Shown here: in pieces, positions 1 through 64,000 of the stretch
Position numbering within the stretch: position 1 is the stretch's first letter
How the letters are laid out: each line of letters starts with the position of its first letter
Assembly (NCBI GenBank): GCA_964495695.1
Contig: CAZBWR010000001.1
Span: 77,909-141,908 of the forward strand
From: an uncultured Chitinophagales bacterium
GTDB lineage: Bacteria; Bacteroidota; Ignavibacteria; UBA10030; UBA6906
Direction: 5' to 3'
DNA length: 64,000 nt
Made by a program: the position numbers and the translations under genes
The notes under the pieces: generated by a model
Told to the model about the DNA's origin: nothing
The model's database searches: none
Seen by the model: the letters and a program-made list of their open reading frames with translations, nothing else

Positions 1-1
1 A

Positions 2-133
2 TTGTTCGGGTCCGTCGTGCGGAATGCCAAAGGAGATTGGGCAATCCAAATTTCCGAGAAACGCAATACAACAATCTATGCAAACCTGTCCCTCAAAACC
101 GAAATGGACATCGAGAACCCCTCCGGCTTCTGA
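2..133 (+). CDS. Possible 3' end of a CDS truncated by the left window edge (reads ...LFGSVVRNAKGDWAIQISEKRNTTIYANLSLKTEMDIENPSGF*)
   Basis: Frame 2 is open from the window edge to the TGA at 131-133. The translation looks protein-like and ends in Phe, as many outer-membrane barrels do. No start codon is visible and no family was recognised. Confidence 0.25.
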   Translation: MFGSVVRNAKGDWAIQISEKRNTTIYANLSLKTEMDIENPSGF

Positions 134-271
134 TTCCGCATCATTCCAAATTCCTCCGCCATTCCCTGCATGCTGTGAGTTTTCCTCGAAACTGCTATCT
201 TCTTAGAGTTGGCAGATGACGCTGAACGGCGACTCATCGGAGGCCGTGAAATACATTTCCGAAACTGAATA

Positions 272-1120
272 ATGCCGGAACTCCCCGACCTTCTCTACAT
301 AAGAGAATACTTCTCCAAAGAGGTCTGCGGAAGAACAATCGTCGGCGCTGCAGTAAAGCAACCGGTCGTGTTGCGGGTTGCAGTGGAGTCCGACTTTGCC
401 GATGGAGTACATGGCGCGGCAATTATCCGGTGCGATATTAACGGCCCCTTCATACAACTATTCTTGTCGAATGATCGGGAACTGATTCTGAATCTGATGC
501 TTGCAGGGAAGCTCCAACATCAAGGAATAGGAGAAAAGCCGGAAGGATACCTATGCATGTCGCTCAATCTCGATGACGGGTCCAACTTGAATCTTTGCGA
601 CGAAAAGAAAATGGCGAAAGCATATCTCATCGCCAAAGGAGAGCACCGGCATGTTCCCCGCTTCAGCGTGCAGGGTGTCGCTCTGCTCTCGCCGGAGTTC
701 ACGCCGGAACTCTTTGCATCACTCGCGAAGAAGCACTCCCGCAAGCAGGTACGAGTCCTTCTGAACGACCATACCATAATCAGCTCCATCGGCAACGCGT
801 ACGCGGACGAGATCTTGTTCGATGCCGGCATACATCCCAAGACATTTGTGGCGAAGTTGAATGAGGAGGAGATAATAAGGCTCTACCGCTCTATTCTCTC
901 AGTAATGCAATGGGGAATCGAGGCGGTACGAACCGCCGGGCAGCCGATCCATGTGAAGGTCCGCGGCCATATGAAAGTCCGGAACCGCAAAGGGGAGCCG
1001 TGTCCCCGCTGCGGGAACACAATCCGCCGCGAAGGCGTTCGGGGATACGACGTCTTCTTCTGTCCGGGTTGCCAGACACCGACCCGCACATCGTTTATTG
1101 ACTGGTCAACGAAACCGTAA
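272..1120 (+). CDS. Fpg/Nei family DNA glycosylase / AP lyase
   Basis: The N-terminus MPELPDL carries the catalytic Pro2/Glu3 signature. An H2TH region (GIGNAYADEILF) is present. The C-terminal zinc finger is CPRCG...CPGCQ. Confidence 0.85.
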   Translation: MPELPDLLYIREYFSKEVCGRTIVGAAVKQPVVLRVAVESDFADGVHGAAIIRCDINGPFIQLFLSNDRELILNLMLAGKLQHQGIGEKPEGYLCMSLNLDDGSNLNLCDEKKMAKAYLIAKGEHRHVPRFSVQGVALLSPEFTPELFASLAKKHSRKQVRVLLNDHTIISSIGNAYADEILFDAGIHPKTFVAKLNEEEIIRLYRSILSVMQWGIEAVRTAGQPIHVKVRGHMKVRNRKGEPCPRCGNTIRREGVRGYDVFFCPGCQTPTRTSFIDWSTKP

Positions 1121-1154
1121 CACAATAACATCAACCGAACCAACAGGAGTACCC

Positions 1155-2810
1155 ATGAAACATACTTTGCTCGTTCTACTCATGGCGGCAACACAAGTGT
1201 TTGCCCAGAAGGCATATCAACCCTCAAAGGCCGAGCGTGAGGCTATGCAGCATGTGAATGAGAAATCGCTTATGAGTCATATCCGCTTTCTGTCGCACGA
1301 TCTTCTGGAGGGACGCGCCCCGGCTACGCGTGGAGACATGCTTACGATCACCTACATCGCGTCGCAGATGGAACGCATCGGGCTCAAACCCGGAGGTGAA
1401 AACGGAACCTACTTCCAAAGTGTGCCGATCCTGTCAACTTATCTTGACCCGTCGGCAAGCCTGCTCGTCAGGGGCAGCGGCAAAGAACTGCGCATGCAGT
1501 TCAAAAAGGATTTCGTCGGAGCTATCGGAAACCAGCAACCCTCCGCATCGCTCAATAACGCAGAGCTTGTGTTTGTGGGATACGGCATTGACGCCCCCGA
1601 ACAAGACTGGAATGACTACAAGGATGTTGATGTGACGGGAAAAGTCCTGCTGATGATGAACAATGATCCGGCGACTGATGACCCGAATTTTTTTGGTGGA
1701 AAGGCCCGAACGTATTATGGTCGTTGGACATACAAATACGAAATCGCTGCGAAGAAAGGAGCAGCCGGCGCAATTATTATCCACACGACTCCCTCCGCCG
1801 GGTACGGCTGGAACGTTGTGGAGAACTCCTGGTCCGGCGAGCAATTTGAAACGAGGCGCAAGCCGGGGTCTCCCGCAGCAAGTTTTCTCGGCTGGACGAC
1901 GCTCGATGCAACGAAGCAGCTTCTTGCGTTGACCGGACACTCTGTCGACTCGCTGATGGCGCAAGCGGAAAGCAGAACGTTCCGACCCGTGCCGTTGAAC
2001 ATCACTGTTTCCGGCAACTTCTCCATGACGATAACAGAGAAGACCACGGCAAATGTCATTGGCGTGCTTGAAGGAAGCGACCCGAAACTGAGGAACGAAG
2101 CGGTCATTTTCACAGCGCATCACGACCATCTCGGCATTACCGAGCCGGTGAACGGTGATTCGATCAACAACGGCGCATTGGATAATGCGACCGGGGTAAG
2201 CGCTGTGCTGGGTCTTGCAGAGATGTTCAAATCGCTCCCTGTTAAACCGAAGCGTTCTATGGTGTTCATGACCGTGGCAGCAGAGGAATCAGGACTGATT
2301 GGCTCGCGGTATTATGTTGACAACCCGACATATCCGCACGCAAAGATCGCCGCAAACATAAATATCGACGGGCTGAACATATTTGGGAAGACCAAGGACA
2401 TCATTTTCATTGGATACGGTAAATCGTCGCTGGATAATGTTGTGAAGTCGGTTGCCGCATGGCAGAAGAGAACGGTAAAGCCTGATCAATTCCCGGAGCA
2501 AGGCTCATTCTACCGCTCCGACCAGTTTAATTTTGCAAAGGCGGGCGTTCCGGCAATGTATCTGCGAAGCGGGCTTGAGTATATCGGCAAGCCGGAGACA
2601 TTCGGCAAGGAGATGGTGGACCAGTATATCAAGAAGAACTACCACCAGCCGAGCGATGAAATCAGCGATGACTGGGAGTTGAGTGGAGCTGTGCAGGATG
2701 TTCAACTCATCTTCGGGGTTGCAAATATCGTGGCAAACGCCGAAGCAATGCCGGTGTGGAACAAGGGAGATGAGTTTGAAGGACCCCGACTGCGCTCTTT
2801 GGGGAAATAA
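1155..2810 (+). CDS. Secreted M28 family aminopeptidase with PA domain
   Basis: Start trimmed to the ATG at 1155, preceded by AGGAG at 1145-1149. Signal peptide MKHTLLVLLMAATQVFAQ. M28 metal-ligand motifs are present: AHHDHLG, DNATGVSAVL, AAEESGLIGS. Confidence 0.85.
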   Translation: MKHTLLVLLMAATQVFAQKAYQPSKAEREAMQHVNEKSLMSHIRFLSHDLLEGRAPATRGDMLTITYIASQMERIGLKPGGENGTYFQSVPILSTYLDPSASLLVRGSGKELRMQFKKDFVGAIGNQQPSASLNNAELVFVGYGIDAPEQDWNDYKDVDVTGKVLLMMNNDPATDDPNFFGGKARTYYGRWTYKYEIAAKKGAAGAIIIHTTPSAGYGWNVVENSWSGEQFETRRKPGSPAASFLGWTTLDATKQLLALTGHSVDSLMAQAESRTFRPVPLNITVSGNFSMTITEKTTANVIGVLEGSDPKLRNEAVIFTAHHDHLGITEPVNGDSINNGALDNATGVSAVLGLAEMFKSLPVKPKRSMVFMTVAAEESGLIGSRYYVDNPTYPHAKIAANINIDGLNIFGKTKDIIFIGYGKSSLDNVVKSVAAWQKRTVKPDQFPEQGSFYRSDQFNFAKAGVPAMYLRSGLEYIGKPETFGKEMVDQYIKKNYHQPSDEISDDWELSGAVQDVQLIFGVANIVANAEAMPVWNKGDEFEGPRLRSLGK

Positions 2811-2828
2811 CAACAAAAAGGCGACTTG

Positions 2829-2868
2829 GCGCGACTCCTTATCCGCACACCAGGAAATGGAGTCGCGC
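2829..2868 (+). terminator. Candidate stem-loop terminator after the M28 peptidase gene
   Basis: GCGCGACTCC (2829-2838) pairs perfectly with GGAGTCGCGC (2859-2868), with a 20-nt loop. It is followed by GCCTTTGCC, so the U tract is only weak. Confidence 0.35.
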
Positions 2869-3061
2869 GCCTTTGCCAGACTCTCCGACCCCTTGTAATT
2901 CTCCATTCTATTTTCTACTATTTCCCCAGCCGGTCAGGCATGCCGCATCCAACTCCTCACCTCAACTCAACATCTGACGAACCGGCCGCTGGCGCCGATC
3001 CGGGGGACGTCCGCTAGACATTGAGAGCTTTGTAAACTGTTCTTTTTTTTTGGAGGCAGCC

Positions 3062-4696
3062 ATGTTCACACGCATAGTTCTGGTGTTGGTGTGCAGTCTC
3101 TTCATCTCCGGGTCACACGCAACAGATAGCACCCCCCTTCTTCCTCTCCGATCAAACCTCGGCGATTTCCATCGCACAGTCTCAACCGGCAACACTCTAG
3201 CGCAACGCTACTTTGACCAGGGCTTTGCGCTATACTTCGGCTTCAATCATGAAGCCGCAATTGCTTCATTCAAGCAAGCGGCTGTACTTGATACAATGCT
3301 TGCAATGGCTTGGTGGGGACAGTCAATTTCCGCGGGACCGAATATCAACAATCCTTTTATGGACAGCGCGGCAGCCCACAATGCATGGATTGCCGTCAGC
3401 AAAGCCATCGAACTTTCACGGTACGCATCGCCGGTTGAGCGAAAGCTCATTAACGCGTTGTCGCATCGCTATACCTGGCCAGTGCCGGAAGACCGCCGTT
3501 CACTTGACGTCGCCTATGCGGACGCGATGCGGGAAGTCTGGCGGGAGTTCCCGAATGACGCCGACGTCGGCGCCTTGTTTGCAGATGCGATGATGAACCT
3601 CAGACCGTGGGATCTCTGGTCCGCTGACGGCAAACCGCGACCTGAGACACCAGAGATTGTTTCCACGATAGAAAAAGTGCTGGAACTGCAGCCCGACCAT
3701 CCGGGTGCATGCCACTTCTACATTCATACAATGGAAGCTTCCCCCTGGCCGGAGAAGGCGCTTCCTGCGGCCGACAGATTACGCAACAGAATTCCGGGCG
3801 CGGGACATCTTGTCCACATGCCTTCACATATTGACATCCGTCTCGGACATTATGCGAATGCAATCCTTGCCAATCAAAAGGGAATCGGTGCCGATAGCGC
3901 GTTCCTGGATCAGGGGGGATTCTACACATTATACCGGGCACACAACTTCCATTTCCTCGCCTATGCCGCGATGTTTGACGGGCAGCGCGCCCTTGCACTA
4001 AAGGCTGCGCGGGACATGATTGCGCAAATCCCGATTGAGGTGGTCCGGGAGTATGCCGACTTCCTTGACGGGTTCATGGCCGTTCCTATTCATGTTATGG
4101 TACGCTTCGGCATGTGGAACGACATTCTCGCAGAACCGAAGCCCCCCGAAGACCTTGTCGCCACCACAGCGTTCTGGCATTATGGCAGGACTGTTGCCCT
4201 TGCCTCGCTTCGCCGCACACAAGAGGCCATGAATGAATTGCAAGCACTGAAGCAATCCTACAAAGCAGTCCCCGAAACCCGGTATATCGGCAACAATCCG
4301 GTCGGCACAATCCTTAACGTCGGCCTCCCGCTCGCCGAAGGCGAAGTGGAATACCGACGCGGCAATTATGACAAGGCCTTCCGCCTGCTTCGACAGGCTG
4401 TGCAGCAAGATGACTCTTTGAGATACGACGAACCATGGGGCTGGATGATGCCCGTGAGGCACGCCCTCGGGGCACTCCTTTTGGAACGTGGCCGGCTCAA
4501 AGAAGCCGAGGACGTCTATCGTGAAGACCTCCGCATCCATCCGGACAATGGTTGGGCCCTGCGCGGCCTCATGGAATGCCTTCAACGAATGAAGCGCGCC
4601 GAGGAAGCAGCGGCGCTGGAAGCCAGATTCAAAGAGGTCTGGTCGCGTTCGGATATTCGCATCACTGCATCCTGCTTCTGCCGCATTGGGAGTTAA
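3062..4696 (+). CDS. Secreted TPR-repeat protein of unknown function
   Basis: ATG at 3062 with GGAGG 6 nt upstream. Signal peptide MFTRIVLVLVCSLFISGSHA. TPR-like helical repeats occur at both ends (e.g. YRRGNYDKAFRLLRQAVQ), and there is a conserved-looking HMPSHI motif. Confidence 0.7.
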   Translation: MFTRIVLVLVCSLFISGSHATDSTPLLPLRSNLGDFHRTVSTGNTLAQRYFDQGFALYFGFNHEAAIASFKQAAVLDTMLAMAWWGQSISAGPNINNPFMDSAAAHNAWIAVSKAIELSRYASPVERKLINALSHRYTWPVPEDRRSLDVAYADAMREVWREFPNDADVGALFADAMMNLRPWDLWSADGKPRPETPEIVSTIEKVLELQPDHPGACHFYIHTMEASPWPEKALPAADRLRNRIPGAGHLVHMPSHIDIRLGHYANAILANQKGIGADSAFLDQGGFYTLYRAHNFHFLAYAAMFDGQRALALKAARDMIAQIPIEVVREYADFLDGFMAVPIHVMVRFGMWNDILAEPKPPEDLVATTAFWHYGRTVALASLRRTQEAMNELQALKQSYKAVPETRYIGNNPVGTILNVGLPLAEGEVEYRRGNYDKAFRLLRQAVQQDDSLRYDEPWGWMMPVRHALGALLLERGRLKEAEDVYREDLRIHPDNGWALRGLMECLQRMKRAEEAAALEARFKEVWSRSDIRITASCFCRIGS

Positions 4697-4787
4697 GTAG
4701 TTTTTCTCCCGTTCGTTTTGTAAGATGGCGTGGCCGGCGGAAGAAACGTCGGCAATGCATTTCTCACATAATCAATCCGGGAGAGTA

Positions 4788-5291
4788 ATGATCAGAACCA
4801 TTATCGACTTTGAGCACCTCTGGTCGAGGGAAATCGAATCAACACAAAAGGTGATCAAACATCTCACAAACGAATCTCTCACGAAAGAAATCCATCCCGA
4901 CGTACGAACACTGGGACGGCTTGCGTGGCACATCGTCACGACAATTCCGGAGATGAGCGAAAGGACAGGATTGAAGCTTGCCGGCCCAAGGCCCGACAAC
5001 CCGATACCCGCAACTGCACGCGAGATTTTGCGGGGATACAGTGATGCAGCTATCTCCCTTCTCGAACAGGTAAAGAAGAATTGGAAGGACTCGACCCTGG
5101 AGGAGAAAGACGACATGTACGGCGAGAAGTGGAAACGGGGCTTCACGCTGCAGGCACTCATCAGTCACGAAATCCATCATCGCGGGGAAATGATCGTGCT
5201 GATGCGCATAGCCGGGCTCGCCGTTCCCGGAGTCTACGGTCCAACGCGTGACGAGTGGGCCAACTACGGTATGACTCCGCCCGCAGTGTGA
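4788..5291 (+). CDS. DinB family (DinB_2-like) metal-dependent protein
   Basis: Start trimmed to the ATG at 4788, preceded by GGGAG. Four-helix DinB pattern with His ligands (WHIVT..., HEIHHRGEM). Confidence 0.8.
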   Translation: MIRTIIDFEHLWSREIESTQKVIKHLTNESLTKEIHPDVRTLGRLAWHIVTTIPEMSERTGLKLAGPRPDNPIPATAREILRGYSDAAISLLEQVKKNWKDSTLEEKDDMYGEKWKRGFTLQALISHEIHHRGEMIVLMRIAGLAVPGVYGPTRDEWANYGMTPPAV

Positions 5292-5312
5292 GCAACGACG
5301 CTTCTGAATACG

Positions 5313-6068
5313 ATGCCAGACACGCAGCCCGATTATTTCTCGAAACAAGCATCCGAATACGCCAGGTACCGACCGGGATATCCTGATTCGATGTTCGAGT
5401 TTCTGGCCGACATCGCGCCGCGTCGAAACACCGCTCTGGATTGCGCGACAGGAAACGGGCAAGCTGCTGTGAGTCTTGCCTCGTTCTTCAGGCATGTGAT
5501 TGCAACTGACATGAGCCCTTCACAATTGGCGGCGGCAACGCCTCATCCGAACGTATCATATGTTGCCGCGCGCAGCGAAGCGCTCCCGGTTCGGGACGGC
5601 TCGATTGACCTGCTGACGGTCGCGCAAGCAATGCACTGGTTCCGGCTGGAGGAGTTCCACGCTGAGACACATCGGGTATTGTCAACCGGGGGTATTTGCG
5701 CTGTGTGGTCGTACGGCTTTCTCACAATCAATCAGGATATTGACGAAGTCATCCGCTATTATCACGACGAAATTCTCGGCCCGTTTTGGCCTGCTGAGCG
5801 GTGGCTCGTGCTCGACGGGTATGCCTCGCTACACTTTCCGTTTAAGCGGGCTGAAACCCGAACATTCGACATGGAGGCGGATTGGCCTCTCGATGCAATG
5901 CTCGGCTTCCTTCGGACTTGGTCGGCAACCCAGCGTTATATCGATGAGCGGGGGACGAACCCGGTTGAGCAGGTAGCTTCCCGACTCGTAGCGGCATGGG
6001 GAGACAGCAGAAAGAAAAGGCATGTCCGGTGGCCGCTGTCGCTGCGCTACGGATATGCTCAAGAATGA
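5313..6068 (+). CDS. Class I SAM-dependent methyltransferase
   Basis: SAM-binding motif I is ALDCATGNGQAA. Post-I/II motifs are present (VIATDMS, IDLLTVAQAMHWF). Typical Methyltransf_11 size. Confidence 0.85.
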   Translation: MPDTQPDYFSKQASEYARYRPGYPDSMFEFLADIAPRRNTALDCATGNGQAAVSLASFFRHVIATDMSPSQLAAATPHPNVSYVAARSEALPVRDGSIDLLTVAQAMHWFRLEEFHAETHRVLSTGGICAVWSYGFLTINQDIDEVIRYYHDEILGPFWPAERWLVLDGYASLHFPFKRAETRTFDMEADWPLDAMLGFLRTWSATQRYIDERGTNPVEQVASRLVAAWGDSRKKRHVRWPLSLRYGYAQE

Positions 6069-6123
6069 AGCGGATAGCCCGTACTAATCCACCACAACCA
6101 ATCACTTATCTAGGAGTCCCACG

Positions 6124-6810
6124 ATGAGATATACCACACTCATTGCCCTTCTATTTGTCGTGAGTACCATAACATTATCCCAGTGGCGTTTTGGTGTAAA
6201 CGGCGGCCTGAACTTTTCCACCGCCATGATTGATCCCGATCCGTCGGGAGGAAGGGCGAGCAAATCCGGCAGGACCGACGTGATTGGCGGACTGACCGCC
6301 GATTACGAACTCTGCAACCGAACGTCCGTCCGCACGGAGCTCAATTACATGCAATACGGCTATCGCTTTGAAGGGACGCAGACATTCGGAAACCAAAGCT
6401 TCACGCAAAAAGAGGATTACAAGGTCAACTATCTTGAAATCCCGATCATGGGAAGATATGATTTCAACGAGGGAGATTTGGAGTTCGCCGCATTTTTCGG
6501 TCCGTTCTTCGGGTTCAGGTTTTGCTCGGAGGAAGAGTACACGAACACGTTCGGCACATCAACACAATCGGGAAAGGCTGACAGGCGCGAGAATACGAGT
6601 ACGCTTCATTTTGGCTTGACCGGCGGACTTGGCGGCGAACTGAAACTGAACAACTCGTGGTCGGCCTATCTCGATGGACGGTATAATTTGGGACTGAACA
6701 ATATCTACAAAGAAGGCCCGAACTTTACTCCCCCGCCGAACTATCAGCAGCCCAACATCAAATACAGATCATTCAATCTTCACCTTGGACTTCTCTATAG
6801 AGTCGATTAA
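6124..6810 (+). CDS. Outer-membrane beta-barrel protein (OmpA-like barrel / porin family)
   Basis: Signal peptide MRYTTLIALLFVVSTITLSQ. Alternating hydrophobic beta-strand pattern with aromatic girdles, and a C-terminal LGLLYRV strand. TAGGAG RBS upstream. Confidence 0.75.
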   Translation: MRYTTLIALLFVVSTITLSQWRFGVNGGLNFSTAMIDPDPSGGRASKSGRTDVIGGLTADYELCNRTSVRTELNYMQYGYRFEGTQTFGNQSFTQKEDYKVNYLEIPIMGRYDFNEGDLEFAAFFGPFFGFRFCSEEEYTNTFGTSTQSGKADRRENTSTLHFGLTGGLGGELKLNNSWSAYLDGRYNLGLNNIYKEGPNFTPPPNYQQPNIKYRSFNLHLGLLYRVD

Positions 6811-6824
6811 TGCAATGACGGAGC

Positions 6825-6852
6825 GACCGGGCAGACATCATGCTGCCCGGTC
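6825..6852 (+). terminator. Candidate stem-loop terminator after the OMP gene
   Basis: Perfect 10-bp stem GACCGGGCAG / CTGCCCGGTC with an 8-nt loop, 15 nt after the stop codon. The trailing T tract is poor. Confidence 0.45.
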
Positions 6853-6897
6853 CTGCCGGATTGCTTTGCATCCGTGCTTTATGTATTATAGGGCAAG

Positions 6898-7593
6898 ATG
6901 CAGGACAGGATGTCGTCAGGTGCTTCACGAATCTTCCGTGAGCCGGTAAACGGACTCACACACGCCGCAGGGGCTCTCCTCTCTATCTTTGGTGTTTTCT
7001 TTTTGCTCAGCGTTGCCGCAGAAGAGGGGAAATCCACACACGTCGTTGCTTTCTCCATTTTCGGAGCGGGGCTTGTTGCCCTGTACAGCGCCAGCGCGTT
7101 ATATCATCTGCTTCGCGCGAGCGACAAGGTTATTGCAGCTCTTCGCAAGATCGATCACACGATGATTTTTGTGTTGATCGCGGGTACTTACACTCCCATG
7201 TGTATGATAGCCCTGCAAGGCTCCCTCGGTCTCACGCTGCTCATTACTATTTGGGCTATTGCAGCTGCGGGCATACTGTTCACGCTGTTCTGGATTAATG
7301 CCCCCCGCTGGCTCTCTACTTCTATTTATGTAGCAATGGGGTGGCTCGCGGTAACGGCAATTGTTCCACTCATGAATACCCTAAGCACCGAGGGACTCAC
7401 ATGGCTGCTTGCCGGAGGCGTGTTCTACACTTCAGGCGCTGTGATCTACGGAATGAAACGCCCCGATCCGTTTCCGGGAGTCTTTGGCTTTCATGAAATT
7501 TGGCATATGTTCGTCATGGCAGGGAGCTTTTGCCACTATATGATGATGTACAGAGCAGTTCTACCCCTTTCCATCGTTGCGGAGTTGCATTGA
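6898..7593 (+). CDS. Hemolysin III / PAQR family membrane protein
   Basis: Seven hydrophobic segments. Signature motifs are SALYH, KIDHTMIFVLIAGTYTP and FHEIWHMFV. Confidence 0.9.
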   Translation: MQDRMSSGASRIFREPVNGLTHAAGALLSIFGVFFLLSVAAEEGKSTHVVAFSIFGAGLVALYSASALYHLLRASDKVIAALRKIDHTMIFVLIAGTYTPMCMIALQGSLGLTLLITIWAIAAAGILFTLFWINAPRWLSTSIYVAMGWLAVTAIVPLMNTLSTEGLTWLLAGGVFYTSGAVIYGMKRPDPFPGVFGFHEIWHMFVMAGSFCHYMMMYRAVLPLSIVAELH

Positions 7594-8180
7594 AGTGTTC
7601 ATCCGTGTTTTTCGTCCTGGGAATCTTTTGTGCGGTTTGCACGGGATTCGCCCAAGACGCGGCGAGGCAATTTCTCGCAGACTTGCCGGCGCCGGCGGCA
7701 GATGCCTCTGAAGCGCTCCACCGTTGTCCGGACACGAACGACACACTCCTTACGCGTTTCATTGACGACTTGACTACTCTCACCCGAGAGGACACAGCAA
7801 ACGGTAAGGATTTACTGCGTCTCCATCACGCTATATTCGTGAAGTTGTTTGGAACGCTTCAACGGAAACTCGAAGAGGATATTCTGGCAGCGGGCGAACA
7901 AATAGACCGGGAAATTCGCAACTGCCCGAAGACCCGCAACGGAAACGAAATGGAAGTGTACCAGGCCGCATGTGTTGAAGAAGCAGAACGGCGGGGCCGG
8001 CTTCGACGCGTTGCCGCTGTCGACGACTACCTTTCGTACGTCAAAGAAGCATGGCCCGGATATCTGCATGAAATCAACGCCATGCTCGCTGCCTCGAAAC
8101 AGGCAGCGTGGCTGCTTGTTTTGCAGGTCGCCCGCAACGCGGCCACAATCACTGAGACTGCCGCACAATTCGCCAAGTAG
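7590..8180 (+). CDS. Hypothetical secreted helical protein
   Basis: The track ORF (7500-8180) overlaps the hemolysin III gene. I trimmed it to the TTG at 7590, which forms a TTGA overlap with the upstream stop and yields the signal peptide (M)KCSSVFFVLGIFCAVCTGFAQ. No family was recognised and the start is uncertain. Confidence 0.5.
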   Translation: MKCSSVFFVLGIFCAVCTGFAQDAARQFLADLPAPAADASEALHRCPDTNDTLLTRFIDDLTTLTREDTANGKDLLRLHHAIFVKLFGTLQRKLEEDILAAGEQIDREIRNCPKTRNGNEMEVYQAACVEEAERRGRLRRVAAVDDYLSYVKEAWPGYLHEINAMLAASKQAAWLLVLQVARNAATITETAAQFAK

Positions 8181-8211
8181 CCCTGTCACATCTCAATATC
8201 AAGGTGCATCC

Positions 8212-9201
8212 ATGAAAATACTTGCATTGCTCGTTGCCGGTGTAGCCGGCCTTGCCGTTGCTCAGACTCCGTCAAACCTCCGCCCCGTTCACACATACTC
8301 GATTGTGGCGCGCGACACCGTCACGGGCGACATGGGCGTTGCAGTGCAATCCCATTGGTTCAGCGTCGGATCGATTGTTACGTGGGCTGAAGCAGGTGTC
8401 GGGGCCGTGGCAACGCAATCGTTCGTCGATCCGGCATACGGCCCGCTCGGACTCGGATTGATGAAAGCCGGAAAAACCTCCCAACAAGCGCTCGAGTCGC
8501 TCATAGCAACAGACCCCGGCAAGGATGTCCGGCAGGTCGCAATGATTGACGTTAACGGCAACGTTGCCACACATACAGGCCAGAAGTGTATTCAGGGGGC
8601 CGGACACATCGTCGGAAAAAACTACTCTGTGCAGGCCAATCTTATGTTGAATGACAAAGTCCCTGCCGCCATGTCACAAGCATATGAAGGCGCCAGGGGG
8701 GATCTTGCCGAAAAGATGATGGCTGCCCTCGATGCCGCCGAGGCTGTTGGCGGCGACATTCGCGGAAAACAATCGGCGGCAATACTGATCGTCAAAGCGC
8801 AATCTACCGGACGTCCATGGGTGGACCGTGTGATGGAACTCCGTGTTGAAGACCATCCGGAACCTCTGAAGGAACTTCGCCGCCTCATCACCGTACACAG
8901 AGCTTACGATCACATGAACCGCGGCGATCTCGCTCTCGAACATAATGACGTTGACGGTGCGCTCCGTGAATATGCCGCAGCAGAGAAGATGTTCCCGGAC
9001 AATCTCGAAATGAAATTCTGGCATGCAGTCTCCCTCGTGAACATCGGGCGTGTGAAGGAGTCCCTCCCGATGTTCAAAACCATTTTTGCGAAAGACATGA
9101 ACTGGGCAACACTTATTCCCAGACTTCCCGCGTCGGGGGTGCTCAATGCGGACGATGCCACTCTAAAAGAGATACTTTCCGTGGCGCCCAAAAAGAAATG
9201 A
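8212..9201 (+). CDS. Secreted DUF1028 (Ntn-hydrolase-like) protein with C-terminal TPR-like helices
   Basis: Start trimmed to the ATG at 8212 (signal peptide MKILALLVAGVAGLAVAQ). The DUF1028 N-terminal signature is TYSIVARDTVTGDMGVAVQSHWFSVGS...AGVGAVATQS. Confidence 0.8.
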   Translation: MKILALLVAGVAGLAVAQTPSNLRPVHTYSIVARDTVTGDMGVAVQSHWFSVGSIVTWAEAGVGAVATQSFVDPAYGPLGLGLMKAGKTSQQALESLIATDPGKDVRQVAMIDVNGNVATHTGQKCIQGAGHIVGKNYSVQANLMLNDKVPAAMSQAYEGARGDLAEKMMAALDAAEAVGGDIRGKQSAAILIVKAQSTGRPWVDRVMELRVEDHPEPLKELRRLITVHRAYDHMNRGDLALEHNDVDGALREYAAAEKMFPDNLEMKFWHAVSLVNIGRVKESLPMFKTIFAKDMNWATLIPRLPASGVLNADDATLKEILSVAPKKK

Positions 9202-9237
9202 CGGACAATCCCGCTCCTACATTTTTTCTGACGATGC

Positions 9238-10725
9238 ATGAACGATAGCACGAACTCGACCGGCCTTCTGCGATCCTTCCCGCGTGTATTCTGGGTTGTG
9301 AACATCATGGAGTTGTTTGAACGGGGAGCCTACTACGGCTTGAACTCGGTCCTTGCAATCTATCTCACGGACAGTTTGCTCGACGGAGGACTCGGGTTCA
9401 GCGAGGAAAGCGTCGGATTCCTGCAGAGCATTATTTATGCATCCGTTTACATCGTCCCGATTATCGGTGGGGCACTGGCAGACCGGTACGGCTACCGCCG
9501 CATGCTTCTTGTCGCCTTCACGTTTCTTGCAACCGGGTATTTCCTAAGCGGGCAGGTATCAACATACGGGGCTGTCTTTGCCTTCCTTTTGCTGATGGCA
9601 CTCGGCGCAGGACTTTTCAAGCCCATCATTACGGGCACCATTGCTCGAACGGCAACCCCGACCAATTCCAGCTTTGGTTTCGGTATCTATTACTGGATGA
9701 TCAACCTTGGGGCATTCATTGCGCCGCTTGCTGTAAACAGGTTACGTGAACTCTCATGGGAAGCGGTATTCACCGCATCGGCGCTGTACTGCGCGTTGAT
9801 GCTTGTGCCAACGGTGCTGATGTACAAGGATCCCGAGCGCCCCGCTGACACAAAACAACTCAAAGACGTCCTCGCTGGCGCAGCGATGGTTCTGGGCGAT
9901 GCCCGCTTCATGCTGATGATCGTCCTCTATTCGGGGTTCTGGATTCTCTACTTCCAGAATTTCGGTTCGGTGCTCTGGTTCTTGCGGGATTTTGTAGATG
10001 CAGCGCCTGCGACAGCGTTACTGCAATCATGGGGACTCCCCTTTACGTTTGACGCTGAGATGGTCACAATCATCAATGCGCTCACAATCATCCTGTTGCA
10101 GTTTGGGGTGTCGAAGATAGTGGACAAGTCCGCCGCTTTGAAAACCATGATTATCGGTATGATCATTGGCGGCCTAGGTTTTGTCTGTCTCGCCTTCGCA
10201 GACGATGTATGGATGTTTGCCTTCGGCATTATAGTCTTCTCCATCGGAGAAATGACAGGTCAGCCGAAATACTACAGCTACGTCGGCATGGTTGCCCCGG
10301 CGGATAAGAAGGCGGTATACATGGGCTATTCGTTCCTGTACGGCGTCATCGGAAGCCTTATCGGTTCGAGTCTCGGAGGATTCATGTACGAGGCGATGTT
10401 GAAGCCGGTTGTCGGCACCCCCGATGCAACTTCGACGTACCGGATTTTCTGGATGATATTCGCCGTGCTGGATTTTGTGGCAATGCTCGGCCTGCTCTGG
10501 TACAACCGCACGCTTGCCGCGGACACACCGGCCAACAATGCCCGGGCCCGGCAAATCATGATTGTTGTGTATGGCATTCTACTTGTCATCGGAGCCTATT
10601 TCCTCTACGCATCACTGGTCGACGCCGAGACCATCAAGTACAGGACAATGATCCAGGCACTCATCATGCTTGCACTCGGCGCGGGAGGCATGATCGTGAG
10701 CCGAAAACCCTCATCGCAGAGGTGA
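9238..10725 (+). CDS. POT/PTR2 family proton-dependent oligopeptide transporter (MFS)
   Basis: ExxER motif MELFERGAYYGL, and the PTR2 signature GGALADRYGYRR. Roughly 12-14 hydrophobic segments. Confidence 0.9.
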   Translation: MNDSTNSTGLLRSFPRVFWVVNIMELFERGAYYGLNSVLAIYLTDSLLDGGLGFSEESVGFLQSIIYASVYIVPIIGGALADRYGYRRMLLVAFTFLATGYFLSGQVSTYGAVFAFLLLMALGAGLFKPIITGTIARTATPTNSSFGFGIYYWMINLGAFIAPLAVNRLRELSWEAVFTASALYCALMLVPTVLMYKDPERPADTKQLKDVLAGAAMVLGDARFMLMIVLYSGFWILYFQNFGSVLWFLRDFVDAAPATALLQSWGLPFTFDAEMVTIINALTIILLQFGVSKIVDKSAALKTMIIGMIIGGLGFVCLAFADDVWMFAFGIIVFSIGEMTGQPKYYSYVGMVAPADKKAVYMGYSFLYGVIGSLIGSSLGGFMYEAMLKPVVGTPDATSTYRIFWMIFAVLDFVAMLGLLWYNRTLAADTPANNARARQIMIVVYGILLVIGAYFLYASLVDAETIKYRTMIQALIMLALGAGGMIVSRKPSSQR

Positions 10726-11096
10726 CAATGTTCGTGAGAGATTTGAATGAGTGCGAAGAGTTTATCGCAGGCGACGCGACAATCCTGCGAGAGTTGCTGC
10801 ATCCGGATAAAGCTCCCCTCGAGCTCCGTTACAGTCTTGCGCATGCGGTTCTGCCGCCGGGCAAGGCATCTACGCCACACAGCCTGAAGACGTCGGAAGT
10901 CTACTATATCCTGCAGGGGAACGGACGAATGCACATCAATGATGAGACTGCGAATGTAAAGGCCGGACACGCGGTGTATATTCCACCCGAGGCTGTCCAG
11001 CACATCGAAAACACAGGGACATCCGATCTCAAGTTCATCTGTATCGTTGACCCTGCGTGGCGCAAAGAAGATGAAATTGTATTGTTGAACAAGTAA
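10722..11096 (+). CDS. Cupin domain protein
   Basis: Cupin_2 pattern PHSLKTSEVYYILQGNGRMHIND...AGHAVYIPPEAVQHIENTG. GTG at 10722 overlaps the POT stop (GTGA); ATG at 10728 is an alternative start. Confidence 0.75.
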   Translation: MTMFVRDLNECEEFIAGDATILRELLHPDKAPLELRYSLAHAVLPPGKASTPHSLKTSEVYYILQGNGRMHINDETANVKAGHAVYIPPEAVQHIENTGTSDLKFICIVDPAWRKEDEIVLLNK

Positions 11097-11103
11097 GGAA
11101 CAC

Positions 11104-12198
11104 ATGTCAGTACCAGTATCAGGAATTCTCGACCTCGATCCGAAGCGGTATGGATTTCTCAGGCCCGCCTCTCTCACAATGAAGGCCAGCAAAAGTGATA
11201 CGTTCGTCCCCGCATCGCTGATTGGAAAGTACAAACTCCGTCAAGGTGTATATGTGGAGGGTACGGCGGAAGAAAAGCGCAACAAGAGCCCGGAGATGAA
11301 GAACATTGACGGCGTCAACGGCTTGCCTCCTGCCGAGTGGAGCCGTATCAAGGAATTCTCTCAGCATGAAGTCATCTCCCCCGATCAGATCATCCGTCTG
11401 GAGGGACCGGAGTCGAACATCTCGATGCGTGTGGTGGATTTGTTTTGCCCTGTCGGAAAGGGACAGCGTGCACTGATTGTCTCCCCTCCCAAAGCGGGCA
11501 AGACGGTTCTCATGCAGCAGCTTGCGCACGCCATCAGCCACAACAATCCCGAAATCGACTTGCTGGTGTTGTTGATTGACGAACGCCCCGAAGAAGTAAC
11601 CGACATGCGCCGCACGATAAAGGGGGAAGTGTTTGCAAGTTCCAGCGACAGCGAGCGCGGCACACACGTCCGGCTTGCACAGCTCGTTCTTGAATATGCC
11701 AAGCGGAAAGTGGAAGTCGGAAAAGATGTTGTTATTCTGCTCGATTCGCTGACACGCCTCGGGCGTGCATTCAACATTCACCAGCGGAGCAGCGGGAGAA
11801 CGATGTCGGGTGGTGTTGACGCACGGGCTCTCGAAATCCCGAAACGCATTTTCGGCGCCGCCCGCAACTGCGAGGGTGGTGGCTCCCTCACGATCATCGC
11901 CACTGCCTTGATTGACACCGGATCACGCATGGACGAGCTGATCTTTCAGGAGTTCAAAGGAACCGGGAACATGGAGCTGGTTCTAGACCGCGATATGGCG
12001 AATGAGAGGATCTTCCCGGCCATCAATCTTTCTCTCTCCGGCACGAGACGGGAGGAGCTTTTGTTTGGCGACGCAACGGCGCAGCATCAAAAACTTCGCC
12101 GTGCAATAGCGCGCATGGCACCACGTGAGGCAATGCTCGCTGTGCATAAATTGCTTGACCAGTATCCGGCGAATGATCATCTTCTTGCAAAAGTCTGA
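11104..12198 (+). CDS. rho: Transcription termination factor Rho (short form, no N-terminal helix bundle)
   Basis: OB/CSD RNA-binding segment YGFLR...[17 protein letters not shown], Walker A PPKAGKT, and R-loop-like [25 protein letters not shown] upstream. An in-frame TGA at 11086-11088 blocks any N-terminal extension. Confidence 0.9.
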
Positions 12199-12239
12199 CA
12201 GGCGGGCCATGCCCGCTCCGTACGCTTCACCACGATCAC

Positions 12240-13145
12240 ATGCACACAACCGCTCTCTCCATCAAAGCACCCGCACGATTTAACTTCTGGCGGACCGTCT
12301 ACAGTCATGGCTGGGTCGATCTCGCTCCATTTTCATTCGACCCGGAGAAGCAGGAATTTTCCCGCATCATCACCACTGATGACGGCCGCGTCGCAGCGCT
12401 CCGGGTAGGCACCCGCAACGGGAAGATCAACATCTCGGCTGCATCGAAGAAACAGCTTGATGCTGTCCAACGACTCTCGATCCGCCGGCAGGTTTCGACA
12501 TGCCTGCGACTCGACGAAGACTTGTCAGAGTTTCACGCTGCGGCACGCAAGTATCCCGCTTTCAAGTGGATCTCCGAAACAGGCACAGGACGCATGCTCC
12601 GGTCTCCCTCCGTGTTTGAGGATGCCGTCAAAATGATCTGTACAACGAACTGCACATGGGCGCTGACAAAGATCATGACGGAAAACCTCGTCTTTGCATT
12701 CGGGACTCCCTTTGATGCACGATTGCGGGCGTTCCCACAACCGGAAGCCATCGCCGCATCCTCAGAGAGCTTCCTCCGTAAGCACATCAAAACAGGCTAT
12801 CGTTCTCCGTTTATCATCGAGTTGGCGGAACGCGTCGCATCCGGCAAGCTCGACATCGAGTCATGGCGAACATCAACAATGCCGACCGACGGACTCTTCA
12901 AGGAAATGAGGGCCGTAAAAGGCATCGGTCCGTACGCTGCAGGAAATCTTATGAAACTCGTTGGACGCTATGATTATCTCGGACTTGATTCATGGGTGAG
13001 GGCACAATATTACAGGCTTCATCGCAAGGGAAGAAAAGTAAAAGACTCGACCATCGAGCGCCATTATGAGAAATTCGGACGGTGGCGCGGACTCTTCTTT
13101 TGGTTCGAGATGACACGCCACTGGCACGACGAAAAGTTCCGCTAA
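12240..13145 (+). CDS. HhH-GPD superfamily DNA glycosylase (AlkA/3-methyladenine glycosylase II-like)
   Basis: Helix-hairpin-helix plus Gly/Pro loop VKGIGPYAAGNLM, followed by a candidate catalytic Asp (LGLDSW). Size is typical of the AlkA-like family. Confidence 0.7.
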   Translation: MHTTALSIKAPARFNFWRTVYSHGWVDLAPFSFDPEKQEFSRIITTDDGRVAALRVGTRNGKINISAASKKQLDAVQRLSIRRQVSTCLRLDEDLSEFHAAARKYPAFKWISETGTGRMLRSPSVFEDAVKMICTTNCTWALTKIMTENLVFAFGTPFDARLRAFPQPEAIAASSESFLRKHIKTGYRSPFIIELAERVASGKLDIESWRTSTMPTDGLFKEMRAVKGIGPYAAGNLMKLVGRYDYLGLDSWVRAQYYRLHRKGRKVKDSTIERHYEKFGRWRGLFFWFEMTRHWHDEKFR

Positions 13146-14585
13146 ATGACAACTCTGAAAACGCCGATTATGAAATTTCTCAACCGGTTTCTTCTGATCG
13201 CCGGACTGCTTCTCATCGTTCTCACGCTCTCGTTCCGCGTCCGCGCCGATGGGACGGTCAGCATTTTATGGCGCGACAATGTATCGCTTGCATTGACGTT
13301 TGCCCTGATCGGACTTGCTCTGCTCGTCACCTGGTGGTTTCTATCACGATTCTTGAAATCACGCGGAAGGGATACGTTCACCGGCGGTATTCCTTCTTTC
13401 GCCACACCTGCGGCTCCGTACAACATCTTCGGAAAGATGGAACCCGCGGTACGCTTCAGGATGGGGGTTGCCGTTTTTCTCACATTTTCCATCATCGGTC
13501 CGATCGGTGTCCTGATGAGTATGTCGACGCACCCGGTACACCCCGTCACCGTATTGATCACTACAATCGCCTCTGGATGCATAGGCTCAAGCTTCATCTT
13601 CTTCGGGAACCGGAAGATCTTGCTGGTGCTGGCATTTCTTACTTTTCAGGCCATGAATCTCTCCGCCCCCGAGATTACGCAATGGATCACGAACACACCG
13701 GCACCCCCAAAGACAGCGTTGCTGGACAATGTGCCGATGAGCAGGCTCGAGGATATTTCAGCGCAACGAAAACTGATCGGCGTTACGGCAATATTTCTGC
13801 TCACATCGGGCTACATTATGTGGATTGTTGTGCTGAATAAAGAGGGGGCAAAGCGCATCCGTTATCAGACAGAAGTGCAGGTGGCGCGGGAAATCCAGCA
13901 ACGCCTACTTCCGTCCGGGATGTTTGCAACAGGATGGTGTGAAGCATACGGTATAACGACTGCGGCGGCAGATGTAGGAGGTGACTATTTCGATTTTGTG
14001 AGATTGGCCGATGACCGCGTTGTAATTGTCGTCGCCGATGTGTCAGGGCACGGCATCGGGGCCGGTATCGTTTCGACCATGACGAAGAGCGCCTTGCGCG
14101 CGCAGCTCTTGCATGATCCATCCCCCGTTGCCGTCATGCAGACGTTGAACAACGTTATGATGCAAATTTCCGAAAAGAAGACGTTTGTTACACTTGCTTA
14201 CGTTCTGCTTGATCAGTCTGCACAGACGGCGTTTATTGCGACTGCGGGACATACCCCTGTCCTGTATTGCACAGCTGAACATGACGTCCATGAACTCCGC
14301 ACGCAAAGCCTCGGCCTCGGAATGCATGCTGGTGCACAGTTCCACGAGTTGAAGCAGACTTTTTCGCAGGGGGATAAGCTCATACTCTACACCGATGGCG
14401 TTATAGAGGCGGTGAATAACGCCTCGGAGCAGTTTGGTAGCGAGAGATTAAAACATCTGGCCAGACAGTCGCAAGGACAAACCGTTCTTCAAACAACCGA
14501 GCTTGTCCTCAACTCCGTCAGGACATTTACCGGCAAGCAACAATTTGCAGACGACGCTACTGTTGTTACAATTGAATTGACGTGA
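13146..14585 (+). CDS. Membrane-anchored PP2C-type (SpoIIE family) serine phosphatase
   Basis: The N-terminal ~230 aa contain several hydrophobic helices. The C-terminal SpoIIE domain carries AREIQQRLLP, GGDYFDF, VADVSGHGIGAG and LYTDGVIEA. Confidence 0.85.
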   Translation: MTTLKTPIMKFLNRFLLIAGLLLIVLTLSFRVRADGTVSILWRDNVSLALTFALIGLALLVTWWFLSRFLKSRGRDTFTGGIPSFATPAAPYNIFGKMEPAVRFRMGVAVFLTFSIIGPIGVLMSMSTHPVHPVTVLITTIASGCIGSSFIFFGNRKILLVLAFLTFQAMNLSAPEITQWITNTPAPPKTALLDNVPMSRLEDISAQRKLIGVTAIFLLTSGYIMWIVVLNKEGAKRIRYQTEVQVAREIQQRLLPSGMFATGWCEAYGITTAAADVGGDYFDFVRLADDRVVIVVADVSGHGIGAGIVSTMTKSALRAQLLHDPSPVAVMQTLNNVMMQISEKKTFVTLAYVLLDQSAQTAFIATAGHTPVLYCTAEHDVHELRTQSLGLGMHAGAQFHELKQTFSQGDKLILYTDGVIEAVNNASEQFGSERLKHLARQSQGQTVLQTTELVLNSVRTFTGKQQFADDATVVTIELT

Positions 14586-14920
14586 TGACGCGGGAACAGG
14601 CAGAATTGGATATCGGGCGGGAAATGGCAACAGCCCGCAAAGCGGAGGCTGCCGGCAATGCGGGTATGGCAAGGGTGTGCGCCCGTCGCGCGGCAGGAAT
14701 TGCAATCGCATTCTGGCTGCAAAGCAATGCGAGAGAGACCTGGGGCACAGACGCATTAAGCCGCCTGAAGTCAATTCAAACCGAAGTATCTATGCCGGAG
14801 TCCGTGAGAAACGCGGCTCTCCGCCTCACAACCAGACTCGCAAGCGACTTCACTTCACCGGCAACTCATCCCATAGAAGACGGAATCATTATCATAAACT
14901 ATTTGATGGAGAACGTATGA
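14582..14920 (+). CDS. Hypothetical small alpha-helical protein
   Basis: It overlaps the SpoIIE stop (GTGA at 14582-14585; ATG at 14585 is also possible) and its own stop overlaps the PepP start (ATGA at 14917-14920). No family was recognised. Confidence 0.5.
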   Translation: MMTREQAELDIGREMATARKAEAAGNAGMARVCARRAAGIAIAFWLQSNARETWGTDALSRLKSIQTEVSMPESVRNAALRLTTRLASDFTSPATHPIEDGIIIINYLMENV

Positions 14921-16320
14921 AATCACTATTGCTTGTCCTGATTGTGGCCGCAACCGGAGCTTTGGCTCAGCCTCTGCAACTGGATATGAAAGTGTTTGAG
15001 GATCGTCGAGCCGCTTTCGTAAAGGAAATGAAACCGAACAGCGTCGCCATTTTCCCGTGCAAGCCCGTGTACCTGAGAAATCTCGACGTCGATTATGAAT
15101 ACCGCCAGGAAAGCAACTTCTACTATCTCAGTGGATTCGAAGAGCCGGAGGCTATTTTGGTCTTTGCTCCCTCCGCGCCACGCAACAAATACGTGATGTT
15201 CGTCCGGAAGCGCGACCAGGCGCGTGAGACCTATGACGGCCCGCGCGCCGGCATCGACGGTGCAATGATCCGGTTCGGCGCTGATACCGCGTATCTCTAT
15301 ACACAATTCGAGTCCGTCATCAATCAATACATGATCCCTGACGGATTGCTGTACTATACATTCGGGATCAATCCCGAGATAGATGAAATGGTACGCCGGC
15401 TGTTTGTTGAACGCCGTGCCCGTGCAAACTACGCAATTGAAGACCCTTCGCCGATAGTGGCTGAGATGCGGCTCATCAAGAACGATGGAGATCTGCGGAT
15501 GGGGATGCGCAAAGCGGTTGAGATCACCGCGCTGGCGTTCAATGAAGCCATCAGATCGATCCAGCCGGGAATGTATGAGAACGAAATACAGGGAGTCTTC
15601 GAGTTCATGTTCAGGCGCAACGGATCGCCACGCAACGGCTACCCATGCATCGTCGGTTCGGGCCCCAACAGCACAATTCTTCATTACAATACAAACAACA
15701 TGAGAATGAACGACGGGGAGATGATCCTCATGGATTGCGGAGCGGAGTACGGGTATTACTCCGCCGACATCACCCGGTCTGTTCCCGTCAACGGCAAGTT
15801 CTCGAAAGAGCAACGGGATATCTATCAGCTTGTACTGGACGCACAGAATGCCGGTATGCGCCTGGTCAAGCCGGGACTCATCAAAAAGGCGATTGATGAT
15901 GCGATCGACTCTGTATTCGGCAACGGTTTGGTGCGGCTCGGCTTCATCCGGGACAAGAAAGATTTCAAGATGTTCTCGCTTCACGGCTACGCCCATTGGA
16001 TCGGGCTTGAAGTCCACGATGTTGGCAACTACACTATCAACGGCGCTTCGCGTCCTTTGCAATCGGGCATGTGTTTCACCATCGAGCCAGGCATTTACGT
16101 CCGACCCGACGTTTTCGAGAAAATGGAGAAAGCCGGTTACTCCCAATCGGAAATTGCGGAGATTCGGAAGCGGGTCGAACCTTACATGCACATCGGTGTG
16201 CGTATTGAGGATGACATACTTGTAACGGAGACGGGCTATATCAACATGAGCGCATCGGTACCGCGTGAAATTCCTGAAATCGAAAAAATGATGAAGCAGA
16301 AGGGCGTTGGAAACTACTAA
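14917..16320 (+). CDS. pepP: Xaa-Pro aminopeptidase (M24B, PepP-like), exported
   Basis: Start trimmed to the ATG at 14917 (signal peptide MKSLLLVLIVAATGALAQ). AMP_N domain followed by an M24 catalytic core: HYNTNN, MDCGAEYGYYSADITR, HWIGLEVHD, TIEPGIY, IRIEDD. Confidence 0.9.
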   Translation: MKSLLLVLIVAATGALAQPLQLDMKVFEDRRAAFVKEMKPNSVAIFPCKPVYLRNLDVDYEYRQESNFYYLSGFEEPEAILVFAPSAPRNKYVMFVRKRDQARETYDGPRAGIDGAMIRFGADTAYLYTQFESVINQYMIPDGLLYYTFGINPEIDEMVRRLFVERRARANYAIEDPSPIVAEMRLIKNDGDLRMGMRKAVEITALAFNEAIRSIQPGMYENEIQGVFEFMFRRNGSPRNGYPCIVGSGPNSTILHYNTNNMRMNDGEMILMDCGAEYGYYSADITRSVPVNGKFSKEQRDIYQLVLDAQNAGMRLVKPGLIKKAIDDAIDSVFGNGLVRLGFIRDKKDFKMFSLHGYAHWIGLEVHDVGNYTINGASRPLQSGMCFTIEPGIYVRPDVFEKMEKAGYSQSEIAEIRKRVEPYMHIGVRIEDDILVTETGYINMSASVPREIPEIEKMMKQKGVGNY

Positions 16321-16329
16321 AGATAAACA

Positions 16330-16354
16330 GGGGTGGCGGAACAACCGTCACCCC
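16330..16354. terminator. Candidate bidirectional stem-loop between convergent genes
   Basis: GGGGTGGCGG / CCGTCACCCC form a 10-bp stem with one mismatch and a 5-nt loop. It sits in the 57-bp gap between pepP (+) and the minus-strand OMP gene. Confidence 0.4.
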
Positions 16355-16377
16355 GCCTGATTGTACGGCAGAACATT

Positions 16378-17391
16378 CTAGAACGCATACCCGAGTCCAA
16401 AACTCAAGCCATTCAGCAGGGCGGCATTGTAATCTACATGAATGGCAAACTTCCAGACCGAGGCGCTGATTCCACCCAGTATACGCCCGCGACCGCCGGA
16501 GTCGAATCGCAGACTTTGGTTCCCGATGTAGGGATCCGCAAAGATGTAGTTCAAATCAAGGCTCCCGTTTTCGAAACCGAAAGCGACGTACGGCGATACG
16601 CCAAAGATTCCTGCTGAGAATGTCCTGCTTACGAACACTTGAAGCGTAAAGGACGAGAGATCTGAATCAATCTCGTACTCTTTATCCTTTGCCCTCATCG
16701 TCAGGGATTGCGCCATGAACTGAGCGGTGACCTCCACCGGCAGGTTGAAATAACGTGATACCTTGTGCCGCGCGCCGAATCCAAACGCCTTTACCTCTCC
16801 GATATCCGGGACCGTGACAGGAGGAATGTACCGGAGCATCACGTCCGTCCCGAACAGCGATCCAACAGTCAACTGCGGCATACCAACGATGACGGTAGAA
16901 AGATCCTGATAGCCACCAACAGTGACGGTCGCATCCTGCTGGATGAAATCATACACACCCGGCTTGTAGGGAAGGCCTTTCGGGCGAATGCGTTTCAACC
17001 GGCCTGTAAAGGTCGCCGTACGGGAAAGTCCTGCAGCCGTGGGGAAGTTCGCCGGGGCTATTTCGAGGTCGCCCAGAAACTGAACGCCATTATAGGTGAA
17101 CTCAACTGTCCGGCTGAACGGCTTCGGCTTGAACGTCTTCTGCTCATCCGGAATAACGACTGTCATGGCAACCAACTGCACGCCGATATGAATGCCATCC
17201 TGCGACGGAACCGGATGGAACAAGCCGGCGTGAATGCTCGACTGCAACGCGTCCACCACCGGCTGGAGGAATGGCCGGGCGTTCTCTCCAACGAATTGAC
17301 TCACCTCGCGGGCAAATTCCTGTGCCTGTAATGACGAAAATGACAATGTCAGGAGCACCAGGAGCTTCGCTGATAGCAATTGAATTTTCAT
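16378..17391 (-). CDS. Hypothetical exported protein, probably an outer-membrane beta-barrel
   Basis: ATG at 17391 (GTG at 17394 is also in frame). Signal peptide MKIQLLSAKLLVLLTLSFSSLQAQ, beta-rich sequence, and a C-terminal ...FGLGYAF ending in Phe. Confidence 0.6.
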   Translation of the reverse strand: MKIQLLSAKLLVLLTLSFSSLQAQEFAREVSQFVGENARPFLQPVVDALQSSIHAGLFHPVPSQDGIHIGVQLVAMTVVIPDEQKTFKPKPFSRTVEFTYNGVQFLGDLEIAPANFPTAAGLSRTATFTGRLKRIRPKGLPYKPGVYDFIQQDATVTVGGYQDLSTVIVGMPQLTVGSLFGTDVMLRYIPPVTVPDIGEVKAFGFGARHKVSRYFNLPVEVTAQFMAQSLTMRAKDKEYEIDSDLSSFTLQVFVSRTFSAGIFGVSPYVAFGFENGSLDLNYIFADPYIGNQSLRFDSGGRGRILGGISASVWKFAIHVDYNAALLNGLSFGLGYAF

Positions 17392-17443
17392 CACGAGTCC
17401 CCCCTATCTTGCTTGAATCATGTAAAGAACAAAGATCTCGTAC

Positions 17444-18529
17444 TTAATCTCCAAAACAGGTGCCGACTGCGCGGGCGGCGAACACAAGCTGCGAGTCACC
17501 GGGAACGAGCCGTTGCTTGCCGATTGCATCCTTTAGTGGCACGGTCACCACATGGTTTCGCTGCAGGCTGGCCAGCACGCCGAACTCTCCGCGTGACGCC
17601 GCCTCAAGGGCAACGGTGCCGAAGCGGGTTGCAAGAATCCGGTCGAATGCCGTGGGGCTTCCACCGCGTTGAACGTGTCCAAGCACAGTCACGCGTGTCT
17701 CGAGTCCGGTTTCATCCTCGATTTTTTTGGCAACCAACTCGCCGATCCCGCCGAGCTGCACGGGGTCTGTGCGCTTCTTATCCATTGCCTTTACACTTAC
17801 GTCGCCGCCGACAGGCTTGGCACCTTCCGCAACGGAAATGATACTGAACTTCGCCCCTTTGCTGCGCATCAGAACGTGGTCGTAAATTTTGTCCCAGTGG
17901 AATGGAATCTCGGGAATAAGCACAATATCAGCCCCACCGGCCAGCCCTGCGCCGAGGGCAATCCATCCCGCATAGCGTCCCATTGTTTCGACAACGATCA
18001 CACGGTGATGGGCCGACGCGGTTGTTTGCAATCTGTCGATCGCCTCGGTAGCAACGGCACGTGCCGAATCATGTCCGAAGGTGATGTCAGTCGCATCCAA
18101 GTCGTTATCGATGGTCTTTGGGACGCCCACGACGTTCAGCCCCATCTCATGTAATTTTTGCGCGATGATTTGCGTGCCGTCGCCGCCAATTGTAATGAGC
18201 GCGTCAAGTCGGAGATCACGATAATGCTCGATGACACGCTGGGACGCATCAATGATCCTGACGTTAGCCCCTGTGCCGACAGGAAAGTGAAAGGGGTCCC
18301 CTTTGTTCGAGGTCCCGAGAATTGTTCCCCCGACATTGATGATGCCCATGACATCAATTGGCGAGAGTTCACGATGACGACCTTCAACCATTCCCTCGTA
18401 TCCATCGAGAATGCCAATCACCGTTGCGTTGAAGTGCGACATGGCCGGCTTTGCAACACTGCGGATAACGGCATTGAGTCCGGGACAATCACCGCCACCC
18501 GTAAGTATTCCGATACGTTTCAGTTTCAT
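17444..18529 (-). CDS. pfkA: 6-phosphofructokinase (ATP versus PPi dependence not resolved)
   Basis: Start trimmed to the ATG at 18529 (AAGGA upstream). Motifs GILTGGGDCPGLNAVIR, TIGGDGT, GVPKTIDNDL and MGRYAGWIAL are present. Confidence 0.9.
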   Translation of the reverse strand: MKLKRIGILTGGGDCPGLNAVIRSVAKPAMSHFNATVIGILDGYEGMVEGRHRELSPIDVMGIINVGGTILGTSNKGDPFHFPVGTGANVRIIDASQRVIEHYRDLRLDALITIGGDGTQIIAQKLHEMGLNVVGVPKTIDNDLDATDITFGHDSARAVATEAIDRLQTTASAHHRVIVVETMGRYAGWIALGAGLAGGADIVLIPEIPFHWDKIYDHVLMRSKGAKFSIISVAEGAKPVGGDVSVKAMDKKRTDPVQLGGIGELVAKKIEDETGLETRVTVLGHVQRGGSPTAFDRILATRFGTVALEAASRGEFGVLASLQRNHVVTVPLKDAIGKQRLVPGDSQLVFAARAVGTCFGD

Positions 18530-18658
18530 TCTGCATCCTTTGTCAGATTTCATTGCCCGGAGGAGTTCTGTCCGTGGTTCCGGTTGATAAATATACGGTT
18601 TTCAACGGATTTATGTAAGAAACGCTGCTTGAAGATTGAGCAAATGTTTTGCATCTTT

Positions 18659-19567
18659 ATGTCCACGCGCATGACACTTACCGAGGAATACCGCAAGTCC
18701 TTAAAAATGGCAGAGGCCGAAGAGTTACTCGACCTCGTTATCTATCGTCCCATCGCCTTCGTTCTCGTGAAGCTGGTGTACCGACTGCCGATTACCCCTA
18801 ACCAGGTGACGTACGGCGCGCTTGTTGCCGGACTGATTGCAGCCTGGCAGTTCGCACTCGGCACGGTTGAAGGATTCGCGTGGGGAGCCGCGTGGTATGC
18901 AATCGCCAATGTGCTTGACTGTGGCGACGGGATGCTAGCCCGCCTTCAGAAGAGCGGTACGCCGCTCGGCAGACTTGTTGACGGCATTGTTGATTGGATC
19001 TCCAGTGTCGCAATTTTCTTCGGGCTAGGAGTAGGGCTCCACGCCTTCACCGGCAACCCGCTCGTTTGGCTCCTCGTTTCAGCCGCAGGTGTGCTTTCGG
19101 GGTACCATGCCATGATGTTCGATAAACGGCAGCAGGAGTATATTTCTGCAGTACGCGGAGAGAAGAGTTTCATTGAAAGGGAACACGAGAAAATTGAGCA
19201 GGAATTGAACAAACTTACCGCCGGCAAGGCTAATCCCTTGCGCCGGCTTGTTCTTAAAACGTACTTGCGCTACATGAGCGTGCAAGAAGGAACATCCCCC
19301 AGCGACGCTGCAGCCGTGTTCTATCCGCCGGAAATTTACCGCAGGGAGAATCTGCGTATCATGCGGTGGTGGACCTGGCTCGGTCCGACAACCAACCGAA
19401 CTTTGTTGATGGTTGCGGCGTTGATAGGCCAACCCGAGTGGTTTTGCTGGATTGTTGTAATTCCTGCAAATGCCTATCTCCTCGGTATGACGCTCTGGCA
19501 ACGCAGAATAACATGCCGTCTCGACGGCATTGTTGGCTCTAACAGCTCAGTGGTAACGGCCGCGTAA
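18659..19567 (+). CDS. CDP-alcohol phosphotransferase family membrane protein (copy 1)
   Basis: Start trimmed to the ATG at 18659 (18671 is also possible). Signature D-x2-DG-x2-AR-x8-G-x3-D-x3-D is LDCGDGMLARLQKSGTPLGRLVDGIVD. Multiple TM segments. Confidence 0.8.
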   Translation: MSTRMTLTEEYRKSLKMAEAEELLDLVIYRPIAFVLVKLVYRLPITPNQVTYGALVAGLIAAWQFALGTVEGFAWGAAWYAIANVLDCGDGMLARLQKSGTPLGRLVDGIVDWISSVAIFFGLGVGLHAFTGNPLVWLLVSAAGVLSGYHAMMFDKRQQEYISAVRGEKSFIEREHEKIEQELNKLTAGKANPLRRLVLKTYLRYMSVQEGTSPSDAAAVFYPPEIYRRENLRIMRWWTWLGPTTNRTLLMVAALIGQPEWFCWIVVIPANAYLLGMTLWQRRITCRLDGIVGSNSSVVTAA

Positions 19568-19623
19568 GTATTCAGAACTTAGCCCCGGCATCAAACTCTC
19601 CAATCATAACCGCAAGTAATCAT

Positions 19624-20682
19624 ATGGGTCAGATTCTTCTGGATCGCAACGAAAACCAGTTCGGTCCCTCACCCGCGTGCTACGAAGTATTGCGCAGCGC
19701 TAACCTCGAACAGCTCAGCTTCTATTCACGGGAGTTCGCTCGGGGGAAGAAAAGTCTTCTCTCGGAACGCCTATCTGATCGCCTGGGGATTCCCGAAGAG
19801 CGGATCCTTCTCAGCTACGGCAGCGAGGATATGCTCAAGCAGGTGGTGCACTGCTATCTCCATAAAGGGGAGCGATTGCTCCTTCCCCAGCAATCATGGT
19901 GGTACTACAAGAAAATTGCCAAGGAGGTGTTGGGTGATCACGTCGAGTATCCTCTTCGCGAGCAGGGCAACAGATTTGTGTTTGATGTCAACGAAATCCT
20001 CCACTTGCATGACAAGCACAAACCGCACGTCATCCTTGTCGCGTCCCCCAACAACCCCACGGGCAGCTCGATGCCGGCGGCAGATATTGCACGCCTGGTG
20101 AACCATTGCACGGGCTCCTACATCGTGTTGGATCAGGCGTATTTCGGTTTTGATGAGTCGGGCAGGGACGACATCAAGGAACTGCTGGATGCTCACGGAC
20201 GGCTCATCATTCTCCGTACGTTTTCAAAATACTACGCTCTCGCTGGCCTCCGCATCGGATACACATGTGTAGGACGGGAGATCAAACGACTCATCGAGTT
20301 CAGCGCCCGGTATCTCGGCTATAACCAGTTGACAGAGCGCATTGCTTTAGCGGCGCTTGAGGACGGTGAGTACTACCGCCGCATCACGTCGTCCATGAAC
20401 GAAAGCAAGGCAATGTTCATGGAGGAGTTTGCCAAGCTGAAAGGAATCAAGCCTTTCGCATCGGACGCCAACTTCATGATGATCCGGTATCCCGTTGAGC
20501 ACAGGCAGCAACTTGCCAACGGTCTGAAGGAGAGTGGCGTGATCGTGAAATTCCTTGACGATCCGGGAGTGAGCGACTGCATCCGCATCACAATCGGGAC
20601 ACGCGAACAGAACGAGCTTGTCATGAAGGCATTCAAAGATGTGACAGGAAGCCGGAGGGTGTTGGCCGAGGCGGTTCGTTGA
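19624..20682 (+). CDS. Class I/II PLP-dependent aminotransferase (HisC/CobD-like)
   Basis: NPNNPTG motif, and FSKYYALAGLRIGY containing the PLP lysine. Size (352 aa) is typical of the histidinol-phosphate aminotransferase / threonine-phosphate decarboxylase family. Confidence 0.85.
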   Translation: MGQILLDRNENQFGPSPACYEVLRSANLEQLSFYSREFARGKKSLLSERLSDRLGIPEERILLSYGSEDMLKQVVHCYLHKGERLLLPQQSWWYYKKIAKEVLGDHVEYPLREQGNRFVFDVNEILHLHDKHKPHVILVASPNNPTGSSMPAADIARLVNHCTGSYIVLDQAYFGFDESGRDDIKELLDAHGRLIILRTFSKYYALAGLRIGYTCVGREIKRLIEFSARYLGYNQLTERIALAALEDGEYYRRITSSMNESKAMFMEEFAKLKGIKPFASDANFMMIRYPVEHRQQLANGLKESGVIVKFLDDPGVSDCIRITIGTREQNELVMKAFKDVTGSRRVLAEAVR

Positions 20683-21401
20683 TTACGGCCGTTGTTTTAG
20701 CAGCGGGCATTTCGTCCCGCCTGCGCCCGCTGACGGACCATAAGCCCAAGTCGCTCCTCGAGGTCGGAGGGAAAACCCTTCTGGGAAGGAATCTGGACGC
20801 GCTGCAGCAGAACGGCATTCGCCGGTGCGTGCTGGTAACGGGATATCTGCACACAATGGTGGAGGAGTTTGTCCGTTCGGGCGGTTGGACTATGGAGATC
20901 GATTTCCTGCACAACCCTGTCTTCGAGAACACGAACAACAATTATTCGCTCTGGATCACCCGGCCTGCAGTTCTCGGAAACGACATGCTCCTGCTCGATG
21001 CCGATATTCTGTACGACTCCGCGCTCCTCGCCCGACTGCTCGAATCATCGCATGAAGATTCACTGATCATGAGACGAAGTGATTCACTCGGCCATGAGGA
21101 GATCAAGTGCGAACTCGATGGTGATGGCATAATCCGCAGAATCGGCAAGCAGATTGATCCGGCAAAAGCTGCAGGAGAGTCAGTCGGCATTGAGCGCTTT
21201 TCCGCAGGAACAACAGCCCGTCTGTACGACGTACTCTCGCGCCGTCATGTACACAATGAATTCTACGAGGCATCGTTTCAAGAAATGATTGACGGAGGAG
21301 TGCGCATACACGCGATCGAAAGCGGTGAACTTCCATGCGTCGAGATTGACACGCCGGACGATCTGGCAGTAGCGCAGGAACTCGCCCATCGCATCCGATG
21401 A
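20679..21401 (+). CDS. Nucleotidyltransferase (NTP_transf_3 / LicC / IPCT-like sugar- or alcohol-phosphate cytidylyltransferase)
   Basis: N-terminal VVLAAGISSRLRPLTDHKPKSLLEV nucleotide-binding loop. The TTG start overlaps the upstream stop (TTGA). Confidence 0.8.
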   Translation: MITAVVLAAGISSRLRPLTDHKPKSLLEVGGKTLLGRNLDALQQNGIRRCVLVTGYLHTMVEEFVRSGGWTMEIDFLHNPVFENTNNNYSLWITRPAVLGNDMLLLDADILYDSALLARLLESSHEDSLIMRRSDSLGHEEIKCELDGDGIIRRIGKQIDPAKAAGESVGIERFSAGTTARLYDVLSRRHVHNEFYEASFQEMIDGGVRIHAIESGELPCVEIDTPDDLAVAQELAHRIR

Positions 21402-22273
21402 CACCGCAGCGCTATTCCTATACCTCATCGATCAAGTCCGATGCTTCGGACGAAGTGATCAACACATGGTTGATCCGCCCCCTTGCGGGAATTTTCGTAC
21501 GTCTTGTTTTTCACACCCCCATCACTCCGAACCAGGTCACAATCCTTTCCACCCTCATCGGCTTGCTCGCAGCATACCAATACCTTGGAGGGACGCCTAC
21601 TGCCTTTGTTGTCGCAGGGTTGCTGGTCACGCTGAAGGATGTGCTTGATGCGGCAGACGGACAACTCGCGCGGGCAAGACAGCAATTCAGCAGGCGGGGA
21701 AGATTCCTCGATTCAATCGGGGACTTTATTGTAAATGCGGCACTTTTCACGGCAATCGGCAGCGTGCTATACGCTCTTACCCGGTCGAGCCTTTACCCTG
21801 CCCTTGCGTTCCTCGGATTCCTGGGAATTACGCTCCGTGTGTCATATCACGTGTATTATCAGACGGCATTCCTGCATTTACGAAATGCTTACAAGGTCAA
21901 CAGGTTGACAGAAGAAATCCGTAACGAGGATGAGTCCGGGGACAAAATTGCTTTGACGTTGCAGAAGGTATTTCAATGCTTGTATGGTTGGCAGGACCGC
22001 CTGATGGTACGCATCGATACATGGTCCCGCAACGGCATTTCCTTCACGGATGAGGAGAACGTAAAATGGTACAGCGATACCACTGGTTTGCGTTTGTCGG
22101 GACTGTTGGGACTGGGAACGGAGATGTTCGTATTGATGCTCTTCTCCGTATTCAATGCGCTCGGGCTGTACCTTGCAGTAAACGTGTTCCTGCTGAACGG
22201 GATCTGGCTTGCCTCCATCCTTTACCGAAGATTCGTGCTTTCCCGCGCCGTTACAACGGCCCCGTCTCGCTGA
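21398..22273 (+). CDS. CDP-alcohol phosphotransferase family membrane protein (copy 2)
   Basis: ATGA overlap with the nucleotidyltransferase gene. Signature LDAADGQLARARQQFSRRGRFLDSIGD. It shares ITPNQVT and the overall layout with copy 1. Confidence 0.8.
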   Translation: MTPQRYSYTSSIKSDASDEVINTWLIRPLAGIFVRLVFHTPITPNQVTILSTLIGLLAAYQYLGGTPTAFVVAGLLVTLKDVLDAADGQLARARQQFSRRGRFLDSIGDFIVNAALFTAIGSVLYALTRSSLYPALAFLGFLGITLRVSYHVYYQTAFLHLRNAYKVNRLTEEIRNEDESGDKIALTLQKVFQCLYGWQDRLMVRIDTWSRNGISFTDEENVKWYSDTTGLRLSGLLGLGTEMFVLMLFSVFNALGLYLAVNVFLLNGIWLASILYRRFVLSRAVTTAPSR

Positions 22274-25200
22274 GCAGATTCTGCATAATGGATTTGTGCT
22301 GTTCCTCAGTGAGGCCGAGTTGATTGCGCAAGCGTTCAAGGTTGTCCGCCTCGCCCAGAGTGCGGTCACTCTGTCCCATGCTGTCGCGCAACGCCTCCGT
22401 GTAGGTTTCGAGTTTTACGGAACGCTCCATCACGGCATGATCACTATCGTTGATGTTCAGCGACGTGCGCACTGCCTTGAGCAGCGCCGTCTCTTCTTCT
22501 TGGGGCACTCCTTCCGTCCACATATGTTTGAGGAAACTGCGGTAGAGCGTGACAGATTGCTTTCGAAGTCGTGAACGCGCCTCGTTGATCACGCGCTCTT
22601 TCGATTCCTCTTCGCGGCGCCACATCGCGCCGCGGTTTGACCGTTGCTCGAAGACGCGCCGCGCTTCTTCCTTGCGCCCCAACTCATTCAGGATGTCCAT
22701 TTCGTAATCCTGTGCCCGGGTGTTCGACGGATCGATGGCATAGATCGTTTCGATTTCCGTGCGCGCCTTGTCGAACTGGCGCCGACGGTAGCATTCTTCA
22801 ACGAGCTTCAGCGCAGAATCGATTTTTGTCCTCCGGATCGAGCGTTTTTCTTCTTCTTCCCGCTCCTTTTGCATGTGTCCGGAAATTTCTTTCTGCAGTT
22901 CTTCCACTTTGTGGAGATGCTCTTCACGCCAGCGGCGGATGCCCTCTTTCCGCTTGAGTTGCTGGTGGCGCGCCTCTACAATCTCCATTTCGAGCCGCTT
23001 GGCTTCATCCTCCTCGGGATTGACGAGATAGATCTTCGTTACTTCCTTCATCGCCTCTTCGAATTTCCGCTCGGCCATATACTCCCGGGCACGCTCGAGA
23101 TAGAGACGAAGTTTCTTCTGCTGGGCGAGCCGGCGCCCCTCGGCAATTGCCTGCCGGATTGCCTCTTCATGATTGCGGGTGAGTTCCTCCTGCTCCAGCT
23201 TCATGCGCTCGATTTCCACCTGACGGAGTCGCTCGGCTTCCTGTTCCTTCCGCCGTTGCTCCTCCTGCAGCCTGCGCCCTTCTTCTTCGATGCGACGGGC
23301 TTCCTCTTCAGCCTGGCGGCGGGCTTCTTCCTCAATACGGCGTTGCTCTTCTTCAAGGCGTCTGCGTTGCTCTTCGGTAACGCGTTGCTGCTCCGCCTCC
23401 ATCTGGCGCCGGTATTCGGCCTCAAGCTTCTTTTGTTCCTCCTCCTCTTCCCTCAGTCGTCGTTCACGTTCGACGCGCTCCAGTTCACCTGCGGCTTCAA
23501 GACGCCTGCGCTCTTCCTCGAGCTTGGTGCGCAAATCCTCTTCGATGCGTTGCAGTTCCGCCTGCAGCCTTTCCTCGGCCTGATGTTCCAGCCGTACCCG
23601 CTCGACTTCAAGTTCGGCTTCTGCCTCACGCTTCATCCGCTCTTCCGTCTCGGTTTCGCTGCGACGGCGCTGGTCCTCCTCGGCCCGGACACGGGCTGCT
23701 TCAGCCTCCCGGCGCTCCTCTTCCTTCCTCAGGCGGTCCTCTTCCGTCCGGCCGAGCTCTGCTTCGCGTTCGAGACGTTTTCGCTCGGCTTCCAGCAGTG
23801 CCTTTTTCTCCTCGTCCAACCGTCTGCGTTCATCCTGAATCTGCCGGTGAATCTCTTCTTCACGGCGCTTCCGCTCAAGTTCGTCTGTTTTGCGCTTCGC
23901 TTCAAGTTCTTCCAGTTGGCGTTGGCGCTCCAGCTCTATGTGATGCTTCTGCTGATCGAGTTTTGCACGTAGTTCTTCCTCCACGCGTTTCCGTTCGGCT
24001 TCCAGTCTGGCCTGGGCTTCACCCTCAATCCTTTTTCGCTCTTCTTCAAGCCGGCGCTGGGCTTCCTGAGCGATGCGGATGCGTGCCTGCTCTTCCTGCT
24101 CACGTAAATCCTGCTCACGTTTACGGGAGGCCTCTTCCTCAGCTTGCTGACGCTTTTCTTCCGCAATGAGGCGTGCCTTCCGTTCCTCTTCGTAGCGCTT
24201 GCGTTCTTCCTCGAGCTTCCGTGTCGCCTCTTCAAGTTTGCGGCGGATTTCCTCTTCAGCACGGCGGTAAGATTCCTCCATCTCTTTCCGGCGGGCCTCT
24301 TCCGCCGCACGGCGACGTGTTTCCTCCTCGGCGAATCGGCGTTCTTCTTCTTCTTCCTGCTCACGGCGAAGTTGTTCCGCCCGGATGGCAGCTTCAATAA
24401 TCTCGCGTTGCCTCGCCAACTCTGCCTCCACACGGCGCCTCTCTTCTTCGGCACGTTGGCGAGCTTCCTCGGCAAGCTTGCGCTGCTCCTCTTCCTCCTT
24501 TCGGCGTGCCTCTTCGGCAAGCCTCAGCAGTTCTTCCTCCTCTGCACGGCGGTTCGCTTCCTCGGCGAGTTGCATCGCTCGTTCTTCGGCAGCGCGGAGA
24601 CGGGCCTCCAATTCGGCCCTGTAGTGTGCTACCTCATCCTCCGCCTTTCTTTTCGTTTCCTCTGCTTCGCGAATTGCTGCTTCCGCAATGCGCCGCTTCT
24701 CTTCTTCCCCTGCCTTGATAAGGGTTTCAAGCTCTTCACGTTGGCGGGCAAGCTCCTGATCAGCGATGCGGCGGGTTTCCTCGGCTACGCGACGGACTTC
24801 TTCTTCCGCCTTGCGCTGCGCTTCGATCGCGACACGCTGCCGTTCTTCCTCCTCCGCTTTGAGACGAGCCTCCATCTCTAAACGCTGACGCTGGATTGCC
24901 GACTCTGCACGCTGTTGTGCCTCTTCGGCTTTACGAAGCGCCTCCTCTGCAATCTGCCTCTTCTCCTCTTCTCCGGCCTTGATGACTGCTTCAAGCTGTT
25001 GGCGTTGGAGGATCAGCTCCTGCTCGGCGCGCTGACGTGCCTCTTCAGCCGCACGACGCTGCTCTTCTTCCTGCTTGCGCCGCTCCTCTTCTGTCCGACG
25101 GCGCTGTTCCATTTCCTCCGCCTTCTTGCGGGCTTCTTCGGCAACGCGTACGCTCTCCGCCTCGATCGCCTTGAGTTTTTCCTCAAGCTCGGCACGCTGC

Positions 25201-25853
25201 CGTGCACTTTCGGCATCGGATTTCTTTCTCGCCTCTTCAACCTTCAACGCCGCCTCAACCAATGCGCGTTGACGCGCCAGTTCTGCTTCAATCATCCGGC
25301 GCGATTCCTCATCGAACCGTTTCTGTTCCTCGTCTTCTTCATAACGGACGCGGCTTACAAACGACAGCGCACCATCGTCGCCCACTTCAAGTGTGACAGG
25401 TTCGCCGACAGGAACGGATTTTGATTTCAGATGGATGGTTTCGACCGATGTGGCGGCATGTGCGCCGTGTTCGCCTGTTCCATTTCCTTTGGCAGGAGAT
25501 TGTCGTTGCTGCCGCTCTTCTTTCTCTCGCTTGCGTGCCAGGAGTTCCTTTGCAGCACGGAGTTGTTCAGCACGGTCTGCCTGCTTTTGACCGTTGGAGG
25601 GTGATGCAACTTGCTGCTTCGGGGATGGTTGTGGTGCCACGTCGGTATGCCTCTTCGGGCTTGCCTGTTCCAAAGCGTATTGTACCCGTTCCCTGTAGGC
25701 GAGCGCATACGGGTTCTGAGGGTCCGCATCCATGGCCTGTTGGACAAGCCTCAATGCTCCCTCATAGTCAGCGACCTTGTAGAGCTTGTCTGCAAGCTTC
25801 AGGTATTCGCCGCTTTTCTTCCTTCTCTCGTGTGCTTCTTCAATCTCAGCCAT
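22251..25853 (-). CDS. Giant (1200 aa) charged-helix protein with TPR-like modules at both ends
   Basis: Single uninterrupted ORF. An N-terminal TPR-like unit (aa ~15-60) is followed by a P/Q/S linker. Aa ~171-915 are almost pure E/R/K/A/Q/L. Two further TPR-like units (aa ~915-960 and ~1010-1055) precede a ~100-aa C-terminal helical domain. No family was recognised. Confidence 0.8.
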   Translation of the reverse strand: MAEIEEAHERRKKSGEYLKLADKLYKVADYEGALRLVQQAMDADPQNPYALAYRERVQYALEQASPKRHTDVAPQPSPKQQVASPSNGQKQADRAEQLRAAKELLARKREKEERQQRQSPAKGNGTGEHGAHAATSVETIHLKSKSVPVGEPVTLEVGDDGALSFVSRVRYEEDEEQKRFDEESRRMIEAELARQRALVEAALKVEEARKKSDAESARQRAELEEKLKAIEAESVRVAEEARKKAEEMEQRRRTEEERRKQEEEQRRAAEEARQRAEQELILQRQQLEAVIKAGEEEKRQIAEEALRKAEEAQQRAESAIQRQRLEMEARLKAEEEERQRVAIEAQRKAEEEVRRVAEETRRIADQELARQREELETLIKAGEEEKRRIAEAAIREAEETKRKAEDEVAHYRAELEARLRAAEERAMQLAEEANRRAEEEELLRLAEEARRKEEEEQRKLAEEARQRAEEERRRVEAELARQREIIEAAIRAEQLRREQEEEEERRFAEEETRRRAAEEARRKEMEESYRRAEEEIRRKLEEATRKLEEERKRYEEERKARLIAEEKRQQAEEEASRKREQDLREQEEQARIRIAQEAQRRLEEERKRIEGEAQARLEAERKRVEEELRAKLDQQKHHIELERQRQLEELEAKRKTDELERKRREEEIHRQIQDERRRLDEEKKALLEAERKRLEREAELGRTEEDRLRKEEERREAEAARVRAEEDQRRRSETETEERMKREAEAELEVERVRLEHQAEERLQAELQRIEEDLRTKLEEERRRLEAAGELERVERERRLREEEEEQKKLEAEYRRQMEAEQQRVTEEQRRRLEEEQRRIEEEARRQAEEEARRIEEEGRRLQEEQRRKEQEAERLRQVEIERMKLEQEELTRNHEEAIRQAIAEGRRLAQQKKLRLYLERAREYMAERKFEEAMKEVTKIYLVNPEEDEAKRLEMEIVEARHQQLKRKEGIRRWREEHLHKVEELQKEISGHMQKEREEEEKRSIRRTKIDSALKLVEECYRRRQFDKARTEIETIYAIDPSNTRAQDYEMDILNELGRKEEARRVFEQRSNRGAMWRREEESKERVINEARSRLRKQSVTLYRSFLKHMWTEGVPQEEETALLKAVRTSLNINDSDHAVMERSVKLETYTEALRDSMGQSDRTLGEADNLERLRNQLGLTEEQHKSIMQNLLSETGPL
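23109..25343 (-). repeat. Low-complexity, quasi-repetitive purine-rich coding tract (E/R/K/A/Q helix)
   Basis: GAR/CGN/AAR/GCN codons dominate. Recurring peptide modules include ELARQR (aa ~191, ~367, ~478) and IKAGEEEKR (aa 291 and 380). There is no proline between aa 152 and 946. The tract generates long shadow ORFs on the plus strand. Confidence 0.8.
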
Positions 25854-26037
25854 CGGGGGAATACAGTTTCTACTCCGTGGATATGGATTTCTCTTCTACC
25901 TAAATGAATAAATTCAATGCCAGAAACATTATGCGCCATTACATTATTATCTAATGAACGGTCATAAGTCCTTGACGTTGTTCACACTTGAGGGGCTTTT
26001 TGAAGAGGAAAGTAAGGGAGGGCTTACGTTGTAAGAC

Positions 26038-26682
26038 TTAGTTCAGTTTTTCAAAAGGTATGTTCAACAATCGGTAATTTCTCCAATCTTTATAGTCAAA
26101 ATGCCACCACTCGTCGGCATTGACCTTGAAGCCCTCGGCCTCCATCGCTCGACGAAGAACAGCCCGTACAGTGCGCTGGGCCTCAGTTCCTCCGGGATAC
26201 TCTGCTGCCGCCCTTTCGGTGAAATCGTCGTATTCGCTCGGCATAGGGACTTCTTTGCCGGTCCTTAAATCGTACAACGAACAATCAACTGCACAGCCCC
26301 GGTTGTGCTTCGACCCCTTCTGGGGATTTGCAACATAGATGCGTTTGCTCCGGGGTGTTTCATCCCAGAATTTCTTCGTGACAGCCCAAGGCCTGTAACC
26401 GTCAAACACCAGAATCCCATACCCCGACTCCTGCAGATTACGGTGGACGCGAACCAAGGCTTCTGCGGCGGGACGCTGCAGAAATGCCCGCGCCTGAGTG
26501 TACATCCGCCGCTTCATGAAATTGTTGGATGTCGCGTAGCGGATATCGAGCTTGATGGTAGAATCGAGCTTGACAAGTTCGACCAAATCATCGGGAAGAA
26601 ACTCCCTTCCAGTCTCAGCAGGCTGACCTGCGGCGAGGGAAGGAATGAACAGAAGCAGCAAAAGAAACGCTCTCTGCACCAT
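26038..26682 (-). CDS. ddpX: D-alanyl-D-alanine dipeptidase (peptidase M15D, VanX/DdpX family), with signal peptide
   Basis: Motifs DIRYATSNNF, FDGYRPW, SKHNRGCAVD and EWWHF (zinc ligands and catalytic residues). N-terminal MVQRAFLLLLLFIPSLAAGQ. Confidence 0.9.
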   Translation of the reverse strand: MVQRAFLLLLLFIPSLAAGQPAETGREFLPDDLVELVKLDSTIKLDIRYATSNNFMKRRMYTQARAFLQRPAAEALVRVHRNLQESGYGILVFDGYRPWAVTKKFWDETPRSKRIYVANPQKGSKHNRGCAVDCSLYDLRTGKEVPMPSEYDDFTERAAAEYPGGTEAQRTVRAVLRRAMEAEGFKVNADEWWHFDYKDWRNYRLLNIPFEKLN

Positions 26683-27305
26683 TATTTCTTTGACTTATAA
26701 AATGAAACTGAATGCTCCACTCCCAGTGCCTGCTTGTCCCAATGCTCGAATCGCTCGAGCCAGGAATGTCTGGTAAACACATCATCGTGGGCGGGATTTG
26801 CATATGCAATGCGCAGGCGGGATCTGTCCTTAACATCCGATACAATTTTGTTAAGCACTTCGTCAAGGGTTGTTGCGCCAAAGGGATTGAACAGGAAGAC
26901 CGCCGTGGTACCGGAGTAGTCAAACTCCTGCGCGGGGACATTGTGCACTTCGATCGGCGCCCTGCGTCCCCGCATGTTCCTGGCGTTCGCACGCGCAGCA
27001 TCGCAAAATTCCCCAGACAAATCCACGCCAACTACTTTCTTTACATCATTGAGAGCCGCAAGACACACGACCCGCCCCTTGCCACAACCGATGTCCACAA
27101 CAACATCATCATGCCCCAACTCCAAGCGATCAAGAACCTTGCGGATTGTGGAATAAAACATGGTTGCATAGTGATACGCGTCAGGATGCTGCACCTCCAC
27201 TATGCCCCGCGTTCGGATGCCCAGCCGGAACTCCCACCACAGATTGTTCAACCGCTTATGCAGCGGCAGAGGATCGAGATTCAGGCCTTCAATTGGCGTT
27301 GACAA
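26682..27305 (-). CDS. Class I SAM-dependent methyltransferase
   Basis: Motif I is VVDIGCGKGRVV. TTG start at 27305 with GGGAGA 6 nt upstream. The stop overlaps the VanX start by 1 nt (TAATG). Confidence 0.75.
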   Translation of the reverse strand: MSTPIEGLNLDPLPLHKRLNNLWWEFRLGIRTRGIVEVQHPDAYHYATMFYSTIRKVLDRLELGHDDVVVDIGCGKGRVVCLAALNDVKKVVGVDLSGEFCDAARANARNMRGRRAPIEVHNVPAQEFDYSGTTAVFLFNPFGATTLDEVLNKIVSDVKDRSRLRIAYANPAHDDVFTRHSWLERFEHWDKQALGVEHSVSFYKSKK

Positions 27306-27385
27306 ATTTTATCTCCCGGACTTGTTTGGTCTCCGCCAATATACGCGGGCATTCTTCTTATTCCAAGAACGGATATCACGCGCAG

Positions 27386-27772
27386 TTATTTGGGTTGAAT
27401 CAACGCCGCAACCGCCCCGGCAGGATCTTGAATCACGCAGTAGCGTCCGTAACCGCCCATGTCTTTTACCGGAGTTACCTGTTTGCCTCCGAGCAGTCCG
27501 CATGCCTCAACACTTTTCTCGATATCGGCGACGGTGATGTAGATAAGCCATTGAGGGGGCAGCCCCTGATTCATGCCACGTGCATGGCAAACACCCGCGA
27601 CTGGTTTTTCATCGGAAGAGACCATCGTGTAATCACTATATCCCCCCATATCTACAGGCTGGTGCGTCCAGCCTGCAACGGCAGTATAGAAATCGCGCAC
27701 GCGATCTGCATCCGGAACCGTTAAATCAAACCATCCTACTGACCCGACCGCAGGTTTCGGTTGTTCGCTCAT
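27386..27772 (-). CDS. VOC (glyoxalase/bleomycin resistance/dioxygenase) family protein
   Basis: VGWFDLTVPDADRVRDFYTAVAGW and YCVIQDPAGAVAALIQ are typical paired beta-alpha-beta-beta-beta modules. AAGGTGAG RBS upstream. Confidence 0.85.
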   Translation of the reverse strand: MSEQPKPAVGSVGWFDLTVPDADRVRDFYTAVAGWTHQPVDMGGYSDYTMVSSDEKPVAGVCHARGMNQGLPPQWLIYITVADIEKSVEACGLLGGKQVTPVKDMGGYGRYCVIQDPAGAVAALIQPK

Positions 27773-27813
27773 AAACTCACCTTGATGTTATGTATGGAAT
27801 GGATAAAGCACTA

Positions 27814-29289
27814 TCACTTCTGGAGCAGCATCTTCCGTACTTGAACAAATCCTGCCGCCTCAAGCCGGTAGAAGTAGACGCCGCTCGGCATCCCTTCAGC
27901 ATGGAACACACGTTCATGCAAGCCGGGACTTAGTTCCTCATTCACCAACGTGGAAATCTGTCTGCCAAGTATGTCAAGAACCCTGAGTGTTACAAAAGCT
28001 TCGCGTGGCACTTGGAATCTCATCACAGTCTGCGGATTGAAGGGATTGGGATAATTCTGTTCAAGCTTGAACGAGAGCGGAGGATCATTCTCAGCTACAT
28101 TAGTAAGTAACGGCGTGAACGAGAATGCCCGCTCGGACGGCGTGCTCGTGGTATCGGATGTTCTTGCCGTCACGCGCCAGAAATATCGTCTGTTCGGTTC
28201 AAGCACCAAGGGGACTGTGTGGAATGTATCACGGATACCTCCGGCCAAAAATACAGGCGTCGAAAAAAGTGAATCGGATGCGATTTCAATTGAATAGGAA
28301 ACCGAATCAGCAGGGTTCAACGGAAACGATCTCCGCCACACGAAGGGCTGCAGTACAGGAATCCAGACAGAGCCTGATGGAGAAACGAGTCGGAACGGAG
28401 CAGGCGGCAGACTCCTCACCTGGGCCGAAAAGTTCATACGCGCATCACTTGCCGCCGAATCTCCGAAAGCATACCGCCAATACCCGGGATTCTTTTTTAG
28501 AATGAGTTGAAAAACACTCGTCAAATAGCGTCGGGTGAGAAGCAGTTGCTGAGAGCGTGAGAGCGATCCGTTCGGGTCGGTGAAGTCGAAGATATTCGTA
28601 TCCATGAATCGGGTGTGATTCGCTTGCAGAATCACAGGCAAGGCCTTCACGGCGCGGGCATTCTGGTACATCGGAGTCTGATTGGTGGCGACCGGGGTTA
28701 TGCCGTCACTTCCGCCGCTTATCAAGTACACGACGCCCGCAATCCTGTTCATGACATTGATCGCGGAAGGGTTCGTCTCGGCCGCCGCAAGGGGTGCGAC
28801 GACATCAACGCGAAGGTCACGCGCGGCTGCAAGCAAACTTGCTCCGCCCCCCATCGAATGGCCGCTCAAGCCAACTGCCGATGTATCAATCAAATGGTGG
28901 AAACGGGACGACGGCACCGATGTTTGCTGCCGGATATAGTCAACGCAAAACAGGAGATCCTCTGCGAGTTGATCGTGCTGCGTGTCGGGAAACTGCGGCG
29001 CGATAACCACGAAGCCATGTGTCGCAAGATGTCGGAAGTGCGAGAGATAGTACCCGGTTTGCATGAAGAACCCGTGTCCGAAGGCAATGATCGGGTAGCC
29101 TCCGGCAGGATCGACCGGTGTTTCGCTCCCCTCATTTGTCGCCGGATAGTAGATGCGACAGGAAAGAGAGCGGGTTCCCCGTTGCAATGTTTGTGAAGTC
29201 CAGCCGGCTTGGAATGGCCCGTCATTTTCGGGCTGGGAGAATAAACTTGGCGCACAGATCACCAGAAATACAAGTACGTGCAAGCGCAT
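27814..29289 (-). CDS. Secreted alpha/beta hydrolase (cutinase/PETase/chlorophyllase-like) with T9SS C-terminal sorting domain
   Basis: Signal peptide; YPIIAFGHGF...ATHGFVVIAPQ; nucleophile elbow GHSMGGG; downstream GGSDGITP and QANHTRF. A beta-rich middle domain follows. The C-terminal NYPNPFNP...GVYFYRLEAAGFVQVRKMLLQK is a Por secretion tail. Confidence 0.8.
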   Translation of the reverse strand: MRLHVLVFLVICAPSLFSQPENDGPFQAGWTSQTLQRGTRSLSCRIYYPATNEGSETPVDPAGGYPIIAFGHGFFMQTGYYLSHFRHLATHGFVVIAPQFPDTQHDQLAEDLLFCVDYIRQQTSVPSSRFHHLIDTSAVGLSGHSMGGGASLLAAARDLRVDVVAPLAAAETNPSAINVMNRIAGVVYLISGGSDGITPVATNQTPMYQNARAVKALPVILQANHTRFMDTNIFDFTDPNGSLSRSQQLLLTRRYLTSVFQLILKKNPGYWRYAFGDSAASDARMNFSAQVRSLPPAPFRLVSPSGSVWIPVLQPFVWRRSFPLNPADSVSYSIEIASDSLFSTPVFLAGGIRDTFHTVPLVLEPNRRYFWRVTARTSDTTSTPSERAFSFTPLLTNVAENDPPLSFKLEQNYPNPFNPQTVMRFQVPREAFVTLRVLDILGRQISTLVNEELSPGLHERVFHAEGMPSGVYFYRLEAAGFVQVRKMLLQK

Positions 29290-29420
29290 AACAAGTCTCC
29301 GGAATTAAGAAGGAACCTCCCGCAATATACCAAGCCACCGTGACGGATGAAAGATCGAACCCATTGATTCCTGCGTGAGGGATAGCTAACTTTGCTAGCA
29401 AACGACCTGAAAGGGTAAAA

Positions 29421-29990
29421 GTGCTTCTTGACGACATTCTACCCCGCCATCACTTCAATGAGGTTCATTCCGTAACCATTCGCGCTTCGCCCGAGTGCAT
29501 CTTTCAAGCCTTGCAGAGGCTTACGCTGACTGATCTTCCGCTCTTTCGTCTCTTGTGGCAGCTCAGGGGAATGGGGAAAGCGAAGCCTCTAGCGGAAGAG
29601 CCTGTTCTGCATTGGGCAGTTCGAGCAGGATTTGCTGAACTTGCCATCCAGCCGGAGCGTGAGATAGTACTCGGGAGAATCGGCAAATTCTGGAATCTCC
29701 GCGGCGACGATGCGCCCGCATTGAGAACGCTGGACGAGTTTCTTGCATTCAAAGCCAGCGGGTATGCACGCACAGCCATGAACTTCTACATGCAGCCGGA
29801 GGGCAACTCAACCATATTATCAACTGAAACGCGCGTATTCGTCCCCGACGCAGCCGCCAGGATGAAGTTCCGCAATTATTGGTTTCTCATCCGGCCATGG
29901 AGTGGCGCAATCCGCAAAGAGATTCTCAGGATTGTCAAACGACACGCGGAAACGGAGGTTCGTTCCAAAGTACAAATGTCAACCATGTAA
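29421..29990 (+). CDS. Hypothetical protein, possibly SRPBCC-fold
   Basis: GTG start. Size and alternating secondary-structure pattern resemble SRPBCC/DUF2867-type ligand-binding proteins, but there is no diagnostic motif. Confidence 0.5.
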   Translation: MLLDDILPRHHFNEVHSVTIRASPECIFQALQRLTLTDLPLFRLLWQLRGMGKAKPLAEEPVLHWAVRAGFAELAIQPEREIVLGRIGKFWNLRGDDAPALRTLDEFLAFKASGYARTAMNFYMQPEGNSTILSTETRVFVPDAAARMKFRNYWFLIRPWSGAIRKEILRIVKRHAETEVRSKVQMSTM

Positions 29991-29999
29991 GGTTTTCTC

Positions 30000-30395
30000 A
30001 TGTCCTCACACTTCACAGGTATTATCCCGATATTCCGCGTCAATAATCTCGATGCATCAATCGCATACTATACCAAGACACTTGGGTTCAAGCAGAACTG
30101 GCGGTGGCCGGGATTTGCATCTGTTGGACGGGACAATGCCACGATCTTTCTCTGCGAAGGGGGACAGGGACATCCGGGTGCATGGGTCTCGATTTTCATG
30201 AAGGATGTGATCACGTTGTTCAACGAATACAAGTCCAGCGGTGCGCTTATCGTCGAGCCGCCAATGAACTTCCCGTGGGGACATTGCGAGTTCCTCGTCA
30301 AAGATCCGGATGAGAACATCATTCGCATGAGCGGCGACAAAACCGGACCGGACTCGAAGGGATTCGAACGTACGCTACGTTCCAGGAGAACATAG
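30000..30395 (+). CDS. VOC family protein (bleomycin-resistance/glyoxalase-like)
   Basis: IIPIFRVNNLDASIAYYTKTLGF and WGHCEFLVKDPDENIIRM. Confidence 0.8.
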   Translation: MSSHFTGIIPIFRVNNLDASIAYYTKTLGFKQNWRWPGFASVGRDNATIFLCEGGQGHPGAWVSIFMKDVITLFNEYKSSGALIVEPPMNFPWGHCEFLVKDPDENIIRMSGDKTGPDSKGFERTLRSRRT

Positions 30396-30519
30396 TGGTG
30401 AGTTATTCAAAACGGAAAAAGCTGCCCGGTTGCTCCCTGTCACCATACATGGATGAAATTCGTTGTATCTGATAGGTGTCTGTTATGAGTCCATAACGCA
30501 TGAGAATCCCGGGGGAGCA

Positions 30520-30888
30520 ATGAACGTTATACCGGTCATCAAATGTCGGGACATGAATGTGTCGCTGACTTTCTACACAACAATTCTTGGTTTCGAGCCG
30601 GCACCCGGTGACAAAGCGGGCGATCCGGTAGTTAACATCCATCGTGATGGGGCGTGTTTGCAACTTTCGATCCTGGATGGAGACGGTGCATACGGAAGCG
30701 CTGTCAACATTATTGTTGAAGATGTGGGCTCACTGTTTAACGAGCTTATCGGCAGAGGGCTTGACACATCTGAACGAGCGGACTCGCAGGTTCATTCCGC
30801 TCCCGTGCGTCAGACGTGGGGAACACAAGAGTTTTACGTCACAGATCCTGATGGCAATACATTGAGGTTTGTCCAGCCCGAACGTTGA
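30520..30888 (+). CDS. VOC family protein (bleomycin-resistance/glyoxalase-like), tandem paralogue
   Basis: Start trimmed to the ATG at 30520 (GGGGGAG upstream). VIPVIKCRDMNVSLTFYTTILGFE and WGTQEFYVTDPDGNTLRF. Confidence 0.8.
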   Translation: MNVIPVIKCRDMNVSLTFYTTILGFEPAPGDKAGDPVVNIHRDGACLQLSILDGDGAYGSAVNIIVEDVGSLFNELIGRGLDTSERADSQVHSAPVRQTWGTQEFYVTDPDGNTLRFVQPER

Positions 30889-30898
30889 GATGTTCTAA

Positions 30899-31480
30899 AT
30901 GAAACTCTGCTTCTCTTTCCTCCTGGTCATTCTTTCCTGCAGCTCCGCTGTCGGACAATCCGGCTTCTATTCCAGACTTGCCGACTCGGCGCTCACCTTG
31001 ACGTACCACAAGGTTGTGTATGATGCCCGTTATGTCCGCATTCCCTATCCCGGCGGTGATGTCGCCGCTGATAAAGGAGTCTGTACCGACGTGATTATCC
31101 GCGCATACCGCATGCTCGGCATTGATCTGCAAAAAGAAGTGCATGAAGACATGCGGAGGAACTTTGCGAAGTATCCGGGAATCTGGGGATTGTCACGCCC
31201 TGACAGAAACATTGATCACCGCCGCGTCCCAAACTTGATGAGGTTCTTCTCCCGTCACGGAACGATCCTGTCCGGATCGGCCAATCCCGACGACTATTCG
31301 CCCGGGGATATAGTCTGCTGGAAACTCACGGAGGGAACGACGCACATCGGATTGGTGTCGAATAAACGTTCTGAAGACGGCAGGCGCTTCATGATTGTGC
31401 ATAACATAGGCGCGGGTCAGGTGCTGGAGGATTGTTTGTTCAAATTCACCATAATCGGACACTATCGTTACGCGAAGTAG
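30899..31480 (+). CDS. DUF1287 domain protein, exported
   Basis: Signal peptide MKLCFSFLLVILSCSSAVGQ. DUF1287 core is YDARYVRIPYPGGDVAADKGVCTDVIIRAYR...DIVCW. Confidence 0.8.
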   Translation: MKLCFSFLLVILSCSSAVGQSGFYSRLADSALTLTYHKVVYDARYVRIPYPGGDVAADKGVCTDVIIRAYRMLGIDLQKEVHEDMRRNFAKYPGIWGLSRPDRNIDHRRVPNLMRFFSRHGTILSGSANPDDYSPGDIVCWKLTEGTTHIGLVSNKRSEDGRRFMIVHNIGAGQVLEDCLFKFTIIGHYRYAK

Positions 31481-31488
31481 GAATAGCG

Positions 31489-33474
31489 TCATACCCCATC
31501 AGCAACCTCAACGCGTTTCTCAATGGTGTGCTCACTCAGTCCTCTCAATAACTCCCCTACACTCCACGCCTGTGCAATGCACCCACGGGGCACATTCGGA
31601 GGTTCCGCGTCAAAAATCTCGGAGATCGTCCCGATTCCTGCTTCTGCCAGGTGCGGCCTGACGCCCTGGAGAATCTGTCTGGCCCGGACCAATCCCTTCT
31701 CACCTTCAACCGATACGATTGCGTCTGCCAGCGGGCCAAGCAGCCAGCTCCATACTGTCCCTTGATGATATGCACCGTCACGCTCTACGGGTCCGCCACC
31801 GTATCGGGGACGATACGCGGGATCGAATGGTGAGAGACTTCGCAGACCTTTCGGTGTATAGAGGTGTCTTTCAACCACATCGAGAACACTCGCAGCCCGG
31901 GCTCCTTCGAGCAACGGATACGGCAAGCTGAGAGCAAAAATCTGGTTGGGGCGAATAGCTGCATCCCTGTAATCGCCATCGGCATGGTCATACAAGCAGC
32001 CGGTCGATGGATTCCAGAATGTCGATTCAAACACCTGTTTGACTTCTTCCGCTCTACGCAGGTACACACCAGCCGTTCGCTTGTACAGAAAGTGATCGGA
32101 CAAGGACCCGAATATCATCAGGGCATTGTACCAGAGAGCATTTATCTCCACCGCCTTCCCCTGTCTCGGGGTTACAACCCAATCGCCGACCTTGGCATCC
32201 ATCCAGGTTAATTGCACGCCCGGCTCGCCAGCATACAGAAGGCCATCCGTATCAACATGAATATTATATCGGGTACCACTCTCATGCCGGCCGATAATCT
32301 CGCGAAGGACCAGCAGAAGTTCATCACGGACAAACTCCCCGTCGTCCGTATAGTCAAGGTACTTTTGGACTGCAATGAAGAACCACAGTGTCGCATCGAC
32401 AGTGTTGTATTCGGGCTGCTCTCCCGCATCAGGGAAGCGGTTCGGCAGCATTCCCTCGCTTACGCTGCGGGCAAACGCACGAAGAATCCTTTTTGCATCG
32501 TCAAACCTCCCGGTGACCAGGCAGATGCCCGGCAGGGCGATCATCGTGTCTCGACCCCAATCGCTGAACCAATGATAGCCGGCAATAAGTGTTTTGAGAT
32601 CTTCGCCACGTTTCACAATGAACTGATCGGCGGCAAGGGCAAGCGAATCCGAAAGCTCATCCCGGATTGCAAGCGATTCAAGCAGGCCTGTCCGGCGCGC
32701 AGCTTCTTTGTTGAGGAGGGCAAAGGCATTCCGACCGTCCGGGTTTTCAGTCGAGATGATGACACCGAGCCGGTCTCCTTTCTTCAATCGGACTGAGAAT
32801 ACGCCGTGCGTGAACAGATCTTCCCTGAAATCGAGCCCGCGTTCAAGTTCGATATCATATTCGAAATTTCTATACCAATCCGGATTTGGTTCAAACGTAG
32901 AGCCCGGTACATCTATGAACAACTCCGGTACTCCATCATATGCCTGCACCCGGAACGTGCCGTTGGTGAATACGCCCGTACGATGAATCGCATCATTGGC
33001 GTGCGCGAGGCTGTGGTAATCACGGGGCGCCATGAATGGTTGTAATTGCATGACGAACTGACGCGGCGCTTCAAGGACCTCATACAAAACGAGTGTTGTA
33101 TTTTCGCCGTTCACGGCTGCAACGGTTTTTCGAAGTCTGATTCCTCCTGCCTCAAAAACAAACTCCGGGAATAGCTCTTTTGAGAATGATACGAGGTGCC
33201 TGAATCCTTCGGGATAAATGACCCCGGGATATTTGTTGGCGGAAAGCATGAATCTTGCGCCATCAACGGCGAGTGTTTCGTCCAGCTTCGAGAGCAGCAC
33301 CATCCGTCCCACCGGCGGACGGGTCGCTGCTACGAGCATTCCGTGATAGCGTCGTGAGTGCGCTCCGGAAATCGTTGAACTCGCCCAGCCTCCGAGACCG
33401 TTGGTCTCGAGCCACTCTCGTCCTGCGGCCTGTTCGAAATTCTGTGTAACTGACGCGTCAAATGAGATCGTCAT
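31489..33474 (-). CDS. Glycogen debranching enzyme family protein (GDE_N + amylo-alpha-1,6-glucosidase GDE_C)
   Basis: Start trimmed to the ATG at 33474, which avoids overlap with the upstream gene. Motifs REWLETNGLGGWASSTISGAHSRRYHG and GYHWFSDWGRDTMIALPG, followed by an (alpha/alpha)6 C-terminal region. Confidence 0.85.
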   Translation of the reverse strand: MTISFDASVTQNFEQAAGREWLETNGLGGWASSTISGAHSRRYHGMLVAATRPPVGRMVLLSKLDETLAVDGARFMLSANKYPGVIYPEGFRHLVSFSKELFPEFVFEAGGIRLRKTVAAVNGENTTLVLYEVLEAPRQFVMQLQPFMAPRDYHSLAHANDAIHRTGVFTNGTFRVQAYDGVPELFIDVPGSTFEPNPDWYRNFEYDIELERGLDFREDLFTHGVFSVRLKKGDRLGVIISTENPDGRNAFALLNKEAARRTGLLESLAIRDELSDSLALAADQFIVKRGEDLKTLIAGYHWFSDWGRDTMIALPGICLVTGRFDDAKRILRAFARSVSEGMLPNRFPDAGEQPEYNTVDATLWFFIAVQKYLDYTDDGEFVRDELLLVLREIIGRHESGTRYNIHVDTDGLLYAGEPGVQLTWMDAKVGDWVVTPRQGKAVEINALWYNALMIFGSLSDHFLYKRTAGVYLRRAEEVKQVFESTFWNPSTGCLYDHADGDYRDAAIRPNQIFALSLPYPLLEGARAASVLDVVERHLYTPKGLRSLSPFDPAYRPRYGGGPVERDGAYHQGTVWSWLLGPLADAIVSVEGEKGLVRARQILQGVRPHLAEAGIGTISEIFDAEPPNVPRGCIAQAWSVGELLRGLSEHTIEKRVEVADGV

Positions 33475-33478
33475 CGCA

Positions 33479-34630
33479 TCACACTGCTGCTGTTTCGGCA
33501 ATCTGCGTGCTGTTGCTAAGAGATGCGCTGTCCCCTGCAACTTCGACGAACACCTTTATTACCCCTCTCGCGGTCGTTAGCAAATCCATCATTTCCCTGT
33601 AGTTCTCCAATCCCTTTACGGGATGCGTAAGAAGTTGCTCAGCCCATCCCGGAAATTGTGCCCGGCATTGAGCAAGGTCTTTTACGCCTGCTTCAAAGTA
33701 CTCACGATTGGCATTCACCGTCCCGAACATCACCTTGTTGCCGAGAACAAACTCAAGATTGATCTTGTCTGCGGGGATTTCGACTTTCTTCCCCGCTCCG
33801 GTTATGCTGGCGAGAATCAAGACACCGTTCTTCGCGAGAATCTCGGCGGACTCGAAAACGACTGCCGAGCTTCCAGTCCCCTCGAAAATGATATCGAACG
33901 GACCGTACATCTCCGATGCTTGCTTCAGCGAGACTGACTTTGTGGAGACGTAGCGGGCACCCAGCCCTTCAACAAGCGTGGAGTTCAAAAACGGCGCAGG
34001 CGTCCGTCCGAATGTGACAACGTCGAGGCCGCGCAGCCGGAGGATCATGGTTGCAAGAAGCCCGAGTGTTCCCGATCCCATTACAGCCGCCTTTCCGGGA
34101 CGCCACATCTTCAAGCGTCGCTGGATTTCATACGCTTGAATGATTCCCTTCTCCGCGACGCTCATCGGCTCGGTCAGCACGCCGATGTCCTTGAGCCCCT
34201 CAGGTACTTTCACGATGTACTCCGGATCATCGACATAGTATTCCGTCAGGTACCCGTGTCGAAGATTGATGCCGCGCTCGTAGTAGACATCGTCCGTCGT
34301 CATGTCATATTGCCCAATCGAGTCGTAAAACGAGTTGCCCGGTCTGCGGACCGTAGCGACAACATAATCGCCGGGACTGAAGCCCTTGACATTCGGGCCA
34401 ACTTCTTCAACAATGCCGAACGACTCATGGCCGATCGTGAGATAATCATAGCCGGGCGGGGCTGCGCCGTATTCAGCAGCGTTTATTTCCTTGTCAGTGC
34501 CGTCAACACCCACGCGCAGGATTTTGACGAGTATGCCCCTTCCATTCGGAATGTCGTGGACGGAAGGCTTCGGGACGTCACGAAGGTGGACGGAATCAGG
34601 CTCGCCAGGTAGCACACATATTGCTTTCAT
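33479..34630 (-). CDS. Zinc-type MDR dehydrogenase, archaeal-type glucose 1-dehydrogenase-like
   Basis: ATG at 34630 with GGAG 7 nt upstream. [12 protein letters not shown] zinc site and GSGTLGLLA Rossmann motif. Overall layout resembles the glucose/galactose dehydrogenase MDR subgroup. Confidence 0.7.
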
Positions 34631-34740
34631 AGATTCTCCAATTGTCTTCACTATTCTGCAACGAAGCTACGAAGGATACGTCACACCGAGGTCACGACAA
34701 CGCAACTTCTTTAAAGAGCTGCTGCATCCGAATAACAGAA

Positions 34741-37434
<2,694 letters not shown>

Positions 37435-37469
37435 CCTGTCAGAAAAATCATGCGTTAAATACCCGGCAG

Positions 37470-37919
37470 TTATTTCTTGAGAACACCCGGCCAGTTCTTG
37501 TTCCCCTCTTTGATGTTTCCGGGAACATCCTCCTCCCAAGCCTTCTGTGCCTCTGCATTGGCATTGAGATAGAGCTTGCCATCCACTATTTTCCAGACCA
37601 GAGGGTCTCCTGTCCAGGTGTAATTTCGGGAAACTGCATATGCACAGTACCCCCCGAATGCGGGGGCGTAAGCTTCGGGACCATTCTGAAACGCCACCCG
37701 GTTCTCCTCTTTCGAGAAGTGCCATGTGGCATCCATCCACAGATACGTGAACTTCTCTGACCCCTTCACAGGCTTGGCTTCGGCAAAATATGCCACGGGA
37801 TCGTATCCCCGGATCGCGACGCCGGATTTCGTCAGATCAAACTTCGGCTTTTCCCCCGCAAAAGATACTGCAAACAACACGACGATAACAAGCAAAGCGA
37901 GAACAAACCTGGAACGCAT
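37470..37919 (-). CDS. YHS domain protein, exported
   Basis: Signal peptide [29 protein letters not shown]...FGGYCAYAV pattern of the YHS-domain family (Cys form). GGAG RBS upstream. Confidence 0.75.
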
Positions 37920-37938
37920 ATGTTACTCCGTTAAGTGA

Positions 37939-38994
37939 TTAGCGCTGAGACTGTTGGTTCGGATTCTGATCGATCAAGAGCATGGGATGCCCGTCAGGAT
38001 CCCTTACAAAGAGCCCTGTTCGAAATCCGTATGAAGCATCCGGCAAAGTCACAGGACCAGGCGAGATAAATCGGGCACGCGCTGTCCGCATCCGGGTCCA
38101 TGCATCGGAAGTACTGCCGACAAGGAGCTTTGTTTGCCAATGGGCAATGTCATTTGCCTGCAAATCTGCCGGAGAGGGGCGACCATCTGACGGGGCTAGA
38201 TATTCCAGAAACTCGATTCCAGGCCCCGTTGTCGCACGCAACCCGCTAATCCGCAGGCGCGCCCCGAACACATTGTTCAAGTGCTCCTGCTCGGTTCCGT
38301 AGTTTTCACTTTCCCCGGCCAAGCGCATTCCAAGAGCATCCCTGTAGAACTCAAGGCTTTCGTCGGTGTTGTTAACCACAATGGCTGTATGATCGATACC
38401 GAGAAACAGCCTTGTGCCACCCTTTTGCCATTTCGGATCTCCTTTTCCTTGGGGGAAGTAGATCACTTCGAGATAATGTCCGTCCGGGTCACGGAAATAG
38501 AACGCCCGGATTCCGGCAGCCCCTGCATTCCAATCCGGAATGCGCTGCGGGGCCGTTGAGGCATGCCTCACGTTGTGTTTACGTAAATGAGTGTACGCCT
38601 TATCCATATCACTCACAACTATTGCAATGTGCTGAAACCAATGATCGTTGCTCCGGGTGTCGGCTGGATAAAGCTTACCTTTCGGGGTGATATACTCCGT
38701 CAGTTCGATGGACTCATCGCCGAGTTTCATGCGGACGATACGCATGCGGGCTCCAAACACTCCCACCAACCGCTCGTACGACTCACCCCATACTTCAACG
38801 TCGTGCACTTTCTCGAATGACAGGACATCCCGGTAGAATTGAACGGAACGATCAATATCCCCCACTGTCATTCCGATTGCGTCCACTGACGTGACGAGAC
38901 CGCTCTGCTGTTGGGCTGTAACTTGAAGCAGGAGAACAAATGCGAGCGTTGTGATTGCAACGAGGCGACCTGCCGGTATCGACTTACGGTTCAT
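37939..38994 (-). CDS. Exported double-VOC (four-module glyoxalase/dioxygenase-fold) protein
   Basis: N-terminal hydrophobic signal. Repeated VOC modules: IGMTVGDIDRSVQFYRDVL, QHIAIVVSDMDKAYTHL, IDHTAIVVNNTDESLEFYRDALG, DPDGHPMLLI. Confidence 0.75.
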   Translation of the reverse strand: MNRKSIPAGRLVAITTLAFVLLLQVTAQQQSGLVTSVDAIGMTVGDIDRSVQFYRDVLSFEKVHDVEVWGESYERLVGVFGARMRIVRMKLGDESIELTEYITPKGKLYPADTRSNDHWFQHIAIVVSDMDKAYTHLRKHNVRHASTAPQRIPDWNAGAAGIRAFYFRDPDGHYLEVIYFPQGKGDPKWQKGGTRLFLGIDHTAIVVNNTDESLEFYRDALGMRLAGESENYGTEQEHLNNVFGARLRISGLRATTGPGIEFLEYLAPSDGRPSPADLQANDIAHWQTKLLVGSTSDAWTRMRTARARFISPGPVTLPDASYGFRTGLFVRDPDGHPMLLIDQNPNQQSQR

Positions 38995-39071
38995 TCCTAG
39001 ACCCTTTCTGTTGATAAGGCGATCCCAAGAAACGGAAGAAACGTCACAAGATTATCATGAAATGATAGTGA

Positions 39072-39362
39072 TCAGGATGAGGATGATGCCTTGTGCAGAT
39101 CAATGAAACGCCGTGCATAGAATCTTGGCCGCGGAACGTGCAGGGCTTCTCGTCGTTCCTCATCAACACTTCTGAGCCGGCGGGCGAGTTCAACTACTGT
39201 CAACTGCACGCCAAGCATTTGATTAAGTGGTTCCAACAAATAGTCTGCATACCACAATGGCCAGTCGGGGTCATCTCCGTTGGTGGATGCAAACGCTTTG
39301 TGATGGGCTTTACCGGCGGCTTGAAACAAGATTTCAAGCCGGGACAGGATGTGTGGAGTCAT
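39072..39362 (-). CDS. Hypothetical small protein
   Basis: Start trimmed to the ATG at 39362, which forms an ATGA overlap with the stop of the zinc-ribbon ORF. Conserved-looking DPDWPLWYADYL segment. No family was recognised. Confidence 0.5.
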   Translation of the reverse strand: MTPHILSRLEILFQAAGKAHHKAFASTNGDDPDWPLWYADYLLEPLNQMLGVQLTVVELARRLRSVDEERREALHVPRPRFYARRFIDLHKASSSS

Positions 39363-39577
39363 CTCCGCACCCTTCGCACCCCGCTCCCACCGCACTTCGG
39401 GCACGCATGGAATTCTTGAATACGTCCGCCGAAAGGACCATCTGATGGCTCTTTCGAATCAGAGCGAACGGAGTAATCAATCTTGTCGGCATGATGGTTC
39501 ATATCGACCCCGCATTGGGGACACTTCATCTTTTCCCGGGCAGACTTCATGATGTACTCCTTCGATGAATTGATCAT
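39359..39577 (-). CDS. Small zinc-ribbon protein
   Basis: Two CxxC pairs (CPQCG ... CPKCGG). The start ATG shares one nt with the upstream TAA (TAATG), and an internal ATG at 39550 is an alternative start. Confidence 0.55.
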   Translation of the reverse strand: MINSSKEYIMKSAREKMKCPQCGVDMNHHADKIDYSVRSDSKEPSDGPFGGRIQEFHACPKCGGSGVRRVRR

Positions 39578-40146
39578 TATTCGGCGGGGATGCGCTCTCT
39601 GCCGTACCGCAAGACCTTCGCCATCCAGACAAGTTCGTTGAAGAATTTCTCAAACCGGCGCACGTATGAATCGTCGGTCAGTTTCCCATCGTCATCAAAC
39701 GACTTCCGGACTTGCCCGAAGTTTACGTCCCAGAATATCGTCACAAGACCGAGTTCACGCATTACCGGAAGCATGTTCTCGATCACCCGGGTGCCGCCGA
39801 ACGGGCCGGCTGCAACCCCCACCAACCCGACGGGCTTGTGAATGTATTCCTTCAAGTTTGTATCGAGCACATGCTTGAGCAGCCCCGGATAGCCGTGGTT
39901 GTACTCCGGCACGACAATGATGAACCCGTCGGCGCGGTCGCACTTCTTCGAGAATTCCGGATCCTTGATGCTCTCACCGGCATCATCAACCGGAATCGGC
40001 AGATCCGTAATATCAATCAACTCCGTCTCGACACCAGTCCGCTTGCGGACTTCATCAATCGCAAAGCGTGCGACGTGCGCGCTCATTCGCTCTTTCCGGG
40101 GTGTACCGAGTATTATGGGAATATAAAGTGGACGTGCATCTGACAT
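39577..40146 (-). CDS. NAD(P)H-dependent FMN reductase family protein
   Basis: Flavodoxin-like fold motifs LGTPRKERMS and VVPEYNHGYPGLLKHVLD. GAGGAA RBS upstream. Confidence 0.85.
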   Translation of the reverse strand: MSDARPLYIPIILGTPRKERMSAHVARFAIDEVRKRTGVETELIDITDLPIPVDDAGESIKDPEFSKKCDRADGFIIVVPEYNHGYPGLLKHVLDTNLKEYIHKPVGLVGVAAGPFGGTRVIENMLPVMRELGLVTIFWDVNFGQVRKSFDDDGKLTDDSYVRRFEKFFNELVWMAKVLRYGRERIPAE

Positions 40147-40187
40147 GATTTCCTCACTGTACTGAACTCTTACAGAAACACGAACAC

Positions 40188-41804
40188 TCAGACAGACAAT
40201 TCAATTCCCGTCCTCTGTTTTTCAGGAAGGGTGGCTCCCAGTCTCTCGATCAAATGATCACCCACGCGCAGCGCATTCGCTATTATAGTTAACGCGGGAT
40301 TTACTGCGCCACTGGAGGGAAAGAAGCTGGCGTCCACAACGTAGAGGTTGTCCAATTCCCACGCCTTGCAATTCCGGTCGAGCACTGAAGTCTTCGGGTC
40401 AGTTCCGAAGCGGATAGTGCCGTTCTGATGCGCAACGCCTGCCAGTGGGATCCGCTGTCCGACAAAGAGACTCCGCCCAAAAAGACCCTGATGGCATTCT
40501 CTGCCGTGCACAGGACAAGGTGTCTGATGATTCATGACGTCCTTCAGCTTGGCTATGAGTCGTTGGTGCCCTTCTTCATTATTTGGAGTGTACGAAAGAA
40601 CAATGTTGCCGCTCCGGTCGAGAGTTACCCTGTTATCGGGATCCGGTAGATCTTCGGACGTCAGCCAAAAATCGAGCGAGTGTGTTGCCATCGTTTCCAG
40701 AACGAAACCCGGCGCTATTGCCGGAGCTCCGGCGCGGAGTGTGTCGAGATCGAGCTTTCCGACAAAGGAAATATGCCCCATCGGAAATTCCCATTCCTGA
40801 GAGCCGAAGTAGAAATCATTGACTGCCAGTGTCTTTTGGAATACCGTCGGGTTCGGACATTTTGAAATCGCCATCATGACGGAATTGATATGTCCCATAT
40901 AATGCCGTCCCACGACATCAGATCCGTTGGCAAGTCCGTTTGGATGGCTCGAGTTTGCCGACCGAAGCAGCAGCGCTGCAGAATTGATCGCTCCGGCGGA
41001 AACCACGACAATGTCGGCTGAAAACGCTTCGATGTTTCCGTCCTTTTCAACGAGCACGCTCGTGATTGACTTGCCACTGACATCTGTTTCGAGTTTTGTT
41101 ACTTTCGCCTCTGTCAGAAGCGACACATTGGAATACTCCAGAGCCGGATCGACACAGAGCGTCTGTGCGTCTGATTTTGCATCAATCAGGCAAGGATGGC
41201 CATCGCACGTTGCACAGCGTATACACAGACTCTTGCGCGGTTGGCTTTCGTTGAGCCGGACACCGAGCGGGACATGGAACGGCTTCAAGCCATAGCGTAT
41301 GAAGTCGTCACTTAACCGCTGCATGCGAGACTCGTGACTGACGGCCGGAAACTTGTAAGGCGCGCTGGCCCATGGCTCAGTAGGATCGGTACCGCGCTCA
41401 CCATGAACCTCGTAGAGATATTCAGCCTTTGTGTAATACGGCTCAATTTCGTCGTATCCAATTGGCCAGGCCGGAGAAACGCCGCCGTGATGCCGGAGTT
41501 CTCCAAAGTCCGCCTCTCGAAGTCGGAACAACGCCGCGCCATAGAACTTGGTGTTTCCCCCTACATAATAGTTTGTATGGGGATGAAGGGGCTTGTTGTT
41601 TTTGTCGTACCAGACTTCTTTGGTGTTGTATCGTCCTTCCCGGTTCACTGCCTTGGTACTCCAATTTTCCGTTTCGCGCGGGACGTACGGCCCCCGTTCA
41701 ATCAACAGAATACGTTTCCCGGTCGGTGCCAAAGCATAGGTCAACGTCCCACCGCCTGCTCCCGAACCGATGATGATAACGTCATAGTGATTCTCTTGTG
41801 GCAT
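40188..41804 (-). CDS. GMC family FAD-dependent oxidoreductase
   Basis: Start trimmed to the ATG at 41804 (GAGGAG upstream). YDVIIIGSGAGGGTL dinucleotide-binding motif and a C-terminal GMC region NLYVVDASFFPSSGAVNP. Confidence 0.85.
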   Translation of the reverse strand: MPQENHYDVIIIGSGAGGGTLTYALAPTGKRILLIERGPYVPRETENWSTKAVNREGRYNTKEVWYDKNNKPLHPHTNYYVGGNTKFYGAALFRLREADFGELRHHGGVSPAWPIGYDEIEPYYTKAEYLYEVHGERGTDPTEPWASAPYKFPAVSHESRMQRLSDDFIRYGLKPFHVPLGVRLNESQPRKSLCIRCATCDGHPCLIDAKSDAQTLCVDPALEYSNVSLLTEAKVTKLETDVSGKSITSVLVEKDGNIEAFSADIVVVSAGAINSAALLLRSANSSHPNGLANGSDVVGRHYMGHINSVMMAISKCPNPTVFQKTLAVNDFYFGSQEWEFPMGHISFVGKLDLDTLRAGAPAIAPGFVLETMATHSLDFWLTSEDLPDPDNRVTLDRSGNIVLSYTPNNEEGHQRLIAKLKDVMNHQTPCPVHGRECHQGLFGRSLFVGQRIPLAGVAHQNGTIRFGTDPKTSVLDRNCKAWELDNLYVVDASFFPSSGAVNPALTIIANALRVGDHLIERLGATLPEKQRTGIELSV

Positions 41805-41814
41805 TGTTGTCTCC

Positions 41815-43188
41815 TCAATATTCCTGAAGCCGTGCCTGTTGACCCAGCGCTTCGAATGATGGTTGAATGCGAGGCGTAACGTAGTCTGACGAAATCCCGC
41901 TGTGTGAAACAGCGGGCGATCGCAAGGTTTGAAACTGGACAAGGTCCTTTGTGAACAGCACATCAAGCGTCCAGTCGAGCGCGACACGAAGTTTTTTCTC
42001 GAACCTCGGCAACTTGCTGAGATAGATCGAGCGCCAGAGCCACCATGCAATAAACCCCGAGAAATTCACTCCGAGAATCCTCGCGACACCTGTACGTCTG
42101 CCAATCGAAGCCAAAAGCCCTATGGTTCTGAAAACAAACGGTGTCTTCCTCTCTCCCGTTATTGTGGCAAGAAGATTACGGGCAAGCGTTCTTCCCTGAC
42201 GTATTGCGTGTTGCGCAGTAGGTGGATACGGTTTCCCTGTTTGTGGATCAGGGATGACGGCACAATCGCCCAGCGCCCACACTCCCTGCCATCCGGGGAC
42301 TTCCAAATATGCATTCGCCACCACGCGCCCTTTCTCTTTCGGAAACGGGAGGGTTGCAAGAATCGGGTTGGGTGCGGTGCCGGCTGCCCAAACGAGCGTG
42401 CCGGAAGAAATTTGTGTACCGTCAGTCAGCTCGATGACACCATCGGCATAACTCTTGACCCGGACACGCGTGTGCATCTCAACGCCTCGTTGAGCAAGAA
42501 TGCGCTGAGCGTATTCCCCCAGTCTCTCCCCCAGCTCAGGGAGAATAACAGGCCCGGAGTGAATCAACGCAACGCGCAGCATCCCGGGTTTGAGGTTAGG
42601 GTAGAACCTCAACGCCTCACGGACAAAGTCGTTGACCGCCGCCACCGTCTCAACCCCTGCGAATCCTCCTCCGGCAACAACAAAAGTCAGCAATGGAGTC
42701 CGGATGTTCTCGTTACACTCGAAATCAGCGGTCTCCAGATTTTCGATGAGCCGGTTTCTGAGATAGATGGCGTCTCCCAGTGACTTCATGGTCAGTGCGT
42801 GGTCTCCGAGTCCGGGCAGGTTGTTGAAATTTGTCACGGATCCCAGTGCCAGCACAAGATGGTCATACTCCAGCGTGTGCCGGTGACTTTCCGTGCCGTG
42901 CGATACGGTTACCTCCTTCCGGAGAGGATCGACAGCCACGACATCGCCATCAAAGAACTTCACCCGACGCAACAACTTCCTCACAGGATTCACAATGTGT
43001 GAGAGATCGAGGTCGCTTGCCGCTACTTCATGCAGCATCGGAGTAAAGAGGAAGAAGTTTTCCCTGTTGACAAGCGTAACCTCCAGTTGTTGATACCGGG
43101 ACAGCATCTTTTCGAGAGCAAGAGCGGTGTACATGCCGCCAAATCCTCCGCCGAGTATTATGATGCGTATTCTACTTTGCTGATCCAT
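41815..43188 (-). CDS. ndh: Type II NADH dehydrogenase (NDH-2)-like FAD oxidoreductase
   Basis: Two Rossmann motifs, IIILGGGFGGMYTA and FVVAGGGFAGVE, plus WALGDCA. The C-terminal membrane-association region is hydrophobic. Confidence 0.85.
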   Translation of the reverse strand: MDQQSRIRIIILGGGFGGMYTALALEKMLSRYQQLEVTLVNRENFFLFTPMLHEVAASDLDLSHIVNPVRKLLRRVKFFDGDVVAVDPLRKEVTVSHGTESHRHTLEYDHLVLALGSVTNFNNLPGLGDHALTMKSLGDAIYLRNRLIENLETADFECNENIRTPLLTFVVAGGGFAGVETVAAVNDFVREALRFYPNLKPGMLRVALIHSGPVILPELGERLGEYAQRILAQRGVEMHTRVRVKSYADGVIELTDGTQISSGTLVWAAGTAPNPILATLPFPKEKGRVVANAYLEVPGWQGVWALGDCAVIPDPQTGKPYPPTAQHAIRQGRTLARNLLATITGERKTPFVFRTIGLLASIGRRTGVARILGVNFSGFIAWWLWRSIYLSKLPRFEKKLRVALDWTLDVLFTKDLVQFQTLRSPAVSHSGISSDYVTPRIQPSFEALGQQARLQEY

Positions 43189-43276
43189 GATTCTTCCTTC
43201 AATAGTGGCGGAGTCTCAGCGGCAGTTTCCCATATAGAGGTACATACTCCTGCCGCCGTGACCCTCTTCAATCAAT

Positions 43277-43290
43277 CCCGGATATCCGGG
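43277..43290 (-). terminator. Short palindromic hairpin just after the DM13 gene stop
   Basis: CCCGGA-TA-TCCGGG is a perfect palindrome 8 nt beyond the stop codon. No U tract follows, so a terminator role is uncertain. Confidence 0.3.
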
Positions 43291-43297
43291 GGAGGTA

Positions 43298-44164
43298 CTA
43301 CAGGCTTGCTCTCGTGCCCGCGTCAGCCAGGGGCGCCGTGCCGAAATTCTTGCCAAAACGCTTGCACCAGATTGTGACCGACTTGTATTTCGCCACGTCT
43401 ACTCCCGCCGGGATTTCATAGTTCTGGTCGCCCTTGTTCCCTTTGAGCGCGGCAAGGTGATAGAACCCGGAAGTAGTCACTGTAGCATCATCATTGGCGT
43501 CGTTGGCAACACCGAGGTACACCTGCACATCCGGACCGTTTGATGTTTCAAAATTACTGAAGCGCAGGACCTTCTGACCTCCGGAGAGTTCGTAAATCGA
43601 AGCGGTACCCTTTGTTTCATGAGCTACGCCGTGAAACATTCCGCTCTGTAACAACCTCGGACCTGATTCCGCCACACCGCTGTTCATAGCCAGGGGCGCA
43701 GTGCCGAAGTTTTTACCAAACCGCATGCACCAGATCGTGACGGAATTGTAGTTGCCCACATTGACATCATCCGGAATCTCGTAGTTCTGATCGCCGACAT
43801 TCCCCTTCAAGGCGGCCAGATGATAGAAGCCCGACTTTGTCACAGTCTCGTCATCGTTCGCATCCTTTGCGACTCCGAGATATACTTGCACGTCCGGGCC
43901 GTTCGATGTCTCAAAGTTGGTGAGACGAAGCACCTTCTTCCCGTTTACGTCATGAATGGTGGCAGTCCCTTTCGTTGCATGAGCGACACCATGAAAGGCG
44001 CCGGTGGCAAGAATCTTCGAGCCTGTTGAGGCCTCGGCAACGGTTGCAGGAAACGACTCATTGACCGTTTCATTGATGAAAAGCCGTTCCGGACGAAAGG
44101 CATACCACGCAACAAACAATACCGCAAGCCCGGCAATAACGAAAATTGGTTTCTTTGAATTCAT
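43298..44164 (-). CDS. Membrane-anchored/exported protein with two tandem DM13 domains
   Basis: N-terminal hydrophobic helix. The module GxFHGVAHxTKGTAxI...LRxxNFETSNGPDVQVYLG...TIWCxRFGKNFGTAPLA occurs twice. AAGGAG RBS upstream. Confidence 0.8.
   Translation of the reverse strand: MNSKKPIFVIAGLAVLFVAWYAFRPERLFINETVNESFPATVAEASTGSKILATGAFHGVAHATKGTATIHDVNGKKVLRLTNFETSNGPDVQVYLGVAKDANDDETVTKSGFYHLAALKGNVGDQNYEIPDDVNVGNYNSVTIWCMRFGKNFGTAPLAMNSGVAESGPRLLQSGMFHGVAHETKGTASIYELSGGQKVLRFSNFETSNGPDVQVYLGVANDANDDATVTTSGFYHLAALKGNKGDQNYEIPAGVDVAKYKSVTIWCKRFGKNFGTAPLADAGTRASL
43325..44050 (-). repeat. Intragenic tandem duplication, two units of 363 bp (one DM13 domain each)
   Basis: AGCCAGGGGCGC... 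at 43325 recurs at 43688, an offset of exactly 363 bp (121 codons). The encoded halves are highly similar over about 75 aa. Confidence 0.8.
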
Positions 44165-44217
44165 GATGGATGAGACTCCTTCCTCTTGAGTTGGTTGTTA
44201 TGACGAATCTATTATCT

Positions 44218-44257
44218 GGTGGCCCGGACTAAACGCATCCCACCGGTCCGGGCCACC
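44218..44257 (-). terminator. Strong stem-loop after the spondin-N gene
   Basis: Perfect 12-bp stem GGTGGCCCGGAC / GTCCGGGCCACC with a 16-nt loop, 8 nt past the stop codon. The downstream tract is A/T-rich but is not a clean U run. Confidence 0.5.
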
Positions 44258-44264
44258 GGGATCC

Positions 44265-44996
44265 TTATTTGCTCCCCAGTTCCGCAACAGGCGAGATCGT
44301 TACCCGAATGGTCGACGCAACTGTGGGATATGTCCACTTTCCATCGAGCACCGAGGTGACAAAACCGTTCTCGGAAGGCCCGACATTCATGCCGCTTTGG
44401 CGGGGACCCTGATTGGGACCAAACCCGGGTTCCTCATTGATCTCGGTGCCGGCATCATACAGGAAAAAATACCTGGTAATGTCGCCGGTCAGAGCGTTGT
44501 CCTTTGCGTCAAACAACTCAACTCCGAGCTCGTTTGTGCTGTAGAAGAGGTCGTTTGACTGACCCCACATGTTGGCAACGAACAGTTTTTGTCCTTTCAC
44601 CGCTTCGAATGTGAACTCGAACGCACTACCCGGAGTAATCGGACCAGCCTTGTCGGCTCCGAGAGGAACGGTGAATGTCCCAACGGTCGCAATCCCCTTC
44701 TGACCCTTCAACGCGGTAGCAAGCATCGCCGGATTACCATCTTCTGCAAGAGCCTCGAGGCCTTTGCCCCAGTCCTTTTCCCCGGCTTTGAAAATCGGTG
44801 AGTTCAGGGTTCCAACGATAAACAACCCGGGCGCGAATGCCACCGGTGCTTCACCGCCGTTCGCCCCCTTCAGGATCGGGCCTGTTGTAATGTTTTCGTA
44901 CCGGACTTTGAATTTCACTTTGTGGCCTGCAACCACATTGCCCCCGAACCCGAGTACAATCGCAACAAGGGCAAGAGCCGTTGTGAATCGAATCAT
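44265..44996 (-). CDS. Exported spondin_N domain protein
   Basis: Signal peptide MIRFTTALALVAIVLGFGGNVVAG. A ~200-aa beta-sandwich carries the LEALAEDGNP segment and matches my memory of bacterial spondin_N proteins. AGGAGG RBS upstream. Call made by recollection, not by search. Confidence 0.65.
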   Translation of the reverse strand: MIRFTTALALVAIVLGFGGNVVAGHKVKFKVRYENITTGPILKGANGGEAPVAFAPGLFIVGTLNSPIFKAGEKDWGKGLEALAEDGNPAMLATALKGQKGIATVGTFTVPLGADKAGPITPGSAFEFTFEAVKGQKLFVANMWGQSNDLFYSTNELGVELFDAKDNALTGDITRYFFLYDAGTEINEEPGFGPNQGPRQSGMNVGPSENGFVTSVLDGKWTYPTVASTIRVTISPVAELGSK

Positions 44997-45151
44997 AATA
45001 CCTCCTGTGATGATGTGAGAAACGAACGCCCGCCAACGGACGTGTGAATTGCTGATGGATAATTACAGGGACTAAGTTAAAGGCGAGTAGTCACGGAAGT
45101 ATGGAGCAGGAATTGAATGAGTGTTGCGAAGAATAGAACGACGGGACGGAA

Positions 45152-46153
45152 TCAAGGGAATCCGGGCCCTTTGGTATTCAACCTTATGCGATATAATGTC
45201 CTGCCTGCGGTAATGTACAGCGTCGATCCGTCATCGCCCCAGGCACAGTTGGAGGTCGCCACACCGGTAATGATTGTCCCCAGGTGTGTTCCCTCCGGCG
45301 AGAACACGTACACACCACCAGGCCCTGACCCGAAAACATACCCCTGCCTGTCGACCTTAAGGCCATCCGGAGCTCCGGGATATTGCCCTATGAATTGCGC
45401 TGCATCATGGAACAGGCGTCCGTTGGTAATCAACCCGCCATTGTCCACGTCATACACAAGCCACGCAGGGCGTCGGGCGTCTACATCTGTTATGTAGAGC
45501 CGCTTGCCGTCGGGAGAGAACGCAATGCCGTTTGGCGCTCCGATCTCTTTTGTAAGCAGAGTAAGTTCACCATCTACTGAAAGTCTGTACACTCCGCAAA
45601 AATCCAACTCGCGACCTGAGTCACTAAACGTAGCAGGAAGTCCGAAAGGCGGATCGGTGAAGTAGATATCTCCATTAGGCGCTACAACGGCATCATTCGG
45701 ACTGTTCAGCCTCCGGCCGTTGAAACTGTCGGCAAGGACCTTCCTGCGGCCATCTGCTTCGATACGCGTAACGCGCCGGTCGCCGTGTTCACAAATGATC
45801 AGGCGTCCGTCCTGATCAAACGTTAATCCGTTGGAGCCGGGCTCTCTTCCAGCAAAGGGGGCTTTTCCCGAATACCCGCTCGGCTTCATGAAAAGACTGG
45901 TCCCCTTCCCCTCTTTCCACATGAAGATTGCATTGGCGGGAATATCCGAAAAGAGTAGATACCGCCCCTTCGCATTCCATGCGGGACCCTCGATCCAAGT
46001 GTGACCGTCGGATATCTTTTCGAGCTTTGCGTTTGCCGGAACAATCTGATCGAACACAGGGTGAAGGCGAACAAATCCCCTCTCACTTTCGTCCCGGGGG
46101 TATGCACCGAGGACGTAGAAAAGAATCAGTAGCACAGGGAGGAGACATTTCAT
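45152..46153 (-). CDS. Exported SMP-30/gluconolactonase/LRE family beta-propeller
   Basis: Signal peptide MKCLLPVLLILFYVLG. EGPAWN, SNGLTFDQDGRLIICEHGDRRVTRIE, NSPNDAVV and APNGIAFSPDG blades are present. Confidence 0.85.
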   Translation of the reverse strand: MKCLLPVLLILFYVLGAYPRDESERGFVRLHPVFDQIVPANAKLEKISDGHTWIEGPAWNAKGRYLLFSDIPANAIFMWKEGKGTSLFMKPSGYSGKAPFAGREPGSNGLTFDQDGRLIICEHGDRRVTRIEADGRRKVLADSFNGRRLNSPNDAVVAPNGDIYFTDPPFGLPATFSDSGRELDFCGVYRLSVDGELTLLTKEIGAPNGIAFSPDGKRLYITDVDARRPAWLVYDVDNGGLITNGRLFHDAAQFIGQYPGAPDGLKVDRQGYVFGSGPGGVYVFSPEGTHLGTIITGVATSNCAWGDDGSTLYITAGRTLYRIRLNTKGPGFP

Positions 46154-46156
46154 CTC

Positions 46157-47008
46157 TCACCTCAAGATGTATGAGATTCCGGCTGTGACCTTCGGCGCCG
46201 AGAGCACGTTTCTGCCGTACGCCACCGAATAGAACCCGACAGATAGTCCGTATGCGTCACCAACAGTGTAGATGAGTTCGCCCCCATATTCCAGATAACT
46301 CTGGTTATTGGCGTAGAGGCCATTGTTTCCGCCAATGACGAGATGATCACCATTCTTTAGTGACTCAACCCCGCGAAGAGAGCCTGAAAGTGTAAAGACT
46401 TTTTCAAATGTGTATCCCACTTGAAGAGAATACAGAAACTCGTCGGAGAATCCGCGTGTCCGGTTGTTGAACCCGATCCGGCCGGCAGCATACATCGGAA
46501 GGGGATAAAATGAATGACCCACTTCAGCGGTCACCCGCTGATTGAACTCGCCATCACCAGAGAGTAGCCCGTTGGGTTGCCGGAAGTCGCCTACCGGTAT
46601 ACCGAAGCTGATTCCGGCGGAAAGCACAGTTGGGGAATTTTGGACCAAAGCAATCCGCACGCCGATATCGGGATCCGCAAAACCGGAAGCCCTGTCTCCA
46701 CTGAAATATTCCGTCCCGCTAGGTCTGCCGACAACCCGGTCAAGGGTCGCCGAATGATAAAATGGGATGTACCCGGTCACCGTAAACCAACGTTCAATAC
46801 CGTATTCGGCGTAAAGGCTTGCCGTATAATCCCCGAGCGGGGTAATCGGAGTCCTGTTACCGTTCGGCTCGTAGAAGTTTTTTGCCCTGATCATCTGCAG
46901 ACCGAGTTTGAAGAACCCTTCTCCTTTCTTTCTTGTCCAACCGGCGTCACACAATGGGGCACTGAGGAGGAGAAGAAGTCCGGTCAGAACAACTGTTCGA
47001 CGATTCAT
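46157..47008 (-). CDS. Putative outer-membrane beta-barrel protein
   Basis: Start trimmed to the ATG at 47008 (signal peptide MNRRTVVLTGLLLLLSAPLCDA). Alternating beta-strand pattern with many G/Y/F residues. Family not resolved. Confidence 0.6.
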   Translation of the reverse strand: MNRRTVVLTGLLLLLSAPLCDAGWTRKKGEGFFKLGLQMIRAKNFYEPNGNRTPITPLGDYTASLYAEYGIERWFTVTGYIPFYHSATLDRVVGRPSGTEYFSGDRASGFADPDIGVRIALVQNSPTVLSAGISFGIPVGDFRQPNGLLSGDGEFNQRVTAEVGHSFYPLPMYAAGRIGFNNRTRGFSDEFLYSLQVGYTFEKVFTLSGSLRGVESLKNGDHLVIGGNNGLYANNQSYLEYGGELIYTVGDAYGLSVGFYSVAYGRNVLSAPKVTAGISYILR

Positions 47009-47030
47009 ACGCTTGTCCTTTCTGCCTGTC

Positions 47031-47951
47031 TTATTGCAGTCGTGCATAGCCGAATGTGATGTTGAACGGAACGCAATGCACGATCACCCAATCGAATGTA
47101 TCGAGCTGAATCCCGGACGGTACGGCGTAGGTCTGCAAACCTGTAAATCGTTGGAGTCGGCCCAGGCTGACACTTGCCGGATTAAGGACGTTGGACGTGG
47201 AGAGATACACGCGCACGTCCGGTCCACCGGCGCTGGCGAAGTCATTTCCGAACGTGAGCGTGAGACTTCCATCGGGCTGCCGGGCGAGAGTTGCGGTTCC
47301 CCGAACATCATGACCGCTGCCCGGCCGCATCACGAACATACCAGAACGGCTGGATCCGGAAACTGCAACGCGGGCCGCGTTGCTCTCAATGCCGTCGACA
47401 GTTGCGATAACTTCGGCAGACCCGTTTTGACCGGCCGTTGCGAGGCCACCTTGACTCACGGTTACAATCTGAGGATTCGTGCTGCGCCAGACGGGGGTAA
47501 CGCCCGTCAGGACCCGGTTGTTGACGGTGTATGCCGTTGCAGTGAACTGCCGCGTCTGTCCGATGGTCATCTGCACAACAGCCGGCTCAACTACAACGCG
47601 CGCAACCTGGTTTGCGTCCATGACTACGGTAAGCAGCGCGGCCTCGCTAATTGTCCCGCCTGATCGCACCATTACCCGCGCCTGCCCGACGCCCCGGCCT
47701 GTCGCAATACCCTCGAGGCTCACACTCACAATGGCGGTATCGGAGGAAGTCCATTGCAACGACCCTCCCGCCGGAGAACCGCTTTCATACATTGCTTGCA
47801 GTTGCAGCATATCGCCGACCTGAAGCGAAGCATTCGAGGGCGAAACAACCAGCCGCTCCATCGCCGCCGACACTGGATCATCAACGTACTCAGTGCCGAT
47901 GCATCCCGCGAAGAATAATAGCATCAAAACATATAGCAGTCGCATTACCAT
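47031..47951 (-). CDS. Lipoprotein with two Big_2 (bacterial Ig-like) domains and a C-terminal DM13 domain
   Basis: Lipobox LLFFAGC. Two Big_2-like repeats (VSPSNASLQVGDMLQLQA...; VEPAVVQMTIGQTRQFTA...). The C-terminal GTATLARQPDGSLTLTFGNDFASAGGPDVRVYLS...VIVHCVPFNITFG matches the DM13 pattern. Confidence 0.7.
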   Translation of the reverse strand: MVMRLLYVLMLLFFAGCIGTEYVDDPVSAAMERLVVSPSNASLQVGDMLQLQAMYESGSPAGGSLQWTSSDTAIVSVSLEGIATGRGVGQARVMVRSGGTISEAALLTVVMDANQVARVVVEPAVVQMTIGQTRQFTATAYTVNNRVLTGVTPVWRSTNPQIVTVSQGGLATAGQNGSAEVIATVDGIESNAARVAVSGSSRSGMFVMRPGSGHDVRGTATLARQPDGSLTLTFGNDFASAGGPDVRVYLSTSNVLNPASVSLGRLQRFTGLQTYAVPSGIQLDTFDWVIVHCVPFNITFGYARLQ

Positions 47952-48030
47952 ATCTCGCCTTCGTCGAAATTACGGACCCAAAGTAGCGGATTTGTTTCAC
48001 GATTCTATCACAACGGGCAGTTATTTTCGG

Positions 48031-49665
48031 TCATCGACTGCCCACAGTCTGCTTTGATCCCGGAATCCCTGCGCCGGGAATGTTGAGTCGCATCTTGTAT
48101 AGACTGCTGCGGGCGCAGAGATACAGTGTTTTGCCGTCCTCATCTCCCCACGCCATGTTATGAATATGCTTCGGAGCCTTGATTGTCCCCAGATGCTTTC
48201 CATCCGAAGAGACTATCCACAAACCTCCGGGACCTGATATGTACACATTACCGGCTTGATCTACTTTGATGCCGTCAATCGCATCTTCTCCCTTTGCCAG
48301 CGTCAAATCGTGAAAGACCTTGCCGTTGATCAGCCTGCCATCAGGCGTTACCTCGTAGCGCATAACAATTTTCTTCTGCTCATCCCAATTTCCCACATAC
48401 AGATATTTTTCGTCCGGAGAGAAAGCTATACCATTCGGACCGGTAAACTCTGTGGTGAGCAAGCGCAGCTTGTTCTTGTGGATGGAATACACACCGCTAA
48501 AGGCAAGCTCTTTCCTCGGATCGTTGAAGAACTTCGGCAACCCGAACGGCGGATCCGTAAAGAACAACGTACCGTCAGAACGGTAGACAAGGTCATTGGG
48601 ACTGTTTAGCCTCTTGCCATTGTATTTGGCGGCAAGGACCGTTTCACTTCCATCCTGTTCAATCCTGACAACCCGGTGATTGCCATGCTGGTTTATCGTG
48701 ATGCGACCAAGGGGGTCGAGGGTTATCCCGTTAGAACCCGGTTGTCCATACTCCGCAACGTCGGGGCCGGAGTAGCCACTTTGTGTCCGAAAAATCGAGA
48801 GCGTAGCATTCTGATCATATTTCCAGATGATGTTGCTGTTAGGATCGCTGAACAGGAGGTATTTTCCTTCGTTTACCCAAACAGGGCCCTCGGTAAACCG
48901 GAAGCCATCGGCGAGCTTGTAGATTTTCGGATTAAGCGGAACGATAGAGTTGATTGCAGGATGAACACGTTCGACCTCCACGTTAACCTCTGACGGCGTT
49001 ACGGCAAGCGGAGCATATGACCCCGCGTAGAGATCCACCTTTGCGTACCGCAGATAGATGTAGTTTGCAGGAGGGTTCGAAAGGGGCCCGTTTATACCGA
49101 ACACTGCGAGCTGAATCTTCTGGCCCGGCTGCACATTGCGGCCAATGACAAGCCGATTGACTCCGTTCCATCCGGCAACAACTGACCCGCCGGATTGTGC
49201 CGCCGACCGGCTGAGCTCACCATCAACCCAAACCTCCGCATAATCATCAACTGATGTTTCGAAGACGAGAGTAGAGCCGGCGGCGTGGAAGTCGCCAACT
49301 CTGTCCGGCACCGTCAGCTGTATCCGATACCAATTGAAGCCGAGCCGCCCATTGCCACGGCGTTTTGACAGCGATCGGGGATCGATCATTTCCCAGCCCG
49401 AGTCATCAAACCCGGCTCCACCGGCATGCGGTGTGAAATCATACGTCTGCACTGGCGTAGATCCCGGCTGCCCATCAGAACCGGCTGCATAAAAATCCGT
49501 TTCAATGATCTTCGTATCACTGTAACGCCAGAGCCCCCAGACGAGCGCAACCCCTTCGGGTGTTGCAAGATCAATGGTCGCGTCGGGTTTCCCCGAGGGG
49601 ACACTTGGTTGACTGAACGAGGTCGTTACGACACACAGCGACAATAATATGATAAGTGTTTTCAT
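48031..49665 (-). CDS. Exported two-domain protein: galactose-binding-like N-domain + SMP-30/gluconolactonase beta-propeller
   Basis: Start trimmed to the ATG at 49665 (signal peptide MKTLIILLSLCVVTTSFSQ). The N-terminal ~230-aa jelly-roll-like region contains FNWYRIQL...VWVDGE. The C-terminal half has TEGPVW, SNGITLDPLGRITINQHGNHRVVRIE, NSPNDLVY and GPNGIAFSPDE. Confidence 0.8.
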   Translation of the reverse strand: MKTLIILLSLCVVTTSFSQPSVPSGKPDATIDLATPEGVALVWGLWRYSDTKIIETDFYAAGSDGQPGSTPVQTYDFTPHAGGAGFDDSGWEMIDPRSLSKRRGNGRLGFNWYRIQLTVPDRVGDFHAAGSTLVFETSVDDYAEVWVDGELSRSAAQSGGSVVAGWNGVNRLVIGRNVQPGQKIQLAVFGINGPLSNPPANYIYLRYAKVDLYAGSYAPLAVTPSEVNVEVERVHPAINSIVPLNPKIYKLADGFRFTEGPVWVNEGKYLLFSDPNSNIIWKYDQNATLSIFRTQSGYSGPDVAEYGQPGSNGITLDPLGRITINQHGNHRVVRIEQDGSETVLAAKYNGKRLNSPNDLVYRSDGTLFFTDPPFGLPKFFNDPRKELAFSGVYSIHKNKLRLLTTEFTGPNGIAFSPDEKYLYVGNWDEQKKIVMRYEVTPDGRLINGKVFHDLTLAKGEDAIDGIKVDQAGNVYISGPGGLWIVSSDGKHLGTIKAPKHIHNMAWGDEDGKTLYLCARSSLYKMRLNIPGAGIPGSKQTVGSR

Positions 49666-49676
49666 CGGAGCATCTC

Positions 49677-50549
49677 TTATCGTGACTTGACGACATAATA
49701 CGTGAAGTGACCGGGAACCTCCTTGAACCAATGCGGCGTACCTGCAGGAACGATAATCACATCCCCCTTCCGGAGTGTGCGTGCTTCACCGCCCAGAATT
49801 GCCTTCCCTCGAATTTCATCGCTTGCGTTGGACTTTGGCTCGACCATTGTTCCACCTGTTACAAACGTGGCCGTTCCTTCCTGAACGTAGATGATATCCG
49901 TGTCTTTTTGATGGATCTCGGCAAGTCCCGGAGCGTCGCGGCGGCTTGTATGCACCATGAACTTGTCGCTTTCCGTAAAGAGCTGGGCCCCATTCCTGAA
50001 CGATTCTGCAACCTTGTTGCTTTCGTAATACCTGACCTGCTCGGGCATCCCGGATTTGACGGCCTCTCCCTTCGCTTTTTCAACTGCTCGGGCACCCGCA
50101 AAGGCCAACTCTTCATCCTGTGCAGCACTCGCGGCACCGCTGACGCCAATGCCTCCAACAACCTGTCCATCAACAACAATCGGAACGCCTCCTTGCAGTG
50201 GAGTGAAATCACTTAGCGCGACCATCGGCGTCCTTCCCCCGCGGATAACATCCTCAAAAAACTTGGTGGGCTTCTTGAACATGACCGCCGTCCTTGCTTT
50301 ACCGATGGAGATGTTGGCCCCTGCGGCAAAAGTCCCGTCGAGGCGCTCGACAGCAATGAGGTTCCCTCCTTCATCTACAACAGCGATGGCGCCTCCCGGA
50401 GCATTCAACCGTCCAGCCTCGGTAACCGCACCGGCGATTGCTTGCCTCGCGCCGTCGAGCGTGAGCCCTTTTCTCTCCATTGTTTGTGCTCCGGCAAATG
50501 CCGGAAACAATGCTACGATTGTGAGCATGACATTAACAACAGTTTTCAT
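49677..50549 (-). CDS. Exported GlcG/HbpS-like (DUF336, haem-binding) domain fused to a cupin domain
   Basis: Start trimmed to the ATG at 50549 (signal peptide MKTVVNVMLTIVALFPAFAGAQ). GlcG core is GGAIAVVDEGGNLIAVERLDG...GGVPIVVDGQVVGGIGVSGA. C-terminal cupin is EIHQKDTDIIYVQEGTATFVTGG...GDVIIVPAGTPHWF. Confidence 0.75.
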   Translation of the reverse strand: MKTVVNVMLTIVALFPAFAGAQTMERKGLTLDGARQAIAGAVTEAGRLNAPGGAIAVVDEGGNLIAVERLDGTFAAGANISIGKARTAVMFKKPTKFFEDVIRGGRTPMVALSDFTPLQGGVPIVVDGQVVGGIGVSGAASAAQDEELAFAGARAVEKAKGEAVKSGMPEQVRYYESNKVAESFRNGAQLFTESDKFMVHTSRRDAPGLAEIHQKDTDIIYVQEGTATFVTGGTMVEPKSNASDEIRGKAILGGEARTLRKGDVIIVPAGTPHWFKEVPGHFTYYVVKSR

Positions 50550-50557
50550 AGGATCCT

Positions 50558-51352
50558 CTACAGTTGATGGTTGATTGAGATGTTGGCACCGCAATGGATG
50601 CACCTCTTGTCGTTGTCATGATGCAGCTTTGCACAGCGGATTGATGCATGTGATCTCGTCCGCACATACAGTTCGGCGGCTGCGCTCATCGCCAGCAGTG
50701 GCGCGGCAAAATAGATCCAGACGGCGTCCCAACGCATTGCGAAGAGCGCGGATGCAACAGTCCGGGCGGGATTCATACTCATGCCGGAGAAGGGAGCCTC
50801 CAGGGTGATGTACAGGGCAATCAATATGCCTGCAAAGACCCCCGTATAGCGGGCAAGCCGTGCAGTATTGGTTACATGCAGAATCATCGTCATCATCACA
50901 AAGGCGATGAAAAACTCTCCCGCAAATGCGGGTGCGACACCGGCCCATGGAAGGGTCGCAACATAATTGACAGACGGATGTTCCAACCAATCCCTGAGGA
51001 AGAGTCCCGCCACAAGTACACCGGCAGCACCCCCCGTGAATTGCGCGACTATGTAAAAGACGGCGTCCCACGCCCGGATCTTTCCGAGGCGATAGAAAGT
51101 GAACGTCACGGCGGGATTGATATGCGCTCCTGATTGCTTTCCCCATGGCGAAAAGAAGAGCCCGATTGCGGTTAGCCCCATGGCTGTACCGGCCAGCGCC
51201 CTTCGCACAAACGGATCACCGACAGCCTGATATGCCGGAGATGCAGGATGGTCGAGCACCACACCAAACACCGATGCAGAAACCATGAAGAGGCCGAGTA
51301 GAGCAGCCTCAAAAACGTATTCCTGCCAATGTGCCCGGAGCGCCGCTGTCAC
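50558..51352 (-). CDS. MIP/aquaporin family channel with Cys/His-rich C-terminal tail
   Basis: Two NPA boxes (HINPAVT, SMNPART) and six hydrophobic helices. GTG start. The tail reads RCAKLHHDNDKRCIHCG. Confidence 0.9.
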   Translation of the reverse strand: MTAALRAHWQEYVFEAALLGLFMVSASVFGVVLDHPASPAYQAVGDPFVRRALAGTAMGLTAIGLFFSPWGKQSGAHINPAVTFTFYRLGKIRAWDAVFYIVAQFTGGAAGVLVAGLFLRDWLEHPSVNYVATLPWAGVAPAFAGEFFIAFVMMTMILHVTNTARLARYTGVFAGILIALYITLEAPFSGMSMNPARTVASALFAMRWDAVWIYFAAPLLAMSAAAELYVRTRSHASIRCAKLHHDNDKRCIHCGANISINHQL

Positions 51353-51495
51353 GCCATCTCCACTTCAAGGGCGGCTTCTTCTTCCTCATCCTTGAGAAAG
51401 GCCGAATAGGCGCTCCGCAAATCCTCAAGAGTCAGATCGTCTCCAATGTACTCGTCTGCAAGAGCAGACAGCAGTTCGGTTGTGGTTTCGTCCAT
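51349..51495 (-). CDS. Hypothetical very acidic 48-aa protein
   Basis: ATG at 51495 with GGAGGA 5 nt upstream. The stop overlaps the aquaporin GTG start (GTGA). Sequence: MDETTTELLSALADEYIGDDLTLEDLRSAYSAFLKDEEEEAALEVEMA. Confidence 0.45.
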   Translation of the reverse strand: MDETTTELLSALADEYIGDDLTLEDLRSAYSAFLKDEEEEAALEVEMA

Positions 51496-51523
51496 GATAT
51501 CCTCCGCGTAAAATGATGATGAA

Positions 51524-51745
51524 TTATCTGTTTCGCACTTCGTATTCCGGCCGCAAGTCTGGCGGTACAACATCACCGTCCATGGTGACTTCATAGCCGT
51601 GCAGCTCTGAGCGGTCGTCGGCCGTAGTGCCGATCAGGCCGGGAAACACTGATGGAGTCGGATCGATCTCAAATCCCTCGGCCGGAATTGGCTTCCCGAA
51701 AAAATCATCGAACAAGATATCTACTACTGTCATGGCGGTTCCCAT
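51524..51745 (-). CDS. Hypothetical acidic 73-aa protein
   Basis: Open frame with plausible codon usage and an in-frame stop immediately upstream of the ATG. No family was recognised, and ATG at 51733 is an alternative start. Confidence 0.35.
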   Translation of the reverse strand: MGTAMTVVDILFDDFFGKPIPAEGFEIDPTPSVFPGLIGTTADDRSELHGYEVTMDGDVVPPDLRPEYEVRNR

Positions 51746-52034
51746 AAATTGACTGGCATCTCACAATTGACGGGCACAAGATCGTCAGGCGAAATCACAA
51801 AACTGTCCTGCAGCCATAAAGGATTCAGATCCGGAAACATGAGCGAGAGCGAACCATCTTCATACGAATGCTGTTTGAATATTCGTGCGAAAAATGAAAT
51901 GTCCCGCATTAAGCGCGCGAACTCTGCCGTTATCGCATCGCAACCGTCAGTTGATAGTTCCGTGACTGTTTTAGGCCATTTTCCTTGTGGCCGGAGTCAG
52001 CCTGTATCCACAAGTGTCAATTAATGAGGACGCC

Positions 52035-53309
52035 ATGAAACGTGAAGCCCTGCTTGCCGCCTTTGATCAGGTTCGAGAAACGACCGGGCGCATTTGTGAT
52101 CCGCTCGAGACCGAGGATTATTGTATTCAATCGATTCCGGACGTGAGTCCGCCCAAATGGCACCTCGCGCACACGACATGGTTTTTCGAGCAGGTGATTC
52201 TCTCACGGTTCTCCAAACCATACAAGCCATACAACGAGAAATACTATTATCTCTTCAATTCTTATTATCAAAGCTTCGGCGAGCGGTGGCAGCGTGATAT
52301 ACGCGGCACGCTCTCGCGCCCGACAGTCAAAGACGTATACGCCTACCGTTCTGCGATCGATCAACGGGTACGAGAGTTCATTCAATCGGTGGATGAGGAG
52401 ACATACAGATCCGTTGCTCCTCTGATAGAGCTCGGATTGCATCACGAGCAACAACATGAGGAACTACTCGTGACAGACATAAAGCACATCCTTGCGTCAA
52501 ATCCGTTGCAACCCTCGTACCGGCAGAACGGCCCGACACATTCCATCGTCAAAGCGTCCCCTCCAACATTCATTGACATCGAGGGAGGCATCCATGAGGT
52601 GGGCGCAAAAGGAGAAGGTTTTGCATGGGACAATGAACTCCCGAGGCACAAGACTTATCTGAACGATTTCAGGCTAATGAACAGACTCGTCACTTGCGGT
52701 GAATATCTCGAGTTCATTAATGATGGGGGGTATGCCAACCCATTACTCTGGCTCTCGGACGCATGGGAACTCCTCACGCGAGAACGCTGGGAGGCGCCGC
52801 TTTACTGGATGAAGAGCGATGACGAATGGATTCTCATGACATTGACCGGACTCCGACCCCTCAATCCCGCCGAGCCTGTTGCCCACGTGAGCTACTACGA
52901 GGCGGCAGCCTATGCACGCTGGGCAAATAAGCGTCTCCCAACGGAAACTGAATGGGAGAAGGGAGCGTCCCTCGTTCCAACATCCCCGTCATGTGGCAAC
53001 TTCCTCGAAAGTGGACACTTCCACCCGGTCCCGCTTGGCGAAGCTCCGGGCGTGCAGCAGCAGGCGCCGTCACAGATGTTCGGTGACGTGTGGGAGTGGA
53101 CGGCAAGTGCGTATCTGCCATACCCGGGGTACAAACAGGAACGGGGTCCTCTCGGAGAATACAACGGTAAATTCATGATCAACCAGATGGTGCTGCGGGG
53201 AGGATCGTGCGCGACGCCCCGGAGTCACATCCGTCCGACCTACCGGAATTTCTTCCAGTGCGATAAGCGATGGCAGTTTACAGGTTTCCGGCTGGCAGAG
53301 GACCACTAG
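52035..53309 (+). CDS. egtB: Ergothioneine biosynthesis sulfoxide synthase EgtB (DinB_2 + FGE-sulfatase domains)
   Basis: Start trimmed to the ATG at 52035 (GAGGA upstream). PPKWHLAHTTWFFE and HHEQQHEELL (DinB iron site), then a C-terminal FGE-type domain (RLPTETEWE, VLRGGSCATP). Confidence 0.85.
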   Translation: MKREALLAAFDQVRETTGRICDPLETEDYCIQSIPDVSPPKWHLAHTTWFFEQVILSRFSKPYKPYNEKYYYLFNSYYQSFGERWQRDIRGTLSRPTVKDVYAYRSAIDQRVREFIQSVDEETYRSVAPLIELGLHHEQQHEELLVTDIKHILASNPLQPSYRQNGPTHSIVKASPPTFIDIEGGIHEVGAKGEGFAWDNELPRHKTYLNDFRLMNRLVTCGEYLEFINDGGYANPLLWLSDAWELLTRERWEAPLYWMKSDDEWILMTLTGLRPLNPAEPVAHVSYYEAAAYARWANKRLPTETEWEKGASLVPTSPSCGNFLESGHFHPVPLGEAPGVQQQAPSQMFGDVWEWTASAYLPYPGYKQERGPLGEYNGKFMINQMVLRGGSCATPRSHIRPTYRNFFQCDKRWQFTGFRLAEDH

Positions 53310-53351
53310 CATGACCGCGATGAAATGATCCAGAACAACCAGGAGAAGGGC

Positions 53352-54410
53352 ATGAAACAAGATTACAGAATCTTGCAGGAAAGGGATTTCGCAGACTCGT
53401 TTACCCAGAGTGACCAATTTGCGCTGGATGTGCTTGTCGGACTGACCTCGCCGAGGAAATCCCTGCCGTCTAAATATTTCTACGACGATGCCGGCAGTGA
53501 GCTGTTCAACAAGATCACGGAACTTCCCGAATATTATCCGACCGGATGTGAGCTGGAGATCATCAGACGTCACCACCGTGATATTGCCCGCTATGTGGAT
53601 TATGATCAGCCTTTCAATCTGGTTGAACTCGGGGCGGGATTCAGCGAAAAGACCCTGACGCTGCTGAAGCGATTCACGGATATGGATCTCGATTTCCAAT
53701 ATGTGCCCATTGACATCTCCGAAGGGGCAATGAAGGGATTGGTGACCTCCATTCGGGAACATCTGCCGGATCTCAAGATCAACGGACTTGTTACTGACTA
53801 CTTCAACGGACTGAAATGGTTGAACAATCGCAGCAAGCGCAAAAACCTTGTCCTCTTTCTGGGTTCGTCCGTTGGAAACTTTACCCGCCCCGAGAACACT
53901 CTGTTATTCAGAAATCTCTGGAACTCTCTCAATCATGATGATGTCATTCTCATCGGCTTCGACCTAAAGAAGGACATCGACATGTTGATCAGGGCGTACA
54001 ACGATTCACAAGGCGTAACAAGCGAGTTCAATCTCAATCTGCTCCGCCGTATCAACCGGGAACTCGGGGGAAACTTCGACGTCTCAAAATTCCGACACTT
54101 CGGCACGTACGATGTTTTTACGGGCGCAATGGAAAGCTATCTGGTCAGTCTCGAAAAGCAGTCAGTGTTTATCGAGAAGATCGGCCGCTGGTTCACCTTT
54201 GAGGCGTGGGAACCGATTCATACCGAGTATTCTTACAAGTACCTCATTCCGGACATCGAGCAGCTTGCGGCGGAGACAGGGTTTGAAATCTATGAGCACT
54301 TGTTCGACTCGAAGCACTATTTTACTGATTCAATCTGGCGGGTGTACAAACCGGGATCATTGCTGCAAAAGTCAAGGACGACAAAACGACAAGCAACAGT
54401 TCAGCCCTAA
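53352..54410 (+). CDS. egtD: L-histidine N-alpha-methyltransferase EgtD
   Basis: KSLPSKYFYDDAGSELFNKITELPEYYPTGCE, ELGAGFSEKT and FLGSSVGNF motifs. ATG at 53352 has GGAGAAGG upstream. The track start at 53325 is the alternative. Confidence 0.85.
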   Translation: MKQDYRILQERDFADSFTQSDQFALDVLVGLTSPRKSLPSKYFYDDAGSELFNKITELPEYYPTGCELEIIRRHHRDIARYVDYDQPFNLVELGAGFSEKTLTLLKRFTDMDLDFQYVPIDISEGAMKGLVTSIREHLPDLKINGLVTDYFNGLKWLNNRSKRKNLVLFLGSSVGNFTRPENTLLFRNLWNSLNHDDVILIGFDLKKDIDMLIRAYNDSQGVTSEFNLNLLRRINRELGGNFDVSKFRHFGTYDVFTGAMESYLVSLEKQSVFIEKIGRWFTFEAWEPIHTEYSYKYLIPDIEQLAAETGFEIYEHLFDSKHYFTDSIWRVYKPGSLLQKSRTTKRQATVQP

Positions 54411-54429
54411 GGCATCGAGCGCAGCCAGG

Positions 54430-57318
54430 TTACGAGGGTTTGAGCACCCGGTCGAGCGTCTTCAGGAGTTTCTCGATGGAGTAAGGTTTCGTGAGAAAGC
54501 CGTCGACTTTGATACCTTCCGTCGCATTCACGTTTCCAGCAAGCCCGCTTGCGGCAATTACTCGCACCCCGGGGTTCATTCTTCGCAACGCTCGAATAGT
54601 CGCCGCGCCGTCCATGAAGGGCATCATCATGTCGGTAAGCACCACTCTGATCTCGCCGGCGTGCTGTGCATAGAGAGCAAGGGCCTCGGTACCGTCCCCC
54701 GCCGTCAGCACACGATAGTTGTAGGATTCAAGCGTACCCCCGGTGATGTCACGAATCGACGCCTCGTCGTCAACAACGAGGATCAACTCGCCGTTGCCGG
54801 CGGGAAGTTCTTCTCGTCCTTTCTTTCCGGCCTCGCTACCATGAGGAATAGCAGGAACATACACCTGAAATGTTGTTCCTTTCCCGACTTCACTGTTCAC
54901 GGTTATAAAACCGCCGTGACTCTTGACGATCCCTGCAACGGTTGAAAGGCCAAGCCCTGTTCCTTTCCCTACTTCCTTTGTCGTAAAAAAGGGCTCGAAC
55001 ACCTTTGGCAAGTCCGATTCCTTGATCCCGGTGCCGGTATCAGAGACAGTCAGCATGACGTACTCACCCGGTTGCGCACCGGCGTGCATTCCTGCAAAAT
55101 GATTGTCGATCCGTACATTCTCGGACATGATACGTATGGTGCCTCCGTTCGGCATGGCATCACGGGCGTTGAGTGTCAGATTCAAGAGCACCTGATGCAT
55201 CTGAGTCGGATCAGCCGAGATGGCCTGTGTATTGCGAGCAACGCGACTCGCAATAGTAATGTACTTCGGGAATGTTTCCTTGACGATTTTCTCGATCTCC
55301 TTTATGAGATGCTTCGGGTCGATGGCAACCCGCCGACCCTCAACGCCGCGAGCGAACGCCAACACTTGGTTTGCCATGTCGGCTCCCCTGCGGGCGTTAG
55401 AGTGAATCATCTCTACAAGATGCTGCGTCCGCTCGTCCATCGGACGATCCTGCAACGTTTCGGCGGCAAGCATGATGGGCGTCAGTACATTATTCAGATC
55501 GTGCGCTATGCCTCCGGCAAGTGTACCGATGCTCTCCATCCGCTGCGCGCGCAAATAGTGCGCCTCAAGCTTTTTCTTTTCCGTGATATCGATATTCATC
55601 ATGAGGATCGAGCGGGAGTTCCCATGGTCATCCCTCATCATCGTCCACCGGCTCTCGACAAGCAATTCGCTCCGGTCCTTTGCAACTTGACGCAACTCTC
55701 CAACCCAATCGCCTTTATCGAGTGTGTTCTGTTGGGCAACCTGCTGGCGGGGCTCTTCGTGGAAGAGAAGGTCATACACATTCCTGCCGAGCGCCTCATG
55801 CTTTGTCCAACCGTAAAGCCGTTCCGCCGCCTGGTTCCAGTACACTATGCTGTTGTCCAGCGTACACACCAGTATTGCGTCATGAGCTTTGTCGAGGAAC
55901 ATTGCCTGTTCGCGGATTTGCGCTTCCGCACGTTTGCGCTGCAACTCCATGGCGGCGCGGGCCGCAAAGATGCTGATAATGTTCTTGGCAAATCCCTCGT
56001 CAGCTAAAGGTTGAGACCCGACAACATAGAGGTGGCCTAGCGTGCGACCGGTTGCATCAAACAACGGCGCCCCGAGATAGCACCGCGCGCCGATCGAGGG
56101 GAGAAACGTATTGCCGGGAAAATGTTCTTGAACATGATCCGGATAATAACACATGCCCTGTGATTTGAGCAACTCGCTGCACGGAGTATTCATGGTTGCA
56201 TAGACGTGCCCTTGCACCCAGCCTCCGTCTCGCCAAATGGCAAGAGGCCGCGCATGCTCGAACGACGGATCCACACACTCGGCCACGACTGCTTGCTTGA
56301 CATTCAGAGCCACGGCAAGATATTTCACCAGCGCCGGGAAGAACTCCTCTCCCGTCACTGCGGCCGTGCCGGCAACCAGGTTTTTCAAGGATTCTTCAGT
56401 CCGTTTACGCTGCAATTCGATCGCTGCACGCGCTGCGAAAATTGCCAGGATGGATCTTGCCCGATCTGCGTTCGAGAGAGGCTTATCGTCGATGATGAAT
56501 ATATGTCCGATAGTATTGCCTGCCAGGTCGAACAAGGGAGTCCCAAGATAACACACTGCCTGCATGGCAACAAGATCGGTTTCTTTGGGAAAGAGTTCCT
56601 GCACGTGATCCGGATAGTAACACATGCGCCCCTGTGTTAACACCTCCTGGCATGTCGTTCCCGCCACGTCGTACTCGATCATGGACCGCCAACTGTTATC
56701 AGCCCAATACGCGAGTGAGCGAACACGATCAACGCCCGCGGCACATTCGGAGACAAGAGCATAGCGTACGCCCAACGCCGCCGCGAGATGCTTGACGAGC
56801 TCGGGAAAAAATTCCTCGCCGGTAACTGAAGCAGTTCCTGCAACGAGATTGTGCAACGCACTCTCTTCCGCCCGTCGCTCCGTGATATCCTGAATCATGG
56901 CAAACGTGTAGGCAAATGCCCCGGTACTATCCCTCACGGCGGCGCATGATGTTTGGGCCCACATGACTGCGCCGTTCTGTTTGACATATCGCTTCTCGAT
57001 GCCAAACGCGTTGCGCTCTCCGGTGACCAACTCGGCGAATATTGTTTTGCTTTCGGCAAGATCATCGGCGTGTGTGATATCGCGGAACGTCAGAGCAGAG
57101 AGCGCTGCTTGATTGTAGCCGAGCATGCTTTCGAACATTGCATTTACGCGGAGGAAACGCCCCCCGGCATCGCAAATACATACGCCGATCGGTGCAGCTT
57201 CAAAGAGCGTACGAAACTCCGCCTCCATGGGCTCGCCAATCGCCAGCCCGGTCTGATGCTTCCCGTTGTGCATGATCTCCTCCGTTGGGTCACGTTTGGA
57301 TGGCACTGTGGTGGACAA
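54430..57318 (-). CDS. Hybrid sensor histidine kinase / response regulator (PAS-GAF-GAF-PAS-HisKA-HATPase-REC)
   Basis: TTG start at 57318 (GGAG upstream). H-box GGIAHDLNN, N/G boxes (LNARDAMPNGG, DTGTGI, GKGTGLGL) and a C-terminal receiver (LVVDDE...TDMMMPFMDG...KP). Confidence 0.9.
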   Translation of the reverse strand: MSTTVPSKRDPTEEIMHNGKHQTGLAIGEPMEAEFRTLFEAAPIGVCICDAGGRFLRVNAMFESMLGYNQAALSALTFRDITHADDLAESKTIFAELVTGERNAFGIEKRYVKQNGAVMWAQTSCAAVRDSTGAFAYTFAMIQDITERRAEESALHNLVAGTASVTGEEFFPELVKHLAAALGVRYALVSECAAGVDRVRSLAYWADNSWRSMIEYDVAGTTCQEVLTQGRMCYYPDHVQELFPKETDLVAMQAVCYLGTPLFDLAGNTIGHIFIIDDKPLSNADRARSILAIFAARAAIELQRKRTEESLKNLVAGTAAVTGEEFFPALVKYLAVALNVKQAVVAECVDPSFEHARPLAIWRDGGWVQGHVYATMNTPCSELLKSQGMCYYPDHVQEHFPGNTFLPSIGARCYLGAPLFDATGRTLGHLYVVGSQPLADEGFAKNIISIFAARAAMELQRKRAEAQIREQAMFLDKAHDAILVCTLDNSIVYWNQAAERLYGWTKHEALGRNVYDLLFHEEPRQQVAQQNTLDKGDWVGELRQVAKDRSELLVESRWTMMRDDHGNSRSILMMNIDITEKKKLEAHYLRAQRMESIGTLAGGIAHDLNNVLTPIMLAAETLQDRPMDERTQHLVEMIHSNARRGADMANQVLAFARGVEGRRVAIDPKHLIKEIEKIVKETFPKYITIASRVARNTQAISADPTQMHQVLLNLTLNARDAMPNGGTIRIMSENVRIDNHFAGMHAGAQPGEYVMLTVSDTGTGIKESDLPKVFEPFFTTKEVGKGTGLGLSTVAGIVKSHGGFITVNSEVGKGTTFQVYVPAIPHGSEAGKKGREELPAGNGELILVVDDEASIRDITGGTLESYNYRVLTAGDGTEALALYAQHAGEIRVVLTDMMMPFMDGAATIRALRRMNPGVRVIAASGLAGNVNATEGIKVDGFLTKPYSIEKLLKTLDRVLKPS

Positions 57319-57528
57319 TTGTACTCCGAAGCATTCAAATATTCAAGAGCATCATGCACGAATCCGGGTTTATTTTTCTCCTATGACAATGTGAACGAAC
57401 CGTGACAATTTTGTGATACTTTCCGGTTATTCTTTCACCCGAACAGGCGAATTTGATATTCACACGGGAGAATGCGTATGTTTCCGACAACTGCCGAAAC
57501 CCCTGTACCAACGAAAGGATACACCGCC

Positions 57529-58233
57529 ATGCAGCGCAAAGTTCTGATTGTTGAGGATGATGCAGACATTGAACAGCTCGTAACCCTCCACGTCAAAGAT
57601 CTCGGGTGCAGTGTGGATGTTGCGTCTGACGGTGAAACCGGATTAGAGAAGGCTCTCAAAAACAAGTACGATCTTATCGTTCTTGATATCATGCTGCCGG
57701 GCGTAGACGGATTGGAGATCTGCAAGGAGGTACGATCGGAAAAGAACTACACGCCCATCCTTATGCTTACATCGCGGTCGGAGGAACTCGACAAAGTTCT
57801 CGGGCTGGAGGTCGGTGCGGACGACTATCTCACAAAACCATTCAGCGTCAGGGAACTTCTCGCGCGGGTAAAGGCCATCTTCCGCAGGATTGATGCCGTC
57901 AAAGACGATCTTGGAGGAGCGGGAAAGAAGCAGATCCGGTTCGGAGATCTATTTGTCGACACGGAAAAGCGCACGGTGAAACTCCGCGGCGAAAACATCG
58001 AATTGACGGCAAAGGAATTCGATTTGCTTACTTTGTTCGCGCGCAATCCGGGCAGGGCGTATACTCGCCAGAGTCTTCTTGATACGGTCTGGGGCTATCA
58101 GTTTGACGGATACGATCACACGGTCAACTCACATATCAACAGATTGCGCTCCAAGATCGAGCCCGATCCGGCAAATCCGAAGTATATACAAACTGTCTGG
58201 GGGGTCGGATATAAATTTGCCGAAGAGGAGTGA
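57529..58233 (+). CDS. OmpR/PhoB-family response regulator (REC + winged helix)
   Basis: Start trimmed to the ATG at 57529. KVLIVEDD, DLIVLDIMLPGVDG, LTSR...GADDYLTKPF, and a C-terminal LTAKEFDLLTLFARNPGRAYTRQSLL...VWGVGYKF. Confidence 0.9.
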   Translation: MQRKVLIVEDDADIEQLVTLHVKDLGCSVDVASDGETGLEKALKNKYDLIVLDIMLPGVDGLEICKEVRSEKNYTPILMLTSRSEELDKVLGLEVGADDYLTKPFSVRELLARVKAIFRRIDAVKDDLGGAGKKQIRFGDLFVDTEKRTVKLRGENIELTAKEFDLLTLFARNPGRAYTRQSLLDTVWGYQFDGYDHTVNSHINRLRSKIEPDPANPKYIQTVWGVGYKFAEEE

Positions 58234-59708
58234 TGCCCCAGCGCTTTTTCGCCAGTCTCTACTGGAAACTCTCCGCCGTCTTCGTCTTTTTGCTCACCCT
58301 TGTCGGTTCAGTGTATGTATATCTGACCCTCTTCTCCAGCGAAATGTACTTTGCCGAAACCAACCAACGCCTCAACGCCTCTCTGGCATCCCATATCGTC
58401 GAAAACATCCAAACCTTCATCGATGGTGAGCCGAATTTCGGTGCAATGGACACCCTCTTTCACAACGTCATGGTCGTCAATCCCGCAGTCGAGGTCTACT
58501 TGCTCGACCCCGAAGGGAACATCCTGACCTTCGACGCGCCTGAAGAGCGAGTGAAGCTACGCACGGTATCTCTCCCCCCGATACAAGAGTTTATTTCTTC
58601 CGGTGGCCGAAAGTTGGTTCTTGGGGATAACCCCCGTGACATTTCCACACCAAAAGTGTTTTCTGCCGCACCTGTTAAGGTCAACGGTACAACCCACGGG
58701 TATATCTACGTAATTCTCCGTGGAGAAGAGTATGACTCTATTGCCGACAGAATCCGGGAGAGCCATTATCTTTCGCTCGGCGTCCGGGGATTGCTGGTCA
58801 GCCTGGTTGCCGCCGCTGTCATTGGACTGGCGGCACTTGCCCTAATGACGCGCAAGCTCCGCCGAATCAGCCGTTCCGTAACGGCGTTCAAGGAGGGCGC
58901 ATACTCGGAGCGTATTGCAATTACATCGCATGACGAGCTCGACAAGCTGGCTGCCGCCTTCAACGACATGGCCGAGACCCTGCAGCGGAATGTGGAGCAA
59001 TTAAGCCAGGCCGATTCGCTGCGTCGAGAGTTGATTGCCAACGTCTCGCATGATTTGCGCACGCCGCTGGCCTCCATACGGGGATATATTGAAACACTGC
59101 TGATGCGTCACGACCGTATTTCCCCCGACGAACAAGCACAGTACCTGAAAACCTTGCTCGGGAACACTGAGCGGCTGAGCCGTCTCGTGGAGGAGTTGTT
59201 CGAACTTTCGAAACTCGAAGCCCGCGAAAGCCGGCCGCGAATAGAACCGTTTGCACTGCCGGAGTTGATGAATGACCTGACGGCGAAGTTCATCCCGGAG
59301 GCGGAACACAAAGGCATAACGTTGCAGGTGGAAATAAGTCCCGGCATCCCGCTCGTCCGGGGCGACATCGGAATGATAGAACGCGTGCTGCAGAATCTCG
59401 TCGAAAATGCACTCCGTCACACGCCTAAAGGAGGCCGCGTCACTATTGCAGTCCATCGCAATAACGGCGACGTTGTAAGCAGCGTACGCGATACAGGCTC
59501 CGGGATAGCGGAACAAGACATGCCTTTCATCTTCAATCGTTTCTATCAGTCGAGGACCCGTGAACGAACGAATCGCGGAGCGGGACTCGGTCTCGCCATT
59601 ACAAAAAAGATCCTCGAAGCACACGGTGAGGACATCACAGTCTTGAGTAACGAAGGTTCCGGCACCACGTTTTCCTTCACCCTCCCTGTTGCACAAATCT
59701 CATCGTAA
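58230..59708 (+). CDS. Sensor histidine kinase (2 TM + HAMP + HisKA + HATPase_c)
   Basis: The start overlaps the regulator stop (GTGA; ATG at 58233). H-box NVSHDLRTPL, N box LVENALRHTP, G boxes DTGSGI and GAGLGLAI. Confidence 0.9.
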   Translation: MMPQRFFASLYWKLSAVFVFLLTLVGSVYVYLTLFSSEMYFAETNQRLNASLASHIVENIQTFIDGEPNFGAMDTLFHNVMVVNPAVEVYLLDPEGNILTFDAPEERVKLRTVSLPPIQEFISSGGRKLVLGDNPRDISTPKVFSAAPVKVNGTTHGYIYVILRGEEYDSIADRIRESHYLSLGVRGLLVSLVAAAVIGLAALALMTRKLRRISRSVTAFKEGAYSERIAITSHDELDKLAAAFNDMAETLQRNVEQLSQADSLRRELIANVSHDLRTPLASIRGYIETLLMRHDRISPDEQAQYLKTLLGNTERLSRLVEELFELSKLEARESRPRIEPFALPELMNDLTAKFIPEAEHKGITLQVEISPGIPLVRGDIGMIERVLQNLVENALRHTPKGGRVTIAVHRNNGDVVSSVRDTGSGIAEQDMPFIFNRFYQSRTRERTNRGAGLGLAITKKILEAHGEDITVLSNEGSGTTFSFTLPVAQISS

Positions 59709-59780
59709 TCGCAAAGAATTTCTGCAGCGGTTTAAGTATATTGATATGGAATGGATTTGTACCCTATCGGATGTATATAA

Positions 59781-61280
59781 ATGTTCCCTCGGAATATACC
59801 CCTGTTTCTGATTGCAGTCCTTCTGACAGCTTCTTCCACAGTCCTGCCGCAATCAAGTATCTATCTTGGTGATGATGAAATTCTTGCCCGCATCGGCCCG
59901 AAGACAATAACAGTACGGGACTTCACCGAACGACTCGAACTGATGCCCTGGCCGGGAATGGAACATCCCGCTACGCAAGATTCGGCCCGCGTAAAAGCTT
60001 TTCTCTCGCTCGTCGCGGAAAAACTCCTCGCGCTTCAAGCAACTGACCTGGGTATGGTCGTGAACACAGGAAATTCGAGTGTATTGCAGGCAATGGAACG
60101 GGGACTTGCGCGCGACCAGCTTTTCCGGCAGGAGATCAGGGGGAGTGTAACAATCACCCCCGATGACCTGGATACAGGGCTGAAGCGGCTTTCGCACCAG
60201 ATGAAAGTCGGCATTTTCCGGATGTACAACGAGGCATCGGCGCGCGCGCTTGCAATGGCGTTGTCAGCACAACGTGATTCTCTTCCGCCGCCAATTCCTG
60301 TGGAGGGCATTCTGGAAATTGACTCCCTCACACTCACGTTCGGTGACCTCCACCGTCAGTATGAGGATACGATTTACACGTTGAAGCTGTTTGAGGCGAA
60401 ACCGTCATACGCCCCGGGCAGGGGGTGGATGGTTTTTCACCTTCTCGATGCATCAGTCAATCCCTCCTATGTGCAATGGACTATGCAAGAGCGCATCAAC
60501 GCCGTCCGTAGGAAGGTTGAAAAAGCAAAAGAACGCGAGCAATCGTCACAATATCTACGCTCCCGGTTCAGTGAGCAAATCAGAATGGACTCGTTGGGGT
60601 TTCATCTCCTCACCGACACGCTTCTTGCGATCATGCACCGGGATCCGGCCGTCAAGCAGGAAGATGGGAATTACTCCGTCACCAGCACACATCTTGACAT
60701 GGCGAAGAAGTCACTCGAAGGACAACTCCAAAGAGTTATCATTGCTTCAGGCGGTGACGACATTTCCCTGGGAGAACTCATTGACGAACTTCGGTTTCAT
60801 CCCACGCGATTTGCGTCGCTCAATTCCGAACAGGTTGAGGAACAATTCAATGCATCGCTGCGCCAGGCGGGGCAAGCCGCTCTAGTCTCGGAGGATGCAA
60901 TAAGTAAAGGATATCACCAACATCCCGATGTACAACGGGACCTCAACGTGTGGGTCGACGCTCTCGGCGCACAAAGGCTGCTCAAGCATATTGTTGATTC
61001 TCTCGGCGAACGGCAGGCAAACTCCGCTGATTCTTTGTCGGCAAGCGCGGTCCGGGGACGGGAAACGTTCAAGGCAATCAACGAGTACATAATGGATCTA
61101 GCCAAACGATTCGGCCCGGAAGTGTACACGGAAAAGCTCCGCCGAGTAAAGGTGGGAGCCTCAAACATGGTAACGAGGCGACATTTCGGGTTCGGAGGCT
61201 CCATGACTGCCATGCCGATGTTGATGCGGTTCTGGGATTGGTACGAAGCGTGGCAGTTGGAAACTGTCGCCTCGCCTTAG
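59781..61280 (+). CDS. Hypothetical exported protein (SurA-N-like chaperone fold possible)
   Basis: Signal peptide MFPRNIPLFLIAVLLTASSTVLPQ. The protein is helical, and the N-terminal ARIGPKTITVRDF segment resembles the SurA/PpiD N-domain. No PPIase motif was seen. Confidence 0.55.
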   Translation: MFPRNIPLFLIAVLLTASSTVLPQSSIYLGDDEILARIGPKTITVRDFTERLELMPWPGMEHPATQDSARVKAFLSLVAEKLLALQATDLGMVVNTGNSSVLQAMERGLARDQLFRQEIRGSVTITPDDLDTGLKRLSHQMKVGIFRMYNEASARALAMALSAQRDSLPPPIPVEGILEIDSLTLTFGDLHRQYEDTIYTLKLFEAKPSYAPGRGWMVFHLLDASVNPSYVQWTMQERINAVRRKVEKAKEREQSSQYLRSRFSEQIRMDSLGFHLLTDTLLAIMHRDPAVKQEDGNYSVTSTHLDMAKKSLEGQLQRVIIASGGDDISLGELIDELRFHPTRFASLNSEQVEEQFNASLRQAGQAALVSEDAISKGYHQHPDVQRDLNVWVDALGAQRLLKHIVDSLGERQANSADSLSASAVRGRETFKAINEYIMDLAKRFGPEVYTEKLRRVKVGASNMVTRRHFGFGGSMTAMPMLMRFWDWYEAWQLETVASP

Positions 61281-62606
61281 CTATGCAGCCTGAGCCTCGA
61301 CGGCCGACACGTCGGCTGTGCGGAGCCGGATGCCTGCCTGCTGCAAGAGTTTATTCGGCAGTTCGCCTCCCGCAAAGATGAACACAAAGTCATTCTGAAG
61401 ATTGTGAAGGATATTCTCCTCTTGCGCAACCACAACGGCATCGGGCTTGATCTCTTTCACTTCGGAACTGAAGATTGCATTGAGCTTTCCGGATTCGATG
61501 AACTCTTTCACCTTTAGCTCATTCTTCTCTTTGAGTCGGACGAATTCCTCTTTCCGGTAGCTTATCGTCACAACATTTCCCGGCTGGCTCGCCAATCCGA
61601 TCGCCGCTTCAACTGCTGAATCTCCCCCTCCAACCACCAGCGTGTGTTTGTGCTTGTACGATTCAGCTTCTATGAGACGGTACATCACTTTCGGGAGGTT
61701 CTCTCCCTTCACGCCGAGTTTCCGTGGGCTTCCCCGGCGTCCAAGCGCAAGAATCACTGAACCCGCCCGGAATTCGTCTGATGAAGTCTTGACCAGAAAC
61801 CGGTCGTTCACCCGATGAATCGCCTCGACCTTCTGTCCCGTCATGATGTTGAGCGAGAACTTCGAAACAATTTCCTGCCAGATGGAAAGAAGCTCTTCCT
61901 TGCTGATTTCCGAGATCTTAAGCTTGCCGTAGAGTGGCAGTTCGACCGGGTTTGTCAACACAAGTTTCTGACGGGGATAATGAAGAATCGTCCCGCCAAT
62001 TTCATCCTGCTCGAGAACGACGTACCGTAAATTGTTCGATTGAGCAGTCAGGGCTGCAGTCAATCCGGCCGGTCCCGCTCCGACAATGATCAGGTCAAGC
62101 TCATCCAATGATTTCGGTGACCGTGCACCGGCAAGATGTTCGACGGCGCGCTTCCCCTGACGGACTGCGTTCTTGATCAAGCCCATCCCCCCCAACTCAC
62201 CGATGATGTAAAGCCCCCGGATGTTCGTCTGAAAATCATCGTCATAGAACGGAATCTCCATCCCTTGTCGGGGTGTGCCAAAACCAAGAGTGATTGCACC
62301 GACGGGACAGACTTCGGCACAGATGCCGTGGCCGATGCACTTCGCGCCATTGATGATTGCCGGCTTACCTTCAACTATCCCGAGTACGTGTTCAGGACAG
62401 GCACGCACGCAATTCGCACAGCCGATGCAACTTGTCAGATCGAAGTGGGGATGCAGTGTAACAGGGGGCAGAATCCCCATCTTTTGACTCTTCTCAAACT
62501 TTTCAGCGGCCTCACGACGGTGTCGTGCCGCTCGACGCCAGTACGGCAAAGCAATCACGAGAAAGAGCGCCGCAAAAATGATGAATGTGTAGAGAGTTTC
62601 TCCCAT
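61281..62606 (-). CDS. Membrane-anchored 2x[4Fe-4S] ferredoxin domain fused to an FAD/NAD(P)-dependent (thioredoxin-reductase-like) oxidoreductase
   Basis: N-terminal TM helix; CIGCANCVRACP and CIGHGICAEVCP cluster motifs; then LIIVGAGPAGLTAAL and VVGGGDSAVEAA dinucleotide motifs. GAGG RBS upstream. Confidence 0.8.
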   Translation of the reverse strand: MGETLYTFIIFAALFLVIALPYWRRAARHRREAAEKFEKSQKMGILPPVTLHPHFDLTSCIGCANCVRACPEHVLGIVEGKPAIINGAKCIGHGICAEVCPVGAITLGFGTPRQGMEIPFYDDDFQTNIRGLYIIGELGGMGLIKNAVRQGKRAVEHLAGARSPKSLDELDLIIVGAGPAGLTAALTAQSNNLRYVVLEQDEIGGTILHYPRQKLVLTNPVELPLYGKLKISEISKEELLSIWQEIVSKFSLNIMTGQKVEAIHRVNDRFLVKTSSDEFRAGSVILALGRRGSPRKLGVKGENLPKVMYRLIEAESYKHKHTLVVGGGDSAVEAAIGLASQPGNVVTISYRKEEFVRLKEKNELKVKEFIESGKLNAIFSSEVKEIKPDAVVVAQEENILHNLQNDFVFIFAGGELPNKLLQQAGIRLRTADVSAVEAQAA

Positions 62607-62608
62607 TG

Positions 62609-64000
62609 TTAAAACCTCACGCTCAGTTCGGTGAATACCGCGTTCGAAACAGATCCGTATCCATCAAGCCTGTCGTACGTGGCAAGGAGAGAGAGTGATC
62701 TGCTCAGAAAGACCAGAATATCGGCACCGAGTGTAGTGCTGCTGTTCTTCAGACCGGATTGAGAGATGCGAAAGTTACTACGGTTGAACCGCAGCGTAAC
62801 ATCCACCAGACGTTCTATCGTTCGCTGGACTGAAATGCCATAGCCTGTCGTTTTAGTATATCGGCTGACATTGAGATTAAGATGTGTCCGCAGATTCACG
62901 CCGCTCGAAAGCAGATTATTGAAATTGAAGGATGAATAATTGCTGTATTCTCTTCCGAAGCCGTCTTCAGATGTCCGGGGGTTGTACGTGTTGTACAGAG
63001 TCATTCCGCCGGGGAGCATCCAGTTGAGGCTGAGGGTGATACCCGAGCGAAGGCCATTGACCAGCAAAGAATCAGGAACCGACCGGATTGTCTCGAAATT
63101 ATAGTACGGCCGTGACGCGTCAACCCCAACCCCGATACTCAGATTCCGGATAGCCCTGTAGTTGAGATTCACATACAGATTTGTCAAGCGAGGGGACAGA
63201 ATGAAATCGCTGCCGGATTTCTTCCTAAGATCAAACTCGCTGTTGAAATAAACGAAAAACGTCGAGGACACGACGAGGTTCCCGAGTATGCTCGTCGCCT
63301 CCCTGTCAATCGCTGATCGAAAATACGTACGAGCATACGCAAGCGATATGGTCCCGGCAGCTGCCGGATTGTATTGAGCAAAGAAAGCAATCTTCTTGTA
63401 GTCTGACGAAATTCCCCTTAACGAAAACCCGGGTTGAAACCCGAAACTCGTGCCGAATGTGAACTCTCCGGCGCGTTGCGAGAAAAGCGCGCCGTCGATA
63501 TACCCGATAGAAGGAGCAAAGCCGGGAATGATACGCCCGAGAGAAACAACCGTTGACGTATCGTCATAACTCGCAGCAAACCCATAGATGCGGGATTGGT
63601 TTCTTGAGCCGGTGGAGAACGGACTTCTCCGCCCTAACGACATTGTGCGGAGATTTGCGTAGAGGTCGAAGCGGAGTGGTACTTGAGTCAAGCCGCCCCT
63701 CACATTCATCACTATGCCGGCCTGCCTCAGATTAAAGTCCGGATTGCTGTACAGTGACATAAAGTACTGCGCGCCGACCCGGCCCCGTATATTGATGAAC
63801 TCTGATTGTGTATCCGATTTTGCCAATACAGCAGCGGTGGGTTTGCTTGAAGAATGTATTGAATCGACCTTTTCGCGTTCAGATTCTTCTTTGGAGATCG
63901 ATTCAACTACAACCTTGCCGACGATGTTATCACCGATACGAGGTTCACGTATTGCGAATACTACCCGCCCCGCAGACGAGCGTGTACTGACGGCAAACAC
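62609..64000 (-). CDS. Putative outer-membrane beta-barrel protein, probably truncated at the window edge
   Basis: The ORF is open to position 64000. Long alternating beta-strand pattern rich in S/N/G/Y/F/R, with a C-terminal ...FTELSVRF ending in Phe. The stop lies 2 nt before the next gene start. Confidence 0.6.
   Translation of the reverse strand: MFAVSTRSSAGRVVFAIREPRIGDNIVGKVVVESISKEESEREKVDSIHSSSKPTAAVLAKSDTQSEFINIRGRVGAQYFMSLYSNPDFNLRQAGIVMNVRGGLTQVPLRFDLYANLRTMSLGRRSPFSTGSRNQSRIYGFAASYDDTSTVVSLGRIIPGFAPSIGYIDGALFSQRAGEFTFGTSFGFQPGFSLRGISSDYKKIAFFAQYNPAAAGTISLAYARTYFRSAIDREATSILGNLVVSSTFFVYFNSEFDLRKKSGSDFILSPRLTNLYVNLNYRAIRNLSIGVGVDASRPYYNFETIRSVPDSLLVNGLRSGITLSLNWMLPGGMTLYNTYNPRTSEDGFGREYSNYSSFNFNNLLSSGVNLRTHLNLNVSRYTKTTGYGISVQRTIERLVDVTLRFNRSNFRISQSGLKNSSTTLGADILVFLSRSLSLLATYDRLDGYGSVSNAVFTELSVRF

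Follow-up and report, generated by a model that had tools for sequence, protein, structure and literature searches.

The 64,000-nucleotide stretch of DNA analysed here (the window) encodes a protein of 1200 residues whose core combines an ER/K charge pattern with a sparse, straight hydrophobic stripe that recurs every 11 residues, a combination not described for any characterised protein. Modelling presents the core as a highly charged helical rod with a contour of up to ~100 nm. Our preferred reading, to which we assign a probability of roughly 0.42, is that the protein is a segmented, self-associating cytoplasmic rod or scaffold. The features of the gene and its product are collected in Table 1.

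Table 1. Features of the rod gene and the encoded protein, with positions counted along the window.
Feature	Residues (aa)	Coordinates	Strand	Basis or remark
Whole ORF		22251..25853	(-)	1200 aa plus stop, ATG start, no interruption
N-terminal TPR-like hairpin module (module 1)	1-64	25662..25853	(-)	AF2; helices 2-26, 30-43, 48-64
Pro/Ser/Gln-rich variable linker	65-179	25317..25661	(-)	mostly disordered; short helix aa 93-114
Rod segment 1	180-381 (202 aa)	24711..25316	(-)	AF2 helix 180-381
First predicted helix break	382-393	24675..24710	(-)	AF2; adjoins indel hot spot aa ~397-424
Rod segment 2	394-696 (303 aa)	23766..24674	(-)	AF2 helix; strongest hendecad stripe
Second predicted break	697-736	23646..23765	(-)	AF2 low pLDDT, register shift, indels
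Rod segment 3	737-915	23109..23645	(-)	AF2 helix 737-927 (191 aa); z(11/3) +6.0
TPR-like hairpin module 2 and 75-aa connector helix	916-1009	22827..23108	(-)	AF2, Pfam TPR_2
TPR-like hairpin module 3 and 53-aa connector helix	1010-1092	22578..22826	(-)	Pfam TPR_14, AF2
C-terminal four-helix domain	1093-1200	22254..22577	(-)	two tandem ENT/Tic110/TerB-like units

A conserved gene and its terminal modules

The initial annotation described one uninterrupted minus-strand ORF of 1200 aa, which is borne out, and took a lack of orthologues as the mark of an artefact. Twelve MAG orthologues of 650-1331 aa (one shortened by a contig end) were found, with the architecture common to them. Because these are encoded at twelve independent MAG loci, the ORF is, on comparative sequence grounds, a real gene, neither chance nor artefact. 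Synteny is conserved across the orthologue loci, and no near-identical DNA repeats were found within the ORF. Identity among close orthologues is 72% for the N-terminus, 64% for the core, 61% for the C-terminus and 21% for the linker, which makes the core about as conserved as the end domains; such position-by-position conservation would not be expected of a mere spacer. Hydrophobic class is kept at 77% of the hydrophobic positions.

The core (aa 171-915, ~745 residues) is 85% E, R, A, Q, L and K (29.9%, 20.1%, 13.4%, 7.9%, 7.8% and 6.2%, respectively) with seven glycines, much as the annotation had described it (almost only these six residues, with a handful of glycines); charged residues make up 58% and the net charge is about -39. 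Prolines occur solely at aa 45, 48, 66, 74, 76, 78, 85, 120, 148, 152, 946, 1042, 1117 and 1199, leaving a proline-free stretch of 793 aa (aa 153-945) exactly where one had been claimed, between aa 152 and 946. Repeated motifs noted earlier are also present, ELARQR in three copies (aa 191, 367 and 478) and IKAGEEEKR in two (aa 291 and 379), although the latter lie 88 aa apart and not 89. No signal peptide or transmembrane helix is found in the 1200-aa protein, which is predicted to be cytoplasmic. A long, charged, proline-free helical region is shared with TolA domain II and with SMC-type coiled coils, the two families whose recognition would have placed the protein elsewhere according to the annotation; neither gives a Pfam or NCBIfam match, there is no N-terminal transmembrane anchor (maximum Kyte-Doolittle hydropathy 0.52 in 19-aa windows) or C-terminal TolA domain III, and SMC ATPase heads and a hinge are lacking too.

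The proposal that the protein ends in TPR-like units holds up, and the three hairpins (aa ~13-64, 916-960 and 1012-1058) are copies of one module. AF2 pLDDT is about 90 or higher over aa 11-60 and about 83-93 for the C-terminal hairpins (85-97 in a C-terminal-only model; 84-97 for the module 2 region in model mcd1f56eee04a). Against Pfam TPR_2 (cut-off 27), module 1 (aa 17-47) and module 2 score a sub-threshold 16.9 and 24.1 bits; module 1 is 49% identical to the first module of a relative, P0018, which passes TPR_2. Module 3 passes TPR_14 (29.8 bits, cut-off 23.5, with the C-terminal 285 aa searched alone) and carries an invariant DKA..E.ET.YAIDP motif. The 34-aa helix-turn-helix of each hairpin has the small and large residues of TPR proteins in their usual pattern, module 3 passes a TPR model, and modules of relatives pass TPR_2. 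Unlike those of TPR proteins, the hairpins here are isolated, with ~850 aa and ~50 aa of helix between them and no tandem of three or more, and lead on into long charged helices, one per hairpin (a "bead on a helical string"); relatives such as P0018 show this arrangement five to ten times over. The linker after module 1 has many indels among orthologues and an AF2 pLDDT of about 29-60, mostly below 50; the short beta-looking segment once assigned to aa ~130-170 is neither a predicted strand nor conserved.

An internal half-repeat had been noticed at the C-terminus, and it is real: the last ~105 aa contain two copies of a helical unit resembling that of EMSY ENT, Tic110 and TerB-like domains, with the pattern Y..L...W.(D/E)G.....E...L...R..L.I...(D/E)H (also written Y..AL..AW.DG.L...E...L..LR..L.IS.EEH). 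The domain profile A3 matches Tic110 (4bm5, 4e-7), the EMSY ENT domain (1uz3, 1utu and 2fmm, ~1e-5; 1uz3 at 1.1e-5) and, weakly, TerB-like 2ou3 (0.047). Among 43 relatives, Pfam finds ENT in 20 (best 2e-14), Tic110 in 19 and TerB in 4; the window protein alone gives E = 0.28 against Pfam ENT, far below threshold, and Foldseek gave no fold confirmation for this domain, whose model is elongated. Profile comparison places the domain in a known superfamily, ENT/Tic110/TerB-like, and in this respect the reading of the annotation needs qualifying. No named family in Pfam or NCBIfam covers the whole protein, as the annotation had supposed. The contexts in which the unit is otherwise known (a chromatin reader, the chloroplast translocon, tellurite resistance) differ from this one. 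The relatives that share the ENT-like domain have it fused to a receiver domain in 24/43 cases and to a class III cyclase domain in 3/43; domains of both types function as dimers.

Charge network and hydrophobic stripe of the core

Opposite charges in the core are enriched at i+3 and i+4 (z +6 to +15; E followed by K/R at i+3 and i+4, z +11; K/R followed by E at i+4, z +15) and like charges at i+4 are under-represented (z -9 to -11), giving 0.35 opposite-charge i+4 pairs per residue versus 0.12 in tropomyosin. Charge also alternates coherently with a period of ~7.9 residues (7.75-8.0 aa in all 10 orthologues tested; spectral power ~30 versus ~3 in shuffles). The period lies in the range of about 6-9 residues that the FT_CHARGE criterion for single alpha-helices, reportedly set out by Gaspari et al. 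in 2012, requires of regularly alternating charge. It is also close to the E4(K/R)4 pattern, which forms the most stable single helices (PMC5378345). The period is incommensurate with 11, and therefore the charges appear to be organised for intrahelical pairing, not around a seam.

Hydrophobic residues follow a different rhythm. Their periodicity is strongest at 3.66 residues (z +14 at 11/3), and a heptad signal, the mark of the a/d seam in a canonical coiled coil, is absent from the core as a whole (z(3.5) = -0.8, R(3.5) = 0.04, versus z +19 and R 0.50 for the tropomyosin control). Weak heptad signals are confined to aa 180-255 (z(3.5) +2.1) and the connector helix at aa 949-1023 (z(3.5) +3.6). 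Large hydrophobics occur about twice per 11 residues with a 4+7 spacing and are phase-coherent at 11/3 (hendecad), forming a straight, sparse stripe that also includes Ala; a Viterbi register fit favours hendecad (z +5.6) over heptad (z +0.5). Within segments the phase concentration R(11/3) is 0.42-0.58, versus tropomyosin's 0.50 at 3.5, with large hydrophobics at two-thirds of the density in tropomyosin. The peak lies at 3.655-3.68 in 12/12 orthologues and in the distant P0016, and the 11/3 alignment is kept across orthologues of differing length. Autocorrelation peaks at lags of 55 and 88, both multiples of 11 residues. Of the core positions a/d/h, 35% are hydrophobic and 20% Ala, so about 55% are apolar (a 64%, d 47%, h 55%) and 30% charged. 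Contiguous hydrophobic networks of the i,i+3,i+7 kind are no more frequent in the core than chance predicts (2 observed versus 2.9 expected; z +4.7 in tropomyosin). The annotation had named a heptad hydrophobic seam as the sign of an ordinary dimeric coiled coil; there does appear to be a seam, conserved in all orthologues, but it is hendecad.

The charge pattern alone would suit a monomeric ER/K single alpha-helix (SAH) that links TPR-mediated binding sites as a long, semi-flexible spacer or spring, and this is a somewhat unlikely alternative. The core shares with SAH/CSAH domains (myosin VI/X, caldesmon, INCENP, CAF-1 KER) a very high E/R/K content, dense i/i+3 and i/i+4 opposite-charge pairs, a charge period of ~8 residues, the lack of a heptad seam, and a position between two functional modules (PMC5378345, PMC4183817). 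The i,i+3,i+7 networks, not being in excess, also speak for this reading. Its hydrophobics would then be merely tolerated, shielded by the aliphatic parts of Arg, Lys and Glu, and their 11/3 phase would have been inherited from internal duplications of units that are multiples of 11 residues, as the lags of 55 and 88 aa indicate. Yet hydrophobic content is 16% versus roughly 10% (~9.6% in accepted SAH domains; PMC5378345), the hydrophobics hold to a single face no less tightly than those of a true coiled coil, whatever the length of the orthologue, and P0016 shows the same 11/3 coherence with 20% hydrophobics including Trp and Phe. In length the core exceeds characterised SAH domains 3.5- to 10-fold (average ~75 aa, myosin maximum ~200 aa; PMC5378345), and it is bacterial, probably in three segments, and conserved position by position in the manner of a folded domain. 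The SAH reading of the annotation thus has partial support: the ER/K network and the lack of heptads speak for it, the hendecad stripe, the hydrophobic content and the probable segmentation against it. As to the ~100 nm ruler that the annotation derived from it, the contour length stands at 112 nm. The persistence length of SAH domains is said to be ~15 nm (Sivaramakrishnan, 2008); a worm-like-chain estimate puts the rms end-to-end distance of such a monomer at ~54 nm, which makes it a coil and not a rigid ruler.

Segmentation, proposed packing and genomic partners

The continuous helix considered in the annotation is not supported as stated. AF2 models the core as three helices (Table 1), at a pLDDT of only 41-79, and both breaks fall at indel hot spots among orthologues (aa ~397-424 and aa 673-757) and at register shifts. 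The core helix is probably split into three conserved segments by two variable joints, which are probably flexible. In segment 1, where identity is 67-82%, the weakly heptad-like aa 180-255 are the most conserved stretch and aa 255-381 are hendecad (z(11/3) +3.2). Segment 2 is 61% charged, has z(11/3) +9.6 and R(11/3) 0.45-0.58, and holds 55-aa super-repeats (lag-55 autocorrelation z 10). At the second break the pLDDT is 41-50 throughout (below 50 over aa 699-719 and 724-729), the register shifts by about -3/+8 residues with a hydrophobic phase jump of about +65 degrees, and register jumps lie at aa 695 and 757; the segment 3 helix enters hairpin module 2 without a break. Core indels are 0, 4 or 7 mod 11 in length, and hence face-preserving, in 19/35 cases, counts that are not independent and that the alignment method may have favoured.

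Three segments and two linkers recall a cytoskeletal protein that forms filaments like those of intermediate-filament proteins (a crescentin/FilP/Scy-type CCRP), whose dimeric rods would assemble laterally with strictly periodic acidic and basic bands (~1.2 nm) setting the axial stagger. Myosin rods and intermediate filaments pack with a stagger that their charge periodicities dictate, and the long-range coherence of the charge period here invites the analogy; the conserved core positions fit as well. The Streptomyces CCRPs Scy and FilP are likewise very long bacterial cytoplasmic helical rods with 11-residue periodicity, almost no supercoil and Ala contributing to core positions (PMC9858780). 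They have a DivIVA-like N-terminal motif (PMC9858780), whereas a Pfam search of this protein up to E <= 1 finds no DivIVA match and its N-terminus forms a TPR-like hairpin, the other end being ENT-like. The charge is also much higher here (58%), core occupancy much lower, the charge period incommensurate with the hendecad, and the phylum unrelated. No IF-like head or consensus motif is found in Pfam or NCBIfam either, the ~7.9-aa period is explained equally well by intrahelical pairing, and strongly net-negative rods would repel each other. The TPR-like and ENT-like ends, with the receiver-domain paralogues, suggest docking or signalling over bulk polymerisation, and we regard a polymer of this kind as improbable.

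An 11/3 stripe keeps to a single side of a helix that has essentially no supercoil, and here both the phase of the stripe and its residues are conserved. For the segmented, self-associating rod that we prefer, the helices would therefore most likely lie side by side along the stripe in a two-stranded (or higher) hendecad-type coiled coil resembling Scy/FilP. Hendecads show almost no supercoiling, and dimeric Scy/FilP rods use Ala-rich cores (PMC9858780); the seam occupancy here (about 55% of a/d/h apolar, 30% charged) is low for a coiled coil and counts against this reading, as do the lack of enriched i,i+3,i+7 networks, a charge period incommensurate with 11, the core net charge of about -39 and the core pLDDT of 41-79. 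With its ER/K network each strand would remain helical and soluble, and the ENT-like domain would set the register by dimerising, perhaps along with the heptad-like aa 180-255 and 949-1023. Dimerisation would turn the floppy 112-nm chain into a stiff rod of ~95 nm. The isolated hairpins would act as docking modules, and the ENT-like head may also recruit receiver-domain paralogues.

In sister lineages the rod gene follows a gene for a single-pass membrane protein whose cytoplasmic N-terminus has the same TPR-like hairpin (pairs in L011, L012, L017/18, L020, L021 and L022), and because of this pairing the rod would probably be a membrane-tethered scaffold or spacer. The partner gene was not found in the window or at the ten closest orthologue loci, which weighs against the preferred reading. 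Here the rod gene adjoins two CDP-alcohol phosphatidyltransferase genes, a nucleotidyltransferase and an aminotransferase, an adjacency that is conserved; these genes are convergent with it and therefore not co-transcribed. Adjacency to lipid head-group genes would fit an amphipathic "3-11" helix lying on a membrane or lipid body, as would the 11/3 hydrophobic periodicity (such helices occur in apolipoproteins, alpha-synuclein, perilipins and LEA proteins). This is nevertheless highly improbable. Lipid-binding helices of this type have a broad apolar face with Lys/Arg at its flanks and are neutral or positive in net charge; here the stripe is narrow and sparse (about 2/11 positions), Lys is just 6%, Arg and Lys do not cluster along the edges of the stripe, the net charge of the core would be repelled by anionic bacterial membranes, and the convergent adjacency, which persists together with PFK, looks like plain synteny.

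A possible structural class and an unnamed family

A bolder reading, which we consider rather unlikely, takes the core for a bacterial rod of a new structural class: an unsupercoiled helix, stabilised by ER/K pairing and ~100 nm long, with a length several times that of any SAH characterised so far. The protein would then be a cytoskeletal or signalling scaffold of Ignavibacteria-like bacteria not known before. The 11/3 stripe and the ~7.9-residue charge "barber pole", two incommensurate periodicities, would coincide every 55 residues, after 5 hendecads, 7 charge periods and 15 turns, and this super-repeat would program a defined self-assembly or a role as a ruler. Homotypic contacts between TPR-like hairpins would anchor the rod to the inner membrane, and it would be coupled to orphan receiver-domain paralogues.

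If the core is monomeric, no other natural single alpha-helix would come close to it in length; it would also be a bacterial SAH conserved at the sequence level, which challenges the picture of SAH domains as spacers that evolve fast. If self-associating, it would illustrate how an ER/K network and a sparse hendecad seam together build a straight, highly soluble rod of ~100 nm, a design principle for protein engineering and for understanding twilight-zone "coiled-coil" predictions. Either way, the protein defines an unnamed family in uncultured bacteria of the Bacteroidota/Ignavibacteria type, with TPR-like hairpin "beads" on charged helices and an ENT/Tic110-like head. Linked as it is to membrane proteins, receiver domains and cyclases, this family is a candidate cytoskeletal or signalling scaffold.

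The rod gene and its orthologues

The rod protein is cytoplasmic and conserved; it has three hairpin modules of TPR type and a double unit resembling ENT/Tic110, and in its helical core of ~745 residues an ER/K charge network occurs together with a conserved hendecad (11/3) hydrophobic stripe. It is encoded by a single uninterrupted ORF (see table), and direct counting bears out nearly all that the initial annotation had said of its sequence. The stretch between aa 152 and 946 is free of proline, and aa 171-915 contain seven glycines and are dominated by E (29.9%), R (20.1%), A (13.4%), Q (7.9%), L (7.8%) and K (6.2%). The motif ELARQR does occur three times (aa 191, 367 and 478) and IKAGEEEKR twice (aa 291 and 379), the latter pair being spaced by 88 residues rather than the 89 first given. 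The coding strand is purine-rich (plus-strand AT skew about -0.38 along the ORF). No internal DNA repeat of the ORF exceeds ~78% identity over 40 nt, so its repetitiveness reflects composition and periodicity, not recent duplication or mis-assembly. Its 3' end overlaps that of the convergent CDP-alcohol transferase ORF (21398-22273, plus strand) by 23 nt (22251-22273). An exact look-up of the protein gave no matching record, and a promoter/terminator scan, whose coverage excludes FCB-group promoters, was uninformative. The protein has no signal peptide and no TM helix (top 19-aa hydropathy 0.52). Pfam matches are of TPR type only and NCBIfam models give none; TolA-like, SMC-like and membrane-anchored readings are ruled out by the lack of both a TM helix and a family match.

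Coordinates of the rod gene, its predicted core helices and other genes
Feature	Location	Strand	Remarks
Rod ORF	window 22251..25853	minus	uninterrupted, 1200 aa
Core helices (full-length AF2)	aa 180-381, 394-696, 737-927		breaks at aa 382-393 and 697-736
Convergent four-gene cluster	window 18158-22273	plus	two CDP-alcohol phosphatidyltransferases, HisC/CobD-like PLP enzyme, nucleotidyltransferase
Upstream membrane-protein genes (loci with rod-gene orthologues)	L012:5928-8408, L017:3897-6104, L020:3665-5860, L022:1-2313, L011 ~6512-8467	same as rod gene	
Alpha/beta hydrolase	window 27814-29289	minus	PETase/chlorophyllase-like matches, type IX secretion C-terminal sorting domain; fits an FCB-group (Bacteroidota/Ignavibacteria) origin of the window
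999-aa ORF	window 34741-37740	minus	no NCBIfam match at E <= 1e-5
Hybrid histidine kinase	window 54430-57318	minus	PAS-containing, CckA-like matches; divergent from the next
Receiver-domain ORF	window 57472-58233	plus	

The C-terminal 285 aa of the rod protein as query yield seven fragmentary homologues (38-68% identity), and word-indexed searches return three matches for a C-terminal-domain profile and one for aa 1-260. The family is poorly and fragmentarily represented in the word-indexed search set; an exhaustive profile search (777 relatives) and a genome scan (12 loci with orthologues, one genome per species) were productive. An assembly or annotation artefact, which the initial annotation would have suspected had orthologues been absent, is ruled out by these 12 independent loci together with the lack of close internal DNA repeats. 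All 12 come from MAGs labelled Ignavibacteriota, Ignavibacteria, "Chlorobi", "Chitinophagales" or Bacteroidota. The orthologues are 732-1331 aa long at 11 loci (the remaining one, at L012, is 650 aa and ended by a contig edge), and their termini, where present, agree with those of the window protein; the N-terminus of the L006 orthologue is missing owing to a contig end. Among the ten closest orthologues, identity is 72% in the N-terminal module, 64% in the ER/K core and 61% in the C-terminal region, and 21% in the linker (aa 65-179). Since chance identity estimated from composition is ~17% for the core, the core evolves in the manner of a folded domain, not of a compositionally constrained spacer. 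Public names of cluster members are limited to "hypothetical protein", "trichohyalin" (an automatic label) and "CheY-like/response regulator".

Hairpin modules and the C-terminal double unit

TPR_14 matches aa ~1015-1047 above the Pfam threshold, and TPR_2 matches aa 17-47 and aa 917-946, both below it. The AF2 model of the C-terminal 285 aa (pLDDT 90, pTM 0.71) runs hairpin, 75-aa helix, hairpin, 53-aa helix and four short helices, while the N-terminus in the full-length model is predicted as helices at aa 2-26, 30-43 and 48-64 (pLDDT about 90 or higher over aa 11-60). Foldseek with both AF2 models gives no match at E <= 0.001, only generic TPR proteins (TM ~0.05-0.25), because elongated models defeat global comparison. 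By alignment, the three hairpins, which are mutually alignable, are copies of one module. An HMM of the C-terminal region does not detect the N-terminal hairpin directly; its homology to the C-terminal modules follows from an intermediate, the hairpin-repeat relative P0018 (901 aa, about ten units of a hairpin plus a ~50-aa charged helix), whose modules match both the N-terminal and the first C-terminal hairpin. P0018, P0022, P0025, P0027 and others make up an unnamed class of 700-900-aa proteins with 5-10 repeats of a single TPR-like hairpin and a ~50-aa charged helix (one cluster member is auto-annotated "trichohyalin"). The linker at aa 65-179 is variable and predicted to be disordered; the "beta-looking" segment proposed at aa 130-170 has no strand in the AF2 prediction and is not conserved among orthologues.

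The internal half-repeat noticed near the C-terminus is real, in that the last ~105 aa are a tandem pair of helical units. The profile built from 31 homologous C-terminal domains matches Tic110 (4bm5) at 4e-7, the ENT domain of EMSY (1uz3, 1utu, 2fmm) at ~1e-5 and, weakly (0.047), the TerB-like protein 2ou3. Pfam matches among 43 scanned relatives sharing this domain are to ENT (20), Tic110 (19) and TerB (4); 24 of the 43 end in a receiver (REC) domain and three carry a class III (adenylate/guanylate) cyclase domain. Orphan response regulators of 380-560 aa (P0064, P0074, P0089, P0103, P0108 and others) have the order TPR-like hairpins, Pro-rich linker, ENT/Tic110-like double unit and C-terminal REC domain; the genes surrounding P0089 are uninformative on function. 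In tblastn, the window region 54430-58233 matches the REC part of such relatives only, not their TPR-like or ENT-like parts.

Charge pattern and hydrophobic stripe of the core

The dense i/i+4 ER/K pattern described for the core stands up to measurement, with 0.35 opposite-charge i+4 pairs per residue vs 0.12 in tropomyosin (a control sequence, which gave its known charge period of ~19.7 residues). Opposite charges at i+3 and i+4 are strongly over-represented (z +6 to +15); pairs of like charge are under-represented at i+4 and over-represented at i+7. In 10 of 10 orthologues tested, the charge spectrum shows a single large and coherent peak, at 7.75-8.0 residues (power ~30 vs ~3 shuffled), resembling the E4(K/R)4 pattern from which the most stable single helices are built (PMC5378345). 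A heptad seam, which would have indicated an ordinary coiled coil, is not found in the core (z(3.5) = -0.8, R(3.5) = 0.04; tropomyosin, z +19 and R 0.50).

The hydrophobic residues of the core peak instead at 3.66 residues, or 11/3 (z +14), and in 11-residue rows they sit at positions 3, 7 and 10, equivalent to hendecad h, a and d. This stripe keeps one phase between aa ~255 and ~700, then jumps by about -3/+8 residues and holds its new phase as far as aa ~915. A peak at 3.655-3.68 is found in 12 of 12 orthologues, although their cores span 280-960 aa; the distant orthologue P0016 (1081 aa) has the same 11/3 peak (z +15), and its hydrophobics (20%) include Trp and Phe. Within segments R(11/3) is 0.42-0.58, a concentration on one face equal to tropomyosin's. 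The stripe is thinly populated: large hydrophobics make up 16% of the core, and of the a/d/h positions hydrophobics fill 35%, Ala 20% and charged residues 30%. Contiguous i,i+3,i+7 hydrophobic triplets are not enriched in the core; those at i,i+4,i+11 and i,i+7,i+11 are (z ~4), which amounts to some two hydrophobics in each hendecad. Charge repeats with a period incommensurate with 11 and coincides with the stripe only every 55 residues (the lag of the strongest autocorrelation in the core, z 10). The layout of the charges therefore serves pairing within the helix, and on it is superimposed a straight stripe of hydrophobics and Ala.

The main rival, the monomeric single alpha-helix (SAH) spacer of the initial annotation, accords with the charge statistics and with the absence of dense hydrophobic networks, but leaves both the conserved, phase-coherent stripe and the positional conservation of the core unexplained; we consider it somewhat unlikely. 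An 11-mer amphipathic helix lying on a lipid surface is very improbable, given the narrow stripe, the low Lys content and the net charge of about -39. We favor, at a probability of roughly 0.4, a stripe-associated, unsupercoiled, segmented rod of putative function and oligomeric state. Helices would associate along the stripe into an essentially unsupercoiled rod, two-stranded or higher, comparable to Scy and FilP, which are hendecad rods rich in Ala (PMC9858780). The ER/K network would stabilize and solubilize each strand, dimerization of the C-terminal head would set the register, and the hairpins would serve as docking sites for partners, the outcome being a segmented scaffold or tether of ~100 nm. 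That the protein is an IF-like filament former is quite improbable.

Probable segmentation, reach and genomic context

One uninterrupted helix of 745 residues, as first envisaged, is not what the full-length AF2 model predicts (pLDDT 69, pTM 0.35), since it breaks the core twice. Nearly all core indels in pairwise orthologue alignments concur, falling at aa ~397-424 and ~673-757, the second hot spot coinciding with the hendecad register jump. From model and alignments we therefore take the rod to be made of three conserved segments, about 30, 45 and 28 nm long, connected by two variable joints. Among the 35 core indels of 4 residues or more, the length is 0, 4 or 7 mod 11 in 19, which leaves the stripe within +/-33 degrees (~27% expected by chance); this preference for the stripe face is suggestive only, because orthologues share indels and alignment may favor such gaps.

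The persistence length reported for ER/K helices is ~15 nm, and that typical of two-stranded coiled coils is 100-150 nm. The contour length of the proposed ruler is 112 nm (745 x 0.15 nm); as a lone ER/K helix, a worm-like chain would reach ~54 nm rms end to end, vs 94-99 nm at coiled-coil persistence lengths. A 100-nm "ruler" thus needs lateral association.

The rod gene follows genes for a methyltransferase and an M15 D-Ala-D-Ala dipeptidase in a conserved order, and convergent to it lie genes for a CDP-alcohol transferase, a nucleotidyltransferase, an aminotransferase and a second CDP-alcohol transferase, then PFK. The CDP-alcohol phosphatidyltransferases give weak matches to inositol-phosphate-type synthases, and the cluster resembles a pathway leading to an unusual polar head group of lipids or to a compatible solute. 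Distant relatives (L019, L020) too have the cluster beside the rod gene and PFK. We read the position of the rod gene beside lipid genes as synteny and not as a functional link, because the genomes sharing this order are closely related (PFK 85-89% identical) and the lipid genes are convergent.

The context in sister lineages was taken from shorter or more distant orthologues (L011, L012, L017/L018, L020, L021 (partial) and L022). Directly 5' of the rod gene at each examined sister locus is a gene for a 730-830-aa membrane protein with a charged N-terminus, one or two copies of the rod's hairpin module (profile E 1e-8 to 2e-5) placed in that cytoplasmic N-terminus, a single TM helix (hydropathy 2.4-2.6) and TPRs in its extracytoplasmic part. 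No homologue is found in the 64-kb window or the flanks of the ten closest loci (L001-L010). This gene, the only contextual lead to a partner, suggests that the rod may be tethered to the membrane via hairpin modules.

Each ingredient of the rod protein, be it ER/K helix, hendecad rod, TPR hairpin or ENT/TerB-like unit, is already known. What is not known from elsewhere is their combination, with an ER/K helix several times longer than any characterized SAH that carries a conserved hendecad stripe with a 55-residue super-repeat. The family to which the protein belongs, "hairpins on charged helices", has no name, and its members have links with membrane proteins, receiver domains and cyclases.
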